Virus record (IMG/VR): IMGVR_UViG_3300011813_000035
Location: 1-64,000 of that record
Reading direction: 5' to 3' (one strand)
Origin: an uncultured virus (IMG/VR IMGVR_UViG_3300011813_000035)
Taxonomy: Duplodnaviria > Heunggongvirae > Uroviricota > Caudoviricetes
Length of the DNA: 64,000 nucleotides
Part shown: positions 1 to 64,000 of the stretch, piece after piece
How the letters are laid out: every line of letters starts with the position of its first letter
How positions within the stretch are numbered: position 1 is the first letter of the stretch
Translations under genes and position numbers: made by a program
The notes under the pieces: model-generated
What the model was told of the DNA's origin: nothing
The model's database searches: none
Seen by the model: the letters and a program-made list of their open reading frames with translations, nothing else

Positions 1-152
1 ACAAATCCCTCCGTATTCTACATTTTATATATTATATCACAACACAGAGATATTTACTATAAAAGGGAATAAATAATCAAAAAGAGCAGGAGATTTTAGA
101 TTTTTTTCAATAATTATATCGTATTTATTCTTCGTATACTGTCTAACATGTA

Positions 153-203
153 AAAAGTAAAAAATAGGGAATAGAAGAGTGTCATACTCTTATATTCCCT
201 ATA
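153..203 (-). terminator. rho-independent terminator ending the tail operon
   Basis: Hairpin ATAGGGAATA..AGAGT/ACTCT..TATTCCCTAT followed by a T-tract on the minus strand. Confidence 0.65.
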
Positions 204-209
204 ATAATT

Positions 210-356
210 TTATACTTCAATGCCTTTAGTAATTAATATTTCTTTCACTTCAGCTTTGATTCTTTCAGGCACTTGTTTAAATGTCTTATATGTAATTCCT
301 GTTTTAAAGCTTGCTTCGATTAAGTCCGCGTATACATAAGAAATAGGTGTTGTCAT
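210..356 (-). CDS. small phage protein, 48 aa (CD1375-like, end of tail operon)
   Basis: Hand translation MTTPISYVYADLIEASFKTGITYKTFKQVPERIKAEVKEILITKGIEV; ATG overlaps the stop of the upstream ORF; followed by a terminator. Confidence 0.6.
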   Translation of the reverse strand: MTTPISYVYADLIEASFKTGITYKTFKQVPERIKAEVKEILITKGIEV

Positions 357-739
357 TATTTATTTCCCTCCATTTTTTCATATAAATCAGTGATGATTTG
401 TTGTAGTGTTAAAATCTTATCTTCGAGTGATATTTTATTTTCATACGTTTCAGTAATAACAAGTTGTGATTGAAGTAATTTTGACTGAAGTTCAGCAATA
501 TTATCTTTTTCGGTGGGTATATATATTACCTCCTCTAAAGAGCCATCTTCTAAAACGTGATGAAACACACCATTCTCATACTTATCACCTATAATAGTAG
601 CGTATCTTGTTGTCTCCACAGCAAATGCTTCGTCGCCAAATGATGCTCTTGCTAAAACATTTGCTAATTCATAATTTTCGCATTCAAACTTGTTTTTCAC
701 AAATCCATCATGTACAAGTGCATATCTCAATTCGTTCAT
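356..739 (-). CDS. tail-fibre-associated protein / chaperone
   Basis: 127-aa ORF downstream of the fibre gene, C-terminal coiled coil ending in the 'ITDLYE' motif. Confidence 0.55.
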   Translation of the reverse strand: MNELRYALVHDGFVKNKFECENYELANVLARASFGDEAFAVETTRYATIIGDKYENGVFHHVLEDGSLEEVIYIPTEKDNIAELQSKLLQSQLVITETYENKISLEDKILTLQQIITDLYEKMEGNK

Positions 740-750
740 TCAAATCTCCT

Positions 751-2316
751 TTACCCAATAAATCTAATAATACAGATTCCAGAGCCGCCAGCGCCACTAT
801 ACCTCTTAGCACTGCTGTTTTGGCGACCAGCACCACCGCCACCTCCGCCTCCAGAGTTTGGAACACCGTCTATAGCTGGGGTGCTACCACCGCCACCGCC
901 ACCGCCACCGTAGTTTCCTCCCCAGCCACCACCGCCACCGTAGTTTTGATGTGACCCATTTTTTGAAAACGACCAGTTACCGCCACCAGCACCACCGCCA
1001 CCGCCAGAATATACTGTCCCGTTTCCAAAAGCTTGAGTAGAGAAACCTTGTCCTCGACCTCCTTCTTGCTTCCACTCCCTTACTTGATCACCATAACCAT
1101 AAACATTTTCACCGTCTTCTCTCCCTGATATAATTATATTATATAGAGCAGATTGCCCGCCATTGCTTCCATTTGATCCGCCTTGCGCGCCCCAAGGAGT
1201 ACCATATAAATGATCTCTAGTATCTGGTTCGAATCCGCCACCACCACCACCACCGGAGCCGCCATTTCCATATGTATAATAGGCACTCTCTAGTTGCGTA
1301 GGAGTTTCTTTTCCTGTTGGAGTGGAATGTTTTAATATATCCCCTAATCCACCGTACCCACCTTTAGCTACTATAGAACCAAAATATGTTGGGCTTCCAT
1401 TACGCTGAAGACTATACGAACCTCCTAAGTAACCTACTCCACCCGAACCTATGATAATTGGTATTTGTTGTCCTGGAGAAACATTTGTGGTTTGAGTAAT
1501 CGTATATCCACCACCACCACCTGAGCCAGTAGCAGAACCAGTTGTGTCATAAGAACCATCTCCCCCACCACCTCCACCACCCACACAAAAAACCTCAACT
1601 TGATTAACACCATTAGGTACAGTCCATGTAGTGCTTGTAGTAAAGACTTGAGTTACAAGGTTTATATATACATTTTTAGTATAACTTGAGCTACCTAACC
1701 ATTCTTGTCCATTGATAGTAGCGTAACTAAAAGCTCTAAAGTAATAATTGATACCTGAACCAAATCCTCCAACAACAGCATTAGATACTCCATAAGGGTA
1801 TGTGTTGTTTCCAAATCCTTTATAGTATCTTGTGCCATCGTTTATATTAGCAGGATAGCCCCCTGTTTTCCCTACAATTATCACTCCTGAAAAGGGACCC
1901 GAAGCAGGATTTTGCCAAGTAAATACAATCTGTGAAAAGGAGTAGGGGGCGCTGCTAAAAGACAAAATACTCTGAACATTCATTGATCCTGTTGACTTAA
2001 TACCATTTGTCCAATATGTTTCACCATTTAAAACATGAGAAGGTATTGCTGTCCCTGAAGTCTGACTGGCTAGACTATTTGCAATTACAGTAAAATCCTG
2101 AGCGTGATAACCTTTTTTAATATAAAAAGAACCACTTGCATTTAAACTTTGATTTGTAGTAGTTCCATTGTTTGCCATCTTACCAGTTCCAATTTCATCA
2201 TCGGTATCAGCGCCCACATATGTCTTGCCGTCTAGTACATATTCTTTTGTAACGGATACCTCATCTGAACCGATTCCGCCCCCACCAGCTACGTTTGTTA
2301 CGCCGTGTTTAGCCAT
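751..2316 (-). CDS. glycine-rich tail fibre / receptor-binding protein
   Basis: FN3-like segment (YYFRAFSY), 'WTVPNGVNQVEVFCVGGGGGGG' glycine-rich domain, C-terminal 'GGSGICIIR'. Confidence 0.75.
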   Translation of the reverse strand: MAKHGVTNVAGGGGIGSDEVSVTKEYVLDGKTYVGADTDDEIGTGKMANNGTTTNQSLNASGSFYIKKGYHAQDFTVIANSLASQTSGTAIPSHVLNGETYWTNGIKSTGSMNVQSILSFSSAPYSFSQIVFTWQNPASGPFSGVIIVGKTGGYPANINDGTRYYKGFGNNTYPYGVSNAVVGGFGSGINYYFRAFSYATINGQEWLGSSSYTKNVYINLVTQVFTTSTTWTVPNGVNQVEVFCVGGGGGGGDGSYDTTGSATGSGGGGGYTITQTTNVSPGQQIPIIIGSGGVGYLGGSYSLQRNGSPTYFGSIVAKGGYGGLGDILKHSTPTGKETPTQLESAYYTYGNGGSGGGGGGGFEPDTRDHLYGTPWGAQGGSNGSNGGQSALYNIIISGREDGENVYGYGDQVREWKQEGGRGQGFSTQAFGNGTVYSGGGGGAGGGNWSFSKNGSHQNYGGGGGWGGNYGGGGGGGGSTPAIDGVPNSGGGGGGGAGRQNSSAKRYSGAGGSGICIIRFIG

Positions 2317-2953
2317 CTTTTCTCATCACCTCAATTTCTCTGATAGTCAAGTCACTTTTGGGCAGTTTATTTGCTTTTAAAACTACATTTCCAGAGCCAG
2401 TATTTTCTTTAACAATGATAAACGCTTTGGCTGCAAATAACATGCTATCGGAGCTAAAATAAATATTAACTCTATCATTTTCTAAAATTTTATCTGAAGA
2501 ATATGTAAATGTTAAATTGCTATCCCAAGCGCTGCGCGGAATGGGTACGTTAGTATCTATCGTTACTCCGGTTAAATAGTCTGTTTTTAGAGCAGAGTAT
2601 GCATTTGTTCTTTTATCTTCACCGGTTGCCAAATCATTAATACCGACGGTATTTTGAGCGACGGTATGTACCATTGTGTCAACTTCTTCCATGAAGAACT
2701 TTTGAGTTGCCTTGACTCCATCTAAAAGTACATTAAACTTTTCAGCATTAAATAGTGATTTCATTAAATTGGGGTATTGTTCCTTCAGCTCAATCATTTT
2801 ATCTGTATCATTATTAAGCCAAGCCTCATTATATTGATCAATAATGGGACGAAGAGTAGAAGACGCGTCTTGCATATTTGGCAGGTCGCATATTGTTTCT
2901 GGAAATTTACTATGAGGATATTCTGAATAACTCATAACATCAACTCCTTTCAC
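2309..2953 (-). CDS. tail tip / baseplate protein
   Basis: 214-aa ORF translationally coupled within the tail-tip cluster. Confidence 0.55.
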   Translation of the reverse strand: MKGVDVMSYSEYPHSKFPETICDLPNMQDASSTLRPIIDQYNEAWLNNDTDKMIELKEQYPNLMKSLFNAEKFNVLLDGVKATQKFFMEEVDTMVHTVAQNTVGINDLATGEDKRTNAYSALKTDYLTGVTIDTNVPIPRSAWDSNLTFTYSSDKILENDRVNIYFSSDSMLFAAKAFIIVKENTGSGNVVLKANKLPKSDLTIREIEVMRKDG

Positions 2954-4437
2954 TTATTTTTTCGATTATAAACATAAGAAAAACTCTCTAGGAATTTATA
3001 GAGAGTTACTGACATGGTTCCATTTCCTGTTGACCAGCTTAAATTCTTAACAATATACTGGCTGGTTATATTATTGTACTTTGGCGTGTATTTGATTTTT
3101 GTATTCACCTCTAACCATGGTACAACTAAAGTAGTTAAGTTTATGGTGTCCATCATGGCGGTGGATTTATAAGTAAGAAATTCCGCTTGATTGTAGCAAG
3201 CAGCGTTGTCGCTTAGATTGGAATAGTCTAATGATTGAGATATCTCGTAGCCCAGATTAGTTGTTGAAAATGGGCAATCAGCGGATTCTTCCACATACTT
3301 TCCATAGCATTGAAATTGACCTAATAAGAAGAGGGCATTATGATCTGGAGATATTCGTCTATAGCGGAATACATAGATATTGTCTTTTTTCAATGCACCT
3401 GCGACTAATGGCTTGCCATCTCCATCATAAATAGGTATAGTGGGAGAGTAGTTGTTTATTGTGAATTTTGGTGCAAAAGCGTTATCTGCACTTACCTTAA
3501 ATGCCAACTGTGTTAGATTATCAATACTATCCCAAGAGGTGTACATATCAAAAGTTACACTGTATGTATTTTGGGTATATAAGGAGGTTTCTGCATATCT
3601 GTCACCACTTTCCAGTTCCAGTACTTTTCCCCATATCTCAGTTACGTTATAAATACCATCGAATTTAGTATCTGCACTCTCGTTTACGACAATATCCTGC
3701 ATAATCGTATCATTGAGAACTACTGGATCTTCCAAACAAGTTGGAATTTTTCTCCAGATGAAAGCACCATCTACATCAAAATAGAACTCCCAAGAATCAT
3801 AAAGATCTCTTATTTTTGTCCAGATATCTGCGTATGTACTTCCAGTTTCAAAAGTTAATTCATAGGGGATAGGCTTATTAATATCTTCTACAATATATCT
3901 ATCAATACCTGCGTCTTTAAGTATTGCGATAACTGATGAGCGTATGTCTTCTCCCGCAGGTATCGTGAGATTTTGGATAGCATAGCTAGGAGAATTATTA
4001 GAGGAGCCATACCCATGAATCTGTCCTCTAAGGGTTCCATTGTATAAAGCCATAAGATCCGCACATGAGACAGATAATTTCTTCTCTGTATTAGAAAAGG
4101 AATACTTCATACTGACATAGCAAAATACTCCCAATTCATACCAAATGATCTCATTTGTTCTTAATGATTTTAATCCGTAAAAAACTTTAAGTCGCTTATC
4201 CAGCCATATTTTTTTATCTTTCCCAATAATAAACGAAGAGTTTAAAACAACTAGATCAAAATTATAGGTTCGGCGTTGTATCGATTCATTGTCCTGGTTG
4301 TAATTATCATTTATAATCTGACCTTCTAAGGAATCTAAAATTTTAAAGTTTGAGTCCATCAGTTCTACTTTTAAAAACGTCTCCAATGTTCCCTGCCTTA
4401 ACAGAGCTAAATCCGTTTGTAATATTTCATGTCCCAT
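2950..4437 (-). CDS. baseplate hub / tail tip protein (DUF5048-like)
   Basis: 495 aa, 'WEFYFDVDGAFIWRKIP' motif, downstream of the tape measure gene. Confidence 0.65.
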   Translation of the reverse strand: MGHEILQTDLALLRQGTLETFLKVELMDSNFKILDSLEGQIINDNYNQDNESIQRRTYNFDLVVLNSSFIIGKDKKIWLDKRLKVFYGLKSLRTNEIIWYELGVFCYVSMKYSFSNTEKKLSVSCADLMALYNGTLRGQIHGYGSSNNSPSYAIQNLTIPAGEDIRSSVIAILKDAGIDRYIVEDINKPIPYELTFETGSTYADIWTKIRDLYDSWEFYFDVDGAFIWRKIPTCLEDPVVLNDTIMQDIVVNESADTKFDGIYNVTEIWGKVLELESGDRYAETSLYTQNTYSVTFDMYTSWDSIDNLTQLAFKVSADNAFAPKFTINNYSPTIPIYDGDGKPLVAGALKKDNIYVFRYRRISPDHNALFLLGQFQCYGKYVEESADCPFSTTNLGYEISQSLDYSNLSDNAACYNQAEFLTYKSTAMMDTINLTTLVVPWLEVNTKIKYTPKYNNITSQYIVKNLSWSTGNGTMSVTLYKFLESFSYVYNRKNK

Positions 4438-4445
4438 TTTGCTCC

Positions 4446-5339
4446 CTACCTATCTAAATCAGTATCAATAAAACCATTATCATATAAATCACCATTACTA
4501 TATGCATCTCCACATTCAGCCACACTAAATTTTGTCGTGACATGCTCATAAAAATCTGACTCTTCACTTATCTCATCACTGGTAATACCTACCATATAAA
4601 TGTTTCCTAAGAAGTCCTTTAAAATTTTCGTCTTACCATTTGTTAAGAAATCGTAGACTGTGTTTCGGTATTTCCACGAAGTGCTTTTTTGCCATAAACC
4701 ACTCTTCAATTCGATGAAACAGCAGGATATATCTCCTGTGAAATAATTAATCTTTCCACCTTTTACAATCACGGGTTTTGCTCTACCTTGCAATTCAACT
4801 AAGGATGTACGATGTATCATCTTTCTGTTAAAAGTGGTATCTAAAATCATAGGATAGGAAATATCTTTCTCGCAGATAAAATAAGAGTCGAATTTAGATT
4901 CTACCTCATTTATAATATAGTCTCCCTCGCCACCTGAAATAATTGGAACATAAGCATATTCTATAATCCCAATGGGTTCGAAATAATCCATGATTTCTAT
5001 AGCAAAGTCATCGTTACTTTCAATCTGTTTTTCAAATATAGTCCTGAATTTAGATTCATTTTTTAATCTTCGTTTTATACGTACAGACTCTACAATACTT
5101 TCAGTGAAATTAACATTGCCACCGTATAAATTATTTTGAAATAATGCATGTAGTCTTGTTTCAAATTCCCATCTAGACGGTATAGTACCTTCAAAATCAT
5201 TAATTTCGATCAAATCGTTAGAAGCATATATTTCATCAAAAATAGCGTTCTCAATACTCAAAATATCTACTTCTTTGGGAGTTACCGGCGATGATGACAG
5301 CGCTCCAATACTCCCAGAAAAACAACCTCCTAAAAACAT
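4446..5339 (-). CDS. distal tail (Dit-like) protein
   Basis: 297 aa, 'FLTNGKTKILKDFLGNIYMV' motif typical of Firmicutes siphophage tail tips; synteny. Confidence 0.55.
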   Translation of the reverse strand: MFLGGCFSGSIGALSSSPVTPKEVDILSIENAIFDEIYASNDLIEINDFEGTIPSRWEFETRLHALFQNNLYGGNVNFTESIVESVRIKRRLKNESKFRTIFEKQIESNDDFAIEIMDYFEPIGIIEYAYVPIISGGEGDYIINEVESKFDSYFICEKDISYPMILDTTFNRKMIHRTSLVELQGRAKPVIVKGGKINYFTGDISCCFIELKSGLWQKSTSWKYRNTVYDFLTNGKTKILKDFLGNIYMVGITSDEISEESDFYEHVTTKFSVAECGDAYSNGDLYDNGFIDTDLDR

Positions 5340-5351
5340 ATCATCACCGCC

Positions 5352-6410
5352 TTATTTTTTATTGACATGTATGACTCTTAGATCATAATAACTTCCAATA
5401 CGATTAACACATAGCGCAAATTGCTGAGTTTCGGTTGGAATCTCTATATAATTACTAAAAAGTATATATTTGATTCCACATGAGTTAGCAACCAATTCAA
5501 ATACTCCCTTTTCTCCACTAGAGTCCGAAAAACTACCTTTACGATAATAAATATCCACAGTAAAATTTTTACCGTCTTCTAAATGAATGATTCTGTTATT
5601 TTGTTTAGGTTCATAAAAAACAAATACTTTAGTAAAATCACCCTCTGTTTTAAAACCAACATCATAAGTAACCTTATTATCTCTTAAATCTACGTACTTA
5701 TTATCAATAAATATTACATCTTTGTCAGGCATTCCTACTGTTGAAACAATATTGCTCTTTATCTCTATAGAACCGTAATCTGATTTATTATTTAATTCTA
5801 GAGGGCTAAAAATTTGTGCGATTTGATAAGAAACGGTCAATAGAATATAACCTGTATCCAGATTCATGTTGTGAAGGGTTTTTCCTGTGGCTCTTATATA
5901 GTACTGCTTTGCATTTTCAAGTCCAGTAATTGTATATGACATATCTGTAGTGTCATAAATATTGCCAGAAGATTGTAATTCTGTTTTTTGATATGTGTAT
6001 AACGTTATGAGAAATGAGTTAAGAGATTCATTTTCTGTTTGATAATAATTAAGTCCTATTTTACACGTAGAAGATTTTAAAATATCACTATTCTCTACGG
6101 TTATTTTAAAGGCGGGAGAGGATAAACAGTAAAATGGAGTTCCTATGCCTTGAACACTTGATTCACTGTTGTTTACATCAAAAACAGTAATATAAGCTAT
6201 ATAATATCCACCATTTATTAATCCGGAATTTATAGGGACGATGAAAGATTGTTTCATTGATTCAACAATTTGGTCATATTTTATTTCGCCAGAAGTATTG
6301 TCTTTAATAATACAACGGACTTTGTAAATTTGATTTCCTTGCCATGTAAATTTAATTTCGGTCCCATCAGATGAATCAAATGGTTCGATATTATGAATTA
6401 TTGCATACAT
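5352..6410 (-). CDS. tail protein with FN3-like domains
   Basis: 'YTITGLENAKQYYIRATG' FN3-like motif; synteny. Confidence 0.55.
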   Translation of the reverse strand: MYAIIHNIEPFDSSDGTEIKFTWQGNQIYKVRCIIKDNTSGEIKYDQIVESMKQSFIVPINSGLINGGYYIAYITVFDVNNSESSVQGIGTPFYCLSSPAFKITVENSDILKSSTCKIGLNYYQTENESLNSFLITLYTYQKTELQSSGNIYDTTDMSYTITGLENAKQYYIRATGKTLHNMNLDTGYILLTVSYQIAQIFSPLELNNKSDYGSIEIKSNIVSTVGMPDKDVIFIDNKYVDLRDNKVTYDVGFKTEGDFTKVFVFYEPKQNNRIIHLEDGKNFTVDIYYRKGSFSDSSGEKGVFELVANSCGIKYILFSNYIEIPTETQQFALCVNRIGSYYDLRVIHVNKK

Positions 6411-6420
6411 TTATTTCTCC

Positions 6421-7263
6421 TTATAATAAATCTATAGGGCTATATATCACAAGAAACAATGCTGAAAACATACCACCAAGATTAATGTCATTGTGGTTAT
6501 GCCACCTCACATTAAAGCTGATTCCATTAATTTGAGAAACCTCGACGGTGACATTATCTGTATCGCAACCAATAGGAACGAAAATGGCACCTCCATCTAT
6601 TCCAACTATATTGCACACATATGATTTCTCTATATATGATCTAGCGTCGATGAGATCTATGACATCATTAACTTTATAAATTTCAAATTTCTTGAAGTAG
6701 TTATTAGATATATTTTTTGTGTAGTAGCGTGCATCGTGATCTTTGGAATTTATATGTGAGTTAAATGTAGAAACTGGAACTTTAGTGTTTATGGCTGCTT
6801 TCTGTTCACTTGAAATAGGTTTATCTAAATCGGAGGTATTATTAACTTTTTCTAATCCAATATTTTCAGCAGTAATATTAACATTTCCGGTTCTATAGGT
6901 TGATTCAGAATTACCTTTTATTCCAATAACACCAGATGTAGATGAGGAACTATCTCTTTGATAAGTATAGGATTGTATGTAAAGTTCATTCCAATCATTT
7001 CTCGGAGCACATACCCAGACCATATCATTTACATTAACATTGCCATCGCACTTTACAATGCATTCTTTACCTTTATATAATATTTTACATTTTTTTTCTG
7101 AGATATTATCAATCACCTTAGCTCGAAATGTTTTGTCATACTTCAATGAATCTGCTTTTACGCTGAATAAATAATTTAAATCTTCAGCAATTTTTTTATA
7201 TACATCTTGAAAATTCAAATGTTTATTTTCTCCTCTTAAAAAGGGACTCTGTATGAGTCCCAT
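6421..7263 (-). CDS. tail / baseplate protein
   Basis: OB-fold-like N-terminus, fibre-type motifs 'VNNTSDLDKPIS' and 'HDARYYTK'. Confidence 0.55.
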   Translation of the reverse strand: MGLIQSPFLRGENKHLNFQDVYKKIAEDLNYLFSVKADSLKYDKTFRAKVIDNISEKKCKILYKGKECIVKCDGNVNVNDMVWVCAPRNDWNELYIQSYTYQRDSSSSTSGVIGIKGNSESTYRTGNVNITAENIGLEKVNNTSDLDKPISSEQKAAINTKVPVSTFNSHINSKDHDARYYTKNISNNYFKKFEIYKVNDVIDLIDARSYIEKSYVCNIVGIDGGAIFVPIGCDTDNVTVEVSQINGISFNVRWHNHNDINLGGMFSALFLVIYSPIDLL

Positions 7264-7266
7264 AAT

Positions 7267-10200
7267 TTATCGTTTACCTAGCTGCTGTATTATGGCGCTC
7301 TTTAATCCTCCATTTAATATACCATCTGCTAACCTTTCGGTATCATTGCATTCTTGTATGTTAATGTTGCCAAACTTAAACTCTTGTGTAGTTAAATTTG
7401 AGTGACCCGATGAGAGATTAGTGTAGTCTATTTTAGACGGCGTAAAGTTCCAAGCAGTTGCTAAATTTTTGAGTAGCATATCTTGCTGTTCAGGGTTGAA
7501 TACGGCTTCATTTTTATGAAGAATAGCAGAGATTTCATCTTGATCCATCTTTTGCAGACCTAGTAGTTTCATTTTTGCTTCACGATCAGAGCCTGAAGAT
7601 GATCCAACTAATCCTCTTGTAATTCCATCTTTTCGTGATGTTGCTTTCTTTTTATCGTCAATTAAATCCCAAATTGGATCATCACTTTTCGACTTTGCAC
7701 CAGGCCCACTATTTACATACCCAGAACTACCTGTGCGAGACGGGCCATCGCTATCATCATCTTCGTCTTCATCGTCATCACCGTCACTAGCACTTTCTAA
7801 ATTATCCCTTACTTCCTCCAGAACGCGAAGCATAGAAGATACATTATCTGTAAGTTGTTGCCAACTAGAAGTATATTCAGATATGAGTCCAGCATTTTGA
7901 TTGTATTGCTTAAATGAATCTATTAATTCAGTGGCAGTATTTGCTAGACCTTGCTTTATACCTGAGAGAACATTTTCTGCATTGGCAGCCGTTCCATTCA
8001 TTGCACCTAAATAGTCATAAATATTCTGAATATTACCTTCTGCTGACATAGTTTGATTCATTTGAGCCAGTAAATTATTTATTCCAGTTAAGGCCTGATC
8101 GTAGGAGAGTGTACCTTCTTTATAAGAGGTAATATAGTCTTCCAGAAGTGAGTATATATTATTGGTAGTATTAATCTGCTCCTGATACTGTCTTAATTGC
8201 TCCGCGGTATTTGCGTACATACCAGAGAAGTTATTAAATAATTCCACATCTTTACCAGATAGAACTTTGTCCTTCCAACCGACTCCAAGCAGATCATTGG
8301 CTTTTGCTTCATTCTGAGCCTGAGTAATCTTTTCGCTGATTTCAGACCACTTATCAGATATTTTTTGTAGCGAGTCAATCTGATTTTGGTATTTTTCATT
8401 TAATCCATCAAGAGTTTCTTGTAATTCGTCGATTTGAGTCTGGATCTTATCAGTTTCCATATCAAATTTTGCGTCTTGAACTGCTTCTTGCGCATCACGG
8501 AGTTTATCTGCGTTCTGTTCATAAACAACCTGTCCATCTCGGATCACTTTTTCTGTTGCTTGCTGATTTGCTTTTTGGAGATTATAAAGGGCTTGTTCGT
8601 ATTTTTGCTGTAATTGAAGCTCCTTATTTTGCTTGTTGAGTAAATCCAACTTATCTTGCAAAGCTTTCTTTTGAGCATCATATTCCTCATTTACGGCATT
8701 TTTCTGTTCATTAATGGTATCAATCTGTTCTTTAATAGCTCCAGTTACGGCACTAATAGCAGTATCATACTCGCCTTTAACTCCACTAAGCCCGTCGGCA
8801 ACTTTCTGTAATTCAGAAGTATAATTATTGATATTCTCCAAGGGCATTTTCAGAAGTTCTTCGTTCCACTTTTGGAGATTTTGCACCATAGACGACATCT
8901 CAGAATTTACCGACTGCAACTGACCATACAATTCATTCCAACGAGTAGACCCTTCTTTTTGATTATCCATTACATTTTCAATTTCAGAAGCTAATTCTTG
9001 ATATTGATCTATAGTAGTAGCACCGTTAGAAATCAGAGTTTGGTAATAATCAGCGTTAAGCTTTTCCCCTGTAGCAGAAGCCACATTTCCCCAATTTTCA
9101 ATTGCAGAGGAGATATCCTTGTACATTGAAACTATCGTATTTAGATTATCAATAGGCATTTGCTCCAATGCTTGATTGCATTCTTCCTGTTCAAGCTCCA
9201 GACCTTGTATTTCATTCTTTGCAGCTTTTACTTTCGCCTGTAATTCCTTATAATCTTTTGATTTGACAGAAACGTTTGATGCCCGAAGATCAGCCATTTC
9301 AGATTCCCATTCAGCAATATTTTGTTGGTTGCCAGAAATCAAACCCTTATTATTGCTTTTTTGTTGCTTGTAGAAATCTGCATCGATAATTTCTCCACGC
9401 GCTTCCATTAAATCCATTTGAGATTTGATTATCTTATTGGACTGTTCTAATTTTTCGTTCTCAATATCGATTGCGCTGATTCTGTTTTCGTGAAGTTCCT
9501 TAATGGTTTGAATCTGTTTTTCTCTACCTTCTTCTAATTGCTTTTCTGAAGATTTCAGTTTCTCATTAGCATCAATAGCTGCCTGAACCTTTTTACCTAA
9601 ATCACTTGGTAAAGATTCAATTTTCACTCCACCATTTTCAATTTTATCTTTATATTCAGGAACAGCTTTTAGAGCATCAGCGTAAGCCTTAGTATAAGCA
9701 TCGACTTCTTGCTGATATTGTGGAAGCAATGTTTCAGTCTGCATTTTAAGCATACCTTGCAATGCATTTTCTTTTGATGCACTAGGAGCGCCAGATTGAA
9801 TCATCGTATAAAATTCGCCCAGGCTCAAACCTGCTTTATCGGCAAAACTTTGTAACTCAGACAGACCTTCGGTTGTATTACCAAGACCATTATCAAAGAT
9901 AGACTTTGCTTTATCGAATTGTTCTTGTGTTAATCCAAGGTATGCAACGGTATCTTTATTTGCCAGCTCCTCTAGTTTTGCATACTCATCTTGTAATACT
10001 TTGGTTCCACGAGCAATCCAGTCAACATCATTTTTTGTTTCATCTTTTTTCTTTTTATCGGAACCGGCTTTGTTGGATTTATTTGCTCCGCCATATATTA
10101 CATTGGTCTGAGTTCCTTTACCCATATATGCTCTGGCTGCCTTTGCGGCATCTTGCATCTCTTTTTCAGAAGCATTCTTGAGATCTTCTTTTCTTTTATT

Positions 10201-12660
10201 GTAATCTTCAAGCTGTTTAGCTTCTTCCGCAGATTGACCTAGTTGCCCAGCATTAAAACCCGTAGAAAATAATTTATCTCTATTAACCTTTTGAGTTTCA
10301 ACGTCAAAAATTTGTCCAGATTTGAGTTTATTATAATTTCTAAGAGCTGTACTTGCCGTTCCAATTACATCAACTAGAGATATTACGTTCTCAATGTCTC
10401 CGCTTGTATCCAAAGCAGTACCGTTTGCATTTGCTTTTTCCAACGCAAGACCAGCAAGAGCTACCTTTGCTATATCACTTTGCGTTGCTTCATCAATTAG
10501 ACCAGGTATTTCGTTAGCTGTGGCGTTGGCGAGAGCATCACTCATATCTGCTGTATATGCCTTTTGAGCTGCTAGATGTTCTTGTGTATTAGCAAGTCGT
10601 GAAGCTACAAGTTCTTCTGCATTAGTTACTCCCATGTTTTTGAGCATTGAAGCAATCAGATTAGTATTTTCCTCAGTATAACCATTCAATGCAAGCTTAC
10701 TATCAATCCAAGCTGTAGTTAAATCATTAAATGCAGACTGAGCACCCTTTACATCTTTGGGAGAGTCGGATACAGTTTCAATAAAATTTGTATAAGCTTC
10801 TCCAAGGCCATTAAAACTGTCTTTAAATTTTTTGTCGTCTAACAATGAGAAGTCAAAAGGATTTTTATCTTTCATACTACTCATTATCTTATCTAAAGAC
10901 TCAAAACCTTCAGATAGAGAATTAACGTTTGCTATGACCTCTTCCTTAGATGATACAGGAACAGATTTTTTACTTTGTTCAAGATATAATCGTTCTGCTT
11001 CCGTAGCACTATTAGCTCCTTGCGCAATTTTCAGCCAATTATCTATTTCCTCTTGTGAGTTAATAGAATTCTTGCTAAAGAAATCCGTTTCATCTTGCCC
11101 AAACTTTTTCTTGGCTGATTCAATGGCATTTCGATATTGCGTTTCCAAGTCATTAAAATCATTAAATCCTAAACGTATTTTTAATTCTAATGGGTCTTCA
11201 CCTAGAATTTTAGCAATATAGTTAATATACTGGTTAATAATTTCAGAACTCTGTTCAATAGGCATGTCAGAATAATTTAAAGTGAATAATCCAACCATTG
11301 ATTCTTTTACTTCTGGATTTGAATTAATTGTATCTAATATCTCCTGAACATATGCGCCCACGTCTTCTTTCGAAGAAAATCCACTAGCTATTCCTTCATT
11401 AATGCTGTTTACAATAATAGAGGCTGCATTCTTAGATTGATCGTCTAATTTTTCGTAGTCCTCGTTTGTCATTAGATAGGCATTCGCAAGGGTTTTAGTA
11501 TTATTAAGAACTGTATCAATTTCTGCTTGATAAGTCTGAATAGTAGATTTAATTTTTGAGAAGTGTTCTGCTATCTTATTGCTTGCTTCACTTAAATGAT
11601 CATCATCTAATGAGTTTATGCTTGAAATGCTGCCGAATAGATCATTAATTCCAATATCGTCAAGTATGCCCTGAAATTCCTTACTGTGATAAGCTTCATT
11701 ATTTTCACTAGCAAGTTTCTGGAATTCCTTCAGTACTGATTTGAACTTATCCGTATCTCCGAATGACGAATTAAGATCTGTTAGCATATCAACAATTTGC
11801 TTTGCACCCATTTCGTCTTGTGCATATATTCCATTGAAACCAGATACTACATTTTGATAGTTTTTAATGATGTCGTTACCGTCAGAGCCTTTGCCAGAAG
11901 CAACTAACATATTGTATGCTTCCTTCTGAGCATCTTTATATGCATCTCTTAATTGCTCCACATTGCCTTTGAGGGATATGATTGCATTCCCTTCATTTGT
12001 GTATCCATTAATTAAATTAGGGAACATATCGGCTATCTGATTAACAATATCGTTATACTCTTTGTACTCATCTGTCGTGAGAGAAACATTTTCTCCTAGA
12101 TTATTTACCCCTTTAGCTAATGTTTCATATTTTGCCGACATTGATTCAATTGAATCTGCGTTACTATTTGCTTTGCTAATTGCCGAACTAAAGGCTGACA
12201 TCAGCTCATTTGCACTGTTTTTTGTGTTCTCTACACGTTTATTAAAATTACTAAGTGCTTCAATACCTTTACCAATTGCCATTGAAGCAACCGTAAAGAT
12301 TGCCATCCAACCAACTGTAGATAGCGCTTTCATTGAAACGGAAAGTGCTTTTGTTTTTATGTCGGCAAGTGAGAGAGCAGAAGATGTGGATTTAAGGTAA
12401 GATTGGTAACCTTGTAAATATGTTTGTCCTTCTACTAAAGTTATCGAGCCATCTTTTATTCCTTTAGTAAATGTAATGGCGGATTTGTTTGTAGTTCCTA
12501 GATTCTTTGCCAACCCCGTAATACTTGTAGTTGTTTTAATTGCTCCTGCATTTAAACTATTAAGATAATTAACGACATCGTCGGATATTTTTGTAGTCTT
12601 TAGATCCTTTATATTCGACAATATTCCACTGAATCCATTCTTTGCGTCGTAGCTTGCAAG
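7267..12660 (-). CDS. tape measure protein, exon 3 (C-terminal ~1797 aa)
   Basis: Very long helical, Ala/Glu/Lys-rich ORF with an amphipathic segment; no SD or ATG start; frame open back to the stop at 12676-12678; predicted 3' splice site after G12661. Confidence 0.8.
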   Translation of the reverse strand, partial: LASYDAKNGFSGILSNIKDLKTTKISDDVVNYLNSLNAGAIKTTTSITGLAKNLGTTNKSAITFTKGIKDGSITLVEGQTYLQGYQSYLKSTSSALSLADIKTKALSVSMKALSTVGWMAIFTVASMAIGKGIEALSNFNKRVENTKNSANELMSAFSSAISKANSNADSIESMSAKYETLAKGVNNLGENVSLTTDEYKEYNDIVNQIADMFPNLINGYTNEGNAIISLKGNVEQLRDAYKDAQKEAYNMLVASGKGSDGNDIIKNYQNVVSGFNGIYAQDEMGAKQIVDMLTDLNSSFGDTDKFKSVLKEFQKLASENNEAYHSKEFQGILDDIGINDLFGSISSINSLDDDHLSEASNKIAEHFSKIKSTIQTYQAEIDTVLNNTKTLANAYLMTNEDYEKLDDQSKNAASIIVNSINEGIASGFSSKEDVGAYVQEILDTINSNPEVKESMVGLFTLNYSDMPIEQSSEIINQYINYIAKILGEDPLELKIRLGFNDFNDLETQYRNAIESAKKKFGQDETDFFSKNSINSQEEIDNWLKIAQGANSATEAERLYLEQSKKSVPVSSKEEVIANVNSLSEGFESLDKIMSSMKDKNPFDFSLLDDKKFKDSFNGLGEAYTNFIETVSDSPKDVKGAQSAFNDLTTAWIDSKLALNGYTEENTNLIASMLKNMGVTNAEELVASRLANTQEHLAAQKAYTADMSDALANATANEIPGLIDEATQSDIAKVALAGLALEKANANGTALDTSGDIENVISLVDVIGTASTALRNYNKLKSGQIFDVETQKVNRDKLFSTGFNAGQLGQSAEEAKQLEDYNKRKEDLKNASEKEMQDAAKAARAYMGKGTQTNVIYGGANKSNKAGSDKKKKDETKNDVDWIARGTKVLQDEYAKLEELANKDTVAYLGLTQEQFDKAKSIFDNGLGNTTEGLSELQSFADKAGLSLGEFYTMIQSGAPSASKENALQGMLKMQTETLLPQYQQEVDAYTKAYADALKAVPEYKDKIENGGVKIESLPSDLGKKVQAAIDANEKLKSSEKQLEEGREKQIQTIKELHENRISAIDIENEKLEQSNKIIKSQMDLMEARGEIIDADFYKQQKSNNKGLISGNQQNIAEWESEMADLRASNVSVKSKDYKELQAKVKAAKNEIQGLELEQEECNQALEQMPIDNLNTIVSMYKDISSAIENWGNVASATGEKLNADYYQTLISNGATTIDQYQELASEIENVMDNQKEGSTRWNELYGQLQSVNSEMSSMVQNLQKWNEELLKMPLENINNYTSELQKVADGLSGVKGEYDTAISAVTGAIKEQIDTINEQKNAVNEEYDAQKKALQDKLDLLNKQNKELQLQQKYEQALYNLQKANQQATEKVIRDGQVVYEQNADKLRDAQEAVQDAKFDMETDKIQTQIDELQETLDGLNEKYQNQIDSLQKISDKWSEISEKITQAQNEAKANDLLGVGWKDKVLSGKDVELFNNFSGMYANTAEQLRQYQEQINTTNNIYSLLEDYITSYKEGTLSYDQALTGINNLLAQMNQTMSAEGNIQNIYDYLGAMNGTAANAENVLSGIKQGLANTATELIDSFKQYNQNAGLISEYTSSWQQLTDNVSSMLRVLEEVRDNLESASDGDDDEDEDDDSDGPSRTGSSGYVNSGPGAKSKSDDPIWDLIDDKKKATSRKDGITRGLVGSSSGSDREAKMKLLGLQKMDQDEISAILHKNEAVFNPEQQDMLLKNLATAWNFTPSKIDYTNLSSGHSNLTTQEFKFGNINIQECNDTERLADGILNGGLKSAIIQQLGKR

Positions 12661-12683
12661 CGATAAAAACGCATATCATTATC

Positions 12684-12712
12684 TTTACTTCCAATAAAAA
12701 CAATGATAAAAT
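12684..12712 (+). promoter_or_regulatory. sigma70-type promoter for the zinc-ribbon gene, overlapping the intron 3' element
   Basis: TTTACT-N17-TAAAAT with TGn extended -10. Confidence 0.55.
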
Positions 12713-12743
12713 GAAAATAATAAATACTAAGGGGATATTATCT

Positions 12744-13193
12744 ATGAGTAAAGTAAAATACTGTAAATATTGCCGCAATCACCCTGAATTTTGCAAACAG
12801 GTTATCTTTCCTGGTTATACTAATTTTTGGGAAGAAACTGCGTATGTATGTCCGTTCTGTAACAATCCAATAGTAGATACAGTAATAGACTCCGAAGATA
12901 TGGACACTTTATCTAATGTTTCCAATGACATTTCTTTTCTCGAAGCAATGATCGATCTTAAACAAAAAGATCCCATTGAATTTCAGTTAAAGATGTCACA
13001 ATTTAAAGTGACGCAATCGCAAACTAAGGTAACAGAAGAGGAGAGCAATGCTCCCAGATGTCCTACCTGCTTATCAACCAATATAACACGTATAACCACA
13101 ACTGCAAAAGTGGCCAACATAGTTATGTTTGGATTACTTGGTAATCAAAGAAAGAAAACCTTTCATTGTAATAGTTGTAAATATGAGTGGTAA
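12744..13193 (+). CDS. zinc-ribbon protein with C-terminal hydrophobic segment
   Basis: SD AAGGGG then ATG at 12744; four CxxC pairs; 'PRCPTCLSTNITRI...MFGLLG...FHCNSCKYEW'. Confidence 0.75.
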   Translation: MSKVKYCKYCRNHPEFCKQVIFPGYTNFWEETAYVCPFCNNPIVDTVIDSEDMDTLSNVSNDISFLEAMIDLKQKDPIEFQLKMSQFKVTQSQTKVTEEESNAPRCPTCLSTNITRITTTAKVANIVMFGLLGNQRKKTFHCNSCKYEW

Positions 13194-13328
13194 ATTGCCC
13201 AAACGAACCTCTGAAAGTACCATGATTCTTTTTTAATTAGAATTAGCGAATAAATGTTCGGTCTATTCTTGTGGTAATTTCTGGTATATAATAATATCAT
13301 CATTAAGTACTGTGGGGGTATTATTTTT

Positions 13329-14429
13329 ATGTTTCCTGATGAGATAAGGCAAATTCTTAATAAATATCAAAATTACAATGAAGGTAGTATTCAAAATATA
13401 AATAAAAATATTAATATAATAATAACAGAATTCAAGATCATTAATGCGAACATAGCTAATCAACTTAATAAACTTGTCATAGATAAAAATACAAATAACA
13501 ATGCCGAAGAACTATTAAAGGATTCAATCGCATTACGAGATTATATAAATTCCATAAATTTATTAGAATTTGAAAAAACGCATAAAAATAACACCACAAA
13601 AATATTGGAAGAATCATTGTTTGTTTTTGATAAGATGGTATTTCCATATCTTGTATCAGATGATTTATGCCCTTTTTGTAATGTTAAATTAATTCCACAT
13701 TTAATTTATTATCAAAGAAATCTTAATAATCAATTGTTAAATGATGAAATTGAATGGAATAAATGTCCAAACTGTAAAAGGTTATTTGTCTTAGACTACG
13801 ATGCTGAAGCGTTTAACTTTGATAATACAAACATAACTTTAAACAAAGATAAATATGACGAAATTCCGTTAATAGATATTTATAGCGTGATTGTATTAAA
13901 TAATACGCTCAAATGCTCATTAAATCATCGATCAAAAGACTTGATGGCAAAAATACCGGTATTAAATGAAAGTGGTCAAATTTCATACTTAAAAATAAGC
14001 GCATCTTATTGCTTCGACTGTGAACGTTTTACAATTCTCAAAGATGACTTTAATGCAATAAAAGATGTAGTTATGTGTAAAGTAATTGATGAAACATCTG
14101 AGAGACAAAGTAATAATTACGATATGGAAATGGGACAAAAGCAATCCATTCTTTATAACTATGGCTATAATGTTCAGACGAAGAAAAACTTATCAGAGCA
14201 ACAGCGGCGTATTATTTTATCTTCTGTTATTGAAGCAAACATAATGAATAGGAGAGATGTAGTAAATCATATTAGCACTCTTATTGAAAGAGGCAATAAA
14301 ATATCATCTTGGAAAGATGCAACTCAAAAATGGAAGACTGATAGAAAGTTTGTATCTGAATATCAAAGTGAATGTTTACCAGAGGTTATTTTCAATAACA
14401 TTATTTTAAAATATAAGAAGTCTATATAA
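13329..14429 (+). CDS. hypothetical accessory protein with CxxC motifs
   Basis: 366-aa ORF, CPFC/CPNC/CFDC motifs, own promoter upstream. Confidence 0.7.
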   Translation: MFPDEIRQILNKYQNYNEGSIQNINKNINIIITEFKIINANIANQLNKLVIDKNTNNNAEELLKDSIALRDYINSINLLEFEKTHKNNTTKILEESLFVFDKMVFPYLVSDDLCPFCNVKLIPHLIYYQRNLNNQLLNDEIEWNKCPNCKRLFVLDYDAEAFNFDNTNITLNKDKYDEIPLIDIYSVIVLNNTLKCSLNHRSKDLMAKIPVLNESGQISYLKISASYCFDCERFTILKDDFNAIKDVVMCKVIDETSERQSNNYDMEMGQKQSILYNYGYNVQTKKNLSEQQRRIILSSVIEANIMNRRDVVNHISTLIERGNKISSWKDATQKWKTDRKFVSEYQSECLPEVIFNNIILKYKKSI

Positions 14430-14456
14430 TAAAAATTAATCTCTAATACTACGAAA

Positions 14457-14624
14457 ATGACAAATGTAGTAGGAAACAAACCTCATTGTCCATATTGTAC
14501 TTCCACCGATTTAAAGAAAATTTCTGGCCTAGCTAAAGCTGGGAGTGTAGCTTTATGGGGTGTTTTTGCAATGGGTAAAGTAAGCAAACAATGGCATTGT
14601 AATAGTTGTAATAGTGATTTTTAA
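14457..14624 (+). pseudogene. remnant C-terminal paralog of the zinc-ribbon gene (55 aa)
   Basis: MTNVVGNKPHCPYCTSTDLKKISG...LWGVFAMGKVSKQWHCNSCNSDF; shares CATTGTAATAGTTGTAA with the 12744 gene; no clear SD. Confidence 0.6.
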
Positions 14625-14631
14625 ATTACAT

Positions 14632-14664
14632 AAAGAGCAGGAGATTAGTCCTGCTCTCTTTTTT
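14632..14664 (+). terminator. rho-independent terminator (probably bidirectional)
   Basis: AGAGCAGGA-gattag-TCCTGCTCT followed by T-tract. Confidence 0.75.
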
Positions 14665-14807
14665 ATAGTCGAAAACAGACGTTCGGATATAATGACCAAA
14701 AAACGACGTTATCACGATAGTAATTGTCGCTGTTTGAATCAGTACATACTTGTGTTTCCCCTTACTACATGATAAACTAAAAATAAATTCTTTTGGAGGT
14801 GCCTATA

Positions 14808-15095
14808 ATGGTAAAAGTAATTGCAACGTTTAATATTAAGCCAAATTCGATACAGGAAGCTCTAAAAATCGCCCAAAAACTGATTTTTGCCACACGTCTA
14901 GAATTTGGCTGCATTGAGTATATCTTAGTGCAATCCGAAAGCGACGAAACGCATCTGGTAATGTTGGAATCATGGGAAAGTCAACAGCATCTTGACGTTC
15001 ACTCTGCTTCTGAACATTTTACTAAGTATGTTCCGCAGTTAGCAGCATTATGCTCCGCACCACCAGTTGTAGAAAAATTTAAGGTAGCAATATAG
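14808..15095 (+). CDS. antibiotic biosynthesis monooxygenase (ABM) / putative quinol monooxygenase family
   Basis: SD GGAGG; 'TRLEFGCIEY...ESWESQQHLDVHSASEHF' ABM-type motif. Confidence 0.8.
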   Translation: MVKVIATFNIKPNSIQEALKIAQKLIFATRLEFGCIEYILVQSESDETHLVMLESWESQQHLDVHSASEHFTKYVPQLAALCSAPPVVEKFKVAI

Positions 15096-15147
15096 CTTCC
15101 AACATATTACTGCCGTGTTATCCTTTCATAATTATATTTCCACATGC

Positions 15148-15180
15148 AAAAAGAGCCAGTCTACTTAACGTAGGTGGCTC
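15148..15180 (-). terminator. terminator between convergent cargo genes
   Basis: GAGCCA..CTAC/GTAG..TGGCTC hairpin followed by TTTTT on the minus strand. Confidence 0.6.
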
Positions 15181-15183
15181 ATA

Positions 15184-15840
15184 TTATTTTAGTTTTATCT
15201 TTTTATATAAAAAACAAAAGAACGTCACTAAATAGTTTTTACTGTTTTTCTCTGTATATGTAATTTCTATTCTGTCAAAATCTTTCGTGTTAATCATAAT
15301 TAATTCGTTCATTTTTTGAGAATTATCAATTACTATGTCAGTATCGTTGTCGAACTTTTGATAAGTCGCTAATACTATAATCGGTTCACTCTTAAAAGGC
15401 TCACCATATCTATACTGTCCTAAATAAGAACTTCCATCTTTCATAAAAACTCTTATCCAAGTATTTGGTTTAATTACGTCATCCCATATATTTTCATTCG
15501 TTGTTCGCCCAATATGTAACTTATGCAATAATCTATTAAACAACCTGTGAGATATGATTTTTCCAATGCTGAATCCCAATATAGCACTAATGGCAACCAA
15601 TATTACGGTTTTACTTATTCCACTATAAAAAATAATTTCATATTTTACAATTATCAAATCGAAACATGATTTCAATATAAAACTTGTAGCGATACTTTTT
15701 GTTAATAAATTTGTAAAGTCGGAGTTATCTTTGAAAGACATCCAATAATATGCCGTTAAAAATATGTATCCATATACAATGTATGGTAGTATCTCCGGCA
15801 TTTTTTCAATTAATTCTGTGACCCAGGTGATATATGTCAC
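15184..15840 (-). CDS. membrane protein (DUF6338-like)
   Basis: Three predicted TM segments then 'NIWDDVI...WIRVFMKDG..Y.G' Sm-like domain; GTG start after GGAGG. Confidence 0.65.
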   Translation of the reverse strand: MTYITWVTELIEKMPEILPYIVYGYIFLTAYYWMSFKDNSDFTNLLTKSIATSFILKSCFDLIIVKYEIIFYSGISKTVILVAISAILGFSIGKIISHRLFNRLLHKLHIGRTTNENIWDDVIKPNTWIRVFMKDGSSYLGQYRYGEPFKSEPIIVLATYQKFDNDTDIVIDNSQKMNELIMINTKDFDRIEITYTEKNSKNYLVTFFCFLYKKIKLK

Positions 15841-16082
15841 CTCCTACTATTTTTGTTTAATTTCCTTAGGTTTTACAGGCGGTTTTACTTCCTGTACTTG
15901 AAGTTGTTCCTGTTTAGATGATATTTCTACTATTTGACTATCTTTAGAGAATACTTTGCTAGTACTGTTATTCTTTTTATTCGGCACAATAATTTCCCCC
16001 ATATGTTTTTTCATTAATTATATACCATAATTTTCTATATTTCTACAGGAACGTAGGTTTGGATAACGGGGGGTGAACATAC

Positions 16083-16110
16083 AAAAGAGAGTGGAACTTA
16101 ACCACTCTCT
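16083..16110 (-). terminator. rho-independent terminator
   Basis: AGAGAGTGG-ttaagtt-CCACTCTCT followed by TTTG on the minus strand. Confidence 0.65.
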
Positions 16111-16118
16111 ATACGTAT

Positions 16119-16805
16119 TTATTCCTCTATGTGTATTCTAGCAAAATTCTCAACTGGAACAAGTTGAGAGTAATTATTATTGAAAGACTCACAGCTAATA
16201 GTAATATCCAAGGTTGAGTTATCATTAGTGTAAAATTGCTGATGTTCATCTGTTATAAATACAAAATCAGTTTCTTGTTTGTTCGCTGGAACTATTCCTT
16301 GATCACAATAAGTTAATGTTTTCATATCGAACATACGTAAATTTTTGGTTTTTCCGTTAGTTATCACTACAGCAACAGGATCTACAACTATATCCATTTT
16401 TCCTTCATTTACAAATCTGCACACTACAAGATTAGTCTTTACAAGTTTTTGTCCAGACCCCCAGATAACGCTAAAAATCATACCAGGTGTATTATCGTCA
16501 AGTATTCGTCCGTCATTGTCTACGCGATAACCTTCTGGAGTGTTCCAGTTATAGGTTAAAGAACCATCTGTGTATAGGTAATGCTTTATGCCATTAACCT
16601 CAATAAGTCCAGTTTGCATATATCCATTAGAATCGAAATGATATTTTCTATCACCCAGCGTCAACCAGTCGTCTTTAACATGACTTCCATCATCATTTTG
16701 GTAGAACCAACCCACATTATCTTGTTTCCATTCTCCAGCAAATGATATAATTGTACTGCTCATAGTAATGATAACTGACATTAATAGCGCTAAAAACTTT
16801 CTCAT
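16119..16805 (-). CDS. secreted protein with cell-wall/choline-binding repeats
   Basis: Signal peptide MRKFLALLMS..SFA, 'WKQDNVGWFY' and 'YHFDSNGYMQTG' repeats typical of Lachnospiraceae. Confidence 0.75.
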   Translation of the reverse strand: MRKFLALLMSVIITMSSTIISFAGEWKQDNVGWFYQNDDGSHVKDDWLTLGDRKYHFDSNGYMQTGLIEVNGIKHYLYTDGSLTYNWNTPEGYRVDNDGRILDDNTPGMIFSVIWGSGQKLVKTNLVVCRFVNEGKMDIVVDPVAVVITNGKTKNLRMFDMKTLTYCDQGIVPANKQETDFVFITDEHQQFYTNDNSTLDITISCESFNNNYSQLVPVENFARIHIEE

Positions 16806-16895
16806 ACAAATTCCTCCCATAACTGTTTTATGTATTATAACATGGAGAGAGTATTAATTCTATAAAATAGCTTAAGTATTATATATGAATTTGAT

Positions 16896-17363
16896 TTATG
16901 ATAACTCTAAGCGCTCATATAATTCGCATAGTGCAACTTGAACATTTGTGACACGATTACTTACATCAGATATTGTGATAGGTTTTGAACCATCATCAGA
17001 AGGTAATTTATCAATTAAATCATCTATTTCCTTCTTTTTAGTTTCATCTAACTCATAGTGATACTTGGTTTCATAAGTAATTCTTTCTACTGGTTCTATT
17101 TCTACATAATCTACAATTTCAGTATTAAATTCACCAGTTTCGTTTCCTTCCTCATCGAAGACAGGAAATTTAACTTCTCTTTGTCTCTTCACCTCTTCAT
17201 TGACTATGATTTTGTTCTCAATTTCTTCTGATACAATCTTATAAGCAGTGTAATAAATCTGTTCACCTTCTGGTAAAATTTCCATTGGTATCGAATTATC
17301 AAGATCACCAACTAAACAATAATTACCAGTTAAATAATTATTGCTATCTATCTGAACTTTCAT
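16896..17363 (-). CDS. tail fibre assembly / chaperone-like protein
   Basis: Follows the fibre genes; ends 'VQVALCELYE' like ORF 356-739. Confidence 0.55.
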   Translation of the reverse strand: MKVQIDSNNYLTGNYCLVGDLDNSIPMEILPEGEQIYYTAYKIVSEEIENKIIVNEEVKRQREVKFPVFDEEGNETGEFNTEIVDYVEIEPVERITYETKYHYELDETKKKEIDDLIDKLPSDDGSKPITISDVSNRVTNVQVALCELYERLELS

Positions 17364-17375
17364 GTTAAAAACCTC

Positions 17376-18920
17376 CTATGATTGATACGTTTTATATTTG
17401 ATACCTATGACTTTTGTTATATGAGATTGGTTTTGGTTAATAAAAAGGCTACTGTGTGTTGAAGTAACAGGAAGAATATTAGTATAAGCGGGAGATGTCT
17501 GATACCCAAATAAACACGAAACATATGTGTTGGTTGGTTTTGAATCTATAAGAGGAATAATCTCATCTTTAGGAATTTCCTTATAATCATAATGTTTTGT
17601 TGATACATTATATATACTGTAAAAATAAATTCCCAACTTATCATAATTGTCTATAGAATCTAATAAATTAATTGTATTAGAAACTGCCGTAGTACCATCT
17701 GTCCCTATATTGCCTTCAAATAATACTGTTTCCTCAATTAAACCTTGAATACTCATAAAATATGTAGGTTCATACTTGATACAATATAAAACAGCAGTAT
17801 TAGTAGGGCGCGATGTGTATTTAGTATATCCACCTACAGCCGACCAGTTTGTTAACGAACCTGTGTTAGTCCATCCTCTTGAATTAGATGATGGAATTAA
17901 TTTATCTATGGCATTGGTTAATACCCCACTAGTACCATACTCCCCATTTAGATAAATATGAGAACCTGAATCTACTACAAAATTAATATGTTGGGTGGCA
18001 TCTTGATGCTTTCCTATATCCCCAGATAGTTTTTCTGTTTTATCTCCATAATATCCTCTTAAAAATTCATTACTTAAGTCTGGAACTGCAAATGTGGTTA
18101 TGCCGTTTCCACCAAAGTAATTGAATGTGCCAAATTGATCTTTTATATACTGCGATAAATGCGGATAGTCTACAATATTATATATGGTACCATCGCAAAT
18201 AAGATAGTGTTTTGGTGCCACTTTACCCATCTGTGATAGTATATGACCTACGGGACAATCCTCAATTCCTTTATCAGAATTTACATATTCTACAGGATCA
18301 ATTATAGTTCTTTCCACTTCTTGTATATTCAAATAAGATGTATTTTGTAGCTTGGCACCTGTTTGAGTGCCTCCTATAACTGTTACTCTAATACCAACAT
18401 CAATATCAGTTGTTGGTGTTATTACACAAAAGGATGGTAATATTGCTTGATTTATACCAACATTAGACTCACAAACTCCAGCTTTACCAAGTACTTTAGA
18501 ATTTGTATAATCATGTAAACTATAATACATATATCCTTGATAAGATATTAGTCTTATCAAGGCTTCTATATTATACGTAACATTTGCCTTTAATTTATAC
18601 ATTTTAGTATTTTGATCATAATCAATACCATTATTCACTGTAGGAGTAAACGGTAATGCCAAATTTACCGCCGGTGTAAATGCTAGTCCATCCACAACAC
18701 CTGCTAAACATTGAACATTCTTTTGATTTACTGTTTTCTGCGCTATACTTATAGAATTAACCTTATCTACCTCAGTCTGTAATCCGCTTATGGCTGATAT
18801 AGGGTGAGCATCATTAGAATCCCTTCCAGCAATCACATTGTGACTGCTGGGGATTTTTCCTGTAATAAAGTTTAAAATACTTTCTACTGAAACGCCTAAG
18901 TTTGTTTTACTGATTCCCAT
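17376..18920 (-). CDS. tail fibre protein with phage tail-collar domain
   Basis: 'PVGHILSQMGKVAPKHYLICDG...FAVPDLSNEFLRG...SRPTNTAVLYCIKY'. Confidence 0.8.
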   Translation of the reverse strand: MGISKTNLGVSVESILNFITGKIPSSHNVIAGRDSNDAHPISAISGLQTEVDKVNSISIAQKTVNQKNVQCLAGVVDGLAFTPAVNLALPFTPTVNNGIDYDQNTKMYKLKANVTYNIEALIRLISYQGYMYYSLHDYTNSKVLGKAGVCESNVGINQAILPSFCVITPTTDIDVGIRVTVIGGTQTGAKLQNTSYLNIQEVERTIIDPVEYVNSDKGIEDCPVGHILSQMGKVAPKHYLICDGTIYNIVDYPHLSQYIKDQFGTFNYFGGNGITTFAVPDLSNEFLRGYYGDKTEKLSGDIGKHQDATQHINFVVDSGSHIYLNGEYGTSGVLTNAIDKLIPSSNSRGWTNTGSLTNWSAVGGYTKYTSRPTNTAVLYCIKYEPTYFMSIQGLIEETVLFEGNIGTDGTTAVSNTINLLDSIDNYDKLGIYFYSIYNVSTKHYDYKEIPKDEIIPLIDSKPTNTYVSCLFGYQTSPAYTNILPVTSTHSSLFINQNQSHITKVIGIKYKTYQS

Positions 18921-21207
18921 TTAATATACCCTCCACATAATCTCTGATTTCTGAATCGGTATACGTGGTGTCATCGCCTCCTCCAGTACCGGAAGTTGAT
19001 CGATATCTAATACCAATGACTTTATCTAGTCGAGACTGATATTGATTCAAGTCTAATCTAAGATTAGTAGAGGTTCTCTGTATATCTGTATAATCAACTA
19101 CATTAGAAAATCCCCAAACTAATGAAATTGTATGATTTATATTTGTATTTGATTGAATACAAGCAATGATCTGACTAGGATATATTTCTTTATATTGTGG
19201 GCGCAAAGAGCCATCTGTTCTTATACAAGTAAAGAAAAAACCTATTTTATCGTAATTTGTAAATGAGTCTTTTAAGTTAATTGAATTTGCTACAGTTGTA
19301 GCCTTGGTAGTCCCGACATTACCTTCCCATAATACTATCTCATCTACTAAACCATTAATATTTATAAAATAAGTAGGCTCGTATTTAATGCAATATAGGA
19401 CTGATACGTTAGTTGGTCTAGGAGCAACAAATCCAATATTTTCTGGATATCTGTTTGTTTCAGAAGTGGAGGGTGCAAATACAACTGTTGTTCCATTTTG
19501 ATATTGAGATATTGAATCATAATTTTTTGAAACATATGGAGTTACTGTATTATTAGCAACATATAATCTTGAGTTAGTAGCTGAAAAATATCCACTTGGA
19601 ATTTGAGTCGCTTCTTGATGGACGCCTATTTCTCCTGATAACTGTTTTGAATTATTTTCATGATAACCACGTAAAAATTCATCCCTTAAGTCTGGTACGG
19701 CAAAAGTAGAGGAGCCATCTCCACCAAAGAAGTTAAAAGTTCCGAATTGGTCTTTAATGTATTGAGAAAGATAAGGATATTCTACGATTTTATATATCGC
19801 CCCGTCACAAATTAGGTAGTGTTTAGGCGCAGTTTTACCCATTTGTGGCAGGATACTACCAACAGGAGTGTCTTCAATGCCATTTGCAGTATTAATGTGT
19901 TCCACAGGATCAATAGTAACGTTTCTTCCTATTTCCTGAATAATAAAATAAGAAGCATTAACTGAAACTGGGGTTTCGTCACCAGTGGTTCTTACTTTTA
20001 CACAAATTTCAATATTTGTTGTTGGCTTAATAACGCATTTTGATTGGAAAACAGACTGAGATAGTGGACTGGTTGTAGCACTTAAACCATCTGTACCTAT
20101 CCATCTAGCGTTTGTTTTATCATATATATTTAGATAAAAGTATTTTGAATTAGGAGTTGCTATCCTTGCAAGAGCCTCTATAGAATATGTTTTATTAGCT
20201 TTTAATGTATATGACCATGTAGATACGTCAAATTCTATATTGTTATTAACATAAGGAATAAATTTTATTGTATCATTTGTGTTAGTGGTTACAGTAATAC
20301 TTTCCTGATTGCTGGGATTTGCTGCTAGACTTCCAAAACAATATTCTAATTGAGTGTTTACTGTTTTTTGTGAAAGATTAATATCATTAACATTTTTACT
20401 TACTGTTGCAACTTCATCAGAAATTTTAGTACTGCTCCAAGTTTTAGTAGTAGAAGTAGTATTATTGTCAATAATATTTCCTGTGTTACTAAGAGATGCT
20501 AATTTTAGCTTTTCTTCAGATGTGAAATTTGCTTGACTAAGCCCAAAACCATTTATTATATTTACTTTTTTATTCAGTAAATCATCGGTATCAGCTTTAG
20601 AATAATAATTGGTTAAATCAATATCTGTGGTACCTATATTTGCCCATTCATTATTTAAGTAAAGCCATTGGAGGTATGAATTTTTATCTGTTTCCTTCTG
20701 TAAATACATAGTTGTTGCTGAGATATTTTCTGATGGTAGAACCTCTATTATCTCAATAGTCAATGAATTTAGATTTGCAATCAATGAATTAATCTCGGTC
20801 TTTGAATAAGATTCCATTTTACTATAATAATTCATTAGGTTTGAAACAGATATTGTAATAAAATACGAATCATTTACTAATTGTGATATCAGTGTAGGTA
20901 TTTCAGGCTTGTCCTTTAAATCATTATAGCTTCCTGACGTAGCAGCATCAGAAAACCCTAACTGTTCGGGCGTTCTATTCCCCACCAATTCCACTCCATT
21001 GATTACCGGCCTGTTATATAGAGATTCATAATCACTTGCGCTTCCAGAAACAGTTTTATAAGTTCCATCGTCGAATAACGCTTTATTTCCTTCGCCACCA
21101 GAAGTAAGCTTTTGAATATTTTCTTTTTGATCTGAGGTGATAATTTCCTCAGCTACTTTGTCTGTATAACTCTTACCCGCGGCTAGAGTTGTTAAATCAA
21201 TTCCCAT
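18907..21207 (-). CDS. tail fibre protein with phage tail-collar domain
   Basis: 'PVGSILPQMGKTAPKHYLICDG...FAVPDLRDEFLRG...RPTNVSVLYCIKY'; N-terminal fibre repeats; paralog of 17376-18920. Confidence 0.8.
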   Translation of the reverse strand: MGIDLTTLAAGKSYTDKVAEEIITSDQKENIQKLTSGGEGNKALFDDGTYKTVSGSASDYESLYNRPVINGVELVGNRTPEQLGFSDAATSGSYNDLKDKPEIPTLISQLVNDSYFITISVSNLMNYYSKMESYSKTEINSLIANLNSLTIEIIEVLPSENISATTMYLQKETDKNSYLQWLYLNNEWANIGTTDIDLTNYYSKADTDDLLNKKVNIINGFGLSQANFTSEEKLKLASLSNTGNIIDNNTTSTTKTWSSTKISDEVATVSKNVNDINLSQKTVNTQLEYCFGSLAANPSNQESITVTTNTNDTIKFIPYVNNNIEFDVSTWSYTLKANKTYSIEALARIATPNSKYFYLNIYDKTNARWIGTDGLSATTSPLSQSVFQSKCVIKPTTNIEICVKVRTTGDETPVSVNASYFIIQEIGRNVTIDPVEHINTANGIEDTPVGSILPQMGKTAPKHYLICDGAIYKIVEYPYLSQYIKDQFGTFNFFGGDGSSTFAVPDLRDEFLRGYHENNSKQLSGEIGVHQEATQIPSGYFSATNSRLYVANNTVTPYVSKNYDSISQYQNGTTVVFAPSTSETNRYPENIGFVAPRPTNVSVLYCIKYEPTYFININGLVDEIVLWEGNVGTTKATTVANSINLKDSFTNYDKIGFFFTCIRTDGSLRPQYKEIYPSQIIACIQSNTNINHTISLVWGFSNVVDYTDIQRTSTNLRLDLNQYQSRLDKVIGIRYRSTSGTGGGDDTTYTDSEIRDYVEGILNGNQ

Positions 21208-21339
21208 TTATTATGTTTCACCTATATCTTTCTAATTTATGATATTTAAAGGTAAGTAAATCTTTATATCTTATACACATTGGAACATGCATTAACAGCA
21301 TATGAAATATGGTTTTCATGTGTTGTGTTACTATTTACT

Positions 21340-21729
21340 CGCTAATGTTTTTGGAAGTCATCTAACGAGAAGTATAGCTACTTACTATTAATACGCACCG
21401 TATAGTTACGGTTGGCTTTTTCACTATTGCACTCAACAATAGGTTGCTGACTATACCTTAACGAATACATGTATAATATCCGTCCGCTCTGGTAGTCGAT
21501 GAGACCGGCACTTTTCATAAAGAGAGTACGCCTGTCCGCTGATTGGGTCACCATGTTACATTATGAGTTACATGAGCCGTTCCAGTCCTAGTACAGTTGT
21601 TACCATATCTGTAAACCACGGAGCCACCCATGGTCGTATAAAGCGTTTACAAATCCAAAGTCCTCTTGTCTTATTAAATAGACTCGTTCCTGTTTTATCT
21701 ATGGTTATTTAGCCATGGCAGTAGGACTT
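21340..21729 (-). ncRNA. group I ribozyme core (5' part of intron 2)
   Basis: P7 TCGACTA/TAGTCA with bulge, P8 ACGGATAT/GTATTCGT, P9 CTATTG/CAATAG, J8/7 AAGGTATAGTC; P4 is divergent. Confidence 0.75.
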
Positions 21730-22672
21730 ACCTGAACCATGCAAGATTTGCGTTAATCCATTTTCATGAAAATCCAGGCCATGTGATGATAAGTTTTTTG
21801 ATGCGAGTGCTCCTATTCCTGCCCCTAATAAGCCTAATGGGGAGAGAAAATTTATAATACCTGTTCCTGTTTTCGTTAAGGAAGTTCCAAAATCAAGAAA
21901 GAAATTTATTGCTCCAGAATCAATTAGACTATCCGATAAACCAATGAATGCGTTTTGAAGTTTCTCTGTATGAGCAGCAACAGAATCTTGGTATGCGTTA
22001 AATTTTTCCATTGCACTACCAGAGGAACTCAACGAGGTTTCTGTGTATTTTAAAGCAGTATCATATTGGCTCATTAAGATTAGAAAGTCATTGATGTGAT
22101 CAGTCCCAGCAAATGCGCTTGCAATTGCATGTTGTGATACTTCGGAAAAACTCCCCCATTTACCAGCAACCTCATCTAATACATCTCCAAAATTACGAAA
22201 TGAATTTTGACTGTCTCGAAGATTAATTCCTTCCCCCCGAAGCACAGTTTCAACATTACTGAGATCTTCACCTGAATTCTGGTAGTCCTTAAGTCTTGAT
22301 AGCTTAACATTGCCCATGCGAGAGAAGATGGCATTTAATGAACGGCCAACACTTGACATACTGTCCTGAGTTGTTTCGCCAATAACAGCTAGATACCCTA
22401 GTAGTTTATCCATTGAAATCCCAGCAAGATCGGCACTAGATGCTACTTCACTCATACCTTCGGCAAGTCCGCCTACATCAGTAGCAGAATCCATATCTAC
22501 CGCAGAAAGCTTGTCCACAACACCGAGGGTATTTCCAACTGCAACATTATAACCTTTCATTGCACTAGTAAGATACTTGGTAGATTCGGCAGAATCTAGC
22601 TTTCCTACCTTTGACAGTATCATGGAATCACGAATTAGCTCTTCGGTTTCGGCTATACTTTTACCTTGTTTT
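21730..22672 (-). CDS. tape measure protein, exon 2 (TP901-type core)
   Basis: KQGKSIAETEELIRDSMILSKVGKLDSAESTKYLTSAMKGY...VDKLSAVDM; frame open from 22671; end placed at candidate 5' splice site GGT| (21730, alternative 21736). Confidence 0.8.
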
Positions 22673-23843
22673 CTTTTTTGTTACTCCTAAAAGTCGTTAA
22701 TTTTTAGGAGATTTTCGGTTTTTTCTTTAAAGTTATATATGTATACAATAATATCTTTTTGAGTTAATATGTTAAAAGCCCTTTCTTTAATTTTTAATAA
22801 TTCAAATTCACTTAGCATAGTAGAACTCTTATTTTCTATTACAAAGGTTTTATATCCACTTTTAGAAAAATATTTATATTTTTCTAATTCTTTTTGATTA
22901 AAATCATCTATTGAAATTTTATTATGTATGACATCTAAAAAATGCCCACCACCATTATATTCAAAACAAACTTTTTCATCAAAAAATAAAATGTCCGTAT
23001 GGTATTTACCAATAGGGACATTTTCATAACCTTTATATATAGATTGTATAAAATCTTGCTGTTTGCTACTTCTAACCTTCCTTTTATCGTTACATATTGC
23101 ACTATCTATACTTTCTATATTATTATATACGGTTATCTCTTTATAATTATTGATACAGGTTATAAAGCATTTCTTTTGTATCTCCTTATTTTGCAATGGA
23201 TATTCAACACCGTATTTCTCTATAAAAGTTTTTCTGGTTTTATTACGAGTAAATTTTTCTTGTAAAGTACAATTTACACCGTATTTTCTTAGATTTGTTT
23301 TTTGGAATTTATACTTCTTACAATTATTACAACAAACATCATTTGGAGATTTAAGATAGTCTCTGTATGACTTTAAAAAGTCTGTTTTGCAATAATCACA
23401 TTTTACCTTTATTTTTACTCCAGATCCCTTTGACAAATCAAAAACTTTTACTATTAGATTATATCCATCTACCGCATCATAACCCATGTTAATATAGTGA
23501 TCAATATTATATTTCGTAATTTTTACACATACATATTCTTGTAAAACCAATTAACTACCATGCTTTTAACATATACAAACCGAAAATTTTCTTATACTTT
23601 CATATAAGAACAGACTATATCTTTATCTACAATAAGTAGATACTCCCCATTTCCATTCACTTGAATGTACTTCCATATAGGAATAGTCGTTGAAGTTTTC
23701 TCTTTTCGAGACTTACCTGCTGATCACCCAATCATCATAATTTTTAACTTTCACACTTGACCATATTTCATATCTATGTTGTAGTTTATGAAGCTCTAAG
23801 GGCCTTCCAGCAATTAAAGGAGTTTTAAATGACCTAAACGTTA
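22673..23843 (-). mobile_element. group I intron 1 (IA-type, 1171 nt) with endonuclease ORF
   Basis: P1 AATGGCT|TAA/TTAGGTCATT with U.G pair; P AATTGCTGGAA, Q GATCAGCAGG, R TTCAACGACTAT, P7.1/7.2, P8, S AAGATATAGTCTG; omega-G 22673; splicing restores E-W-L-K-Q-G in frame. Confidence 0.92.
22687..23550 (-). CDS. intron-encoded putative homing endonuclease (Zn-binding N-terminus, Vsr/EDxHD-like PD-(D/E)XK C-terminus)
   Basis: CDYC..CNNC, repeats 'KYGV', 'HTDILFFDEKVCFEYNGGGHF'; lies in the P9 region of intron 1. Confidence 0.75.
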   Translation of the reverse strand: MVLQEYVCVKITKYNIDHYINMGYDAVDGYNLIVKVFDLSKGSGVKIKVKCDYCKTDFLKSYRDYLKSPNDVCCNNCKKYKFQKTNLRKYGVNCTLQEKFTRNKTRKTFIEKYGVEYPLQNKEIQKKCFITCINNYKEITVYNNIESIDSAICNDKRKVRSSKQQDFIQSIYKGYENVPIGKYHTDILFFDEKVCFEYNGGGHFLDVIHNKISIDDFNQKELEKYKYFSKSGYKTFVIENKSSTMLSEFELLKIKERAFNILTQKDIIVYIYNFKEKTENLLKINDF

Positions 23844-24976
23844 AGCCATTCGGTGCCTGAGATGGTTACGTCTGTAACAGTGGCACTTAATTCATCTCCC
23901 AATTTAGAATAACTTGCGATATAAGATTCTAATTGTTTCTTGGAAGAACCGGTTGCCATATCAAGGTCGGTGATTGCCCCGTTTAATTCGATTGCCGAAT
24001 CCTTCATCTTTTTAAGACCTGTTACAGCTAACATTATTCCACCTGAAACAGTAAACCAAGAGAAAAACTTACTTCCCATATCTTTAAAGGAATCTGTCCA
24101 TGTTTTGCCCAGTAATCCCATATCTCTAGTATTAGATTTGATTTTTTCGAATTCTGCATTAAGCTGTTTAAATTCGGTCACCGACAAATTGGGGTTGTTA
24201 AGTCGATCAAGAACTCCGTTGACGTTTGCTCCGAGACTCTTCATAGCCTTACTGTTATTATCAGCCCATGTTTTAACGGAATTGATTTTGGCTAATCTCT
24301 GAGATTCAGTCGTAAATCCTTTTTGAGCGGAAGTAAGCTGTTTTATCTGATTCTCAACTTTACCATATTCTGTCTCCAACACTTTTGCATTGCTAATTAG
24401 AGTTTTCCCGTCAGAACTGTCACCAAGAGATTTTAACGCAGTATTTACACCCAATAATTCTTTCTGTATGTCTTCTGTTGATAACCCTAATCCCCTAAAA
24501 GATGCAGTTAAAGTCTCAACTTTTGCTTCATTAGTTCCAGAATTAATAGCTTGATTTATTCTTGTTACGGCAATATATTCGTCTTCTAACGCTTTATTGA
24601 TGGCTTTATTCTGGGTAAGCTGAGAACGTTTTTCTTCAGCTTTTGCAATCTGTTCTGATTTGCCACGAACACGCTCCATTGTATCGACAAGTTTTTCCTC
24701 GGCCTTGGCTGCACGTACACTATCTTTCTCAATTTGATTAATTGCCTTCAATAAATCAGTATCATTGATTTTAATATCAATTCCGGTAATTTTCTTAAGT
24801 TCTTTTTCCAGTTCTGGAACTATATTTTTTACAGTTTTAATTAATTCAGCCTTGTTTAAATCGGCACTAAGATTCAAATGGTACTTTTCTACTACCTTTT
24901 GTACTTCTGCAATATCAGATTTTCCTATACCGCTTGAATCTAATACCGCTTGAAGCAATACTCTAAAATCGTTCAT
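23844..24976 (-). CDS. tape measure protein, exon 1
   Basis: SD AAAGGAG; helical N-terminus then 'ELNGAITDLDMATG...LGDELSATVTDVTISGTEW' TMP core start. Confidence 0.85.
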
Positions 24977-25116
24977 TTAAAGCTCCTTTCACATTTTTAC
25001 ATAACAAAAACTCCCCTTGTGAAAGGAGAGTGGATTAATAAAGATATTTTCAGTATTTCTGTGCAGAGAAAAACAGGTAGCTTTTTAGGCTACTTGTTCA
25101 ACTGTCAACTATTAAC

Positions 25117-26772
25117 TTATAAAATCTGTGAACTTATTGATTTGTAATTTTCTTTATTTAGGAGATGTTCTTCTATTTGAATTATATGATAATTCTTTGT
25201 GTCAGTTAGATATTTCAAATTATCATTTACCATTGAAAAGAAAACTTGATTTTTTAATGGCAGAAAATATTTCTCAATTGCTGAAAACAATGCTTCGGCA
25301 GTATCTCTCGAAATCTCATTCTTTATAAAAGAATCCATACAGAAAGGAATTTGATAAACCCCATATTTTTCAATCAATGAAAAATACATTAAGTAGCAAC
25401 CTAAATATTTGGTGTTTTTATCCATTCCACTACCATCAATTTTTTTGAATTGTAAAAAATTAAAATCATCTGAATTTGCAAGACTTAAAGTGACTTTAAT
25501 TTTATTCTTAACGTTCTCAAACGAAGTTAAGACTTTTTCATTTAAATCAGCTTTTTCTTTTAATAGGTTTTTTTTTTCTGCTTGCTTATTTTTTCTCTTT
25601 GTTTCATAATCAATTTTTGATAATTTTTCTTTTTCTACGGTTTTTTCCATCTCTGTTACAGCTACGGTTTTTGCTCTAGCATTGATATACTCATCTATAG
25701 TCAGCAATTCCTTTGATTCTTTAATTCTATCATTTAATTCATCTACTTTTAAATCAATTTTTGATTTCAATAACTTGGTCTCAGCCACTTCTCGCTCAAG
25801 ATTTTCAATATTTTTAAATACTTTATCCTTTAAAAATATTATCTCAAACTCGTTATTGTTTAAGCCCAACCTTGTCAGTGATTGCTCTTGAGTTAATTTT
25901 GAATGACAATATTTACATTCACATTCAATGTCCTTATGCCGTTTCTTATTCATTGTCAGTAGCTGAGATAATTCATCATAATCTTGTTTTTGTAAATCCA
26001 ATTTTTCACTCTTTTTTACTAACTTTATTCTGTATTCTAATGCGTTATCTGTGTATGTATTGAGCAAGCCCAAGTAATGTTTGATATCTTCGTTTAACTT
26101 CTCTTTATCAATTTCTGGAACCTCTGGAATGTCAGATATTTTTTCCATGTAGTTGCTTAATACTTTGCCTAGATTCTTAATGGCATTGTCGCATTCTTTG
26201 ATAAGTTCAGTATACTGATTTATTTTATTTTGCAACTCTTGAACTTCAATATCCGAGATTGAAAAAAGATATTCAAATATTCCTTTCGGCACATCATTAT
26301 ACTGCCCTAATGAATCTGACACTTTTCGATATATTGCCCCGTCCCAAGAATCATCTTGGTCAATATAAAATGGCAGTATTACTGCGGAAGAATACACAGA
26401 ATGTAACTTTTTTGTTTTTGTATTCGGCAATTTCATATCAATCCCCAAAATTTCTTGAAACCATGCAGAATATTCTTTTGAGTTTAACGGAGTATCATCA
26501 GAATCGACCTTATACATATCTCCTTGTCTTGTAATAGAGTGGGAAAGCTCATTTTCAAATTTAACCTTGAGCTGAAACACTTTATCTCCTATATTCCAGC
26601 CACTTGGAAATTGCCTAATGTCAAATCCAAGTGTGTAATAAATGGATTTCAACAAGCTAGATTTCCCCTTTTTATTTCCATCACTCACTATGAGATTCGT
26701 TCCATCAGAAAAATTATAGTTGGCTGCTGTTTTCTCTTTGTAATCAATTATTTTTAATGATTCAATTATCAT
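25117..26772 (-). CDS. lmuB: SMC/Rad50-like ATPase, Lamassu LmuB-like
   Basis: Walker A GNKKGKSS, YIDQD Q-loop, coiled coils with CKYC hook, Walker B 'PFCMDS'; ATGA overlap with upstream nuclease. Confidence 0.8.
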   Translation of the reverse strand: MIIESLKIIDYKEKTAANYNFSDGTNLIVSDGNKKGKSSLLKSIYYTLGFDIRQFPSGWNIGDKVFQLKVKFENELSHSITRQGDMYKVDSDDTPLNSKEYSAWFQEILGIDMKLPNTKTKKLHSVYSSAVILPFYIDQDDSWDGAIYRKVSDSLGQYNDVPKGIFEYLFSISDIEVQELQNKINQYTELIKECDNAIKNLGKVLSNYMEKISDIPEVPEIDKEKLNEDIKHYLGLLNTYTDNALEYRIKLVKKSEKLDLQKQDYDELSQLLTMNKKRHKDIECECKYCHSKLTQEQSLTRLGLNNNEFEIIFLKDKVFKNIENLEREVAETKLLKSKIDLKVDELNDRIKESKELLTIDEYINARAKTVAVTEMEKTVEKEKLSKIDYETKRKNKQAEKKNLLKEKADLNEKVLTSFENVKNKIKVTLSLANSDDFNFLQFKKIDGSGMDKNTKYLGCYLMYFSLIEKYGVYQIPFCMDSFIKNEISRDTAEALFSAIEKYFLPLKNQVFFSMVNDNLKYLTDTKNYHIIQIEEHLLNKENYKSISSQIL

Positions 26773-27713
26773 AATTCGTCCTCCCATAATTCACAAAGAC
26801 ATTCTGTTGCTATAGCAATCATTAAATTATCATTACTCATGGTGTTATCATGACTTCTCACTATCTCAACAATTTGATTCACTAATTCGTGCTCTGTCAA
26901 ATTTTCCAAGTCTAAGCTACCGCAATCATCTTTTACTTTCTTTTTTATATTTTGATGTCCTATTAGTATTTTTGCTCTCTCATACTTGATTTTTTCTCTC
27001 TTCAAAGCATTATATGGTAATTTATTAAGAATTTCATCAAACATTCTAAACTGTTCTACACGAACGAAAATATTTTTCAAATACTCGCCATCAATTACTT
27101 TTTCATGATAATTATCACTATGTAAAATTATTTCGCTTTTCTGGTCAATCATCAACGTTAGCTCTGCCAAAAGAGCACGACCACTTTCATTATTTATATG
27201 CAATTCTTGGATTACCATCTCACCAAATAACCGTTTTATAGCTTCTGTCAAGTCATTGGTAAAAGGTGTTTTGTAGAGAAATTGATTACCTAATCTTTTT
27301 TGCTGGTTTGCATCTAAATTCAAATCGCTGATTACTTTTTTTGAATCCTCATCTGAATACTTTAAAAGAGGGGAGATGATATTTCCTATCTTATTTTCTA
27401 CCAATTCATTTTGGAAAGACTTTCCTATGTCCCAAACAAATATTTTTCTAGTGTCATCATCTTGCCCCGGGACTAGATTCTTCTCTATGATTTGTTTGCT
27501 TACAAGTTTATTTAAAGTAATGCTTTTCTCCCCTTTTACTTGTATGAAAATATTCTTTCCATCAACATGAACTTGAAAATCATCATCTGCTTCTGGAATC
27601 ACGGAAAAACCATCACGCTGATAGTTATGAATCATCACCAATATTATTGAAGCTTTCTGATAGTTAAAACCTCTAATAGCTATAGCTCCACCATTATCAA
27701 TTTTATTCGTCAT
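26769..27713 (-). CDS. lmuA: Cap4/DUF4297-like PD-(D/E)XK nuclease, Lamassu LmuA-like effector
   Basis: 'GGAIAIRGFNYQ...EADDDF...FIQVKG' motif directly upstream of an SMC ATPase. Confidence 0.78.
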   Translation of the reverse strand: MTNKIDNGGAIAIRGFNYQKASIILVMIHNYQRDGFSVIPEADDDFQVHVDGKNIFIQVKGEKSITLNKLVSKQIIEKNLVPGQDDDTRKIFVWDIGKSFQNELVENKIGNIISPLLKYSDEDSKKVISDLNLDANQQKRLGNQFLYKTPFTNDLTEAIKRLFGEMVIQELHINNESGRALLAELTLMIDQKSEIILHSDNYHEKVIDGEYLKNIFVRVEQFRMFDEILNKLPYNALKREKIKYERAKILIGHQNIKKKVKDDCGSLDLENLTEHELVNQIVEIVRSHDNTMSNDNLMIAIATECLCELWEDEL

Positions 27714-27900
27714 ATCATTCCCCCTTAACCGCTTTCATATATCTACCTAATTATAAATTATATGAGAACATAAGTCGACTATTTTATTAGGGATTGAATT
27801 TGGTTTTAGGTCTGCTGGCTGATTTTGGACTGGTCGTTTCAAAACAATATCCTCTGAGCCAGTCACATAGCGGTTTGTTCCGTCACTATTAGTTTAAGAA

Positions 27901-28167
27901 ATGGTCTTTGTTGCCCATGTTCTGGTCGCTATAATTCTCCAATTCTATATTACGCTTACAGAGGGGAGGGTAGAATTGTTAGAAGTTTTAAAAAGTTTTT
28001 CAGGAGTCGGTGCTTGTAGCCTTTTTGCTTTTGGAATATGTTATGTTTCAAAAATCATAGTCGTATTTATGATATGCAAACATCCAGAATTATCAGATGA
28101 CAAAGTTAAAAGAATTACCAAGATGATATCTAAAGACTCAGTTTTCCATATTTTTAAATCTAGTTGA
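27901..28167 (+). CDS. small membrane protein (start possibly TTG ~27976)
   Basis: Hydrophobic ORF with internal SD GGGAGGG. Confidence 0.45.
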   Translation: MVFVAHVLVAIILQFYITLTEGRVELLEVLKSFSGVGACSLFAFGICYVSKIIVVFMICKHPELSDDKVKRITKMISKDSVFHIFKSS

Positions 28168-28202
28168 TTCTTGTATAGAAATTGATCTCTACGAGTTTTA
28201 GT

Positions 28203-28694
28203 TTATTTAATAACTAGATGACACTTATCGCTCATATATTTTTTAAATCCTACAAAGATATCATAAATACCGCTTTCTCCAATTTCATTAAGAAACTTCT
28301 CCCAGAACCGTCCTGAAGTTACTCCATATTCAGTACTGCCATGTATACCATTTGCTATATTCTGAAATACATCATCGGCAGAATCCCCTTGTTTGTAATA
28401 TGTAACGCCATGAGAAGTCCAAAATGATGGATCGTAAGATACGGCAGTTGGATCTAAATATAATTCAAACTCATAACCGTTTCCGATGTCCTTAATTTTA
28501 CTGGTCATAATTGCAGAGATAATGCGATACTGTCTATTATACGAAGACGAGGGTGTGTACAGGTCATAGAATTCTGACATAATGAACTCTTCAAGATAAT
28601 TTGGTAGCTTTTCTTTGATATCAACCATGTACCTATAAATCTGTTGTTTCAATGCCTTTTGTAAATCAGCATTGTTCTTAATAAAAGTTGTCAT
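28203..28694 (-). CDS. tail completion / neck protein (HK97 gp10-like position)
   Basis: 163 aa, 'EFYDLYTPSSSYNRQY' motif; upstream of the tape measure gene. Confidence 0.5.
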   Translation of the reverse strand: MTTFIKNNADLQKALKQQIYRYMVDIKEKLPNYLEEFIMSEFYDLYTPSSSYNRQYRIISAIMTSKIKDIGNGYEFELYLDPTAVSYDPSFWTSHGVTYYKQGDSADDVFQNIANGIHGSTEYGVTSGRFWEKFLNEIGESGIYDIFVGFKKYMSDKCHLVIK

Positions 28695-28912
28695 TACTTT
28701 TCCTCTGTGTGGGCATAATCGTGTACAATCCCAGCAAAAGTCTTCATAAATTCAGACTTGACCTCATCTGGTGTCATGTCTTTGGCGGCAATCGCCAGTT
28801 TCGTGAACAACTCAACATAATCGTCACTGTGAGAGAGTGCTTTGTAAATTTCGATTTTTAACATTGCCCAAAATATTTTTGATTTAATATAAGTAATCAT
28901 TTTTTCCTCCAT
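28694..28912 (-). CDS. hypothetical protein
   Basis: 72-aa ORF coupled to the downstream gene. Confidence 0.5.
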   Translation of the reverse strand: MEEKMITYIKSKIFWAMLKIEIYKALSHSDDYVELFTKLAIAAKDMTPDEVKSEFMKTFAGIVHDYAHTEEK

Positions 28913-28953
28913 TAAAAAAGAGCCACCTTGAAGGCAGCTCTGATATGTATTTA

Positions 28954-29139
28954 TTATATTTTCATATTAAGTTCCAAGGGTTTTAGAATCCATGTTACAT
29001 CAAAATCTAAACCGTTCTTTTGTATACGTTCTCCCGCCTGTAAAAATGTGCCACAATTAAATGCATCTACAATTTCACTACCAAAAGCATCAAATTTTAT
29101 TCCCGTTACAGATATAAAACTTTTCTCATCATTAGTCAT
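28954..29139 (-). CDS. hypothetical protein
   Basis: 61 aa, SD GAAGGGG, terminator downstream. Confidence 0.45.
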   Translation of the reverse strand: MTNDEKSFISVTGIKFDAFGSEIVDAFNCGTFLQAGERIQKNGLDFDVTWILKPLELNMKI

Positions 29140-29326
29140 CGTACATACCCCTTCCGCACATGGTAACTTTTAAAGCACAACATAAACGACATAGTATATC
29201 TACTGACGGTATACTATCGCCTGATTCAATTCTACTTATAGTTGACTTATTAACCAAAGCTTTTGCTGCCAAGTCGTCCATTGTCATATGTTTTTGTAGT
29301 CTCAAACTGCGCAGGTTAATTCTCAT
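29132..29326 (-). CDS. XRE-family HTH regulator (C-terminus possibly truncated)
   Basis: 'LRSLRLQKHMTMDDLAAKALVNKSTISRIESG..PSVDILCRLCCAL'. Confidence 0.75.
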   Translation of the reverse strand: MRINLRSLRLQKHMTMDDLAAKALVNKSTISRIESGDSIPSVDILCRLCCALKVTMCGRGMYDD

Positions 29327-29537
29327 ACAAGCACCACCTTACTATGGTAATTATCTGTAAGTAGTATTTGTATTAATAAATTTATTATGCATTTAATATA
29401 CCATAAAACTTGTTGCAAATGAGCAACACTTCCTAAACGTCGTGTTTCTCATCCTAAACGTTGATTTGTGATTTTTCGTTGTGCAAATTTACCAATAATG
29501 GTAAGGTATAGAGGGCTGGATAACCAACTATAATATA

Positions 29538-29963
29538 TTAGGATATAATAATATCAATCTCTGTACGTGGGTTCTCTTTGTCATACCCCGTTTTTAATGT
29601 GAGTGAATGTAAATGTGATTCATCATCGTCCACAATGAATCCAGATTCAGTAAATGAATCCAAAAGAAATTTGGGTACTTGATTATCTACATCGTGTCGC
29701 CTTCTCGATTCAAAAAAGACAGTTATGATAATATCAAAACTGTCCAGTTTCATATCCGTATATCCTAGATCTTCAATAAGCCACATTCCAAACACTTTCC
29801 ACTTCTGTTTCAAAGCATTCATTTGTATTCTTGGCAGAATACACCACTGGTTTATGGAAGGATGTCTGGGCTTATCAATGGGCTTCTTCTTTGCTTTAGG
29901 ATGTTGAGAAAAGTAATACTGATTGTATTTTTCTACAACGTTGTTATCTATGATAAGTTTTAT
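29538..29963 (-). CDS. RusA-like Holliday junction resolvase (probable ATA/ATT start)
   Basis: 'RRRHDVDNQVPKFLLDSFTESGFIVDDD' RusA motif; frame open to 29966 after SD AAGGAAGTG. Confidence 0.75.
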   Translation of the reverse strand: MKLIIDNNVVEKYNQYYFSQHPKAKKKPIDKPRHPSINQWCILPRIQMNALKQKWKVFGMWLIEDLGYTDMKLDSFDIIITVFFESRRRHDVDNQVPKFLLDSFTESGFIVDDDESHLHSLTLKTGYDKENPRTEIDIIIS

Positions 29964-30002
29964 AATTTCACTTCCTTTTCTGCAATATAAAAAGAAGCGG
30001 AA

Positions 30003-30827
30003 TTAAGCCGCTTCTTCGTAATAATCAATTAATTTTTTCGTCAACCAGATCTGACCCTTTCCAGTCAACAAAGGTTTGTATGTAATGAAAATTCTACCGT
30101 TACGCTCATTTGTATTTTCTTTATATTCCATATAGCCACCAGAAAGCATTTGCTGAGATGGTTTATTTTTTAAATCATAACTTGAACATAAATATCCCTG
30201 ATCCCTACACCATTCCATAACCGTATTTCTTCCCAGTTTGCTTGATTTAAGCTCTTTGTTATTTTGCAGCGTTGCCGAAAAGTCTCCAAAAGAAACGGAA
30301 GTCTCGGAAACTTGGATAGCATCGTGAAATTCTGCCTTTGGTTTTAATTCCTTGTTCTCTGCTATAAGTGGGGCAGTAGCCTCATTGACTTCTAACTCAG
30401 ATAATTGTTTGCTTGCTAATATAGCATTCTGTCCGCCATCATAAATTGATAATAATAATTTTGATTTTAAATGTTCATCTGATAAAATTATTTCTTCCAT
30501 TTCAGCAAATCGTTTCACATATTTAGCAGTAAACAAGATACCTTTTTCGCCAGTAAATTTGTTGGCTAAGAAATCACATCCAAGACGAGTTACGTCATAA
30601 CAGGGCCTTTCTTCACCTTTTCCGTCAATGTAAGACGTTTTGATAAAATAATCAACCACCACAAAATCGTGGGCGTTTAAAATTGGGATTATTCCTTTTG
30701 TTTTCTTGTCTTTGGTTCCCTCTAACTTTTCAAGAACCTTGTAATGATTCATTTCCATCATCTCAGCAATTTCAAGAGTAGAAATTGTGTTATTGCCGTT
30801 GCCTGATACATTAATTAATTCGTTCAT
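30003..30827 (-). CDS. Rha family / KilAC-domain antirepressor
   Basis: 'ISTLEIAEMM...CYDVTRLGCDFLANKFTGEKG..FTAKYVKRF' Rha; 'LKPKAEFHD...LLTGKGQIWL' KilAC. Confidence 0.85.
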   Translation of the reverse strand: MNELINVSGNGNNTISTLEIAEMMEMNHYKVLEKLEGTKDKKTKGIIPILNAHDFVVVDYFIKTSYIDGKGEERPCYDVTRLGCDFLANKFTGEKGILFTAKYVKRFAEMEEIILSDEHLKSKLLLSIYDGGQNAILASKQLSELEVNEATAPLIAENKELKPKAEFHDAIQVSETSVSFGDFSATLQNNKELKSSKLGRNTVMEWCRDQGYLCSSYDLKNKPSQQMLSGGYMEYKENTNERNGRIFITYKPLLTGKGQIWLTKKLIDYYEEAA

Positions 30828-31068
30828 GTTTTATCCTCGTTCTTTCTTATTTTGTCCCTCTGGAGTAGAAGAGCAGTGAACGTGGTCAGAGGAGTCCCAC
30901 TTCGCAAAGGAGCGACCTTCGCTATTCACTACCCAAGGGAGAGGTCAATAACTTCTCTCCACACAGATATTGAAAATACCTGTATCAACTTATTGTTGCT
31001 CATACAGTTATTCTCCGTTTTAACATATAAAAAGAGCGAAATCATTTACATGAAATCGCTCTTTCAAC

Positions 31069-31578
31069 TTAGAATCCGTTTTTAAGTTTTTCTTTATATG
31101 ACTCATTGACAATTTCCATTGATAAATCAACTTCTCCATTGGTCATATGGTTGTCTTTAAGCATCTTCTCGTATTTTTCATATGTGCGAAGACAATGTTT
31201 ATAACTATCCTTGTTGCATGGCTTGCCATCGGAAACTATTGTAGAGAAATTAATTATTTCCCATCTCATAGTATCAATTTCTCTATCTATAAACATGGTT
31301 TTTAGTTCTGCCAAATCTGACCTAATTCCCACATCATGCTTAATAGATTCTTCAACATCAATATTTCTCTGATTTCTCAGTTCAACCAATTCACTAGATG
31401 TCTTCATTAATAATTCATGATCCTCACGCTTTTTTCTTAACCACTTAAATTCCAATCCGGTTTTATCAGCGATCCATTCTAAAAGTGCAAGAATACCTTT
31501 AAATCCTGTAAAAATTATGAATATGCTTGATAACACAAGTGGAAAATCAACTTGCGACAGTGCTTTTATTTCGTTCAC
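31069..31578 (-). CDS. membrane protein, putative holin-like
   Basis: N-terminal TM helix, 'YEKYEK....TNGEVD' motif. Confidence 0.55.
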   Translation of the reverse strand: MNEIKALSQVDFPLVLSSIFIIFTGFKGILALLEWIADKTGLEFKWLRKKREDHELLMKTSSELVELRNQRNIDVEESIKHDVGIRSDLAELKTMFIDREIDTMRWEIINFSTIVSDGKPCNKDSYKHCLRTYEKYEKMLKDNHMTNGEVDLSMEIVNESYKEKLKNGF

Positions 31579-31601
31579 TCATTATGTACCTGCCTCTCGA
31601 A

Positions 31602-31991
31602 TTATAACGCGTTATTCTTGATATCAAATAATGCGGTGCCAACTAAGGAGTCTAAATAGTCCTCAAAATCTGAATTGGCTTCTTTTAAACATTTGTAAAT
31701 AGCAGTTGATAATGCCTGACATACTTTGGTTTTAGCTAACTCTTTTACTTCCATCTGTTTTTCCGGTGTCCAATCAGATGTTTTTTTTATATCCTTGACT
31801 TCAACTTCGTAAACAGATTTGACGGATTTTACAACTTCTGCATATAAGATAGTAGCGTACTTATCTAGTTTCTTTGTTTGTAACCATGTATAGGACTGTT
31901 TCCATGCATATCCCAAGATAGGGACTAATACAACTGTCCAAATGGTGGATAATACTTCCATAATGTTAATACTCTGTAGCACTTCATTCAT
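31602..31991 (-). CDS. putative holin (LL-H-like)
   Basis: N-terminal TM helix, 'VKSVYEVEV' motif. Confidence 0.55.
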   Translation of the reverse strand: MNEVLQSINIMEVLSTIWTVVLVPILGYAWKQSYTWLQTKKLDKYATILYAEVVKSVKSVYEVEVKDIKKTSDWTPEKQMEVKELAKTKVCQALSTAIYKCLKEANSDFEDYLDSLVGTALFDIKNNAL

Positions 31992-32112
31992 GAGATGATC
32001 TCCTTATAAGGGGAAATGGCAAACCTTCCTGACTATTGGATAAATCCTCACAGGTATGTTATCCACTTTTACACACATTGTCTTGCGTAACCTATTAATA
32101 TTATTTCGTTTT

Positions 32113-32286
32113 TTAGGAATAAAATTCAGCCAATGCTTCAAATAACTCTTTGGTTTTCTCATACTTATAGGTAATTAAACCATTTATTTTCTTCACAAAA
32201 GTATATCTGATTCCCATTTCGGTCAGATAGTTTATTTCAGCCAAATATTGGCTTTGATACTCTTTGTCAAATTTTGTTTCGTAAAT
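32113..32286 (-). CDS. small phage protein (DUF5659-like), probable ATT start
   Basis: 'FDKEYQSQYLAEINYL...YKYEKTKELFEAL'; SD GAAAGGA 9 nt before ATT. Confidence 0.55.
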   Translation of the reverse strand: MYETKFDKEYQSQYLAEINYLTEMGIRYTFVKKINGLITYKYEKTKELFEALAEFYS

Positions 32287-32382
32287 CGTTTTCAGTCCTT
32301 TCAAAAGTAAAAAATAGGGATATATAGTTTTCTATGAATAGATTGCTATGTATCCCTATTTCTACACTAGTCTATTCAATCA

Positions 32383-32580
32383 TTATTTCTCAGAAACCGA
32401 TGTCGGCGCTTCTCTAATCGTATATTTTCCATTGTCACAAATTAATTCGACTGTTTTGCCGATATATCGTTCAACGTGATCAGTTTTATTGAATACAATC
32501 TGTGTGGAAATTTTGTCAATATCTACAATAACACAATCGTAATCACGATCATTAATTACTTCTTTTACTTTTAGCTTCAC
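32383..32580 (-). CDS. hypothetical protein
   Basis: 65 aa, SD AAGGAGG, GTG start. Confidence 0.6.
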   Translation of the reverse strand: MKLKVKEVINDRDYDCVIVDIDKISTQIVFNKTDHVERYIGKTVELICDNGKYTIREAPTSVSEK

Positions 32581-32611
32581 GAATAGCCCTCCTTAAATAT
32601 GAAAGATGGGA

Positions 32612-33412
32612 TTAAGCCCATCTTGTCATCTGAATCATTGTTGAGCTGTTAGGCGCTTTCATGATTTCACATTCAAATGAAGTTGGAGTTGGATCACCCT
32701 CTGCACTAAAGTCCAGATTCAAATTTGAACTCCATTTTAAGTTAGGGATAACAACCTGAAATGCTTCATCTTTACCGGTTTCTCTGTTTCTAATAACAGT
32801 ATTACCTACAAGTTTATATGTACCACTAAAGTGTGAAGAATCAATTACATATGTCTCAGTAGATGCAGCACTGGAGAATGTGTAGTAAACCACAAGTTTT
32901 TTGTCAGCAGCGGCAGGTACGGTTAAAGTTTTGCCTGTTAAAGTTGCGTTTGTCATAACGATAGCTGTGCCACAGTCATTTTCAACTTCATATACAAGAA
33001 TTCCAGATGCAGCCTCTTTAGGAACATATGCTAATTCAATTACGCCAGACGGAGAGGCAGTAAGCGGAAATAATTCACCTTTATCAACTGGAGTAGACCC
33101 AGTTGTATCGTATGCTGTAGCCTGTCTCATATATACGGTCTGAGCACCAGTAACGGTTGCCACACCTGAAATTAATTCCAAGGATTTTGGAGAGAGAAGA
33201 GCATCCTCAATCGTAAGTTTACCTTCTTTATTAAGTTCCCATGTAATTAACTTTGCATTACCTTTGCCACCTCTGGCATAAACCTTTTCTGATGTCACCT
33301 CAATACTAGATGTCTTTAATGTATCAAAGAAAATAGCTGGCTTACTCGTAGACATGTCATATAAGATTACATCCATGACCTCTTTAGCACCAAATTTTGT
33401 ATTAGCACCCAT
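32612..33412 (-). CDS. major tail (tube) protein
   Basis: 'KFGAKEVMDV...DTLKTSSIE..SEKVYARGGKGNAKLITW...SAEGDPT' SPbeta-like tube motif. Confidence 0.8.
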   Translation of the reverse strand: MGANTKFGAKEVMDVILYDMSTSKPAIFFDTLKTSSIEVTSEKVYARGGKGNAKLITWELNKEGKLTIEDALLSPKSLELISGVATVTGAQTVYMRQATAYDTTGSTPVDKGELFPLTASPSGVIELAYVPKEAASGILVYEVENDCGTAIVMTNATLTGKTLTVPAAADKKLVVYYTFSSAASTETYVIDSSHFSGTYKLVGNTVIRNRETGKDEAFQVVIPNLKWSSNLNLDFSAEGDPTPTSFECEIMKAPNSSTMIQMTRWA

Positions 33413-33462
33413 TTTGTTTCCTCCTTAATTTTTGCAATAAAAAAGATCAGCAATTAACTGAT

Positions 33463-34254
33463 CTAATTTTCTTTTTGTTTTATTTTTGAAAGCCAATGCT
33501 GAAGTTTAACTTCATCACTCTTTGCACCAGCAAGTAACGCTTGAATATTAACGTGAAAATCATCCATTATTTTGAGACGATTAAATTGATTATTGAATTG
33601 ATATACATCATATAAGTCATAAACATTCTGTAATGGGATGTGCTCTGCCTCTGCAAAGATACTTATCAAGTCGGCCATTGTCAGATCCTCATCGTCATCG
33701 CCAAATCGTTTTAATTTATTGACCTTTTCTCTGAGTACCCGGCGCTTTTCCAATAATTTTTTAGCCATATCATTATCCGGATTATCCATATTCTCCATTT
33801 GATTAATGTCTATTAGGCAGTTTCGGCTTTTAAGGATTTGTCTAAATTTATCATAGTTAATACTATTTAAGAGGTGTTTGTTTTCATCTCCAATAATAAA
33901 TCCATAATTCAAATCAAAAATCACTTTCTCCCTAAAAAATAGACTTAAAAAGGAGGGGATCAGTTCACACAATAGGTTAGTACTTGACTGTATTTCACCA
34001 TTCTCCAATGCTTTATATTCTTGCAGCAGATTTAGTACAATATATAGGAAAGTAGAAGATTGTTCTGCATCAGATAAATATTCTTTAGCTTTATCTTCGT
34101 CCATGCACATTAAAGAAATAATACTTTGCGCCTTCGTAAATCCGTAATCAGCCATATCTCCCAATGTCACCTTATGTGTGGGTATTTCATCGAGATACAA
34201 GATACTGCCTTTCTGCAATTTATGTTCTAGGTCAGGTTTATTTAAAGGAATCAC
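33463..34254 (-). CDS. tail assembly chaperone-like protein
   Basis: 'YQFNNQFNRL...ALLAGAK...LQHW' motif; synteny. Confidence 0.55.
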   Translation of the reverse strand: MIPLNKPDLEHKLQKGSILYLDEIPTHKVTLGDMADYGFTKAQSIISLMCMDEDKAKEYLSDAEQSSTFLYIVLNLLQEYKALENGEIQSSTNLLCELIPSFLSLFFREKVIFDLNYGFIIGDENKHLLNSINYDKFRQILKSRNCLIDINQMENMDNPDNDMAKKLLEKRRVLREKVNKLKRFGDDDEDLTMADLISIFAEAEHIPLQNVYDLYDVYQFNNQFNRLKIMDDFHVNIQALLAGAKSDEVKLQHWLSKIKQKEN

Positions 34255-34258
34255 CGCC

Positions 34259-34744
34259 TTATAATTTATCTTTCATGTTAAATTCAGAGCAACTATATAT
34301 AAGTTGTTTACCGTAATATTTATCTCCTATAGTCAGATATGTGACAGAATTTAGTTGAAGGCGCCCAATTCCAAATTCTCTTGAACTTTGTAGTTTTCTA
34401 TCTAACATGTCCGTTAGAATGTCAGCTCTTGTTCCTAAAAACCCTTTTTTTGAATACCTCATATAATCTTTATCTTTGTGGCAGTAACACCAAATAATAA
34501 TCTTCATGTCCTTAACCGAAAAATTAGCCACTCTAGGTACATCGACTTCCATACATATGTAGGACTTTGTTTCAACCTGAGTATCATTTACGTACAGGTA
34601 CGGAAATACGTATTTATAGATTAAACTGTCATCTACAGTATCTTGATTATAGCCCTTCCCTAACATTAGTTCGCATATATCGTTCGACTTTAGAACGAAA
34701 GACGTTAAATCGGATTTGTATTCGCCAATATCTTTTAAAGTCAT
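34259..34744 (-). CDS. tail terminator / neck protein
   Basis: 161 aa, 'RADIL...FGIGRLQL'; synteny. Confidence 0.55.
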   Translation of the reverse strand: MTLKDIGEYKSDLTSFVLKSNDICELMLGKGYNQDTVDDSLIYKYVFPYLYVNDTQVETKSYICMEVDVPRVANFSVKDMKIIIWCYCHKDKDYMRYSKKGFLGTRADILTDMLDRKLQSSREFGIGRLQLNSVTYLTIGDKYYGKQLIYSCSEFNMKDKL

Positions 34745-34754
34745 TCAACACCTC

Positions 34755-35789
34755 CTAAAATGCACTTATCAAAACATTAATTGATGTTGAAAATCCGCTA
34801 TGTTCATCTTTTACTGAGATTACTAAAGTTGATTGATCCATATTTTTGTCATCACATGAAATTTGTAATTCGTTATCTACTATGACCATTTCTACTAGAC
34901 CTTCTGTTTCAATAGCCCAAATAGGTGTCATGTCCAAATAGTCGCCACTTTTATCCGTTAACGAAGCCGTAAATTTCTTTTTATTACCGCCAATGCGAAT
35001 AATATTGGAACCAGTATAATTAATGTGTGCAAATAAATTCGCTGTTTCATCTGGATCTGGATTTAATGGGAGAGTGGAAGATGAGATATATCCAGCTATC
35101 CAAGCCTCAGTTCCATCGTCAAGCATAATACGTTTATCTAGATCCTTATTATAAGCATCAAATGTTAATGTAAGACTCATATTACTGCCTCGACCAAAAT
35201 ATTGGTAATTATTTAGATTAACTTTACGATTTGTAAGTTTGTAAATATCTGGCTCTTTTGCATCATCTAAATCAATTGAAAAACGCATATCTCTTTTGAG
35301 TTGCTTAGTTTCTTCGTCAATCGGAATAGTAAGTCCATATTGATTGTCACCAATTGTAATTGTATTATTAGCTGAAATTCCAGAAGAGTATTTGGTAAAG
35401 TCCTCTGAAAATGCCCATCTCTGGACAATCTCACCTTTTGAATTCTGCCACCTTAAAGGGACTGTACACAAATACATATATCCCGAATGATATGCTTTTT
35501 CGTCTGGATCAATTAGAGTCACTAGCCAGTACTGATTGTTCCACTCAATATAGTCACCTAGATTAAATGGAGTAGAGTGTTTGGTCTTGATTTTCTTCTT
35601 AAACGTATTTCCTTCTGCATCTCTAATAATAATTAACTCATATGGTTGTCCATTTCTAGTAACTACATGATAATCAATTGTATCAGCAAAATGATCATCT
35701 ACATGTTTGTTGAGCAAGTATAAATCGGTTTCTTGCTTATTAAAAGATTTATAGGCGTTGTTTATTTTTTGAAAATATGTAATATCCAT
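34755..35789 (-). CDS. head closure / neck protein
   Basis: 'FNLGDYIEWNNQYWLVT...CTVPLRWQN' motif; synteny. Confidence 0.55.
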   Translation of the reverse strand: MDITYFQKINNAYKSFNKQETDLYLLNKHVDDHFADTIDYHVVTRNGQPYELIIIRDAEGNTFKKKIKTKHSTPFNLGDYIEWNNQYWLVTLIDPDEKAYHSGYMYLCTVPLRWQNSKGEIVQRWAFSEDFTKYSSGISANNTITIGDNQYGLTIPIDEETKQLKRDMRFSIDLDDAKEPDIYKLTNRKVNLNNYQYFGRGSNMSLTLTFDAYNKDLDKRIMLDDGTEAWIAGYISSSTLPLNPDPDETANLFAHINYTGSNIIRIGGNKKKFTASLTDKSGDYLDMTPIWAIETEGLVEMVIVDNELQISCDDKNMDQSTLVISVKDEHSGFSTSINVLISAF

Positions 35790-35797
35790 TAGCCCAC

Positions 35798-36286
35798 CTA
35801 TTCTGAACATTGACTATAGTCAATCAACTTTTTTTTCCCAGTCAATCTGTTTACAGATGCGTATTGTGAGATCATGGCCACATTTTCATTCTTGATTTCT
35901 TTCAACATATCGGTAAATGTTTTTCTTTCGGAAGCTGGTGAAAATTGATTTAAATCACTGGGAGTCATTGATATCTTAAATGCTTTAAGTAAAGATAAAT
36001 CCCTGTTAAAATAAACTTCTCTCATTAAGTCGGATATAATACCTTGTTCTTTTTTTGTTAGATCGAAGTTAAATTCTGCCATGTCCTCGCTATAGTCAAA
36101 AAAATCTACATCAGGCGTGCATTCGTCAACCAATCTTTCTATTGCTTCATACAAATAGTTTACCGCCTGACTCTTTGCTAAAACCATGGCTTCGTCTAAT
36201 GAAACATTATAATAAGAAAAAAAGTCTCTATCCTTTTCTATTTTACGAAAGAATTTTTGTATTAAAGAATCAAATGGTGTTGACAA
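35798..36286 (-). CDS. head-tail adaptor protein
   Basis: 162 aa, 'FNFDLTKKEQGII'; synteny. Confidence 0.55.
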   Translation of the reverse strand: MSTPFDSLIQKFFRKIEKDRDFFSYYNVSLDEAMVLAKSQAVNYLYEAIERLVDECTPDVDFFDYSEDMAEFNFDLTKKEQGIISDLMREVYFNRDLSLLKAFKISMTPSDLNQFSPASERKTFTDMLKEIKNENVAMISQYASVNRLTGKKKLIDYSQCSE

Positions 36287-36299
36287 TTATATGCACCCC

Positions 36300-36989
36300 C
36301 TAATTTTTCTTAGGTCTTCCAGGCTTCTTAACTGGCTCTTCTTTTACTTCTTCATTGTCATCGTTAGCATCAATATTACCGGATTGTGATGCAAACATTC
36401 TTTCCATCATTTCCTGCATTTGAGCCATTTGTTTTTGCAGGACGACGTTCTGCTCTTTTATAGCAACTACTTCCTCTGTCTGGATAGCAGAAGTAATATC
36501 TTTTGGTTTAATCACTATTTCAGTGTTACGAATGCCTCTTCGTAGTTCTTCTGCTCTTGCCTTAATAATTCTTTCTACACGCATGGAAATATCATTGTCA
36601 GTAGTGTTCTTTAGTCGAGTAAACACTCCCCTAAGCCTATCAAAAGTTCCAATATCTTTTATACCAACCAGTTTCATTAACTTTTCCATTGTTGGATGTA
36701 AGATAATATCCTCCATTTCTTTAATGGTCAGTAACTCTTTCCAATTTGGGATTCTTAAATAGTCCTCGTACAATTCTTTCTCAAATTCTTCTGGAAATCT
36801 TAAAATACCACTCTTAAATGCAGCGGAATTTCCATTGATGTAAAGTATTTCCTCTAAATCAAGTGGAAGTATGGTTGGAGTTTCACTGTCAATCGCTGGC
36901 TCGATTCCATAACTATCATGCTTTGTAGATACAACAACGACATTTTCATTGTAATTAAGCAGATTAATCGTTTTCATATCCTTAATCAT
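36300..36989 (-). CDS. virion-associated protein (SPbeta YonA-like position)
   Basis: Follows capsid gene; ends 'KKPGRPKKN'. Confidence 0.55.
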   Translation of the reverse strand: MIKDMKTINLLNYNENVVVVSTKHDSYGIEPAIDSETPTILPLDLEEILYINGNSAAFKSGILRFPEEFEKELYEDYLRIPNWKELLTIKEMEDIILHPTMEKLMKLVGIKDIGTFDRLRGVFTRLKNTTDNDISMRVERIIKARAEELRRGIRNTEIVIKPKDITSAIQTEEVVAIKEQNVVLQKQMAQMQEMMERMFASQSGNIDANDDNEEVKEEPVKKPGRPKKN

Positions 36990-37041
36990 TTATACCCGTC
37001 CTTTTTGCTAGGAGAGGATTAACCTCTCCCGTATTTATTTT

Positions 37042-38034
37042 TTATTTCGCCATTGTAATCTTGGCAAGTTTGCTAATGTCTGTAATACAATATCCATACT
37101 CAAATCCAGCAATCTTTACATTTACTTTTTCTTCGTTGTTGTCCATTGTTTCATAGACTCTAAGATCGCCCTTCTGATCAAGCGTACCAATCTTACCGGC
37201 AATACCAAAAATTTTCTTGTCGGGTAGGAGATAGGCACCAGAAACGAGTTTCTTAGAACCGGAGATAGAAGCAATATTAATACCATCGTTAAAGTTTACA
37301 AGTCCATATCTATTGAAGTTATTCTTCATATCCTCAGATAAATACTGTGCTCGTCCAGTCATTCTCCCAAGTGCCTGTGCATACTTAGAAAGGGTGACTG
37401 CAACAGGAGATGCATCTCTATCCAACAGATACAAGCTAAATTTATCCCATGTAGTAAGAGATGGTGCAGCTTCCGTTTCGGTAATTGCCTGTTCTCCGCC
37501 AGTGATTGCAGTATCTACGGTAGTAAACAGATCATAAAACTGCTTATTTCTTAATGCCTCCACCGCATAATTGGTTAACAAAGCAACAGATTTAAAGCCG
37601 TTACGTCTCATTTCAATATATGGAAGCTCAAACTCTACCTGGGCAGATTTCCAGGTCGGCTTTAAAGAAGCAAAGTCAATATAGGACTTATCAACGTTGC
37701 CACCAATTACAGCGTCGTATGCTTCGATAGTGTTTTTCGGAGTTTTGTCTACAGTATAATCATCAAACTCACTTACAGTTCCCCTGTCAAATAATCTATC
37801 CAATAACTCATCAGGGGCGTTGTAAACCTCGTCAATAGCAGTTCTCTTGATAAACGCTGCAATTTCGCAATCTTTATCATTTCCATTAGATGCAATCTCT
37901 TTTACCCATGCATCACAAATCTCAGACACTTCTTTTTCCTCTACAGAAAGATTTCTATTGTATGTAATCTTCTGGGCGATACTAAAAACCTGCCCATCCT
38001 TGTTCATTAATTCGGCAACTTCTGTTTTTAACAT
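37042..38034 (-). CDS. major capsid protein
   Basis: 330 aa, follows protease and decoration genes, followed by terminator. Confidence 0.75.
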   Translation of the reverse strand: MLKTEVAELMNKDGQVFSIAQKITYNRNLSVEEKEVSEICDAWVKEIASNGNDKDCEIAAFIKRTAIDEVYNAPDELLDRLFDRGTVSEFDDYTVDKTPKNTIEAYDAVIGGNVDKSYIDFASLKPTWKSAQVEFELPYIEMRRNGFKSVALLTNYAVEALRNKQFYDLFTTVDTAITGGEQAITETEAAPSLTTWDKFSLYLLDRDASPVAVTLSKYAQALGRMTGRAQYLSEDMKNNFNRYGLVNFNDGINIASISGSKKLVSGAYLLPDKKIFGIAGKIGTLDQKGDLRVYETMDNNEEKVNVKIAGFEYGYCITDISKLAKITMAK

Positions 38035-38107
38035 TCTTGTTCCTCCATTTGATTTTTGGCATAAAAATAACGGCTCTTACTTGCCGTTCAATTTAGTGTT
38101 TATTTAA

Positions 38108-38554
38108 TTAGTTAATCACTTCAATAACATGAAGAGTATGAGTATCAATTACCTTAGTCCCTCTATATACGAGTTTCGTGGTACTTTCGGATTTTACAAA
38201 TTTACCATTTGTACCAAGTGCTAAATAGTCACCTTTAACTGCACCTGTAGTAAACTGATCAGTTGCATATCTCTCAGGAAACACCGGGGAAATAAGTTTA
38301 ACCCCATTACCTGCCTTAATTTCCATAAACATTTCTTCATAATCTGAAAATTCACCAAGTCCAGTATAAATTCCCTCGGCACGTTTTTCTTTTGTAACAA
38401 AAAATACTCCTTTATCCGTAGGAGCATCTGGGAATCCAACTTCTTTGTCTTTTGTATAATCTTTTACGACACCCATACCAACTACCACATCTACAGTAGT
38501 TACATTTGTAGCGTCATATACCTTACCAGTATTTGTCTGTAATTCTCTTAACAT
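38108..38554 (-). CDS. capsid decoration / cement protein
   Basis: 148 aa between scaffold/protease and capsid genes. Confidence 0.55.
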   Translation of the reverse strand: MLRELQTNTGKVYDATNVTTVDVVVGMGVVKDYTKDKEVGFPDAPTDKGVFFVTKEKRAEGIYTGLGEFSDYEEMFMEIKAGNGVKLISPVFPERYATDQFTTGAVKGDYLALGTNGKFVKSESTTKLVYRGTKVIDTHTLHVIEVIN

Positions 38555-38569
38555 TTTATATTCCTCCTT

Positions 38570-40045
38570 TTAATTGCCTAAGTAGCTTTTCATAATAGAT
38601 TTCACGTCTAACTGCTCATCTTCTAAATTATTCAGATTAACAGAGGCGGTTGCTGTTTTAATCTCATCAGTATGTAGATTTTCAGATACTAAAGTTTCCT
38701 TACCATTTAAGGACTCCATATATCTCTCAGCTAAAATTGCCTTCAATGATTTATCATCCAAAGTATCAACATACCCCTTTAATTCTTCTGAGCTTTCAAT
38801 CTCTTCTTTCGTAATTAAACCTGATTTCGTAACTGAAGACACTAAAGTATCTTTCTTTTCCTGCAACTCAGCGGCGACCTTTTCCTGTTCATCTTTCTCA
38901 AATTTCTCTTTAAACGGAGTAAGAGTGCTTACTTCTGCTTTGAGTTTTGAAATTTCTTCTCCTGATTGGATAATAGCATCATCTTTTGTTGAAATTTCTG
39001 ATTCTAATTCTGCCACCTTTGTGTTGATTTCAGAAATACTTACTGTCAATTTCACATTTTCCGGATCAGAAACAGTAATGGTATCGTTGTTTACTTCGTA
39101 GGTCATACGAACAAAGTCTAATTCAGATTCCCTATCATCAACCTCCAACCAAACTTCTTTTTCTACTGGGAAATGAAAGGAGATCCAACACCACTTGTCT
39201 AATCTTGCTCTACAAGCCTCTCGGATCTTTTTTCTTAAATCATATTCAGTAAGCTGAGAAATTTCAGTTGTATCATTATTGGTTGTATTTAAGGTAGCAA
39301 CAGGAGTTTTTTCAATTGCTCCTTCTGCATTATTTTCAGCAACCTGTGTTACATTTTTTTTCTGCAAATTATTATCCTCCTTTGCTTTATTTTCTTTATC
39401 TAAACCATGACTTATAATGTCTTGGGATAGTGCCTCTGCAACCATCAATCCATCGCTCATATCTGTAGAAAGGGATAATGCTTTTGCATCTACTCCGTAT
39501 GATGGTTTTGCATATTCATATCCAAGTAATGTATTTGCTAAAAACTCATAATCAGCCACCGTTTTAATCCCATCTTTATATTCGTAAGAAGAGATGACGA
39601 TTTCCCAACTACCAAAGAGTTTCCCAATTGAAAAAAGCCGCCTTACGGCAGCCACCACATTTTCATATCTTTTCCATATTCTATATTTTGCATAAAGACA
39701 AGGTAAGTTTTTAATGACTCCGCGGACATCTACGTTGGCATTTTCTATATATACTTCGGTATGAGTGCCTATAGACTGAGTACCAAACGAAATATTACCG
39801 TTCTGATCTTTTGACATTTCATGTCCAGAGAATGTTGGCAGGCCCACAATATTAGTTCTATATTTTGCTTGAACTGGCATGTTAACTAAGGTCTGTGATT
39901 TGTCTTCAGCTCCGTCGGATGGAAGTAGTACACCATTTGCATTAGTGTCATCGTAGTAGCAAATTCTACTTGTAAGTTCCAAATAAGTGTTGCTTTCTGA
40001 TATTTCTACAACTTCACTAGCGATAAAAATATTTTCTGTATTCAT
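38570..40045 (-). CDS. prohead protease / scaffold
   Basis: 'DTNANGV...GHE...IGTHT...IWKRY...SWEI' protease-like N-terminus, acidic coiled-coil C-terminus. Confidence 0.7.
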   Translation of the reverse strand: MNTENIFIASEVVEISESNTYLELTSRICYYDDTNANGVLLPSDGAEDKSQTLVNMPVQAKYRTNIVGLPTFSGHEMSKDQNGNISFGTQSIGTHTEVYIENANVDVRGVIKNLPCLYAKYRIWKRYENVVAAVRRLFSIGKLFGSWEIVISSYEYKDGIKTVADYEFLANTLLGYEYAKPSYGVDAKALSLSTDMSDGLMVAEALSQDIISHGLDKENKAKEDNNLQKKNVTQVAENNAEGAIEKTPVATLNTTNNDTTEISQLTEYDLRKKIREACRARLDKWCWISFHFPVEKEVWLEVDDRESELDFVRMTYEVNNDTITVSDPENVKLTVSISEINTKVAELESEISTKDDAIIQSGEEISKLKAEVSTLTPFKEKFEKDEQEKVAAELQEKKDTLVSSVTKSGLITKEEIESSEELKGYVDTLDDKSLKAILAERYMESLNGKETLVSENLHTDEIKTATASVNLNNLEDEQLDVKSIMKSYLGN

Positions 40046-40060
40046 TTTTCACCACCTTCC

Positions 40061-40207
40061 TTAACCTAGAAGAATATTGTGCTTTGCAGACAATTCTTGC
40101 TCTAAAATGGCTTGTTCATTTAGATTATTTTCCTCGTCAATATTGATGACAGGTATAATAACTTGGAACTTTTCATCACAACAGGGACAACTAATTTCTA
40201 TTTTCAT
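40061..40207 (-). CDS. small protein, 48 aa (CPCC motif)
   Basis: Hand translation MKIEISCPCCDEKFQVIIPVINIDEENNLNEQAILEQELSAKHNILLG; ATGA overlap with portal stop. Confidence 0.5.
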   Translation of the reverse strand: MKIEISCPCCDEKFQVIIPVINIDEENNLNEQAILEQELSAKHNILLG

Positions 40208-41826
40208 AATGTCTCCTGTCTGATCTGATCGTATTTTTGTTTAGCTTTATTTTTGTTGTCAGTAGGTCGCCCACCCTTATTGCCCTGTGGTTCAGTTATC
40301 TCGCCTCGTCCACTAGATGTATATGCGGTCTGTCTACATTTGAAAATTTGCTCAAATCCTTCGTCGTTTTCTTTGGATCGTTTTGCTTTTTCATCATTTA
40401 CATCTATGCCAAGCAATTCTAAACTTGATGTAAGAGAACCATTAAATATAGTATAAAGAGTGGAGGCTAAGTCTTTTCGCATTTCAAAACTAAGCTCTTC
40501 ACTGTCAATAACATTGATAGTTGGGCAAAATTCAACTGGTAGATTATTGTCTACTAATACCTGTTTATACCATTTTTGCAAGATATCCTCGACTTGTTCA
40601 GAAATCATATTTATGGTACGCATAAGCTGTGTTACAGAGATATCAGAAGTACTTACAGATTGACTACCCGAATCCATTAGAAAACTGATACCAAGAGCCG
40701 CTAATACACGAGAACGATAGTTATTGACAGTCTTTGTATCTGTAAGTTCTATTTTGGGTTCTACATATAATATTTCTTCTACAGTCGGAGGAGTAGTTAC
40801 TACTACAGTTGGTTGTTTCCATGCAGCCATAAAGTTCTGGTGCGCATAACTCATTTCTTCAAAGCCCTTTTTATTGCCTTCGGTTCCCATTACTTCCTTG
40901 CGAAGTTTTTGGTGAATTATCTTTTTTGCCTTAGCTTTACTATTCACTCTGTCAGCATTGTCGAAAGTGTCAAGCATAAGAAGATCTTTGAACGTGCGAA
41001 AAATCGGGGTAAGGCCATAATTCCGATTCATATTATTTATTCTAATTACCCCGGAATATTTAAAATCCAATTTTGCAAAATCCTCTTTAGCAATGAAAGC
41101 ATCGTATACCTCTTGCGGATAATTTGCTTTGACTTCTTCTTCCATATCACTAAAAAACAAGGGTTTATTTTTCTTGGTTTTTCTATAAATCTTTTGAAGT
41201 CTTGAACGAAGTTCTCTTATATTAAAGAGTACAATGGGATCTCCGTTTATATCATAATCACCAAGAACACAAACCCCAATGGGATAATAATCTATTTTAT
41301 AACGATTATTTTCATGCCTTAAATAACAAATATAATTACCCTCATCAAATGTTGTTGGAATTGAATTGCGGATAAACCTTTTGATATTGATTGTTTGATT
41401 AAATTCCGTAATAATATCTTTAACCTGCTGAAGTTGCTTAGATTTATTTCGTCCGGAGATATCCATATCATATGATAATTTTGTTTTGGTATTAATATTT
41501 GTGGTTATGCACTCGTGCGTTTTACCAATGATTCCGTCCTTATTGATTTCTTTGCGTACAATAGAGTTTATAATCTGTATCTTCCTTAAATCATTCTGAG
41601 TACCATCAGCCAATTCATCTATATACTCTGGTGTTAGTTTTTCAGACGGTGAATTGCCATCTTTTAGATATGCAGAATATTTTTGGTTTGATGGATCATA
41701 ACCAGCGACTGCACTGGCAAGCCATTTATCGGTGATGGTATCTGAGGAAGTAATAACTTCTGTGCCATCGTTTGAGGTAGAACGAATTATTACTTCATAG
41801 TCTTCATTATTTGTATTTTCGGGCAT
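40204..41826 (-). CDS. portal protein
   Basis: 540 aa after terminase, C-terminal 'KGGRP'. Confidence 0.75.
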   Translation of the reverse strand: MPENTNNEDYEVIIRSTSNDGTEVITSSDTITDKWLASAVAGYDPSNQKYSAYLKDGNSPSEKLTPEYIDELADGTQNDLRKIQIINSIVRKEINKDGIIGKTHECITTNINTKTKLSYDMDISGRNKSKQLQQVKDIITEFNQTINIKRFIRNSIPTTFDEGNYICYLRHENNRYKIDYYPIGVCVLGDYDINGDPIVLFNIRELRSRLQKIYRKTKKNKPLFFSDMEEEVKANYPQEVYDAFIAKEDFAKLDFKYSGVIRINNMNRNYGLTPIFRTFKDLLMLDTFDNADRVNSKAKAKKIIHQKLRKEVMGTEGNKKGFEEMSYAHQNFMAAWKQPTVVVTTPPTVEEILYVEPKIELTDTKTVNNYRSRVLAALGISFLMDSGSQSVSTSDISVTQLMRTINMISEQVEDILQKWYKQVLVDNNLPVEFCPTINVIDSEELSFEMRKDLASTLYTIFNGSLTSSLELLGIDVNDEKAKRSKENDEGFEQIFKCRQTAYTSSGRGEITEPQGNKGGRPTDNKNKAKQKYDQIRQETL

Positions 41827-41841
41827 TTTTCACCGTCCTTT

Positions 41842-43683
41842 CTAATCATAAGATATTGAAGAAGAACATAGAGGAGCAGAAGAGTAGTCAGCGGGCTGTT
41901 CCTCTTGGGTGATTATTTGTCCTCGTCTTAGTTCATAAAGCCTATGAGCTAACATAATAAGAACATAAAACCGATCATCATGCATCGAGTTCTCTTTATC
42001 TTTTGCCAAAGCATATGTTTTTGTGGTTTTTTCTGCATTTTCATATTTATAAATTGAGGTAGTTTCAAGCTTCATTAGATCAATATTTGCTAACGCGGAT
42101 ATTTCTTTATCAGATAATTCATATTTTTCAATTATCTCTTCATCTGAATCCTCTTGCTTCTTAGCCATTGATATAAACTCTTGCTTAAACTCAAATGGGA
42201 ATTTAATGACACCCAAATCCATTAATTCTATAAACTCGTCAACCATTTGCGTTCTGTATTTCTTAGGACTAATTAGTCTCAATTTGTCGATAGCGTTTGG
42301 ATAAAGTTCCTTATATCCGGTGTAAATATCATGTGATGCATCAATTAAACCTCTATGACGCCGACCATCTTCTCCAACCCAATCGTTAAGTAATCCGTCA
42401 GCATATGTAGAAACGCCGCCTCCACCAGCTCCTTGGTCAATCAACAAACAATCAATGTTTTGGTAATCATTATATTGTCCGTTATAAAGAGCAAGGTATT
42501 TTCTGATTTCTGCCAACTGTCTATTTGAATCTAACTTATAGCCCTTTTTACTAGCCTTATCAAATAAATTGGCGCAGTTAACAATTTCGCCAATATAGCC
42601 CAGATTGGGATCATTGACAATATTCATAGCCCCAAGAATAGAATTGTCAATTGTTCTGGCGGGATCTAAAGCAAGACATAAAGAAGTGTTTGGTTTGTAA
42701 GATAATTGTGGCAGATAAAAGCACTCATTTCGCCGTATGATTCCCCATTTAACAATTTGATTAACGCCACCGTCACGAGTAGGCTGGTTATAATATTCCC
42801 TTAATGCCTTTTCTCTATTGGCCTTCATAGCTGCATCAACTTTATCTTGCGTTAGAAGAGGAGTATATGGTTTGCCCTCCATGAACGTTTTTATAGCTGT
42901 ATCACATATCATATCTACAACGATATAATCTCGATCACCGGCAATCATTCGTTTGGTAAAGTTTTTATAATGCTGATAAAAAATCTTGCTCATGTCATCT
43001 TGAGATGAAGCATAGACTAACTGAGTGGGACATTTTCTTTTTAAAGTATCGGGGTTAAAACCTTTTGCAACTGAAGTCTTAAACTCTGTGTTCTGTGTTG
43101 CAAAAGCCTCGCAAACTGCAATTAACTCGTCAGATGAAAATGCTGCTTCATCAAAAAACACTAAAGTTGCCCTACGGGATCTGTTGTTATCAGGATTTCC
43201 ATTAAGAGTAAATATTTCGCTACCATTATAGAATTCTACATGGAAGCCAGACTGAGCATGTCCAAATCCTGTCTTGTTATTGCCTGATTTTTTGGTTTCC
43301 TTTTCTACAATATCTTTAAGAGAATCTATAGATGCTGCGGTTTTTCCTATGCGGAGAACAATCTCTTCAATTTTTGAGAAGGTTTCTTTTGACTGATCGC
43401 CGACAGAACTTACTATATAAATTGCCTGATTCTCATACAAAATTGCTTTAAGAATCATAAAAATTGCACCCAAAAATGACTTTCCAAAATTTCGACTACA
43501 ACACCATAGAACGTGCGGTTTATTCCAACTTGCTTGTAATATGTATTTTTGGCTGTCTATAAGTTTTATTCCAAGTAAATCTTCACAAGCAATACAGGGA
43601 TTACGCCTGTAGTATGCGATGCTTTTAGCATCTAACTCGCAAATTCGCTTTTTTCTTTCTGATATTAACTTATGATGAGCCAT
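41842..43683 (-). CDS. terminase large subunit
   Basis: Walker A 'CSRNFGKS', Walker B 'FFDEAAF', 'LALDPA' and 'HDDR' nuclease motifs. Confidence 0.92.
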   Translation of the reverse strand: MAHHKLISERKKRICELDAKSIAYYRRNPCIACEDLLGIKLIDSQKYILQASWNKPHVLWCCSRNFGKSFLGAIFMILKAILYENQAIYIVSSVGDQSKETFSKIEEIVLRIGKTAASIDSLKDIVEKETKKSGNNKTGFGHAQSGFHVEFYNGSEIFTLNGNPDNNRSRRATLVFFDEAAFSSDELIAVCEAFATQNTEFKTSVAKGFNPDTLKRKCPTQLVYASSQDDMSKIFYQHYKNFTKRMIAGDRDYIVVDMICDTAIKTFMEGKPYTPLLTQDKVDAAMKANREKALREYYNQPTRDGGVNQIVKWGIIRRNECFYLPQLSYKPNTSLCLALDPARTIDNSILGAMNIVNDPNLGYIGEIVNCANLFDKASKKGYKLDSNRQLAEIRKYLALYNGQYNDYQNIDCLLIDQGAGGGGVSTYADGLLNDWVGEDGRRHRGLIDASHDIYTGYKELYPNAIDKLRLISPKKYRTQMVDEFIELMDLGVIKFPFEFKQEFISMAKKQEDSDEEIIEKYELSDKEISALANIDLMKLETTSIYKYENAEKTTKTYALAKDKENSMHDDRFYVLIMLAHRLYELRRGQIITQEEQPADYSSAPLCSSSISYD

Positions 43684-44773
43684 TGTTGTCACCGTCCTCT
43701 TCAGTGGACAATTGTGATTTAAGCTCATCGACCTGTATGAGTAACTGACGAACCTGCTCTTTTTTATCGTCTAATTCCTTGTATAAGTCATCTATTAATT
43801 TTATTTGTGTTTCATATACTTCCTTTTTATCGTTTTCATCAAATAAACAATGATCCAAAAGTGCTTTTTGAGATACTGAAATTGCCCACTGTGTTCCATC
43901 CCCGCTTAATTGATCATAGTAATCAGCTTCGGCTTTATCGAAGTGATTCTCTCGTAAATCGCGCATTAAATATGTTAATGTCGATTTACCTACATCTTTA
44001 TTAGATCTATTTTTTACAGAAATTTCATTTTCTTTTGCGATTTTATCATTGCTAGCAACAAGATCTTTTTTTATAACATTTAAAGTTTTAATGTCATTAG
44101 CGTCTTTAACCGGATCTAAATTAGCAATTCGTTTATCGCATACATGAATTTGTTTATTGTTGTTGACAATTTGCAATATCTGGGAAAGCTTGTATGCGTC
44201 TTCAGCAGAATCTTCGTCTTCTAAATATGGAGCAAGCTGATTAAATAAGAAACGCCTATCTACTTCTGGATAATCCTCGAACGGATCATAGCCAATAAGT
44301 TCAATGGCATAATCTCTATTCTGTTTGTCCTGTTTCGACCACCTAACCTCTTTATCTTGTTCAACTTCAATGGCCGTTTTACCTATTTCGCCAGCTAAAA
44401 TTGATTGCGAAAAGTCTTGATACTGATATTGGCGACCATTAATTTGACGCATATAAAGCCCCATACTAAAATTATTGTTAGCTTTTATGATGCTGTCAAA
44501 AAGAGAGTAGTAGTACGGAATATCAAGTTTATAGCACATAAAAATACAAGCCGATTTTGTGTTGTACTTTTTCTCATAATATAAAAAAAGTTCATTCACA
44601 CAGTCCTTGCAAATATGTGTAAACTTTGAGTTTTTTGTGAAGCACTCTGACCATTGAGATTTATAGAATTTGCCAACGGGGTTCTCATAACTTCTTCCGC
44701 ATCGTAGGCACGTATAAACGTGAGAATCGTCAAAGTTATCATTCAGGTCGGCAACTTTGGGTTTCCTTGCCAT
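43670..44773 (-). CDS. putative terminase small subunit (Zn-binding)
   Basis: CLRC/CKDC motifs, overlaps the large terminase start. Confidence 0.55.
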   Translation of the reverse strand: MARKPKVADLNDNFDDSHVYTCLRCGRSYENPVGKFYKSQWSECFTKNSKFTHICKDCVNELFLYYEKKYNTKSACIFMCYKLDIPYYYSLFDSIIKANNNFSMGLYMRQINGRQYQYQDFSQSILAGEIGKTAIEVEQDKEVRWSKQDKQNRDYAIELIGYDPFEDYPEVDRRFLFNQLAPYLEDEDSAEDAYKLSQILQIVNNNKQIHVCDKRIANLDPVKDANDIKTLNVIKKDLVASNDKIAKENEISVKNRSNKDVGKSTLTYLMRDLRENHFDKAEADYYDQLSGDGTQWAISVSQKALLDHCLFDENDKKEVYETQIKLIDDLYKELDDKKEQVRQLLIQVDELKSQLSTEEDGDNNGSS

Positions 44774-44846
44774 TTATAATGCCTCCTTTGCTTTAGTATC
44801 AATTTTGCAATACAAAAAATGATACCTCATTCGAGATATCACAAGT

Positions 44847-45293
44847 CTAGTTTTCATATCCTATTGAAAAATTTTTTAATTCGTTTTCAGGAATAAACTT
44901 TTCGATTTCATCCGAGAGTATGTTATACTCTATCATTGCTTTTTCTTTGTTTTGATATAAAGCGTTTTTAACTATTTTGTGTGACAATAAATGATTTTCT
45001 AAACAGCAATCATATCCAGAAATATAATCTTCTGCCTTAATTGAATCATCATACTTACACATATCAGTTATGTAGTTTAAGTAATCAGCATATAGATGAA
45101 TCACAAATGTTTTCCCCATACATCTCGGACAATTTGTAACTTTACCTTCAATTAAATTTTTAAGTAGTTTCTTTTGAGATTGTGAAAGTGATATTTTATT
45201 TGAACTTTGCCAAGTTTTCCAATTCATTATTGATGGTGAATATGTAGGTAAAATATTTTCAATATAATTAATACAATCTTCGTATGTAATCAA
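44847..45293 (-). CDS. hypothetical protein
   Basis: 148 aa, 'PRCMGKT' P-loop-like fragment; TTG start after SD. Confidence 0.5.
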   Translation of the reverse strand: MITYEDCINYIENILPTYSPSIMNWKTWQSSNKISLSQSQKKLLKNLIEGKVTNCPRCMGKTFVIHLYADYLNYITDMCKYDDSIKAEDYISGYDCCLENHLLSHKIVKNALYQNKEKAMIEYNILSDEIEKFIPENELKNFSIGYEN

Positions 45294-45440
45294 AATGCCG
45301 CCACCTATCTTTCCAATAAAATAAGCTCTTACCTCCAGTGCAGTAGTGCTTGTTTCTATATTTTGATTTCCAAATGAAAGTGCAGATTCAAGTAAAAAAG
45401 AGAGTAGTAATAAAGATTCATGCTGTAGTTTATACGTTCT

Positions 45441-45680
45441 TTATAATTTCCTCCAACCAAACGTAAATAGCATATAAATTATTAAATCTCCATTTTCATT
45501 TCCTACACAACAGGTACTGCCAATAGGAGGACAAACATCAAAATCTGGACTACTATTAAATAAACCACTAGCTTTTTTCTTTGTGGTGGGAAGATATTCA
45601 ATTTCTTCTTCTGTATCTACAACAAACTCACACATATTTACGTTTGGTTTATCGCCAATCCTTAATAATGTTCCTGCCAT
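45441..45680 (-). CDS. small virion-associated hypothetical protein
   Basis: 79 aa, SD AAGGAG. Confidence 0.6.
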   Translation of the reverse strand: MAGTLLRIGDKPNVNMCEFVVDTEEEIEYLPTTKKKASGLFNSSPDFDVCPPIGSTCCVGNENGDLIIYMLFTFGWRKL

Positions 45681-45689
45681 AATATCTCC

Positions 45690-45899
45690 TTAAATAAAAA
45701 TGAGATCACTAGTAAAAGCAATCTCTGTAATAACTTTTATTTTTGTAATTGGAATAGACTTCATTAATTCCTTCAATTTAGCCTCTACATCATCAAGAAC
45801 AGTAGAAGAGAAGTCTGTAGTACTAGTAGAATCTACCTTTACAAAAGACCAATATTCATTCGTTCCATTAGATGTAGATGTCATAATTTTATATGTCAT
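45690..45899 (-). CDS. hypothetical protein
   Basis: 69 aa, ATGA overlap with endolysin stop. Confidence 0.55.
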   Translation of the reverse strand: MTYKIMTSTSNGTNEYWSFVKVDSTSTTDFSSTVLDDVEAKLKELMKSIPITKIKVITEIAFTSDLIFI

Positions 45900-46696
45900 A
45901 GCGTGCTCCTGTCCGATAATCCTTTATACTCTAATGCTCCGTCGTTTAAAGAGGAGAGAATCACTTCACCAGTTACCATCTTACCATCAGTATCAACAGC
46001 ATAGATTTTTCCTGAATTTTCAACTAACTGAGATGTACACATTGCACCATCAGGGCCTAAGTAATACCATGTTCCCTTATGCTGATACCATGTATTCTTA
46101 ATCATGTTCCCGGAACCGTTGAACCAATACCACTTACCATCAATCTGTGCCCAATCATTACAGACTGGAAGACCCGTATCTCCGTTGTAGTATTTCCAAT
46201 TGTCACCTTCTTGCTGCCAACCAGATTTCTTATCGGAAGTGACTTCTTCTTTTATAGCAGACCACGTCTTTTTAAAGTCGTCTGGATTAGCATATACCTT
46301 TTTAATACCGCTCGTTGAACTTCCCCAGTCTGGAAGTTGAAAATGCGGCTTGTCTACTGGTGATTTCCAATTTCCGCCCCATTCCAGTCCAATATACACT
46401 CCAATAGATCCTACACGTCCAAAGAAGTTCCCGGTTTCGTTGTACGCTCCCTGTCCGTCATTCCGGTAAATGTCAAAGGCTGCCCCCCACTGATGATAGG
46501 AACTGTATGTACTTCCGGGAGCATTGGTTACTTTGTTACCTGGTTTTGTTCTTCCTTGTGAATATAGAGAATCTTGCTCTGCAACGGTACGAAAAGTTTC
46601 TCCAATTGCAATTTTAAGTCCTTGCTTTGCGCATTCTTGAATTAATTGTGCTGCTAATTTTTGTAGCCTAGGGTGGCATAATGTAATATCTCTCAT
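45896..46696 (-). CDS. endolysin: M15 (L-Ala-D-Glu peptidase) domain plus cell-wall-binding repeats
   Basis: 'ETFRTVAEQDSLYSQGRT...SYHQWGAAFD...WGGNWKSPVDKPHFQ' and WYY repeats; start MRDITL after SD AAAGGAG. Confidence 0.9.
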   Translation of the reverse strand: MRDITLCHPRLQKLAAQLIQECAKQGLKIAIGETFRTVAEQDSLYSQGRTKPGNKVTNAPGSTYSSYHQWGAAFDIYRNDGQGAYNETGNFFGRVGSIGVYIGLEWGGNWKSPVDKPHFQLPDWGSSTSGIKKVYANPDDFKKTWSAIKEEVTSDKKSGWQQEGDNWKYYNGDTGLPVCNDWAQIDGKWYWFNGSGNMIKNTWYQHKGTWYYLGPDGAMCTSQLVENSGKIYAVDTDGKMVTGEVILSSLNDGALEYKGLSDRSTL

Positions 46697-46948
46697 ATAA
46701 ATCTCCTTTCTGTAAGATAGGAGAGTAGTAATACTCTTCTTAATTTGGTTTAGGATTTTCATTTCCTGTGGTATGGGTTTAGAGTCTCCGAATGCCGACT
46801 CTCTCTTTACTATCAGCATGAGTTGCTTCGTTGCTCCGGCAGCTAATTTAGAAATAATACTATTTTTTGAAGTGTAAGTTTGTTATAATTGAGTCAAATA
46901 ATATGAGTGAGTTTAGTGTTAATTTTTACAGTACAGGAGACAAATTAA

Positions 46949-47596
46949 ATGGATAAAAGAATGCAAGTTGAAATAAGAAAATCGACACGTGATATTACTA
47001 CAGCAATTAAGAATCATTCCAACCCGGGGAAATATGAATGGTTATCTTTATTTATATCAGGTTTAGGTATTATTATATCGACTATTGCAATTTTTGTTGC
47101 AGTACTTATACCAAAACAGATTGCAGAAGAACAAAATAACATAGCTCTTTTTGAAAAAAGATACAAAGTCTATCATGAAGTAAAAATAATGAATGATTTT
47201 TTAAATGGTTATTTTGATACATATCAGATAGCAATTTACAATTTGCCAATTAGAAATCCATCTATAGAAAAACGCGAAGCTTATTATTACAGAAGTTTGT
47301 GGGAAGGCGAAATACAAAAAAGTCAATATTCAATGAGTGATGACGTAGGAACCATTTTAAGACAACAAGAGCAATTGATAGATTCTCTGAGTCTTGTCTT
47401 CGATATTACAAGTGACGAAGAAACTCTTTGTAATGATTTTTTTAATACTTATAATGCTATGACACAAAGATATGTACTCCTTGATGAAACAAGTATTTAT
47501 ATTTCTATAAGAGAATTCAATGAAAGCTACAATCGATACGATTTAGTACATATTTTGGAGAAGATGAAGGAGCAAGTAAAACTTCACAATAACTAA
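46949..47596 (+). CDS. membrane-anchored accessory (moron) protein
   Basis: One TM helix then 'IALFEKRYKVY'; opposite strand, own promoter and SD. Confidence 0.65.
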   Translation: MDKRMQVEIRKSTRDITTAIKNHSNPGKYEWLSLFISGLGIIISTIAIFVAVLIPKQIAEEQNNIALFEKRYKVYHEVKIMNDFLNGYFDTYQIAIYNLPIRNPSIEKREAYYYRSLWEGEIQKSQYSMSDDVGTILRQQEQLIDSLSLVFDITSDEETLCNDFFNTYNAMTQRYVLLDETSIYISIREFNESYNRYDLVHILEKMKEQVKLHNN

Positions 47597-47618
47597 ATCA
47601 CGGCAATGAAAGGCGGAT

Positions 47619-48653
47619 TTAATCAGTCAAAGATCCCTGTTTTACTTCTTTGACTCCGTCTTTGTCAAAATACTTTTCAAATTCGTCTTCAGCGGTTAAA
47701 TCATTATAGATTTTTAGCATTTCTGAAGATGACCAACCAAAAAACTCTTGAATAACATGGGAAGGTAAATTCATACGATGAAGTCTGGTACAGGTATAAT
47801 GTCGCATACAGTGGAAATAGAAGTCGACTCCTAATATATCGGTAAACTGCTCAGTCCAATGACTAACGTCCTTTCTCTGATTCCAAGTAAATGTTCCGTC
47901 CTCATTTATTGATTTTGAAACAAATAAATATTTGCTAACAATATTTTTCTCTACTCTTTCATTTAGCCATAAATCAATATAGGGCTTCGCACCAAAAAGT
48001 ATAAATTTATTGAGCTGTTTTCCAAGCTTTCCGAATCCTTTTGTCCTGATTTTATCGGTCTTCCACATAGCATCATACACAAAATGTTCATCATTAAAGA
48101 ACTCGACCTTCATTTCAAGTAATTCTGTCTTTCGCATCCCAGAGAATGCGGCAATAGCTACTGAACAGGCGCGCTCATACTGCTTATTTTCTACAAGAGT
48201 TTTTAACAGGCGTTCCACTTCCTCATCTGGCAACACAGTCTTTTCTCTAACGGCTTCCTTACTGGGATTTTCTATCTTACGAATTATTGGGCGAAAGTTT
48301 TCAAATTCCTCTTCGTCGTCTAATACATTTTCTATGTAATTGGAAAGAGAGGATAAGCAAGATTTTACTCGTCTAATTCTATTAGGAGACCAACCCCATG
48401 TATTAAGTGCATGGTTTTGAAATTTGGCAATCTCTCTTTTGGTTAGTTTTGTAAAGAATTTATTATTGTTAAACTCCATATTCCAAACCCAAAATATGTT
48501 CAAATCTGACCGATAAGCTACTAATGACTGCGGGGACCTATCAATTGATTGCATGTACTCTAACCAATCTTCACCAAGCTGTTTGTTTTCAGTGCTTATT
48601 TTCGCCAATTTATCAGGACTGGTAATACTGTTATAAACTGTACTTCTTGCCAT
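47619..48653 (-). CDS. tyrosine recombinase / integrase family
   Basis: 'SGMRKTEL', 'FHCMRH', 'FFGW', 'IY' catalytic motifs. Confidence 0.9.
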   Translation of the reverse strand: MARSTVYNSITSPDKLAKISTENKQLGEDWLEYMQSIDRSPQSLVAYRSDLNIFWVWNMEFNNNKFFTKLTKREIAKFQNHALNTWGWSPNRIRRVKSCLSSLSNYIENVLDDEEEFENFRPIIRKIENPSKEAVREKTVLPDEEVERLLKTLVENKQYERACSVAIAAFSGMRKTELLEMKVEFFNDEHFVYDAMWKTDKIRTKGFGKLGKQLNKFILFGAKPYIDLWLNERVEKNIVSKYLFVSKSINEDGTFTWNQRKDVSHWTEQFTDILGVDFYFHCMRHYTCTRLHRMNLPSHVIQEFFGWSSSEMLKIYNDLTAEDEFEKYFDKDGVKEVKQGSLTD

Positions 48654-48883
48654 TTACTCACTTCCTTTCTAAATAAAATAAGCTCGCATCCTTTAACAGA
48701 TACGAACCTTATACGATTCATAAATTAATCTAACTTCTCCAAAAGTGTTTCTATAGTAACTGTTTCACCTACAGATACACATTTATCCTGACGTACCTCA
48801 AGCACTTCTTTTAAAATGGTAATTTCGTCGTCTGTAAGTTTAATCTCTTTTACGTAAACATCATACATTCACATCACCGCCCA

Positions 48884-49165
48884 TCAGATTTCTTTTACGC
48901 TACCCGAAATCTTAAAGCGGATTTCATCATGTTCAGGAGTAGTCCATGTAGATCCCTTTTTATCTCCGAGCTGTACAATTCCGTTTCTTTCGCCAACGTG
49001 TTTAACAGAAAATGCTCCAAGTCCTGGGAGTGTAATTTTTTCATCTTTATTAGAAGTTAAAGTTTCCTTTACTAAGTTTGCATATGCTGCTAATACATCA
49101 TCAACATTCTTCTGAGATAATTCGGTAGTTTCTGCAATGTTCTTTAATACGTCTGTCTTGTTCAT
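48884..49165 (-). CDS. hup: HU family DNA-binding protein
   Basis: 'MNKTDVLKNIAE...ITLPGLGAFSVK...ERNG' HU signature. Confidence 0.88.
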   Translation of the reverse strand: MNKTDVLKNIAETTELSQKNVDDVLAAYANLVKETLTSNKDEKITLPGLGAFSVKHVGERNGIVQLGDKKGSTWTTPEHDEIRFKISGSVKEI

Positions 49166-49277
49166 ATTTTATAAATCCTCATTCTTTCTTTTTTGTCAAT
49201 AAAATAGAAGAGTAGTAACACCCACTCTTCATATTAAAAGTCATTAATTCGTATCCATTGCTGTTAGATTACTAAGT

Positions 49278-50477
49278 TTAATCTAACTGTATATCACACA
49301 ATGCTTTGATTCTTTTGTTTTTAGTAACGACAGTGACTGTTTGCTCAGGTGCTCCCACAAAGCGTCCATCAATTGCGTAGGAATCCATCCCATCACAACA
49401 ACCAGACTGAATTACTTTCACTTCATCAACGGTAGTTAAACCATTTGCATGCCGATGTCCTAAGAAGCACAAATCTGGTAAGGGATATTTAGCTCTTCTA
49501 GCTAATTTAGTCATATTGTATACCACTGTTTTATCGCTATCCTTGTCTCCATGACTCGCATAAACATTCCAGCCCCTAACCCCAAATGTTGCAATGTTAA
49601 TATCCAGTGTGTTTTCTTCTATAAACACATTTTTGACATTATTAAAATCCTTACGTAGAACATAGGGGATTAACAAGTCAAAATTTTCACCATGAGCTGA
49701 TTCATCTTTATTAGCAGTAGACCTAGAATGATTACCTGGCGTTGTATATACAAACACACCTGAAAAAATATATCGTAATTCATCAATAAAGTGTCCGATG
49801 ATATCAGATACCATTTTAATTTGCTCTATAATATTTTCTTTAGATTCGAGTCTTGCATTTGTGTGTATAAGTCCATGGATCATATCCCCACCTAAGATAA
49901 CATAGGCATTTGTTGAATTATATGTATCTCTAATATCGGATATTTCATCAAGGTATTTCTTTAGTCGTTCCTGTAAAATATCAAAATTAAAGGTGTTAAG
50001 AGGACTTATAATATCTACGCCAACATGAACGTCTGTAAGGTGAATGATTATATCTGAGTCACTATCGATAATGGGAGATGGCGAATATTCAAACACGATT
50101 GGCTCATAATCATCTATTGCTCTTTTTACTATATTAAACAATTCTTCTCGCCTACTTTGTTCTCGTAATATTTTATTAAGACCAGTACGTTCATCGTAAA
50201 GCTTCTGTTTTTCCTTTTGAAGCTCCTGTTTCTGAATCTGAAGCTCTTTCATGTGCTTATCGGAGTCGCATGATTCGGCCTTCGCGTCTCCAAAACCCTC
50301 CAAATAACTTTTCATATGTTTTCGGTGGGCAGATTCGTCATAGCATACTCCAAAAGCCTCATTACACAACCTGCCAATTTCAGGATTACTTAATCCATAC
50401 AGTTCTTTGTTCTTATACAATCTTATTCGATAAGCCTTAGGTTCCTCATTTGGCTGTCTTAATGCCTTACTGTCTAT
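49278..50477 (-). CDS. calcineurin-like metallophosphoesterase (SPbeta YonJ-like), probable ATA start
   Basis: 'TDVHVG', 'GDMIHG', 'GNHSR', 'HGD', 'GHRH'; frame open to ATA 50477 after SD. Confidence 0.8.
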   Translation of the reverse strand: MDSKALRQPNEEPKAYRIRLYKNKELYGLSNPEIGRLCNEAFGVCYDESAHRKHMKSYLEGFGDAKAESCDSDKHMKELQIQKQELQKEKQKLYDERTGLNKILREQSRREELFNIVKRAIDDYEPIVFEYSPSPIIDSDSDIIIHLTDVHVGVDIISPLNTFNFDILQERLKKYLDEISDIRDTYNSTNAYVILGGDMIHGLIHTNARLESKENIIEQIKMVSDIIGHFIDELRYIFSGVFVYTTPGNHSRSTANKDESAHGENFDLLIPYVLRKDFNNVKNVFIEENTLDINIATFGVRGWNVYASHGDKDSDKTVVYNMTKLARRAKYPLPDLCFLGHRHANGLTTVDEVKVIQSGCCDGMDSYAIDGRFVGAPEQTVTVVTKNKRIKALCDIQLD

Positions 50478-50494
50478 ACGTCAGCCCACCCTTC

Positions 50495-50752
50495 CTATTC
50501 GTTGTCTTCATCGTAAGATTCAATGTTTTCATCGTCAGATTCAATTAATTCGAGGTCCTCATCGGATTTAAGCTGCACTCCAAACTCAATGCTTTCGTTT
50601 TTAAACGCATTGAGCAAATCTGCAATTTTTACTTCCTGCTTAATGTCATTTTCGTCCACATATGTAATAGTAGTTGTATCCTCTGATAGAACACCTTTAA
50701 CTGATAACTTATCTGTTATATTTCTCTTATATACTAATTTGCTTTTTCCCAT
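50495..50752 (-). CDS. YonK-like small protein
   Basis: 85 aa acidic ORF; synteny with SPbeta late region. Confidence 0.5.
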   Translation of the reverse strand: MGKSKLVYKRNITDKLSVKGVLSEDTTTITYVDENDIKQEVKIADLLNAFKNESIEFGVQLKSDEDLELIESDDENIESYDEDNE

Positions 50753-50824
50753 TGCTTAAAATATTCCTTTCATTCTTAGATTTTTACATAAAAATAGAAG
50801 AGCAGTACCTACTCTCCAAATCAA

Positions 50825-51007
50825 CTATATTATCTGTTTTACAATATTTGATTTTCTGATCCTATTTAAATCTGCCATACCTTTTCGAGACTCTGTGAAA
50901 TAATACTTTTTGTATCGACTATAGGTATGATGCAAATCACCTTCATGCCCAAATGAATAACCTAACTTCTGTAACTCAACACTTTCCGATTTTGTAATCT
51001 GAACTAT
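50825..51007 (-). CDS. small hypothetical protein, 60 aa (ATA start)
   Basis: Hand translation (M)VQITKSESVELQKLG...KKYYFTES; SD GAAGG upstream. Confidence 0.45.
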   Translation of the reverse strand: MVQITKSESVELQKLGYSFGHEGDLHHTYSRYKKYYFTESRKGMADLNRIRKSNIVKQII

Positions 51008-51050
51008 TGATAAAACCTTCTTTCTTGTTTGTATTCCGTAAAATACGGTA

Positions 51051-51125
51051 ACTGAGTATGAGTGATTTGAACACTCGACCTCCTGATCTCAAAACAGGCG
51101 CTCTACCTAGCTGAGCTAATATCAG
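51051..51125 (-). tRNA. degenerate tRNA with Pro-type body and TGA anticodon (possible pseudo-tRNA)
   Basis: D-arm GCTC-AGCTAGGTA-GAGC, anticodon arm CCTGT-TTTGAGA-TCAGG, T-arm GAGTG-TTCAAAT-CACTC; bulged acceptor stem; no encoded CCA. Confidence 0.65.
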
Positions 51126-51202
51126 TAAAGAAGCCAATTATAGCACCGCCAGAGTTGGCTTTGTTATAATTGGCATAGAGTAGAAAATATGAAATATGAA
51201 AC

Positions 51203-51520
51203 TTAGTGTTCTATTTTATGTAATTCTCTAATTTTTTTTCTAAAATCATCAGTAAATGTAGATGTTAAGCTAAGAAAATGTTCTGTATTTTGTAATTTTA
51301 AGTTTGACTTTGATTCCTCTGGTGATAAGTATCTTGAACTTACTTTTAATCCCGGAAAAAGTTTGAGTTCTATAGGGTTATTACTTTCACTAAACTTATC
51401 CTTCACCACATCACCCAACGAATTGAGTACTTTTATGACTTCGGATGTTGAATAATTAATTTTATCTGTTATTTCTTTGGCTACATCATTTTGATTATAA
51501 TATATTTTTTCTTGTTGTAT
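51203..51520 (-). CDS. divergent HU/IHF-like protein (ATA start)
   Basis: 'QNDVAKEITDKINYSTSEVIKVLNSLGDVVK...IELKLFPGLKV'; frame open to ATA after SD GGGGAGG. Confidence 0.55.
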   Translation of the reverse strand: MQQEKIYYNQNDVAKEITDKINYSTSEVIKVLNSLGDVVKDKFSESNNPIELKLFPGLKVSSRYLSPEESKSNLKLQNTEHFLSLTSTFTDDFRKKIRELHKIEH

Positions 51521-51649
51521 TGTAATACCTCCCCTGATATAATAGATAATATCTTAGATTTTACAATGGAATAGGGTAGTATTCATTAAGGATAATAGTT
51601 AGAAAGCTACCCCTTCCTATGTAACTTAAATTTCGCCCTCATATGAAGC

Positions 51650-54523
51650 CTATAAATCAATGTTGATTTCCGAATTCACCTCTTTTTTTGTAATTTTATA
51701 TCCAATATTAAATAAACTTATATCAGATCCACGTTCTTCAATCTGAATGATTTTATTTTTGGATTGAATGATTGCTTTATTAAAACTTGCATTCCCACAT
51801 AAGAATAATATTTCTAATAATATATTTTTAATTTGTGTGTTTTCTTTGTCTTCAATAGAAGATAGCAATCTGTATATTGTAGAAAATCCCATTGTTTCAC
51901 TTTCGATATCTGCAATTAATCGCTCTCTTAATACAAGTGCCCTTTGATTTTTATCTTCTTTTGTAAAGGTCTCAGAACTAAATATATTTTTTCTTTCATT
52001 GTTATATCTATTCAAAATACTATAAATCCTATTTATTTGTTGCTGGTTTACGCCAGAAGTTCTGAATAATGAGTTGTCTAATATAGAAACAAATGGCAAC
52101 CAATCTTTCTTATATGGGTTCTTAATTCGAAAACCATTAATGATTGTTTGTACGTAATCCATAGAAGTGTGATATTTACAGTAATGTTTTTTATTTGGGT
52201 TATAATATCCTTTTTGTCTTGAAATATGAGAAAAGAAGTGTGGCATTTTTTTTCTTCCCTTGATTAATTCACCATTTTCATCAGAATCAAATTCTCTAAC
52301 GTCGTTATCATATTTTTGACGAAGCTTATCTAGTTCCTTGCTATTGTCAATATCAAACTCTTTTTTTGCTTTGTCTATTTCAATTCCCGACATAACGTCC
52401 AATTGGCAAACATCATAATATAATTCTTTTATGTCATTGTATCTGGCGCCACTATACATTTTATTCCACAATAAGGAATTTAACTCTTGCGAGAGATTTA
52501 CAATCTCCCCTATCTTGTTTACTGAGGTTTTTATATCAAGATCTGCAAGTTGTTCAGGCGTGTAATATCTCTTAACCTTACGGGCTGACACAAACGAAGT
52601 AGGGGTTTTAAATAAATTATAATTCCTTTTTGCGGCTCTTATTAGAAGTTCATTATCTGTAAGCATAACTGTATCACTATCAAAATCAGCACCCGATAAT
52701 CGCTGCAATACGTTCTCGCCTATTGAGTTAATGCAAACTATTTCGTTGGTTAAATTAACATAACAGTCTATTAATATGTTTTCCGTATTATGTGGTAACC
52801 AAATATTCCCGATTGTAACGTGAGGACTGCGACTAGCCAATAGAGTTTTATTGTATTTGAAACGTGTACTATGTATTTTACCGATTCCAATTTGACTTTT
52901 ACCTTTAAATTTGCCAATCGATTGTAGCAGCATCTCTATTGGGTTACCAAGAAGAGTAGAGTAGTTTCCGTGAACATATACATGACCATTTTTTAAGTTT
53001 TTGTAGTATGATCTAAGTAGATCAGTTAAAAATTCTTGATAATATTTCGTTTTTACAAAGTTTTCATTTATGCATAAAAAATTGTATACCACATCGTTTT
53101 TAGTACATATAGGCTTACTTAGTGGATCTAATTCATCTATATCGGGATATTTAATATAGTGACGTACAACTTCTGGTCTATCTCTTAACATTTGAGCAAA
53201 GTCTAAAGACTCCTGTAAAAACTCACGAACTTCATCTTTTGACATCTGAAGAGTATTTATAAGCTGATAGTGAGTCTGGACTAAGCGACCTCCAAAAAAA
53301 TGAGTCTTTTTATCGTGCTTAACAATGCCAAAGTTGGGATATAAATTATTAAGCCAGTTATCCCACGTATTAAATTTAAGATACTTAATGCTGCTTGGAG
53401 TAGTAATAAGTTTTACATCTTCAATTTTCGCAGCTCTAGTTTTACCATTTAATTGCGACACATCGGTAATATTATTATCTTTGAACCATTGTTGAATATT
53501 ACAATTAAAGCAACAAGACTTAAACATAAGATTTCGTAGAAGAACCATTCCGTACTCCGAGTATTCTGCGAAGAGTGAAATGTCCATAAGAGACTGTCCA
53601 TCCCAAATGGTATTTGTAATATCGCATTTTTTTTCTGTAGTTCTCAGCCAACCATTCTCGTCGTGAGTTTCAATCACATCATCTTTGAAAACACTATCAT
53701 AATCGTCTATCATTAGTATATTTTCAGGTTTAATTGGGAGAGTGCCTACAATACTACTAGATGGGAGCGCAATATATCCCTCATATGCTGCTAGATCAAT
53801 TTCTTGTCCATATTTTAAGTCAATGCCACTAGAGCTAAATTTAAGGAGTGGATTGAATAGAGTTTCGTTTATAAAGAGACATTTACCAACGCGGGCAGAT
53901 CCGGTAGATCTTTTCATTCGACAATAATTAATTCCATTACAAATAAACCCGTTTTTGTACAAATCATTTCTGAGTTGCGCGTTTGTTAATATGGTCTTTG
54001 GTTCACCTTGTTTTACATATTGTGTCTGAATCTCTTTAATAGCACTTTTGTCTTTTTTATCAGGTATATTTACTTCGTTGCTTTTAAATGGTTTCGGTAA
54101 ATCTATAGCGTGTATTACTTTTCCATTAATCTGAATACCGACTATTTCACCATTTGAATTTTTAGCAATACAATCTTCAAACTCCAATTTCCTGTAATCG
54201 TATCCAAACTTTACAAAAGTATTCTTATTCATTTGATTCCAATCCTTTATAGAATACTTAAATGTAAGGTTAATTACATTCACAGAATATTTATGCTTTT
54301 TAATAGTAAAATAAAAATCATTCTTTCTGTATTTCTTATAATATATATCCAGTAATTCGATCATATCCAAACTATAATCAAGTGAATTAATGAATTTACG
54401 TAAATTATATTGTCCATCTTTGAGTTTTAAATTATATCCCTCTGTATTTTTATCAATATAGTGTGCCGATAGATAAATATCTTTTGCGTCAATTGAAGGT
54501 ATGTAAATTCCAGCATTAACCAA
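51650..54523 (-). CDS. yonO: single-subunit phage RNA polymerase, SPbeta YonO-like
   Basis: 957 aa with 'RSPH', 'RLSGADFDSD' (DxDxD) and 'IDKAK' motifs; heads the late gene cluster. Confidence 0.85.
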   Translation of the reverse strand: MVNAGIYIPSIDAKDIYLSAHYIDKNTEGYNLKLKDGQYNLRKFINSLDYSLDMIELLDIYYKKYRKNDFYFTIKKHKYSVNVINLTFKYSIKDWNQMNKNTFVKFGYDYRKLEFEDCIAKNSNGEIVGIQINGKVIHAIDLPKPFKSNEVNIPDKKDKSAIKEIQTQYVKQGEPKTILTNAQLRNDLYKNGFICNGINYCRMKRSTGSARVGKCLFINETLFNPLLKFSSSGIDLKYGQEIDLAAYEGYIALPSSSIVGTLPIKPENILMIDDYDSVFKDDVIETHDENGWLRTTEKKCDITNTIWDGQSLMDISLFAEYSEYGMVLLRNLMFKSCCFNCNIQQWFKDNNITDVSQLNGKTRAAKIEDVKLITTPSSIKYLKFNTWDNWLNNLYPNFGIVKHDKKTHFFGGRLVQTHYQLINTLQMSKDEVREFLQESLDFAQMLRDRPEVVRHYIKYPDIDELDPLSKPICTKNDVVYNFLCINENFVKTKYYQEFLTDLLRSYYKNLKNGHVYVHGNYSTLLGNPIEMLLQSIGKFKGKSQIGIGKIHSTRFKYNKTLLASRSPHVTIGNIWLPHNTENILIDCYVNLTNEIVCINSIGENVLQRLSGADFDSDTVMLTDNELLIRAAKRNYNLFKTPTSFVSARKVKRYYTPEQLADLDIKTSVNKIGEIVNLSQELNSLLWNKMYSGARYNDIKELYYDVCQLDVMSGIEIDKAKKEFDIDNSKELDKLRQKYDNDVREFDSDENGELIKGRKKMPHFFSHISRQKGYYNPNKKHYCKYHTSMDYVQTIINGFRIKNPYKKDWLPFVSILDNSLFRTSGVNQQQINRIYSILNRYNNERKNIFSSETFTKEDKNQRALVLRERLIADIESETMGFSTIYRLLSSIEDKENTQIKNILLEILFLCGNASFNKAIIQSKNKIIQIEERGSDISLFNIGYKITKKEVNSEINIDL

Positions 54524-54534
54524 TTGGCTTCTCC

Positions 54535-54738
54535 TTATCCTAACAAATTATCCCAAAATTCCTCTTCAGAATCGTATCCTCCATAATCAATACTCTCTGC
54601 AAAAGTTTGATTAGATACAATGACGGCTTTCGTATAACATTCTTCAATTTCATTACATTTCTGGCAATTGTCCACTGGACAAGTATCCTCTCTCATACAC
54701 TCTGACTCGATAATATCCAACATATATTTTTTGTCCAT
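54535..54738 (-). CDS. small Cys-rich hypothetical protein
   Basis: 'GGYDSEEEFWDNL' motif. Confidence 0.55.
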   Translation of the reverse strand: MDKKYMLDIIESECMREDTCPVDNCQKCNEIEECYTKAVIVSNQTFAESIDYGGYDSEEEFWDNLLG

Positions 54739-54773
54739 AATTTCTCCTTTCATAAACCATTTGGAATTTATAC

Positions 54774-55079
54774 TTATCTATAATCAACAAAACTTACTGG
54801 TACTTTGCAGTCATCGCCTTCAGCCATCCTATATATCTTGTAAGAGCTGTATCCATCAATCAGCTCAAAATTCTTATTCAATACAATCATGCTTTCACAA
54901 TATCCATTTTGGTGATAAAACTGCCATTTTCTCTTGTATTTCTCTTGTTTAATCCTCGACTGTTTGAATTGTGGAGTAATATGAATATCACTCAACTTAA
55001 CCCAGTACTCGTAACCAGGCTCATATTTACCTATTAACCTCTTTGCAAATCTAACCAATCCCTTAATCATTTGTTTCAT
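54774..55079 (-). CDS. ParB-like small protein
   Basis: 'VKLSDIHI...LIDGYSSY' ParB/Srx-like motif. Confidence 0.5.
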   Translation of the reverse strand: MKQMIKGLVRFAKRLIGKYEPGYEYWVKLSDIHITPQFKQSRIKQEKYKRKWQFYHQNGYCESMIVLNKNFELIDGYSSYKIYRMAEGDDCKVPVSFVDYR

Positions 55080-55407
55080 TTCTCACTTTCTCCAAAATGT
55101 CGAAACCTTTATCAAAACATCTCAGCTCATACTCATACCTGTCTATGTATTTCTTGAAAAAACCGTCAGCAAGTAGATCTGTGACATGCTGTGCCATATC
55201 TCGCTTAATAGATTTCATATCAGATTCCATTTCTATATTGGCAACATCTTCAATCAGATCCCATTTACTCACTGTATTTTCATGAAGTAGGAGAGTAGTG
55301 TAGTATTTCTTTTTATCGTTATTCCAATTAGCCATTGCTACGACTTTATATCCATTCTCTAAATCCACCTCTACTACATTGTTTGACAAGATCTTATATC
55401 TAAGCAT
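55063..55407 (-). CDS. hypothetical protein
   Basis: 114-aa ORF in operon. Confidence 0.6.
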   Translation of the reverse strand: MLRYKILSNNVVEVDLENGYKVVAMANWNNDKKKYYTTLLLHENTVSKWDLIEDVANIEMESDMKSIKRDMAQHVTDLLADGFFKKYIDRYEYELRCFDKGFDILEKVRNETND

Positions 55408-55623
55408 TTAATTATCCTCCATTGTTATATTCAAATTTTTCTGTTTTTCTCTATTCTCGTTATTGCTTATGCACTCCCTGTCGAATTTCATATCCGATAT
55501 AATTTTATTTGTAATATCGCTCATAGTTGAAAAACCTCGATATTCTGTATTAAAACTTTCTACATTGATAGCACCCCCGTATGTTGTATGTTTTCTGTTT
55601 GAATATGTATTTGTTCCTGTCAT
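55408..55623 (-). CDS. hypothetical protein
   Basis: 71 aa with SD AAGGAG. Confidence 0.55.
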   Translation of the reverse strand: MTGTNTYSNRKHTTYGGAINVESFNTEYRGFSTMSDITNKIISDMKFDRECISNNENREKQKNLNITMEDN

Positions 55624-55739
55624 GTGAGTTATAATTCTCCTTTTCCATATTTAATTTAGTATTTATTGTTGATATCATCTAAAGCCGACTTTCTAGTGAA
55701 CCATTGATTGATTTGGTCACATCCAATAATTCTCTGTTC

Positions 55740-56570
55740 TTATAACAGATATTTGGATTTTTCCTGAGTTGTATTTCCTCCCTTCTTCTTATCAAAAACA
55801 TCTACTCGATATAACTCCAACATCTTCTGAAAAGCCCACTCAATTTCGGACTTATAACCCTCCTTATTTAACACATAAATATTTGGTGCATTTTTAGGAG
55901 GTTGATCTTTATTTGGCTGTATACTACCTACTTCTCTTTTCATTAGAAGAGCATTGCGGTTGTCGCTTGAGCCAATAAGGTATTCAATGCAGCTCATAAT
56001 AGTATCTTTAGACATTGCAAGTTCTTTTGACATTTTTTCAATACTTCCAAAGAATGCCTCTGGCTTATCTGAAGGATTCTGAGTTTTTTCACTTCCATCG
56101 TCATTCCTCGGTCTACATCTGATATAAGAGGTAATATAAAGAAAGGCCATAAGTAAACATTCTCTATTTAAAGAAGATTCGTTCATCATAATCACATGAA
56201 ACTGTTCTGATGTAAGTTTTGTAAAATAGTCCGCATGGTCGAAGTTATTTGAGATTATCTTAATTTCAATGCCAGTTTCATAGTTCACTGAATTTAGATC
56301 TTGCTTAACCTCTATCATTTCATTGTTAATCATATATTCGAGAACATCTAACACCTCTCCAAATGCTTTTGGTTTGTTCTTATGTGTTTTATAACCATAA
56401 AAATCTAGAACCTTTCGAATAGTGATCCAACTATAATTCTCTATAGACCTATACTTGTCTATTAGGATATATACAATGTAGAACTTTCGACTAACTCCAA
56501 ATTTCGTTCTTATATTTCCTTGAATATACTTGTTTGGGAATCGTGTAAAATACTCAGTATTGTTTTTCAT
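55740..56570 (-). CDS. putative replication initiator / winged-HTH protein
   Basis: 'AFFGSIEKMSKELAMSKDTIMSCIEYL...PNIY' HTH pattern of phage Rep proteins. Confidence 0.5.
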   Translation of the reverse strand: MKNNTEYFTRFPNKYIQGNIRTKFGVSRKFYIVYILIDKYRSIENYSWITIRKVLDFYGYKTHKNKPKAFGEVLDVLEYMINNEMIEVKQDLNSVNYETGIEIKIISNNFDHADYFTKLTSEQFHVIMMNESSLNRECLLMAFLYITSYIRCRPRNDDGSEKTQNPSDKPEAFFGSIEKMSKELAMSKDTIMSCIEYLIGSSDNRNALLMKREVGSIQPNKDQPPKNAPNIYVLNKEGYKSEIEWAFQKMLELYRVDVFDKKKGGNTTQEKSKYLL

Positions 56571-56822
56571 TTTTCTTCTTGTCCTTTCATATAAAAACAT
56601 CTTCACCGTTCAGCAAAGAGGAATATTTTCACATGATATTTGCAATTTTTGAAATTTCCATGTGACAAAAGTCATGTTTACTGAACAGGAGTAATATAAA
56701 ACATTATTAAATAAGACAGACATTATTGCTTCGCATTATATTTCGTGTTTTGGTTGTAGTTTTGGATTGTTTACTAATTATCATTTAAGTGTGCATTTGG
56801 GTACATGATCTATATTCTCTGA

Positions 56823-57053
56823 TTATCTTGGCTTCTTCTTAACTTTGTAACAACCTCTGGCCTTTTGTAATCTGGTCTTAGTGGCATATACAACTAATCC
56901 ATCTTTAGAATATGTAACCCTATCAATATGGTAATCTGACCAATTACTATGCCACGTATCACCCGGCTTTAGAGTTGCATTTTTTGATAAAATGAGATCA
57001 TGCGATTGATACTGATATTGCTGCTGTGGTAGATCTCTGATGTAAAGTTTCAT
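56823..57053 (-). CDS. hypothetical protein
   Basis: 76 aa with SD AAGGAGG. Confidence 0.55.
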   Translation of the reverse strand: MKLYIRDLPQQQYQYQSHDLILSKNATLKPGDTWHSNWSDYHIDRVTYSKDGLVVYATKTRLQKARGCYKVKKKPR

Positions 57054-57511
57054 CTTGATTTCCTCCTTATTGGATATTTCATATTGTGATTAAGTGGCCA
57101 ATGGTTAGTTCTCCATTTCAGAAACGATTCTTTGCAGATTAATAGTGATTCTACCGCCTTACACAATCGGAACCGATTGTTTCAGTTGCTTGATTTCCAT
57201 GCTACGCATGTCATCCAATATCCTGTTTCTTATAAATATCAAAAGTATATTGCCTGTAATAATGATGGGAGAGGTGGTATGATATGTAATTCTCTATTTA
57301 GATGTAAAATGTACCCCCCACAGTACCTATGCGATGATTAACCAGTGGGAATATTTCTATTAAAGTAGAGAGTTTTAGGGATTTGAATGAGTTAGGTGAT
57401 AGATAGGTAGGAGAGAGTATAATTGATTTGGAGTGGTAAAAACGTAAGTTTGAGCAAATAAAAATAGGTAAGCACATTTGCCTACCTATTCCTTTATTAT
57501 TATTATTATTA

Positions 57512-58615
57512 TTATTTTAAGACAACTCTCATCATATCAACAAAACCAGATATGTCAGTAAAATAATTTGGATACGCTGCTTTTAGGGCATCAAATGATG
57601 TTGCAGATACCAATACTACGTCTAAATCTGGATTATTAAGACTTTCAATTTTATTATACACATTAGTTGCAAGTTCAACTTGACTTTTTGAGAATGAATT
57701 TACTTTTAATAATTTTTTGCCATAGTTAAGCTGTAAAACGTAGTATCCATTTCTTTTAAGGTCTGCATTTTTATTTACATGATTAATGGCAACAGATAAC
57801 GCACTTAATCTTGATACAATATTGTGCCTTTCATCTATCTCTTTTATTTCGTGTATAAGTTCATATAGATTATTTGTAGTGTTGGGTGTTACTGGCATAT
57901 TTTCCATAGTAGAAAAAACTGAAGACACCAATACAAAAAATCTCAATATATCTTTATTACCGATACTAGCTTTCAACTGAGATTTTGTATATATTCCCAT
58001 CATTTCTACGGCTGTTGCCCACATATGTTGTAGTTTCGTTCTGAATTGAACTTCGATAAGCATGTTTTTATTATAAGTTTCTTTTGTATCGCTATGGAAT
58101 TGATACACTATATGATAAGAGCGGTATCCTGACTCCTTGGGGGTAACAATATAATCATTTTCTCGTTTGAGTACATGACGAATACGAGAATTTTTGTACT
58201 TATTTAATGTGTCATACACCTGCTCAATGGTATCGACAATTACTCTACAACCTCCCAAATCTTGCATTCTATACAAGTTCATATCTGGAAATCTTTCAAG
58301 TTTCCCAATAATGGATTCCAGTCTTTTTAATCGTTGGACAACAATTGCATTTGGATTACGTAATCTTAAATTACTGGATATAATCTGTAGAGGATATGCA
58401 TGTGAGGATCTCCAATTGTTAAGAACCTCTAAAGCAGCGTGTCTTTCTTCTGCTAGTATATTGGGATTTGCTACAGTGCTTCCAGCTTTGTTGATTTCAG
58501 ATTTTGCATATTCGGGTATTTCCCACTTCTCTTGTGGTATTTGATTATTCATAGAAAGCTCCCATTCTTTCGTGAGATTTTCTACTATTATATCATAGAT
58601 GTCTTTTTGATTCAT
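57512..58615 (-). CDS. capRel: RelA/SpoT synthetase fused to C-terminal antitoxin-like domain (CapRel-like)
   Basis: 'QRLKRLESII.KL', 'MQDLGGCR', 'SGYRSYH', 'EVQFRTKLQHMWATAVE', C-terminal 'AAYPNYFTD' YxxY motif. Confidence 0.8.
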   Translation of the reverse strand: MNQKDIYDIIVENLTKEWELSMNNQIPQEKWEIPEYAKSEINKAGSTVANPNILAEERHAALEVLNNWRSSHAYPLQIISSNLRLRNPNAIVVQRLKRLESIIGKLERFPDMNLYRMQDLGGCRVIVDTIEQVYDTLNKYKNSRIRHVLKRENDYIVTPKESGYRSYHIVYQFHSDTKETYNKNMLIEVQFRTKLQHMWATAVEMMGIYTKSQLKASIGNKDILRFFVLVSSVFSTMENMPVTPNTTNNLYELIHEIKEIDERHNIVSRLSALSVAINHVNKNADLKRNGYYVLQLNYGKKLLKVNSFSKSQVELATNVYNKIESLNNPDLDVVLVSATSFDALKAAYPNYFTDISGFVDMMRVVLK

Positions 58616-59468
58616 TATAAATCCTCCCTTTGTTTCTATTATGATTTGGTAAAACAAAATTATGTGCATCCATGATATATTTCTCTGTTCTGAAAGTGGA
58701 TTTTATAGTTCTATATGCATTGGGAGTAATATAAAATGGATTCAAATGTAAATATTCTAATAACTTGACACTATTAGAGAGTGAATTTTATATAGCTAAT
58801 TTTAAGTCACTTCGAGAGAGTGGTATTTTTGTGTTGCGTAATTATGGGATATGTAATGATTTATAGGGGATATATGAGATTTTGGTGAGTGAAAGATAGA
58901 TGATCAAATGTGTTGATTTGGGTAAAATCGAGGAGAGTTCGGGAAAGGGTAGGATTTATAGGGATTTCTAGCGATTGAGAGGGGTAATTTGAGTGTTTTG
59001 AGTTTGAAATGAATTAACTGACAACTTTTTAAGGCTTATTTAATAGGGATAATTGAGAATTGGCTCGAAGTAGCTACCGAAGTGATTTGACTAATTGTTT
59101 AGGAATGAGATTCAATTTTCAACTTTATGTGTGGATGGAACTGATAGGGACTTTTGAGATTACAATAATGATTGCTAAAATGTAAACCTAGCCCCCGTCT
59201 ATGAAAGTACCATAATACTATACTATTACGGTGTCTTTAGTTGGTAAATGTACATATTACCAACTAGATTGAATGTGCTCATGGGTGAGTATGGGACATG
59301 GGTAGACGTTGGTATATTGTAGTTATGACGTAATATTTGATTCAGGTGTAATCATCAGTTTAATTGTGTACACAATTATAGTTCGGATTTTAATGAGTGA
59401 CTACTCAATGAAAACAAATACTATACGATACGTTTAGTTTATATATAGCATTCCCTAATCCATCATAT

Positions 59469-59510
59469 TTATCCACAACACACCATTCATTTATCCACAA
59501 GTTATCCACA
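59469..59510 (+). promoter_or_regulatory. cluster of three perfect DnaA boxes (TTATCCACA)
   Basis: Exact matches at 59469-59477, 59491-59499 and 59502-59510. Confidence 0.85.
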
Positions 59511-59586
59511 TAATGTTTATAACTATAAATAATATATGACACACATAAAATTAGCTTGTCTTATTATACTTGTCCATTTAACCATT

Positions 59587-59811
59587 CTAGTCTTTCCGTT
59601 TAATATCAATGTGCAATTCACACCCAACGGCATTACACAATGCTACTAGTGTATTAAGGGTAATATTTCCGGTTTGACCATTCAACAAATTGCTTACGGT
59701 TTGTTTACTCTTTCCCATACTTTTTGCAATCTCTGTATTGTTTATTTCGTAGTCGATTTTTATATGCTCAATCACTTTCATAATATCATTTATGTTACCT
59801 TCATATTTCAT
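59587..59811 (-). CDS. XRE HTH repressor
   Basis: 'NTEIAKSMGKSKQTVSNLLNG...ITLNTLVALCNAVGC'. Confidence 0.8.
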   Translation of the reverse strand: MKYEGNINDIMKVIEHIKIDYEINNTEIAKSMGKSKQTVSNLLNGQTGNITLNTLVALCNAVGCELHIDIKRKD

Positions 59812-59845
59812 TTTATCATTCCTCACATATTCATAAATAGTATTG

Positions 59846-59965
59846 ATTATACAATACATTTCACTATATGTCAATATACACAAATATATAACAATATAAA
59901 TACGAATCCTTGTATACTATTATATAGATAAAAGTATTGTAATAACAGTATAAATATGCTATAAT
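59846..59965. promoter_or_regulatory. divergent sigma70 promoters
   Basis: Minus strand TTGACA-N17-TATAAT at 59874-59846; plus strand TTGTAA-N17-TATAAT at 59937-59965. Confidence 0.75.
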
Positions 59966-60036
59966 AAGTTATAAGATAAAGGTAAGGAAACGAAACAAGC
60001 CGATATCTTAAATAAAGGAAAGGGGAAACCTACATA

Positions 60037-60180
60037 ATGGGTAAGGGTAATAAAAAGCCCAAACTCAAAAGCGATAAAGTTAAATTGCTAGTAGCATATG
60101 CAAGCGTTGTTACCGCAACGGCAAGTTTACTAAAAGTAATACTAGACTTTATCATACAGCTTTTGAGTTTGAGACACTAG
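60037..60180 (+). CDS. small hydrophobic peptide, 47 aa
   Basis: MGKGNKKPKLKSDKVKLLVAYASVVTATASLLKVILDFIIQLLSLRH; SD upstream. Confidence 0.55.
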   Translation: MGKGNKKPKLKSDKVKLLVAYASVVTATASLLKVILDFIIQLLSLRH

Positions 60181-60240
60181 ACTCCTAATGTGGTTTGTGG
60201 GATAATTACCCACCGCCACATCTCCATTATAAAATAAAAT

Positions 60241-60366
60241 ATGAGAAAAGTAAACCTGATATTCATAATGGCAGCAATTGTGTTTGTAATTGTATCTCAA
60301 GATCTTGTTTCTCTTTTCCTTTTAGTACTGAGCTTAACTAATTGGTTTATTAATAGAGAAGAATAA
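60241..60366 (+). CDS. small membrane peptide, 41 aa
   Basis: MRKVNLIFIMAAIVFVIVSQDLVSLFLLVLSLTNWFINREE. Confidence 0.45.
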   Translation: MRKVNLIFIMAAIVFVIVSQDLVSLFLLVLSLTNWFINREE

Positions 60367-60408
60367 AGCGGTACGCGATTACGAGTCAATCGAAAGGTGG
60401 TTTTAGTC

Positions 60409-60567
60409 ATGAAAAAATCAGAAAATGTAATGACACTTGACGAATTGTTAGACTCGTCAGAGAATTTACTTATGAATAACTTAAAGCATGAACCACAAAT
60501 GCAAAAACAGAATCATAGTATTAGCTTAGCAGATACTGGCAGGCAGCCAGAACACATGTATTATTAA
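60409..60567 (+). CDS. small hypothetical protein, 52 aa
   Basis: SD AAAGGTGG; MKKSENVMTLDELL... Confidence 0.5.
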   Translation: MKKSENVMTLDELLDSSENLLMNNLKHEPQMQKQNHSISLADTGRQPEHMYY

Positions 60568-60660
60568 CCATAAAATAACACGCAAGCCTAAACGACACGC
60601 GTTACAGTCAGGTGCAAGTCCTGGCAAGGCTATTCAAAATTTAATAAGGAGGTATCTATT

Positions 60661-60849
60661 ATGTTAGTATTTGTCTGTCAGTTACCACAAAAGTGGCAGA
60701 ACGAAATAGTAAGTAAGTGTCGAAAAGTATTTGAAACACTCGGAGACGCTATAGACACGGAAGAAGAAATTGAAAACGTGTTGAATTCCAAAGTAAAAGA
60801 CGTGTCTGCAATAGACGCTAGTCCTTATCTGAAATATTACAAACCTTGA
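60661..60849 (+). CDS. hypothetical early protein
   Basis: SD AAGGAGG. Confidence 0.65.
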   Translation: MLVFVCQLPQKWQNEIVSKCRKVFETLGDAIDTEEEIENVLNSKVKDVSAIDASPYLKYYKP

Positions 60850-60964
60850 ATATGATTATCTTGTTTAAATCTAGCCTTAACTCAAGTCTTACTCATAGAA
60901 CATCATGGGAGTGGGTGCAGTTCCCACAAGGGCTATTACAAATTTAATATAGGAGGATTTACAC

Positions 60965-61198
60965 ATGAATTCAATGAAAATTTATGCATCTAAGAAGGGA
61001 TTCAATGGGTTAATTTCATCAGCAGAAGCAAAGGCAAATAATGTTTCTATATACGGCTGTCATTTGGCAAGCATTGAAAAACTTATTCAGTCAATCGAAA
61101 CTGGCGGAGATGCTGAAGCTTTTGGTGGTACAGTTATTGAGTGTTCAGAAGGATTTTATGAATATGATTATGACAAACATTGTTATTGTCAAGCATAA
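60965..61198 (+). CDS. hypothetical early protein
   Basis: SD AGGAGG. Confidence 0.65.
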   Translation: MNSMKIYASKKGFNGLISSAEAKANNVSIYGCHLASIEKLIQSIETGGDAEAFGGTVIECSEGFYEYDYDKHCYCQA

Positions 61199-61517
61199 GC
61201 AACAATGGTCTATCAGGGGCGAGCCTGTAGCGTCAAAGCAAATAGACTAATCTAGCAAGCAGGTACTTGTTATCATATTTGAACAGACAGCACCTTGATA
61301 ATTGAATAGGTTTTGCGCTTTTGTTATGATAAAAGCCACGTTTACAAAACGGAGCATAATGAGAAATTGCAAAAGATATCCCAATTAAGTACAATAAACA
61401 AAGAGTGTAAAGCCTATTGAATTATTAAGGGCCTACACTCTTTTTAATTTGCCCTGATTCTGGTATAATGGCACATATAATAAGGAAGTAAGGCAAAATA
61501 AGGAGGTTTACACCAAA

Positions 61518-61724
61518 ATGATTATAAAGACTAATCAGGAGCTAATACAAGCTGTAAATCAAGCTATAAAGGACTCTGGTATAAAAAAAACAGTACTAGC
61601 ACAAAGAATAGGACTTTCTCGTCAAGGATTAGATAACCTATTGAAAAAGCAATCATTTTCCATCGATGATGCTAACCGCATTTTAGCCGTTATCAATTTA
61701 TCAGTATCGGCAGATATGAAATAA
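61518..61724 (+). CDS. HTH regulator
   Basis: 'GIKKTVLAQRIGLSRQGLDNLLKK' HTH. Confidence 0.8.
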   Translation: MIIKTNQELIQAVNQAIKDSGIKKTVLAQRIGLSRQGLDNLLKKQSFSIDDANRILAVINLSVSADMK

Positions 61725-61760
61725 AGCAATAAAAAAAGTTTCATAAACGCAATAAAATGC

Positions 61761-61789
61761 TTGACGTTTGTGCTTGAACATGATATACT
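61761..61789 (+). promoter_or_regulatory. strong sigma70 promoter
   Basis: TTGACG-N17-TATACT with TGn extension. Confidence 0.75.
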
Positions 61790-61884
61790 TAATATAAGTT
61801 AAAGGAAAGGAAACAACGGATCACGAGTTGTAAAAAAGGTTCATAACCTAACTTTCCAATTGCTCTAACAAAGAGTGTTGCAAT

Positions 61885-61958
61885 AAAAAAGTCCAGTAGC
61901 GACAACTACCAGACTTTCCCGGGAAATACTGAAATGTATCAATATTCACTCCTAGACA
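61885..61958 (-). ncRNA. putative small antisense RNA
   Basis: TTGACA-N18-TATACT promoter (61993-61964), then a terminator hairpin with T-tract ending at 61885. Confidence 0.55.
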
Positions 61959-62589
61959 GTTTGAGTATATCACATTTCTTTAATAGTTGTCAATCTGGCA
62001 ACGAAATTCCCAAAAACTTAGTTTCAAACAGAGAATTAAACATTGTAACAATTAATGAAACATCTGGCTGATGTGGCACAGATAGGCCGAAAGGCTATAG
62101 CGAACTTTGAAAATAGGATAAATCCGCAACGTATGAAATATGTACACGCTATACCGTAAAGGATAGTAGGAAGAAACCAGAAGACGTTAGGCAGGACGAT
62201 ACAAACCGCTCAAGACTATAAGCAAGACGGATGCAACTACTTATAGGGGCAGATAAAAAGCGGTATATAAATATATATGTGTAATATGGATTAGAGGCCG
62301 TAAGGTTTGCATCATATAGGAAGTAACACAGTTTTACCAGTTATACAATGCAAACGAAAATACACCATTGCAGCATATTGCAAAAGGATTTTAGGAAGTC
62401 GGGCAAAAGTGAAAGGTTTGTACCTGATTAGCAAGTAGTAGACAGAATCAAAATAGATATGCTTTCCCTGTCTGTGATACCGTATAAAAACAAGTTGTTT
62501 AAGTAGTGCGCAAGTATGAAATGACAGCTTGTTTTCTCGTTTGTATGAATATCTGATAAAGATATAAATTAATGTAGGAGGATAAAACA

Positions 62590-63480
62590 ATGATGAAAGA
62601 AACTGATTTGCTAGAAAACAAAGAGTTTAGAAAGAAATTAGTTGTTAAAGTGGAAGTGCTAGAAAAGGTCAAGGAGTTGCTTCTTATTCCTGGCACAGAA
62701 TTAGCAACAGCCAGACAAGTAGCTGATTATTATGAGGTTGAGGAGGATACAGTTAAAAAATTGATATTCCGAAACCTTGATGAACTAGAAGAGGACGGGC
62801 TTAAATCTTACACTGGAAAGGAAACGAGGGATTTTTTTGATAGAGACAATATGTCCCTTTCAAACTTACGGGGAGGTTTTGAAGTAAATGGTATACGGTT
62901 TAGTAATAGGGGGAACAAAGTTATCCCTCGTCGCGCAATTCTCCGCATTGGAATGTTGCTTAGAGATTCTGAGATAGCAAAGGAGATTAGGACTCAACTT
63001 CTTAATATAGAAGAAAAGGCAATTCCTAAAACTAAGATGGCCGACATTACAGAAGAACAAACCCTTGCTTTATCGGTTGGAATGGCATATGCAAGCGGTG
63101 ACCCTACGGCGATTATGTTAGCAACTACAAAAATGATGGACTATAAAAATCGTCATATTTCTAAACTGGAAGAATCTAAAAAAGCGCTTGCAAACGGTAT
63201 TCTTGAATGGGAAGATAGGAGCCGTATTAATTTTGCAGTCCGAAAGATGGCTGCTTTTGCAAATATTCCAGTTGGTCAGGCATGGAATGAACTTTACAAG
63301 CAACTAAAAAACGGCTTCCATATTGATTTACCAAGTAGAGGTAAAAAACCATGGGTGCAACACGTAAGTGAAAGCGAATGGCAATGCGTTGTCAAAACAT
63401 TTTCAGCACTATGCGAATATTACGAGTTGGAACCTAGTAATATGTTTCACGACTTAAAAATTGAAGAAGCAGAAGTTTAA
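62590..63480 (+). CDS. phage antirepressor-like DNA-binding protein
   Basis: 'TARQVADYYEV...RRAILRIGMLLRDSEIAKEIRTQLLN' motif. Confidence 0.7.
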   Translation: MMKETDLLENKEFRKKLVVKVEVLEKVKELLLIPGTELATARQVADYYEVEEDTVKKLIFRNLDELEEDGLKSYTGKETRDFFDRDNMSLSNLRGGFEVNGIRFSNRGNKVIPRRAILRIGMLLRDSEIAKEIRTQLLNIEEKAIPKTKMADITEEQTLALSVGMAYASGDPTAIMLATTKMMDYKNRHISKLEESKKALANGILEWEDRSRINFAVRKMAAFANIPVGQAWNELYKQLKNGFHIDLPSRGKKPWVQHVSESEWQCVVKTFSALCEYYELEPSNMFHDLKIEEAEV

Positions 63481-63547
63481 AATAAGGATTTGTAACGGTC
63501 AAATGTTGCAGATCCATTTTTGATTAAAAGCATAGGGGCATGACAAT

Positions 63548-63796
63548 ATGAAAGTAAACGTATATACGATAGGGAAAAAGCGGTTAATCGGCACATATGA
63601 CGCAAGAAACGCCTATGATTCAAGTTTTTACTTTCGGAATATGCCTACATTGTCAGCGAAGAAATGCAGAGAAATACTTGATACGGTTTCACCAAACTAT
63701 AAAATCAATTCTCAAACTTTGGTTTTTGAGAACATAGAGACGGGATACACGGGAGTACAGGAGGTTCACAGAGGCGGTACTATTCTTAACTTTTAA
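63548..63796 (+). CDS. hypothetical protein
   Basis: 82-aa ORF with SD. Confidence 0.55.
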   Translation: MKVNVYTIGKKRLIGTYDARNAYDSSFYFRNMPTLSAKKCREILDTVSPNYKINSQTLVFENIETGYTGVQEVHRGGTILNF

Positions 63797-63811
63797 ATGG
63801 AGGATATGGAA

Positions 63812-63988
63812 ATGAAGAAAATCAAATATGTAATTATCGTAACCGCACTTACTATGAGTGCTTTTTTATTTGGCAGATTCGGCAACAGAGACATTATTGA
63901 CATGAATCAGGTGGCAGATATCCAGGCAGATACAGACGGCGCACAGATTACACTTCTGGACGGTAACGGCTACTATTGGGAAAGGTAA
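63812..63988 (+). CDS. small secreted/membrane protein
   Basis: MKKIKYVIIVTALTMSAFLFG signal-like N-terminus after SD GGAGG. Confidence 0.55.
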   Translation: MKKIKYVIIVTALTMSAFLFGRFGNRDIIDMNQVADIQADTDGAQITLLDGNGYYWER

Positions 63989-64000
63989 CAAGGAAATATC

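Follow-up and report, generated by a model that had tools for sequence, protein, structure and literature searches.

The tape measure gene of an SPbeta-like Lacrimispora prophage (G000), on the minus strand of the 64,000-nt stretch analysed here (the window), is split into three exons, and 9,069 nt separate exon 2 from exon 3 (intron 2; Table 1). We describe the anatomy of this element, a compact homologue, the conservation of its core, exons and cargo, and its recurrence at one site. With somewhat better than even confidence, we read it as a spliced intron of group I type and giant size, excised probably in cis and from late RNA that the phage's YonO-like polymerase produces. To our knowledge, group I introns of bacteria and phages are regarded as compact, carrying no more than an endonuclease or an insertion sequence.

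Table 1. Coordinates of the split tape measure gene, its introns and cargo, and the YonO-like polymerase gene in the window.
Feature	Position	Strand	Remarks
Tape measure exon 1	24976-23844	-	ORF; ATG at 24976
Intron 1, ordinary group I, 1171 nt	23843-22673	-	homing endonuclease ORF 22687-23550
Tape measure exon 2 (PF10145 region)	22672-21730	-	PF10145 3.7e-21; phrog_4211 positions 679-941; ends ...TCAGGT
Intervening sequence (intron 2), 9,069 nt	21729-12661	-	between exon 2 and exon 3
Intron 2 5' ribozyme core, 386 nt	21729-21344	-	three-genome comparison; 91-pair model
Core, candidate guide GGATTTGT	21656-21649	-	
Core, P3	21645-21640 with 21490-21485	-	CGCTTT/AGAGCG, readable by eye
Core, P7	21497-21493 with 21453-21449	-	
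Core, P8	21483-21477 with 21467-21461	-	
Core, P9	21442-21437 with 21429-21424	-	two further hairpins besides
Outer long-range helix, 8 bp	ACTTCCAA 21358-21351 with TTGGAAGT 12694-12687	-	identical in G042
Inner long-range helix, 7 bp	GAGTAAA 21340-21334 with TTTACTC 12752-12746	-	compensatory change in G042
Conserved non-coding element, hairpin-forming	21327-21263	-	just inside the cargo
766-aa tail fibre-like protein, Collar domain	18907..21207	-	PF07484, phrog_1858; 80% identity in G042
514-aa tail fibre paralogue, Collar domain	17376..18920	-	
155-aa protein	16896..17363	-	weak matches only
233-aa protein, choline-/cell-wall-binding repeats	16119..16820	-	PF01473, endolysin-type PHROGs
218-aa DUF6338 protein	15184..15840	-	homologous DNA in L035
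ABM-domain protein, 100 aa	14793..15095	+	antisense to tape measure gene; PF03992 2.6e-17
Terminator 3' of p366	14634-14657	+	
p366, conserved 366-aa protein	13329..14429	+	antisense; coiled coil, two zinc ribbons, helical C-terminal part
149-aa zinc-ribbon protein	12744..13193	+	antisense; starts next to intron 3' tail; ribosome-binding site read
Intron 2 3' tail	12752-12661	-	inner strand 12752-12746, outer 12694-12687, terminal helix strand 12678-12671, G 12661
Tape measure exon 3, 1797 codons	12660-7267	-	phrog_4211 positions 910-1680; no start codon at head
YonO-like single-chain RNA polymerase	51650..54523	-	phrog_8308 1.5e-92

A tape measure gene in three pieces

Once 23844 is joined to 22672, the frame is open for 692 aa and in step with P0121, the G042 protein that has no interruption, and the G042 and G035 genomes are collinear across this junction. 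The intron between exons 1 and 2 is recognised by the group I model RF00028 (75 bits, E 6.5e-19, at 23591-23853), and its ORF matches the homing endonuclease family phrog_12131 (3e-21) and DUF7487; it is missing from G042, G035 and the DNA contigs of runs X1 and X2. The frame of exon 2 meets a stop seven codons past 21730. All elements of the initial annotation were found where it had placed them, including the end of exon 2 and the G12661 that precedes the next frame. Exon 3 opens at 12660 without an ATG, its first in-frame start being TTG 12621 (codon 14), and the product predicted with intron 1 also removed is 2489 aa long (692 + 1797). From the junction, the exon 3 frame is open for 1797, 1774 and 1621 codons in G000, G042 and G035, respectively; the first start in G042 is an ATG about 85 codons in, and the start is not conserved among relatives.

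The gene has the layout of SPbeta-like (YomI-type) tape measure genes, a PF10145 domain followed by a long C-terminal part, which are contiguous in relatives. In yomI of SPbeta-type phages, as in homologues of 2,000 aa, exons 2 and 3 correspond to neighbouring segments, and the positions that they cover in the tape measure profile phrog_4211 (Table 1) indicate that the two pieces abut. An uninterrupted allele, G017, reads straight through the intron 2 site, and the first 13 codons of exon 3 (LASYDAKNGFSGILS) align with FASYSDKDGFGGILS inside it. The in-frame junction proposed initially is consistent with this intron-less relative and matches the splice sites read in other introns at this position. 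Among 120 exon-2 homologues, 111 end within 80 aa of the intron 2 site and nine continue for more than 1000 aa. Intron 2 thus behaves like group I introns, which occupy a fixed site but are missing from the alleles of some relatives.

The proposal that the two flanks of the cargo are halves of one intron is borne out by G035, which has both joined within 486 nt: its compact intron lies at the same codon, is collinear with window positions 21729-21347 and then reaches the same CG|CTTGCAAGCTA junction. In G000 and G042, the 5' 386 nt and the last ~45 nt of the intron flank cargo, with ~8.7 kb between the halves in G042. Features shared by G000 and G042 are not independent, as both are close relatives. 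Independent DNA contigs bridge exon 2, core and cargo.

Ribozyme core and long-range stem

Intron 2 has a P3-P7 pseudoknot, a P8 and a conserved J8/7-P7 segment, as group I introns do. The core motifs that had been reported are readable by eye (P7/J8-7 as GACTA...AAGGTATAGTC, against the RF00028 consensus AAGAUAUAGUC for the J8/7-P7 segment). The 91-pair core model is 99.6% paired in three sequences and contains 10 pairs changed on both sides, compared with 3.4 +/- 1.5 in shuffles (0/500 as high). P3, P7 and P8 are 100% paired in the three sequences, with changes on both sides in one P7 pair and two P8 pairs. Every intron example read at this site has a U at the 5' splice site and a 3' terminal G; in the window the latter is G12661 (alternatively G12670), and a G also precedes the exon in G042, G035, L016, L039, L037 and L035.

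The Rfam model, however, does not report these motifs. RF00028 (gathering score 50 bits) found nothing at E values up to 10 when stretches of 600-850 nt were searched (window positions 21200-21800, the compact G035 form and L016), and a scan of G000, G035 and G042 matched intron 1 only, leaving the element unmatched in all three genomes; the reach of the model is limited, since window-wide searches lose even intron 1 to filters. Inside P3 there are four arms instead of the canonical two (P4-P5 and P6). One of them is readable as P4-P5, with AA at the J4/5 position and a Q-like AATCAGC, and is preceded by two extra hairpins, one with a GTAA loop. P1 is weak: GT|AAGTCC can form an 8-bp helix with GGATTTGT to which the exon contributes just two bases, each in a wobble pair (T21730 opposite the second G of the guide), and it has competitors, as the same guide can pair with exon bases -21 to -15 and intron bases 1-7 can pair with AGGACTT. 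The IMG/VR relative L016 has a P1 of 7 bp with a U-G wobble (exon TGTCGGT with guide GCCGACA), a 5-bp P10 and a terminal G, and a P1 can be drawn for L037.

All three nested helices described at the outset are present in the window, including the pairing of GCGTATTA (21396-21389) with TGATATGC (12678-12671), and they differ in conservation. The pair ACTTCCAA/TTGGAAGT is kept, whereas TGAAAA (21423-21418)/TTTTTA (12669-12664) has no counterpart in G042 or G035, both of which lack those 9 nt. The claim that the cargo sits inside a peripheral 3' stem-loop is upheld, ACTTCCAA/TTGGAAGT forming the outer tier of a stem whose inner tier reads GAGAAAA/TTTTCTC in G042, a compensatory change relative to G000. 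In the compact G035 intron, the stem of the terminal hairpin corresponds to this inner helix. An outer pair of 8 bp with another sequence occurs in L016 in the same geometry, the distance from the outer 8 bp to the terminal G being 34, 32 and 34 nt in G000, G042 and L016; in L037 the long-range helix has no clear equivalent. A single 8-bp complement between the boundary regions is reached in 10-15% of shuffles (120/1000) and is weak evidence alone, so that the weight comes from comparison with the compact G035 homologue and the giant arrangement in G042.

In each of the three Lacrimispora introns, the last two bases are CG and CTTGCAAGCTA follows immediately. The G042 and G035 introns end in ...ATGCG and ...ATACG, matching position 12670 in the window, and by homology the 3' splice site may lie 9 nt upstream (12670|12669), likewise in frame. 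The conserved element at the start of the cargo shares 83% identity over 66 nt with positions 13313-13248 of the metagenome locus L037, where the ribozyme core is a different one.

Between G000 and G042, dN/dS is 0.035 for exon 2 (dS 0.32), 0.126 for exon 3 (dS 0.59) and 0.19 for the 766-aa fibre gene (dS 0.67), and 31 of the 385 compared core positions differ. The 5' core is 91.9% identical to that of G042 and 81.8% identical to the compact G035 intron; exon 2 is less similar to its G035 counterpart (66.5%) than the core is. Judged by these comparisons, exons and ribozyme core are under purifying selection in cargo-bearing genomes, and the estimated rates place the 5' core below synonymous sites, 4-7x more conserved.

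Cargo genes and recurrence at the site

The cargo spans ~8.6 kb and comprises at least nine genes on both strands, the last 2.4 kb being antisense genes. On the sense strand it contains terminator-like hairpins at 16110-16086, after the 233-aa gene, and at 14659-14632 (terminator scan). Cargo content differs between close relatives; one in run X2, for example, is without 15181-16104. We found 114 homologues of p366, none of them named, and its structure model (pLDDT 82.7) gave no fold match. The neighbouring zinc-ribbon protein has a weak match below the Pfam cut-off and a counterpart at the same place in L016 and L039. No cargo protein matched a transposase or recombinase family in Pfam, NCBIfam or PHROGs, the sole transposase hint being Zn_ribbon_IS1595 at 17.9 bits (cut-off 25.4), and the IS200/IS605-type transposase genes that mark an IStron were not found between the ribozyme and the 3' splice site.

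In L016/L036, L037, L039 and L042, 4-9 kb of DNA interrupts the tape measure gene, and p366 lies there between exon 2-like and exon 3-like parts; in L035 and L040, p366 lies beside an exon 3-like part. By sequence comparison, at least five lineages have 4-9 kb insertions at the site; a 176-kb phage record and a 60-kb IMG/VR contig have the same architecture. The ribozyme cores of L016 and L037 have no detectable homology to that of the window, and the p366 and zinc-ribbon pair is found beside the 3' splice site behind three unrelated cores.

Proposed splicing, its alternatives and known systems

A tblastn search with the window's polymerase matched an SPbeta-like Bacillus phage as well as phage genes that carry a polymerase annotation. 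YonO is described as pausing little and as transcribing the late genes of SPbeta as a single operon (PMC5467207), and read-through of the cargo by the window-encoded relative is plausible. We propose that the first ~386 nt of intron 2 would form the catalytic part, and that the last 45-90 nt or so would contribute the terminal G and the strands that close a peripheral hairpin, with the cargo as its loop. After induction, the YonO-like polymerase would run through the cargo while transcribing the late operon, and the 5' core would fold first. Once the 3' tail emerged, the 8-bp and 7-bp stem and the helix adjacent to the terminal G would bring the 3' splice site to the core. The exons would then be joined as ...HGSG|LASYD... 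(with FLS inserted if G12670 is used) into a tape measure protein of ~2,489 aa, and the fibre genes would be translated from the same late RNA. The observation behind the initial annotation is thus confirmed and its interpretation partly supported. Against a group I-spliced intron stand the missing RF00028 match, the weak P1, the four P3 arms, the sense-strand terminators and the antisense genes.

The terminators would fit two separate RNAs, one with exons 1 and 2 and the core, the other with the tail and exon 3 and started from a promoter within the cargo, which would associate in trans by way of the 8-bp and 7-bp stems and the terminal helix. In L016 a strong terminator on the sense strand lies ~600 nt after the start of the intron, the conserved element at 21327-21263 is a possible internal promoter, and natural trans-splicing group I introns are described from organelles (PMC2731911). 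We nevertheless consider this unlikely, as a promoter scan of the sense strand upstream of the 3' tail gave 45 sites against 55 expected, with none standing out; antisense genes fill the stretch immediately before the tail, two RNAs that had to find each other would have only ~20 bp of pairing to do so, and a processive YonO-like polymerase is at hand. The weak P1 and the absent Rfam match would also fit a gene that is not spliced at all and yields two polypeptides, a 699-aa N-terminal piece ending in the intron and a C-terminal piece started within exon 3, and gene callers do call separate proteins in many relatives. That outcome seems improbable to us: the candidate starts, TTG at codon 14 in G000 and ATG ~85 codons in for G042, are not conserved, the frame opens exactly behind the terminal G with 13 codons that align inside an uninterrupted homologue, and a dead intron would not stay so much more conserved than synonymous sites.

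The window's prophage sits in a bacterial assembly, so that an insertion into the intron could have killed a tape measure gene whose remainder is being lost. Decay of this kind is very unlikely given the low dN/dS of exon 2, exon 3 and fibre gene since the split of the cargo-bearing G000 and G042, the 1774-1797 codons without a stop, and the presence of the architecture in several lineages, including the phage record and the IMG/VR contig. Removal at the DNA level, with the cargo as a mobile or invertible segment excised by a recombinase on induction to leave a compact intron or an intact gene, would suit the 8- and 7-bp inverted repeats that flank the cargo, the conserved p366 and zinc-ribbon pair without known function, and the variable cargo. 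This strikes us as highly improbable, because direct repeats shared by the two ends do not exceed 7 bp, the cargo proteins match no recombinase or transposase family beyond the sub-threshold hint, and the inverted repeats correspond to the hairpin stem of the compact intron.

A bolder extension of the cis-spliced reading, which we hold to be rather unlikely, makes intron 2 a gene-expression partition and cargo platform beyond a tolerated parasite. The host polymerase of the lysogen would express the cargo only, from promoters and within terminators that belong to the cargo itself, and a contiguous precursor and full-length tape measure protein would arise only under a terminator-blind YonO-like polymerase, which would tie tail assembly and expression of the intron-borne fibres to the late switch. 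The antisense p366 and zinc-ribbon pair would be a new homing or maintenance module that moves cargo from intron to intron at one codon.

If intron 2 splices, a ribozyme active site would be assembled across 4-9 kb in a bacterial cell, with ribosomes and polymerases on the loop, and that loop would be a safe harbour for accessory and host-range genes within an essential gene. Splicing would account for the tape measure genes that are called as 'truncated' by the hundred in phage data from gut and soil, and a self-excising RNA of this kind would be a natural scaffold in which large payloads could be placed. A search of open-access papers for giant or cargo-bearing phage group I introns returned only mitochondrial cases and IStrons, which is not proof of absence.

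Introns in phage tail and tape measure genes have been reported (PMC3706429, PMC2504315). Like phage group I introns with a homing endonuclease, such as intron 1, intron 2 is optional, lies in an essential structural gene, and has a 5' U, a 3' G, a P3/P7/P8 core and extra DNA in a peripheral loop. Unlike them, it has neither a recognisable endonuclease nor an RF00028 match, and instead of one endonuclease gene it carries ~8.6 kb, in which the two strands together encode at least nine genes (intron 1: 1.17 kb). IStrons, ~2 kb long and described as a group I ribozyme fused to an IS200/IS605 element with transposase genes, likewise have a 5' ribozyme and foreign DNA ahead of the 3' splice site and occur in Bacillota, and some have an atypical P1 and 5' splice-site geometry, as intron 2 may (PMC4227781); in contrast to that description, intron 2 matches no transposase family, the insert consists of 4-9 kb of accessory and tail-fibre genes, and the site is one fixed phage codon. 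The hexacoral mitochondrial ND5-717 intron (18-19 kb, with its cargo in P8) is also a many-kb group I intron with functional genes in a peripheral segment, inside an essential gene, and is reported to be removed at the RNA level despite its size (PMC6545197), whereas intron 2 belongs to a phage rather than an organelle and has its cargo in a P9-type extension. As described for organellar trans-splicing group I introns (Isoetes cox1, PMC2731911), the ribozyme is broken in a peripheral loop and its halves would meet by pairing; those halves come from separate loci and transcripts, whereas here one strand holds both, 8.6 kb from each other, and a single transcript could include them.

A tape measure gene split at two sites

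The window is a portion of a large Lacrimispora prophage, an SPbeta-like siphovirus, and contains the genes for terminase, portal, lysis, an integrase and a YonO-like polymerase; a search of phage records returned none that is near-identical. Its tape measure gene lies in three parts, and the coordinates and pairings that the initial annotation had assigned to the split gene are all correct in the window sequence. Against a tape measure profile, exon 2 covers positions 679-941 and exon 3 positions 910-1680, and these parts are contiguous in SPbeta-type phages and in 2,000-aa homologues. Intron 1 is a standard group I intron, scoring 75 bits with RF00028 (Rfam's sole group I model) in a search confined to ~1.3 kb. 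When exon 1, which ends in U, is joined to the base that follows G22673, the frame reads 692 aa, as in the uninterrupted protein of G042, a related Lacrimispora genome. Intron 1 is absent from G042, from a second relative (G035), and from the metagenomic relatives in DNA runs X1 and X2.

Features of the split tape measure gene and the YonO-like polymerase gene in the window
Feature	Position	Strand	Details
Tape measure exon 1	24976-23844	minus	
Intron 1	23843-22673	minus	1171 nt; homing-endonuclease ORF 22687-23550
Tape measure exon 2	22672-21730	minus	
Intervening sequence 2 (intron 2)	21729-12661	minus	
Tape measure exon 3	12660-7267	minus	
YonO-like single-chain RNA polymerase	51650-54523	minus	957 aa; phrog_8308, 1.5e-92

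GGT precedes the 5' site of every intron type found at the codon split by intron 2 (TCAGGT in the window, GTCGGT in the IMG/VR contig L016, TACGGT in the metagenomic phage L037). The predicted 3' site before CTTGCAAGC is supported by the intron-less gene of G017, which reads SGLDFASYSDKDGFGGILS across the site, by the phage locus L039, which reads ACG followed by ATTGTAAACTATGAC, and by a P10 pairing at the 3' site of L016. The intron ends in ATGCG in G042 and ATACG in G035; in the window, nine additional bases (TTTTTATCG) come after ATATGCG. Because of this match, G12670 is an in-frame 3' candidate as good as G12661, and splicing there would lengthen the protein by the residues FLS. We rejected a 5' site following CAAATCT (21744) with the guide GGATTTG: the frame is kept only if the 3' site falls within exon 3, residues aligning with G017, L039 and L016 are lost, and the site does not follow GGT.

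Two halves of one intron around a multi-gene cargo

A DNA search for the 5' part of intron 2 found it in three of 49 genomes of the genus, the window's own included. It sits ~8.7 kb upstream of exon 3 in G042, as in the window; in G035, exon 3 follows after ~100 nt, and the entire element is 486 nt long, running from AAGTCC to ATACG directly before CTTGCAAGCTA. Because G035 has both flanks joined in these 486 nt, the flanks in the window are the halves of one intron, and on this comparison the 8.6 kb between them is an insertion into the intron or, conversely, a deletion in G035. Homology between the window and G035 covers the 5' 386 nt and ~20 nt further, up to AAATAGT, and picks up again near AGATAAT, ~20 nt before the 3' end. 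The ~100 nt between form an extended hairpin in G035, and the cargo takes the place of the hairpin tip in the window and G042. The longest direct repeat at the cargo ends is 7 bp, and the G+C content of the cargo (28-34%, vs 34-37% in the exons) is not distinctive. A 20-mer pattern scan recovered G035, G042 and one chance match in an unrelated contig (L021), and the same scan of IMG/VR had no matches.

The cargo is closed by two tiers of pairing, both of which match the stem of the compact hairpin in G035. The outer tier pairs ACTTCCAA with TTGGAAGT, and the inner tier pairs GAGTAAA (21340-21334) with TTTACTC (12752-12746), for which G042 has GAGAAAA and TTTTCTC, a compensatory change. An 8-bp complement alone arises in 120 (window), 101 (G042) and 155 (L016) per 1000 shuffles, and the outer helix carries weight because of its position relative to the terminal G rather than the match itself: its 3' strand begins 34, 32 and 34 nt ahead of that G, respectively, in L016 as TTGTGGAG with CTCCACAA in an unrelated intron. 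This tier is the third of three long-range helices drawn in the initial annotation. Its geometry recurs in G042 and L016, with no clear counterpart in L037, so that it is present in three of the four giant introns examined, two of the three being close kin (the window and G042). The second helix, GCGTATTA with TGATATGC, has same-register counterparts in G042 and G035, with one compensatory pair (sequences read by eye), and it ends at 12670, not 12661. The first, TGAAAA with TTTTTA, falls away, being built on the nine extra bases and having no counterpart in G042 or G035. A promoter-like site for the antisense zinc-ribbon gene (12684-12712, plus; TTTACT, 17 nt, TAAAAT with TG) overlaps the outer-helix strand of the 3' tail, so the same bases may double as DNA promoter and RNA stem.

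The group I core that had been proposed for intron 2 is not matched by RF00028 in the window, in the compact form, or in the three genomes scanned. The reach of this model is limited, because whole-window and gathering-mode searches lose even intron 1 to filters; nonetheless, the negative result within a 600-nt search still counts against group I membership. A 91-pair secondary structure is 99.6% paired over three sequences, although it was drawn from those same sequences, which favours the model. Ten of its pairs are changed on both sides, vs 3.4 +/- 1.5 in shuffles (none of 500 has as many), and sliding the partners leaves 0-2 such pairs. The predicted structure has a P3/P7 pseudoknot, P8, P9 and two more 3' hairpins, its J8/7-P7 segment reads AAGGTATAGTC (one base off the Rfam consensus), and the intron has a U at the 5' exon end and a G at its own end. 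P3 encloses four arms, which is unusual, and the drawable P1 (exon GT and intron AAGTCC with GGATTTGT, with a U-G wobble at 21730) includes two exon bases only and competes with two alternative pairings. Neither MFE folding nor co-folding, applied to the entire compact intron and to the two halves, was informative. Because of the evidence in favour on one side, and the RF00028 negative, the four arms and the short P1 on the other, we label the modelled element group I-type rather than a proven group I member.

Recurrence at the site and the p366 module

L016 and metagenome locus L036 represent one phage. In L016, the tape measure N-part stops at the same site and is separated by a 6,142-nt gap from a 3,097-codon C-part; the intron has a terminal G, a P1 of 7 bp that includes a U-G wobble, and a P10 of 5 bp. 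Two antisense genes adjoin its exon 3 and are homologous to the window's genes for p366, a conserved cargo protein, and a zinc-ribbon protein. Tape measure parts also flank the p366 gene in L037 (gap ~4.4 kb), in L039 and in MT835469.1, a phage record of 176 kb; in the phage loci L035 and L040, the gene adjoins an exon-3-like part. Among the 120 exon-2 homologues listed from the protein collection, 111 stop within 80 aa of the site and are annotated as truncated proteins, and 74 have a KNxG/D motif near the end; nine continue for >1000 aa. These ends suggest an intron site in frequent use, at which gene callers have annotated the tape measure genes as broken. The truncated homologues end a few residues past the motif, in short read-through tails (e.g., NCFEYA) of at least three to four types.

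The ribozyme cores of L016 and L037 have no detectable relation to that of the window, and an nhmmer search with a three-sequence core profile found nothing in L016, L037, L039 or the further locus L042. A homology between the L016 and window cores, seen by eye, was withdrawn on this negative; site, cargo module and geometry alone are in common. The presence of unrelated cores at one codon makes the site a hot spot for several types of intron; judged from these loci, the p366 module stays with the 3' end irrespective of the core. L039 has a further intervening sequence (15679-15300) in the PF10145 part, at exon 2 query residue 232, which holds a Q-like AATCGCAGG motif and is a possible third site of intron insertion in the tape measure gene.

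The antisense pair (12744-14429, plus; 7802-9423 in L016) encodes a ~150-aa zinc-ribbon protein and the ~366-aa p366, adjoins the 3' splice site behind differing ribozyme cores in several phage lineages, and may be a homing or maintenance module. p366 has a coiled coil, two zinc ribbons and a helical end, and none of its 114 homologues is named. Searches for its function with Pfam, NCBIfam, PADLOC, PDB (sequence and profile), Foldseek, VIA-align and Atlas returned coiled-coil and zinc-ribbon noise only. Distant relatives occur in five other Lachnospiraceae genomes, where the tape measure gene is not adjacent.

Cargo content differs among close relatives, since DNA contigs of the run X2 relative skip window positions 15181-16104 (DUF6338 region) and 19277-20849 (part of a fibre gene). 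A hairpin-forming non-coding element of 66 nt lies just within the cargo (21263-21327, minus). It is 83% identical to positions 13248-13313 of L037, a phage with an unrelated ribozyme core, and could act as an internal promoter or as a site of processing. The L016 cargo includes an ImmA/IrrE-type M78 peptidase gene (6026-6565) and, at 3848-4281, two convergent perfect sigma-70 promoters (12/12 matches, extended -10) around a terminator with a small hydrophobic ORF (by eye), a layout of a type I toxin-antitoxin pair.

Proposed expression, rival readings and known systems

The anatomy, constraint and recurrence of the intron are observed; from here on, we infer how it works. The YonO-like polymerase is 78% identical to a gene in MT835469.1. 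The account of YonO in PMC5467207 describes SPbeta late genes transcribed as one operon with little pausing, by an enzyme without the flap domain, which has a part in hairpin termination. The window's polymerase would make one long late RNA, in which the 5' core would fold first, ~20 bp of pairing would dock the 3' tail, and the exons would be ligated; the sense-oriented fibre genes would be translated off that one RNA. The cargo's own terminator-like hairpins (16110-16086, sense strand, and 14634-14657) and the L016 promoters suit host-polymerase expression in the lysogen.

The nearest rival to splicing within one long RNA is trans-splicing, with the 3' half transcribed from a promoter internal to the cargo. 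Translation of the tape measure in two pieces is less likely: the head of exon 3 has no start codon, the earliest in-frame start being a TTG at codon 14. Excision of the cargo from DNA is also a less likely reading. Contigs from two DNA runs bridge exon 2, core and cargo as well as tail and exon 3; none of them has a joint skipping the cargo, which at such thin coverage carries no weight for or against.

Decay of a prophage tape measure gene is likewise less likely. The divergence of the window and G042 is expected to be later than the gain of the cargo, because both carry it (barring recombination). Between them, dN/dS is 0.035 for exon 2 (dS 0.32), 0.126 for exon 3 (dS 0.59) and 0.19 for the 766-aa fibre gene (dS 0.67), and the ribozyme core differs at 31 of 385 positions, several-fold below synonymous sites. 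In the comparison with G035, identity is 81.8% for the core and 66.5% for exon 2. Exon 3 shares just 48% identity between the window and G042 over its first ~80 codons, yet these codons are open from the junction in both. Neither a dead gene nor a dead ribozyme would show this pattern.

In the literature searched, we found no group I-type intron of a phage or bacterium that carries a multi-gene cargo of 4-9 kb, and the window element is a candidate for one, its splicing being predicted from sequence. The closest known systems are phage group I introns, which carry one endonuclease gene each, in contrast to the multi-gene cargo of intron 2. Also among the closest are IStrons, described in PMC4227781 as ~2 kb elements with transposases in which an inverted-repeat stem bridges the insert, and the ND5-717 intron of coral mitochondria, which PMC6545197 describes as 18-19 kb long, with genes in P8 and removal by back-splicing.

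Follow-up and report, generated by a model that had tools for sequence, protein, structure and literature searches.

A Putative Group I Intron Laden With Tail-Fiber Genes and Terminator-Ended Cassettes in the Tape-Measure Gene of an SPbeta-Like Prophage

Organization of the Interrupted Tape-Measure Gene

The window, i.e., the whole stretch of 64,000 nucleotides analyzed from the uncultured virus record IMGVR_UViG_3300011813_000035, harbors an SPbeta-like tape-measure gene interrupted by a gap of ~9.1 kb, with exon 2 ending at ~21735 and exon 3 starting at ~12656. The best reading of this interruption, which in our judgment has about an even chance of being correct, is that the YonO-like polymerase of this phage reads through the internal terminators and that a single intron (21734-12657) is then spliced in cis, as the YonO operon of SPbeta also contains such terminators and opposite-strand genes. 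The stop signals inside the intron most likely form part of the cassettes it carries as passengers and would then be no sign of a gene assembled from two separate RNAs. The parts of the split gene are as follows.

23844..24976, minus strand: tape-measure exon 1; ORF 96% identical to the start of the tape-measure gene of the relative L007
22673..23843, minus strand: intron 1, canonical group I, 1171 nt; RF00028 match; absent from L007
22687-23550, minus strand: homing-endonuclease ORF inside intron 1; phrog_12131 (homing endonuclease), 3.1e-21
21735..22672 (end alternatively 21744), minus strand: tape-measure exon 2; PF10145, 3.7e-21; phrog_4211, 3.2e-58
21330..21734, minus strand: 5′ part of intron 2, putative group I-like ribozyme core of ~400 nt; 79% identity to the compact intron of L008, covariation
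12657..12700 (alternative end 12648), minus strand: 3′ tail of intron 2, ending ...CGCTTG; motif in the window, L007, and L008
7267..12656, minus strand: tape-measure exon 3, ~1796 codons; phrog_4211 profile match

The end of exon 1 was set by alignment to L007, which is without intron 1. L007 is contiguous across the intron 1 site, the join restores the same protein sequence, and the borders obtained from this comparison have U as the last base of exon 1 and G as the last base of the intron. When searched alone, intron 1 was matched by RF00028 at 23853-23591 with 75 bits (gathering cut-off 50; E 1.7e-19). Intron 1 is thus a group I intron by its model match, its U and G, and its intron-less allele.

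Exon 2 covers positions 679-941 of the phrog_4211 profile and exon 3 positions 910-1680; the two are collinear and adjoin on SPbeta YomI. Uninterrupted homologs run continuously across the break as 'GITQIW...GSFLGI', and the TQI motif at the end of exon 2 is found in them as well; 3′ of this motif, they are too distant to fix the splice sites of intron 2. A close relative without intron 2 was not found in a protein search limited to proteins of at most 2000 aa. A split intein at the break was considered and rejected, as inspection of short flanking stretches revealed nothing intein-like.

In the window, L007, and L008, neither an ATG nor a Shine-Dalgarno start was found in the start region of exon 3; the in-frame starts that it does have are all TTG codons, which lack a Shine-Dalgarno sequence and are located 3′ of conserved coding sequence. 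The lack of a usable start codon in three genomes implies that joining to exon 2 is needed. This bears on the possibility that splicing has been lost in the cargo-bearing phages, leaving a defective prophage or a tape measure made as two separate polypeptides, which we regard as unlikely. A 9 kb intron with internal terminators would be a heavy burden, and many database entries are stand-alone 'exon 3' ORF calls. However, these calls begin at the codon ending the putative intron, as expected of gene callers that do not recognize an intron; conserved coding sequence lies 5′ of the first TTG; and the 5.3 kb frame is open here, with related ORFs of ~1700 aa open elsewhere (P0002-P0005, 73-95% identity).

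Putative Ribozyme Core and Ends of Intron 2

The 5′ part of intron 2 has a compact homolog. L008 combines the same 5′ core (79% identity over 516 nt) and the same 3′ motif in a compact intron of 495 nt, while in L007 the same intron ends are 8726 nt apart and enclose cargo that is related but different. A hand-built model of the core comprises 122 pairs in 16 helices (99.2% of cells paired), with P1 and its internal guide sequence, P3, a P4-P6-like domain, P7, P8, and P9 hairpins. Eighteen pairs were found changed on both sides compared with 6.7 ± 1.9 in shuffles (0 of 500 reached 18), a count that dropped to 0-2 when the pairing partners were slid and that derives from three intron sequences, the same ones from which the structure was derived. 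The compensatory changes are located in P5, P6, P7, P8, and P9. As modeled, intron 2 has the conserved group I core, i.e., the P3/P7 pseudoknot, P8, and the P4-P6 domain, the R- and S-type consensus around P7 having been compared with the printed RF00028 consensus. The model has to place two additional hairpins between P3 and P4, an atypical feature.

Two properties of the core would fit a loss of splicing. RF00028 gave no match to it at E ≤ 10 in a 551 nt search, and its fold energy is ordinary, being no better than that of shuffles (z +0.12, 53 of 100 shuffles equal; z −1.15 for the compact intron of L008). Rfam scans of the whole window and of 20 kb also recognized no intron; they missed intron 1 as well and are therefore an insensitive test at that scale. 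A search of sequencing runs listed no RNA run with the locus, and four DNA contig runs contained 5-6% of the words. Against such a loss, the core pairing is kept between two cargo-bearing copies: 13 pairs differ between the window and L007, of which 10 still pair (3 compensatory and 7 one-sided) and 3 are unpaired in one copy.

Both candidate 3′ ends (12657 and 12648) have G as the last intron position, and this omega G falls within a motif of 16 nt that the window shares with L007 and L008. At the 5′ splice site, one candidate is U21744 with GGATTTG, giving a P1 of 7 bp; the other is U21735, which pairs with the next G and also permits a P10 of 4 bp with the first exon-3 bases CAAG. All four combinations of the two 5′ and two 3′ sites are in frame, and since the splice-site bases are invariant in the three sequences, covariation cannot pick among them. 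Each junction has a copy of the hexamer CTTGCA, but the two copies are in different reading frames, and deleting the DNA between them would thus leave the gene unrestored. No joined, cargo-less form was seen in the DNA contigs of relatives.

Cargo Genes and Cassette Exchange

In the proposed mechanism, the interval 21734-12657 would be one group I-type intron of an SPbeta-like prophage tape-measure gene. A cargo bay would have arisen from the intron's dispensable 3′ periphery, the stretch bounded by the last P9-type hairpin and the short 3′ tail. The bay would hold a tail-fiber sub-operon and several self-contained cassettes, some facing backwards, each with a putative host-type promoter and intrinsic terminator. 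The following features lie within it.

21295..21326, no strand assigned: conserved 13 bp hairpin at the left cargo border, from the terminator scan; same hairpin in L007 (11344-11371)
18907..21207, minus strand: tail-fiber gene, 766 aa, tail collar domain; PF07484, 3.2e-13; phrog_1858, 1.3e-19; 80% identical in L007
17376..18920, minus strand: second tail-fiber paralog, 514 aa; PF07484, 1.9e-12; two copies in L007
16896..17363, minus strand: 155 aa protein with a weak DUF2977 match; 64% identical in L007
16119..16820, minus strand: 233 aa choline-binding-repeat protein; PF01473, 2.6e-06; phrog_7854, 1.1e-15
15184..16045, minus strand: moron-type cassette with a promoter-like site, a 55 aa ORF, and a DUF6338 protein
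15847-16014, minus strand: 55 aa ORF of the moron-type cassette
15184-15840, minus strand: DUF6338 protein; PF19865, 5.8e-06
14793..15095, plus strand: ABM-family protein, 100 aa; PF03992, 2.6e-17
14457..14624, plus strand: 55 aa remnant of a zinc-ribbon gene 3′ end, duplicating the zn149 C-terminus
13329..14429, plus strand: 366 aa ORF, no family
12684..13193, plus strand: antisense unit by the 3′ splice site, consisting of a promoter (12684-12712) and the zinc-ribbon gene zn149 (ATG 12744 to 13193)

Searches of Pfam, PHROGs, NCBIfam, and PADLOC at default cut-offs assigned the 366 aa ORF to no family. The zn149 protein had no match in Pfam above cut-off, PDB sequences, NCBIfam, or PADLOC, and the protein atlas gave unnamed clusters only; its homologs occupy the same place in L007 and in L009/L005. 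Direct repeats of at least 9 nt were not found at the cargo borders of the window or L007, and there is thus no sign of a transposon or att-type insertion.

At least two relatives carry ~9 kb of variable cargo at the same place. L007 and L009 have other cassettes there, and contigs of relatives switch cargo exactly at 16105, 15180, and 14657. The first terminator described below (T1) is a cargo breakpoint in contigs of runs X2 and X3 and the third (T3) in the X3 contig; a contig of run X2 joins 15180 to 16105, possibly with other sequence in between. With its promoter-like site, its position between T1 and T2, and cargo that varies among related phages at these points, the DUF6338 cassette qualifies as moron-type. 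The gap in L009 contains a ToxN/AbiQ toxin gene (3.5e-35) with its own sense terminator. Tandem repeats of the ToxI antitoxin type were not found upstream of this gene by TRF. Repeated units containing TTAATGC were seen by eye upstream of the same gene. Visual R/S-like motifs and the protein junction suggest that the L009 gap may be a second, different group I intron; Rfam gave no match on the gaps of L008, L009, and L010.

Searches for further copies were negative within their scope. DNA searches of the phage collection found no similar DNA. A 19 nt core motif had no match in viral contigs and six in metagenome contigs, all chance matches of 19-24 nt; the 3′ splice-site motif had 36 matches in viral contigs, none homologous to the proteins of the window, and a scan with the 5′ junction motif gave none.

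Terminators and Promoters Inside Intron 2

An earlier note on this DNA had reported three sense (minus)-strand terminators in intron 2, together with plus-strand genes carrying their own promoters. All three hairpins with U-tracts are present, the third being weak on the minus strand, and both the terminators and the plus-strand genes lie between the ribozyme-like core (21330-21734) and exon 3 as had been described.

16086..16110, minus strand: terminator T1, ending the fiber sub-operon; 9-13 bp stem, −14.4 kcal/mol, z −5.4
15148..15180, minus strand: terminator T2; −13.7 kcal/mol, U5 tail UUUUUGCAUG
14632..14659, both strands: bidirectional hairpin T3; 11 bp stem, −17.1 kcal/mol, 0 of 200 shuffles as good

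T1, with the tail UUUUGUAUGUU, was folded as well by 0 of 200 shuffles and is kept at the same place in L007 (18147-18174). For T2, 6 of 200 shuffles were as good, and the pattern scan that found the other terminator-like sites missed it. T3 has a weak tail on the minus strand (UUUAUGUAAUU) and a better U-tract on the plus strand (CUUUUUUAUAG), which indicates that T3 acts chiefly as the terminator of the zinc-ribbon remnant on the plus strand, its role on the sense strand being secondary. The 3′ end of the zinc-ribbon gene in L007 aligns with T3 at 86%. A scan of 12000-25200 gave 15 terminator-like sites compared with 5.3 ± 2.4 in shuffles.

The claim about promoters held in part, as the plus-strand genes are there and a credible promoter was found for zn149 only. 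This promoter (12684-12712, plus strand) reads TTTACT-17-TAAAAT with TG and is conserved in L007. The moron-type cassette contains a promoter-like site at 16045-16017 on the minus strand (TAGAAA-17-TATAAT, 10/12). Overall, promoter-like matches were rarer than in shuffles (55 vs 71.5 ± 9.0), and the weak minus-strand promoter near 12710-12744 is therefore without statistical support.

Proposed Transcription Across the Terminators

From the terminators and antisense genes, the earlier note had offered a choice between trans-splicing of two RNAs and read-through. The premise is supported and the choice a reasonable one, but the evidence is unbalanced and goes against trans-splicing, because of the precedent of the SPbeta operon, complementarity at chance level, and the want of a nameable promoter for the 3′ half. 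The choice was also incomplete, as it omitted the terminators being parts of moron cassettes and the loss of splicing discussed above.

With trans-splicing, an RNA containing exons 1 and 2 and the core, perhaps with the fiber genes, would end at the terminators, and the 3′ tail and exon 3 would be transcribed from their own promoter. We consider this distinctly unlikely. It is favored by the two good and one weaker sense-strand terminators between the halves, one of them conserved in L007, and by the terminator in the gap of L009. L007 also has a strong sense promoter-like site (TTGACA-17-TATATT, 11/12) just after its terminator, and no additional sense terminator was listed by the scan between this site and exon 3; the counterpart of this promoter in the window has two more terminators after it. 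Plus-strand genes fill the region upstream of the 3′ tail, and promoter-like matches are rarer overall than in shuffles.

Natural trans-spliced group I introns do exist in organelles, as described in the portions of two reports that were available (PMC2731911, PMC3873408). The long-range helices by which the halves had been proposed to assemble were not borne out, since the longest complement of 9 bp in the window and 8 bp in L007 was reached by 41% and 84% of shuffles, respectively (500 trials). In unrestricted duplex folding of the intron halves, the observed energy was weaker than that of most shuffles. An 8 bp complement is common to the window and L007, between ACTTCCAA in the loop of a conserved hairpin and TTGGAAGT 30 nt before the 3′ end. 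However, this 8-mer overlaps the conserved −35 box of the antisense zn149 promoter and is absent from the compact intron of L008, and its retention is thus explained by conservation of the promoter.

The window itself encodes a polymerase that may read through such signals.

51650..54523, minus strand: YonO-like single-chain RNA polymerase, 957 aa, candidate late polymerase; phrog_8308, 1.5e-92

By tblastn, 62% of this query aligned at 22% identity (E 3e-12) with a 924 aa Spbetavirus protein, whose gene lies two genes upstream of an HU-family gene; in SPbeta, YonO is immediately upstream of the HU-like yonN. The L009/L005 prophage has a YonO-like gene (44% identity), and L007 has a distant match (23% identity, 929 aa open frame) ~23 kb upstream of the tape-measure gene. 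A YonO-like protein is therefore encoded in all three cargo-bearing prophages. With these queries, none was found in G335, the genome with the compact L008 intron, or in G352.

In SPbeta, 37 late genes are YonO-dependent and, in the sections of the source at hand, are reported as one operon from a single start site (PMC5467207). The same text describes YonO as pausing little and counts the flap among the msRNAP domains that it does without (PMC5467207). The SPbeta late cluster from yonK to yomA has seven annotated sense-strand stem-loops, six of which were recovered by the scan used here, as well as the opposite-strand genes yonI and yomL. Sense terminators and opposite-strand genes are thus ordinary inside a YonO operon and do not break it, which argues against trans-splicing as their consequence. 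From the SPbeta annotation, our scans, and the statement of a single operon, we infer that YonO-type polymerases may ignore intrinsic terminators. The window resembles SPbeta in phage type, in its YonO-like polymerase, and in having sense terminators and opposite-strand genes in a late cluster that is described as one unit in SPbeta (PMC5467207, as far as available); unlike the window, SPbeta has yomI as one uninterrupted gene.

Read-through could also be performed by the host RNA polymerase with a phage antitermination factor instead of the YonO-like enzyme, and be followed by cis-splicing. The assignment of the polymerase is itself inferential, the genome with the compact intron gave no YonO-like match, and the L007 homolog is very distant at 23% identity. 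Nevertheless, this alternative appears very improbable: no antiterminator family was seen among the proteins covered by a general profile scan, and the YonO-like protein accompanies the cargo in each of the three prophages.

With read-through by the YonO-like enzyme, the locus would behave differently in the two phases of the phage. In the lysogen, the host RNA polymerase would express the cassettes and halt at their terminators. During lytic growth, by analogy with SPbeta, the YonO-like polymerase would pass the hairpins and produce a single long transcript of the whole late cluster, in which exons 2 and 3, ~9.1 kb apart, would be ligated in cis by the ribozyme core to give a full-length tape measure.

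Relation to Known Introns and Implications

As far as we are aware, group I introns in phage tape-measure genes are known only as compact elements. No report of such a cargo-bearing intron in a phage was found in the open-access literature. Close counterparts are TMP-IVS1, IVS2, and IVS3 of the Bacillus cereus group, which are in-frame introns of the self-splicing type at several nearby sites of a prophage tape-measure gene; some have a homing endonuclease and others lack one, and the 5′ splice site is closely followed by a stop codon, all of which is comparable to the window (PMC2504315, in the part available). Intron 1 is an ordinary example of these TMP group I introns. Intron 2 differs from them in its size of ~9.1 kb, its tail-fiber genes, promoter-gene-terminator cassettes, and backward genes, and in not being recognized by RF00028; homing endonucleases are the only intron-borne genes mentioned for the TMP-IVS introns in the accessible text (PMC2504315).

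A similar load is described, in what could be consulted of the report, for the corallimorpharian mitochondrial ND5-717 group I intron, which also extends over many kb, has whole functional genes in a peripheral segment, and raises the same question of how far-apart ends meet (PMC6545197). It is, however, organellar, 18-19 kb long, and has its genes in P8, and it is described there as being removed by back-splicing from a small permuted precursor of a circular genome (PMC6545197). The cargo of intron 2 follows P9 and is part of a linear phage operon, with no hint of a permuted transcript.

In Isoetes cox1 (PMC2731911) and Prasinoderma rrnL (PMC3873408), other genes intervene between the core and the 3′ part, as in intron 2, and the halves are separately transcribed pieces of the genome according to the excerpts available. 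The halves of intron 2, in contrast, lie on the same strand, in order, and in one late gene cluster; neither a promoter for the 3′ half nor complementarity above chance was found for them. Trans-splicing, if true, would be without natural precedent for a group I intron of a bacterium or phage, and synthesis of the tail-length protein would depend on two transcription units.

The cassettes resemble phage morons, which are promoter-gene-terminator units added between phage genes, and the capsid group I intron of LittleE with its leftward HNH gene is a precedent for an opposite-strand intron gene (both in the available part of PMC3706429). Unlike in these examples, the cassettes gather inside an intron, and the backward gene encodes a zinc-ribbon protein and not a recognizable endonuclease.

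Intron 2 is thus a harbor of ~9 kb for tail-fiber genes, which are possible host-range determinants; the version in a relative carries the gene of a ToxN/AbiQ abortive-infection toxin, and cassettes are exchanged at terminators. Whether intrinsic terminators are ignored by polymerases of the YonO type could be tested cleanly at this locus. If intron 2 is still spliced, gene-calling software systematically divides tape-measure genes of this sort, as in many database entries, a bacterial-type ribozyme can bridge ~9 kb of RNA containing terminators and antisense genes, and intron mobility could move fiber and defense genes between phages.

Pieces of the Tape-Measure Gene and Intron 1

Judged from their sequences, three ORFs on the minus strand encode pieces of a single YomI-like tape-measure protein. 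The matches of two of them to phrog_4211, a profile of 2625 positions, were as follows.

21709-22623, minus strand: tape-measure ORF with PF10145; phrog_4211 positions 679-941 (E 3.2e-58)
7267-12621, minus strand: tape-measure ORF; phrog_4211 positions 910-1680

These two ORFs adjoin each other when mapped on yomI of SPbeta-type phages, and distant unsplit homologues are continuous across the junction region ('...YGITQIWNKD...GSFLGI...'); since the homologues run contiguously through TQI, the TQI closing exon 2 is exon sequence. The exon 3 frame opens a few codons 5' of a conserved 'LASYD' in the window and in the loci of two relatives, L007 and L008. No ATG was found near the beginning of exon 3 in these three; the first start codon in frame, a TTG, comes after 18-47 codons and lacks a Shine-Dalgarno sequence. 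Exon 3 is predicted to be unable to stand alone. Related 1700 aa ORFs stay open in other genomes, and many database proteins start exactly at the exon 2/exon 3 junction region, as expected of gene callers at an unrecognised intron. Two unusual neighbours of a tape-measure gene were observed upstream of exon 1. One (26769-27713) encodes 314 aa that include a Cap4-type nuclease domain at 9.5e-06, and the other (25117-26787) encodes 556 aa assigned to phrog_29295.

The first break of the gene holds an ordinary intron.

23843-22673, minus strand: intron 1, of canonical group I type, containing a homing-endonuclease ORF (287 aa)

A search of Rfam with 341 nt alone returned RF00028 at 75 bits; the whole-window scan missed the intron, which was found only with the short stretch alone. 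Its absence from L007, a 97% identical relative, establishes U as the last exon base and G as the last intron base, and the exon join inferred from L007 gives back an identical protein sequence.

Intron 2 and Its Ribozyme-Like Core

For the second break, sequence comparison with relatives was decisive. A conserved structured RNA of ∼400 nt lies immediately 3' of exon 2. This RNA recurs in L008, a Lacrimispora MAG locus, at 79% identity across 516 nt; ∼100 nt further on, L008 also has the 16 nt motif that the window shows ahead of exon 3, and its entire gap measures 495 nt. The same two intron ends lie 8726 nt apart in L007 (exon 2 97% identical) and 9078 nt apart in the window. The core was found in three of the 49 genomes of the genus, the window's own included. 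The extra DNA is bounded by the last conserved hairpin (L008 homology stops near 21330) on one side and by ∼40 nt of 3' tail (from ∼12700) on the other, and no direct repeats of at least 9 nt were found flanking it. At its left edge, a 13 bp hairpin (21295-21326) is kept in L007 and, read along the plus strand, is terminator-like and would halt antisense transcripts before the core. Another relative, L010, has a gap of ∼1 kb between its tape-measure pieces (10924-11937) with a backward 114 aa ORF, and this gap showed neither an Rfam match nor similarity to the window's core.

The core was modeled with RNAalifold, the P3/P7 pseudoknot being placed by hand, which gave 122 pairs in 16 helices with 99.2% of cells paired (3 sequences). 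The helix order is P1/guide sequence, P3, P4-P5, P6, P7, P3', P8, P7', P9. Pairs changed on both sides numbered 18, versus 6.7 ± 1.9 in shuffles (0/500 reached 18) and 0-2 with slid partners, the structure being derived from the same three sequences, the only ones existing, as were used for covariation. The surroundings of P7 agree with the RF00028 consensus ('CAUCGACUA' versus 'CAaAGACUA'; 'AAGGUAUAGUC' versus 'AAGAUAUAGUC'). Between the cores of the window and L007, 13 pairs differ and pairing is kept in 10, three of these by compensatory change; as both copies bear cargo, the structure has therefore been maintained since the cargo arrived. Counting against a ribozyme, the model has to place two additional hairpins in the P3-P4 interval, and the fold energy was not better than that of shuffles. 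RF00028 gave no match on the core. On balance, intron 2 is probably a group-I-like, working or recently working self-splicing intron; that its splicing has been lost is unlikely.

The 5' splice candidates lie after 21744 and after 21735, each with a U opposite a guide-sequence G, and the 3' candidates ending in G are 12657 and 12648; the frame is kept in all four combinations. The pair 21735|12656 is favoured because the ligated exons would complement one continuous guide-sequence stretch (P1 plus a 4 bp P10), and also because Y-D is retained, aligning with W-N-K-D and Y-N-D of homologues. The splice-site bases are invariant, so this pair is one that we infer.

Terminators and Exchangeable Cargo

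The three terminators that the earlier note had placed inside intron 2 proved real at every site by terminator scan and folding. They split the cargo into units.

Unit 1, ending at T1 (16110-16086): fibre sub-operon made up of two fibre genes with collar domains, one gene for a 155 aa product and one for choline-binding repeats
Unit 2, ending at T2 (15180-15148): DUF6338 cassette in which a promoter-like site is followed by a 55 aa ORF and then by the DUF6338 gene
Unit 3: backward genes, for an ABM protein and a 366 aa product, with the 3' end of a zinc-ribbon gene present twice

Unit 1, T1 included, recurs in L007, where the fibres number three. One zinc-ribbon copy lies in zn149, the intact gene beside the splice site, and the promoter of zn149 is kept in L007 (promoter scan); hairpin T3 is borne by the second copy, a remnant of 55 aa. 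The copies span 14457-14634 and 13092-13193, and the L007 zinc-ribbon gene is closer to the remnant (14481-14634; 86%) than to the intact zn149 3' end, which suggests that the cassette of the 366 aa ORF was gained via recombination at the zinc-ribbon gene end.

Further relatives' contigs switch cargo exactly at 16105, 15180, and 14657. In the Konateibacter prophage (L009/L005), the tape-measure gene has a gap (L009 10868-12941) 3-4 codons upstream of the window's site. In this gap lie a gene for a ToxN/AbiQ toxin (11706-12290; 3.5e-35), a sense-strand terminator of its own and, facing backward, a homologous zinc-ribbon gene. Thus, the terminators are read as parts of exchangeable passenger cassettes. 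Contigs from two public DNA assembly runs (X2: 15180/16105; X3: 14657/16105) show whole-cassette differences with terminator hairpins as borders, the X3 contig having ∼4.1 kb of other DNA in place of the window's 1.45 kb. In the L009/L005 gap, R/S-like motifs were seen by eye, and neither an Rfam match nor antitoxin repeats (TRF) were found; many database proteins starting 'MIFTTKN...' resemble third exons of the L009 type.

Possible Read-Through by a YonO-Like Polymerase, or Trans-Splicing

The window contains a large prophage, whose minus-strand genes include terminase, portal and structural genes and an integrase-like gene. Its 957 aa minus-strand protein matched phrog_8308 (1.5e-92) and a 924 aa Spbetavirus protein (tblastn; 22% identity, 62% of query, E 3e-12) encoded two genes upstream of an HU-family gene, as yonO lies just upstream of the HU-like yonN in SPbeta. 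On these grounds, the earlier note's label of a phage YonO-like polymerase is a reasonable one. Such a protein is encoded in each of the three cargo-bearing prophages: that of L009/L005 shows 44% identity, and L007 has a match of 23% identity, inside an open frame of 929 aa, that lies ∼23 kb upstream of the L007 tape-measure gene. The genome of L007 (G342) holds two very divergent matches (G342:C1:115958-117244 and G342:C16:96271-97566; 22-23% identity to the window's), each within a ∼930 aa open frame, one of the two being syntenic, upstream of the tape-measure gene.

In favor of read-through, the yonK-to-yomA cluster of SPbeta has seven annotated sense-strand stem-loops, six of which the terminator scan used on the window also recovered as hairpin-plus-U sites, among them ones directly before and after yomI; the cluster also holds the opposite-strand genes yonI and yomL. 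According to passages of Forrest et al. (PMC5467207), 37 late genes are YonO-dependent and transcribed 'as one operon' from a single start site, YonO shows little pausing, and the flap (hairpin-dependent pausing, termination modulation) is among the msRNAP domains absent from it. Given this precedent, terminators and antisense genes are normal in such an operon and do not demand trans-splicing. Trans-splicing of separately made halves has in its favor the good, conserved terminators and a strong sense promoter-like site directly after the L007 terminator. Against it, the two halves are no more complementary than expected by chance; the only match shared by the window and L007, of 8 bp, is missing from the compact intron and coincides in part with the -35 box of the promoter of zn149; and no promoter could be named for the 3' half. 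We consider trans-splicing decidedly unlikely. The earlier note's observation was confirmed, and of its two interpretations, read-through gains support by analogy with SPbeta and trans-splicing becomes the less likely. By the same analogy, we give about even credence to a giant cargo-laden group-I-type intron that would be cis-spliced from a read-through late transcript; read-through by the host polymerase with an antiterminator is very improbable.

Group I introns in tape-measure genes are already known (PMC2504315), as are giant gene-bearing group I introns from coral mitochondria (PMC6545197). What is new here is a phage intron that combines fibre genes and defence-type cassettes inside a group-I-type intron.
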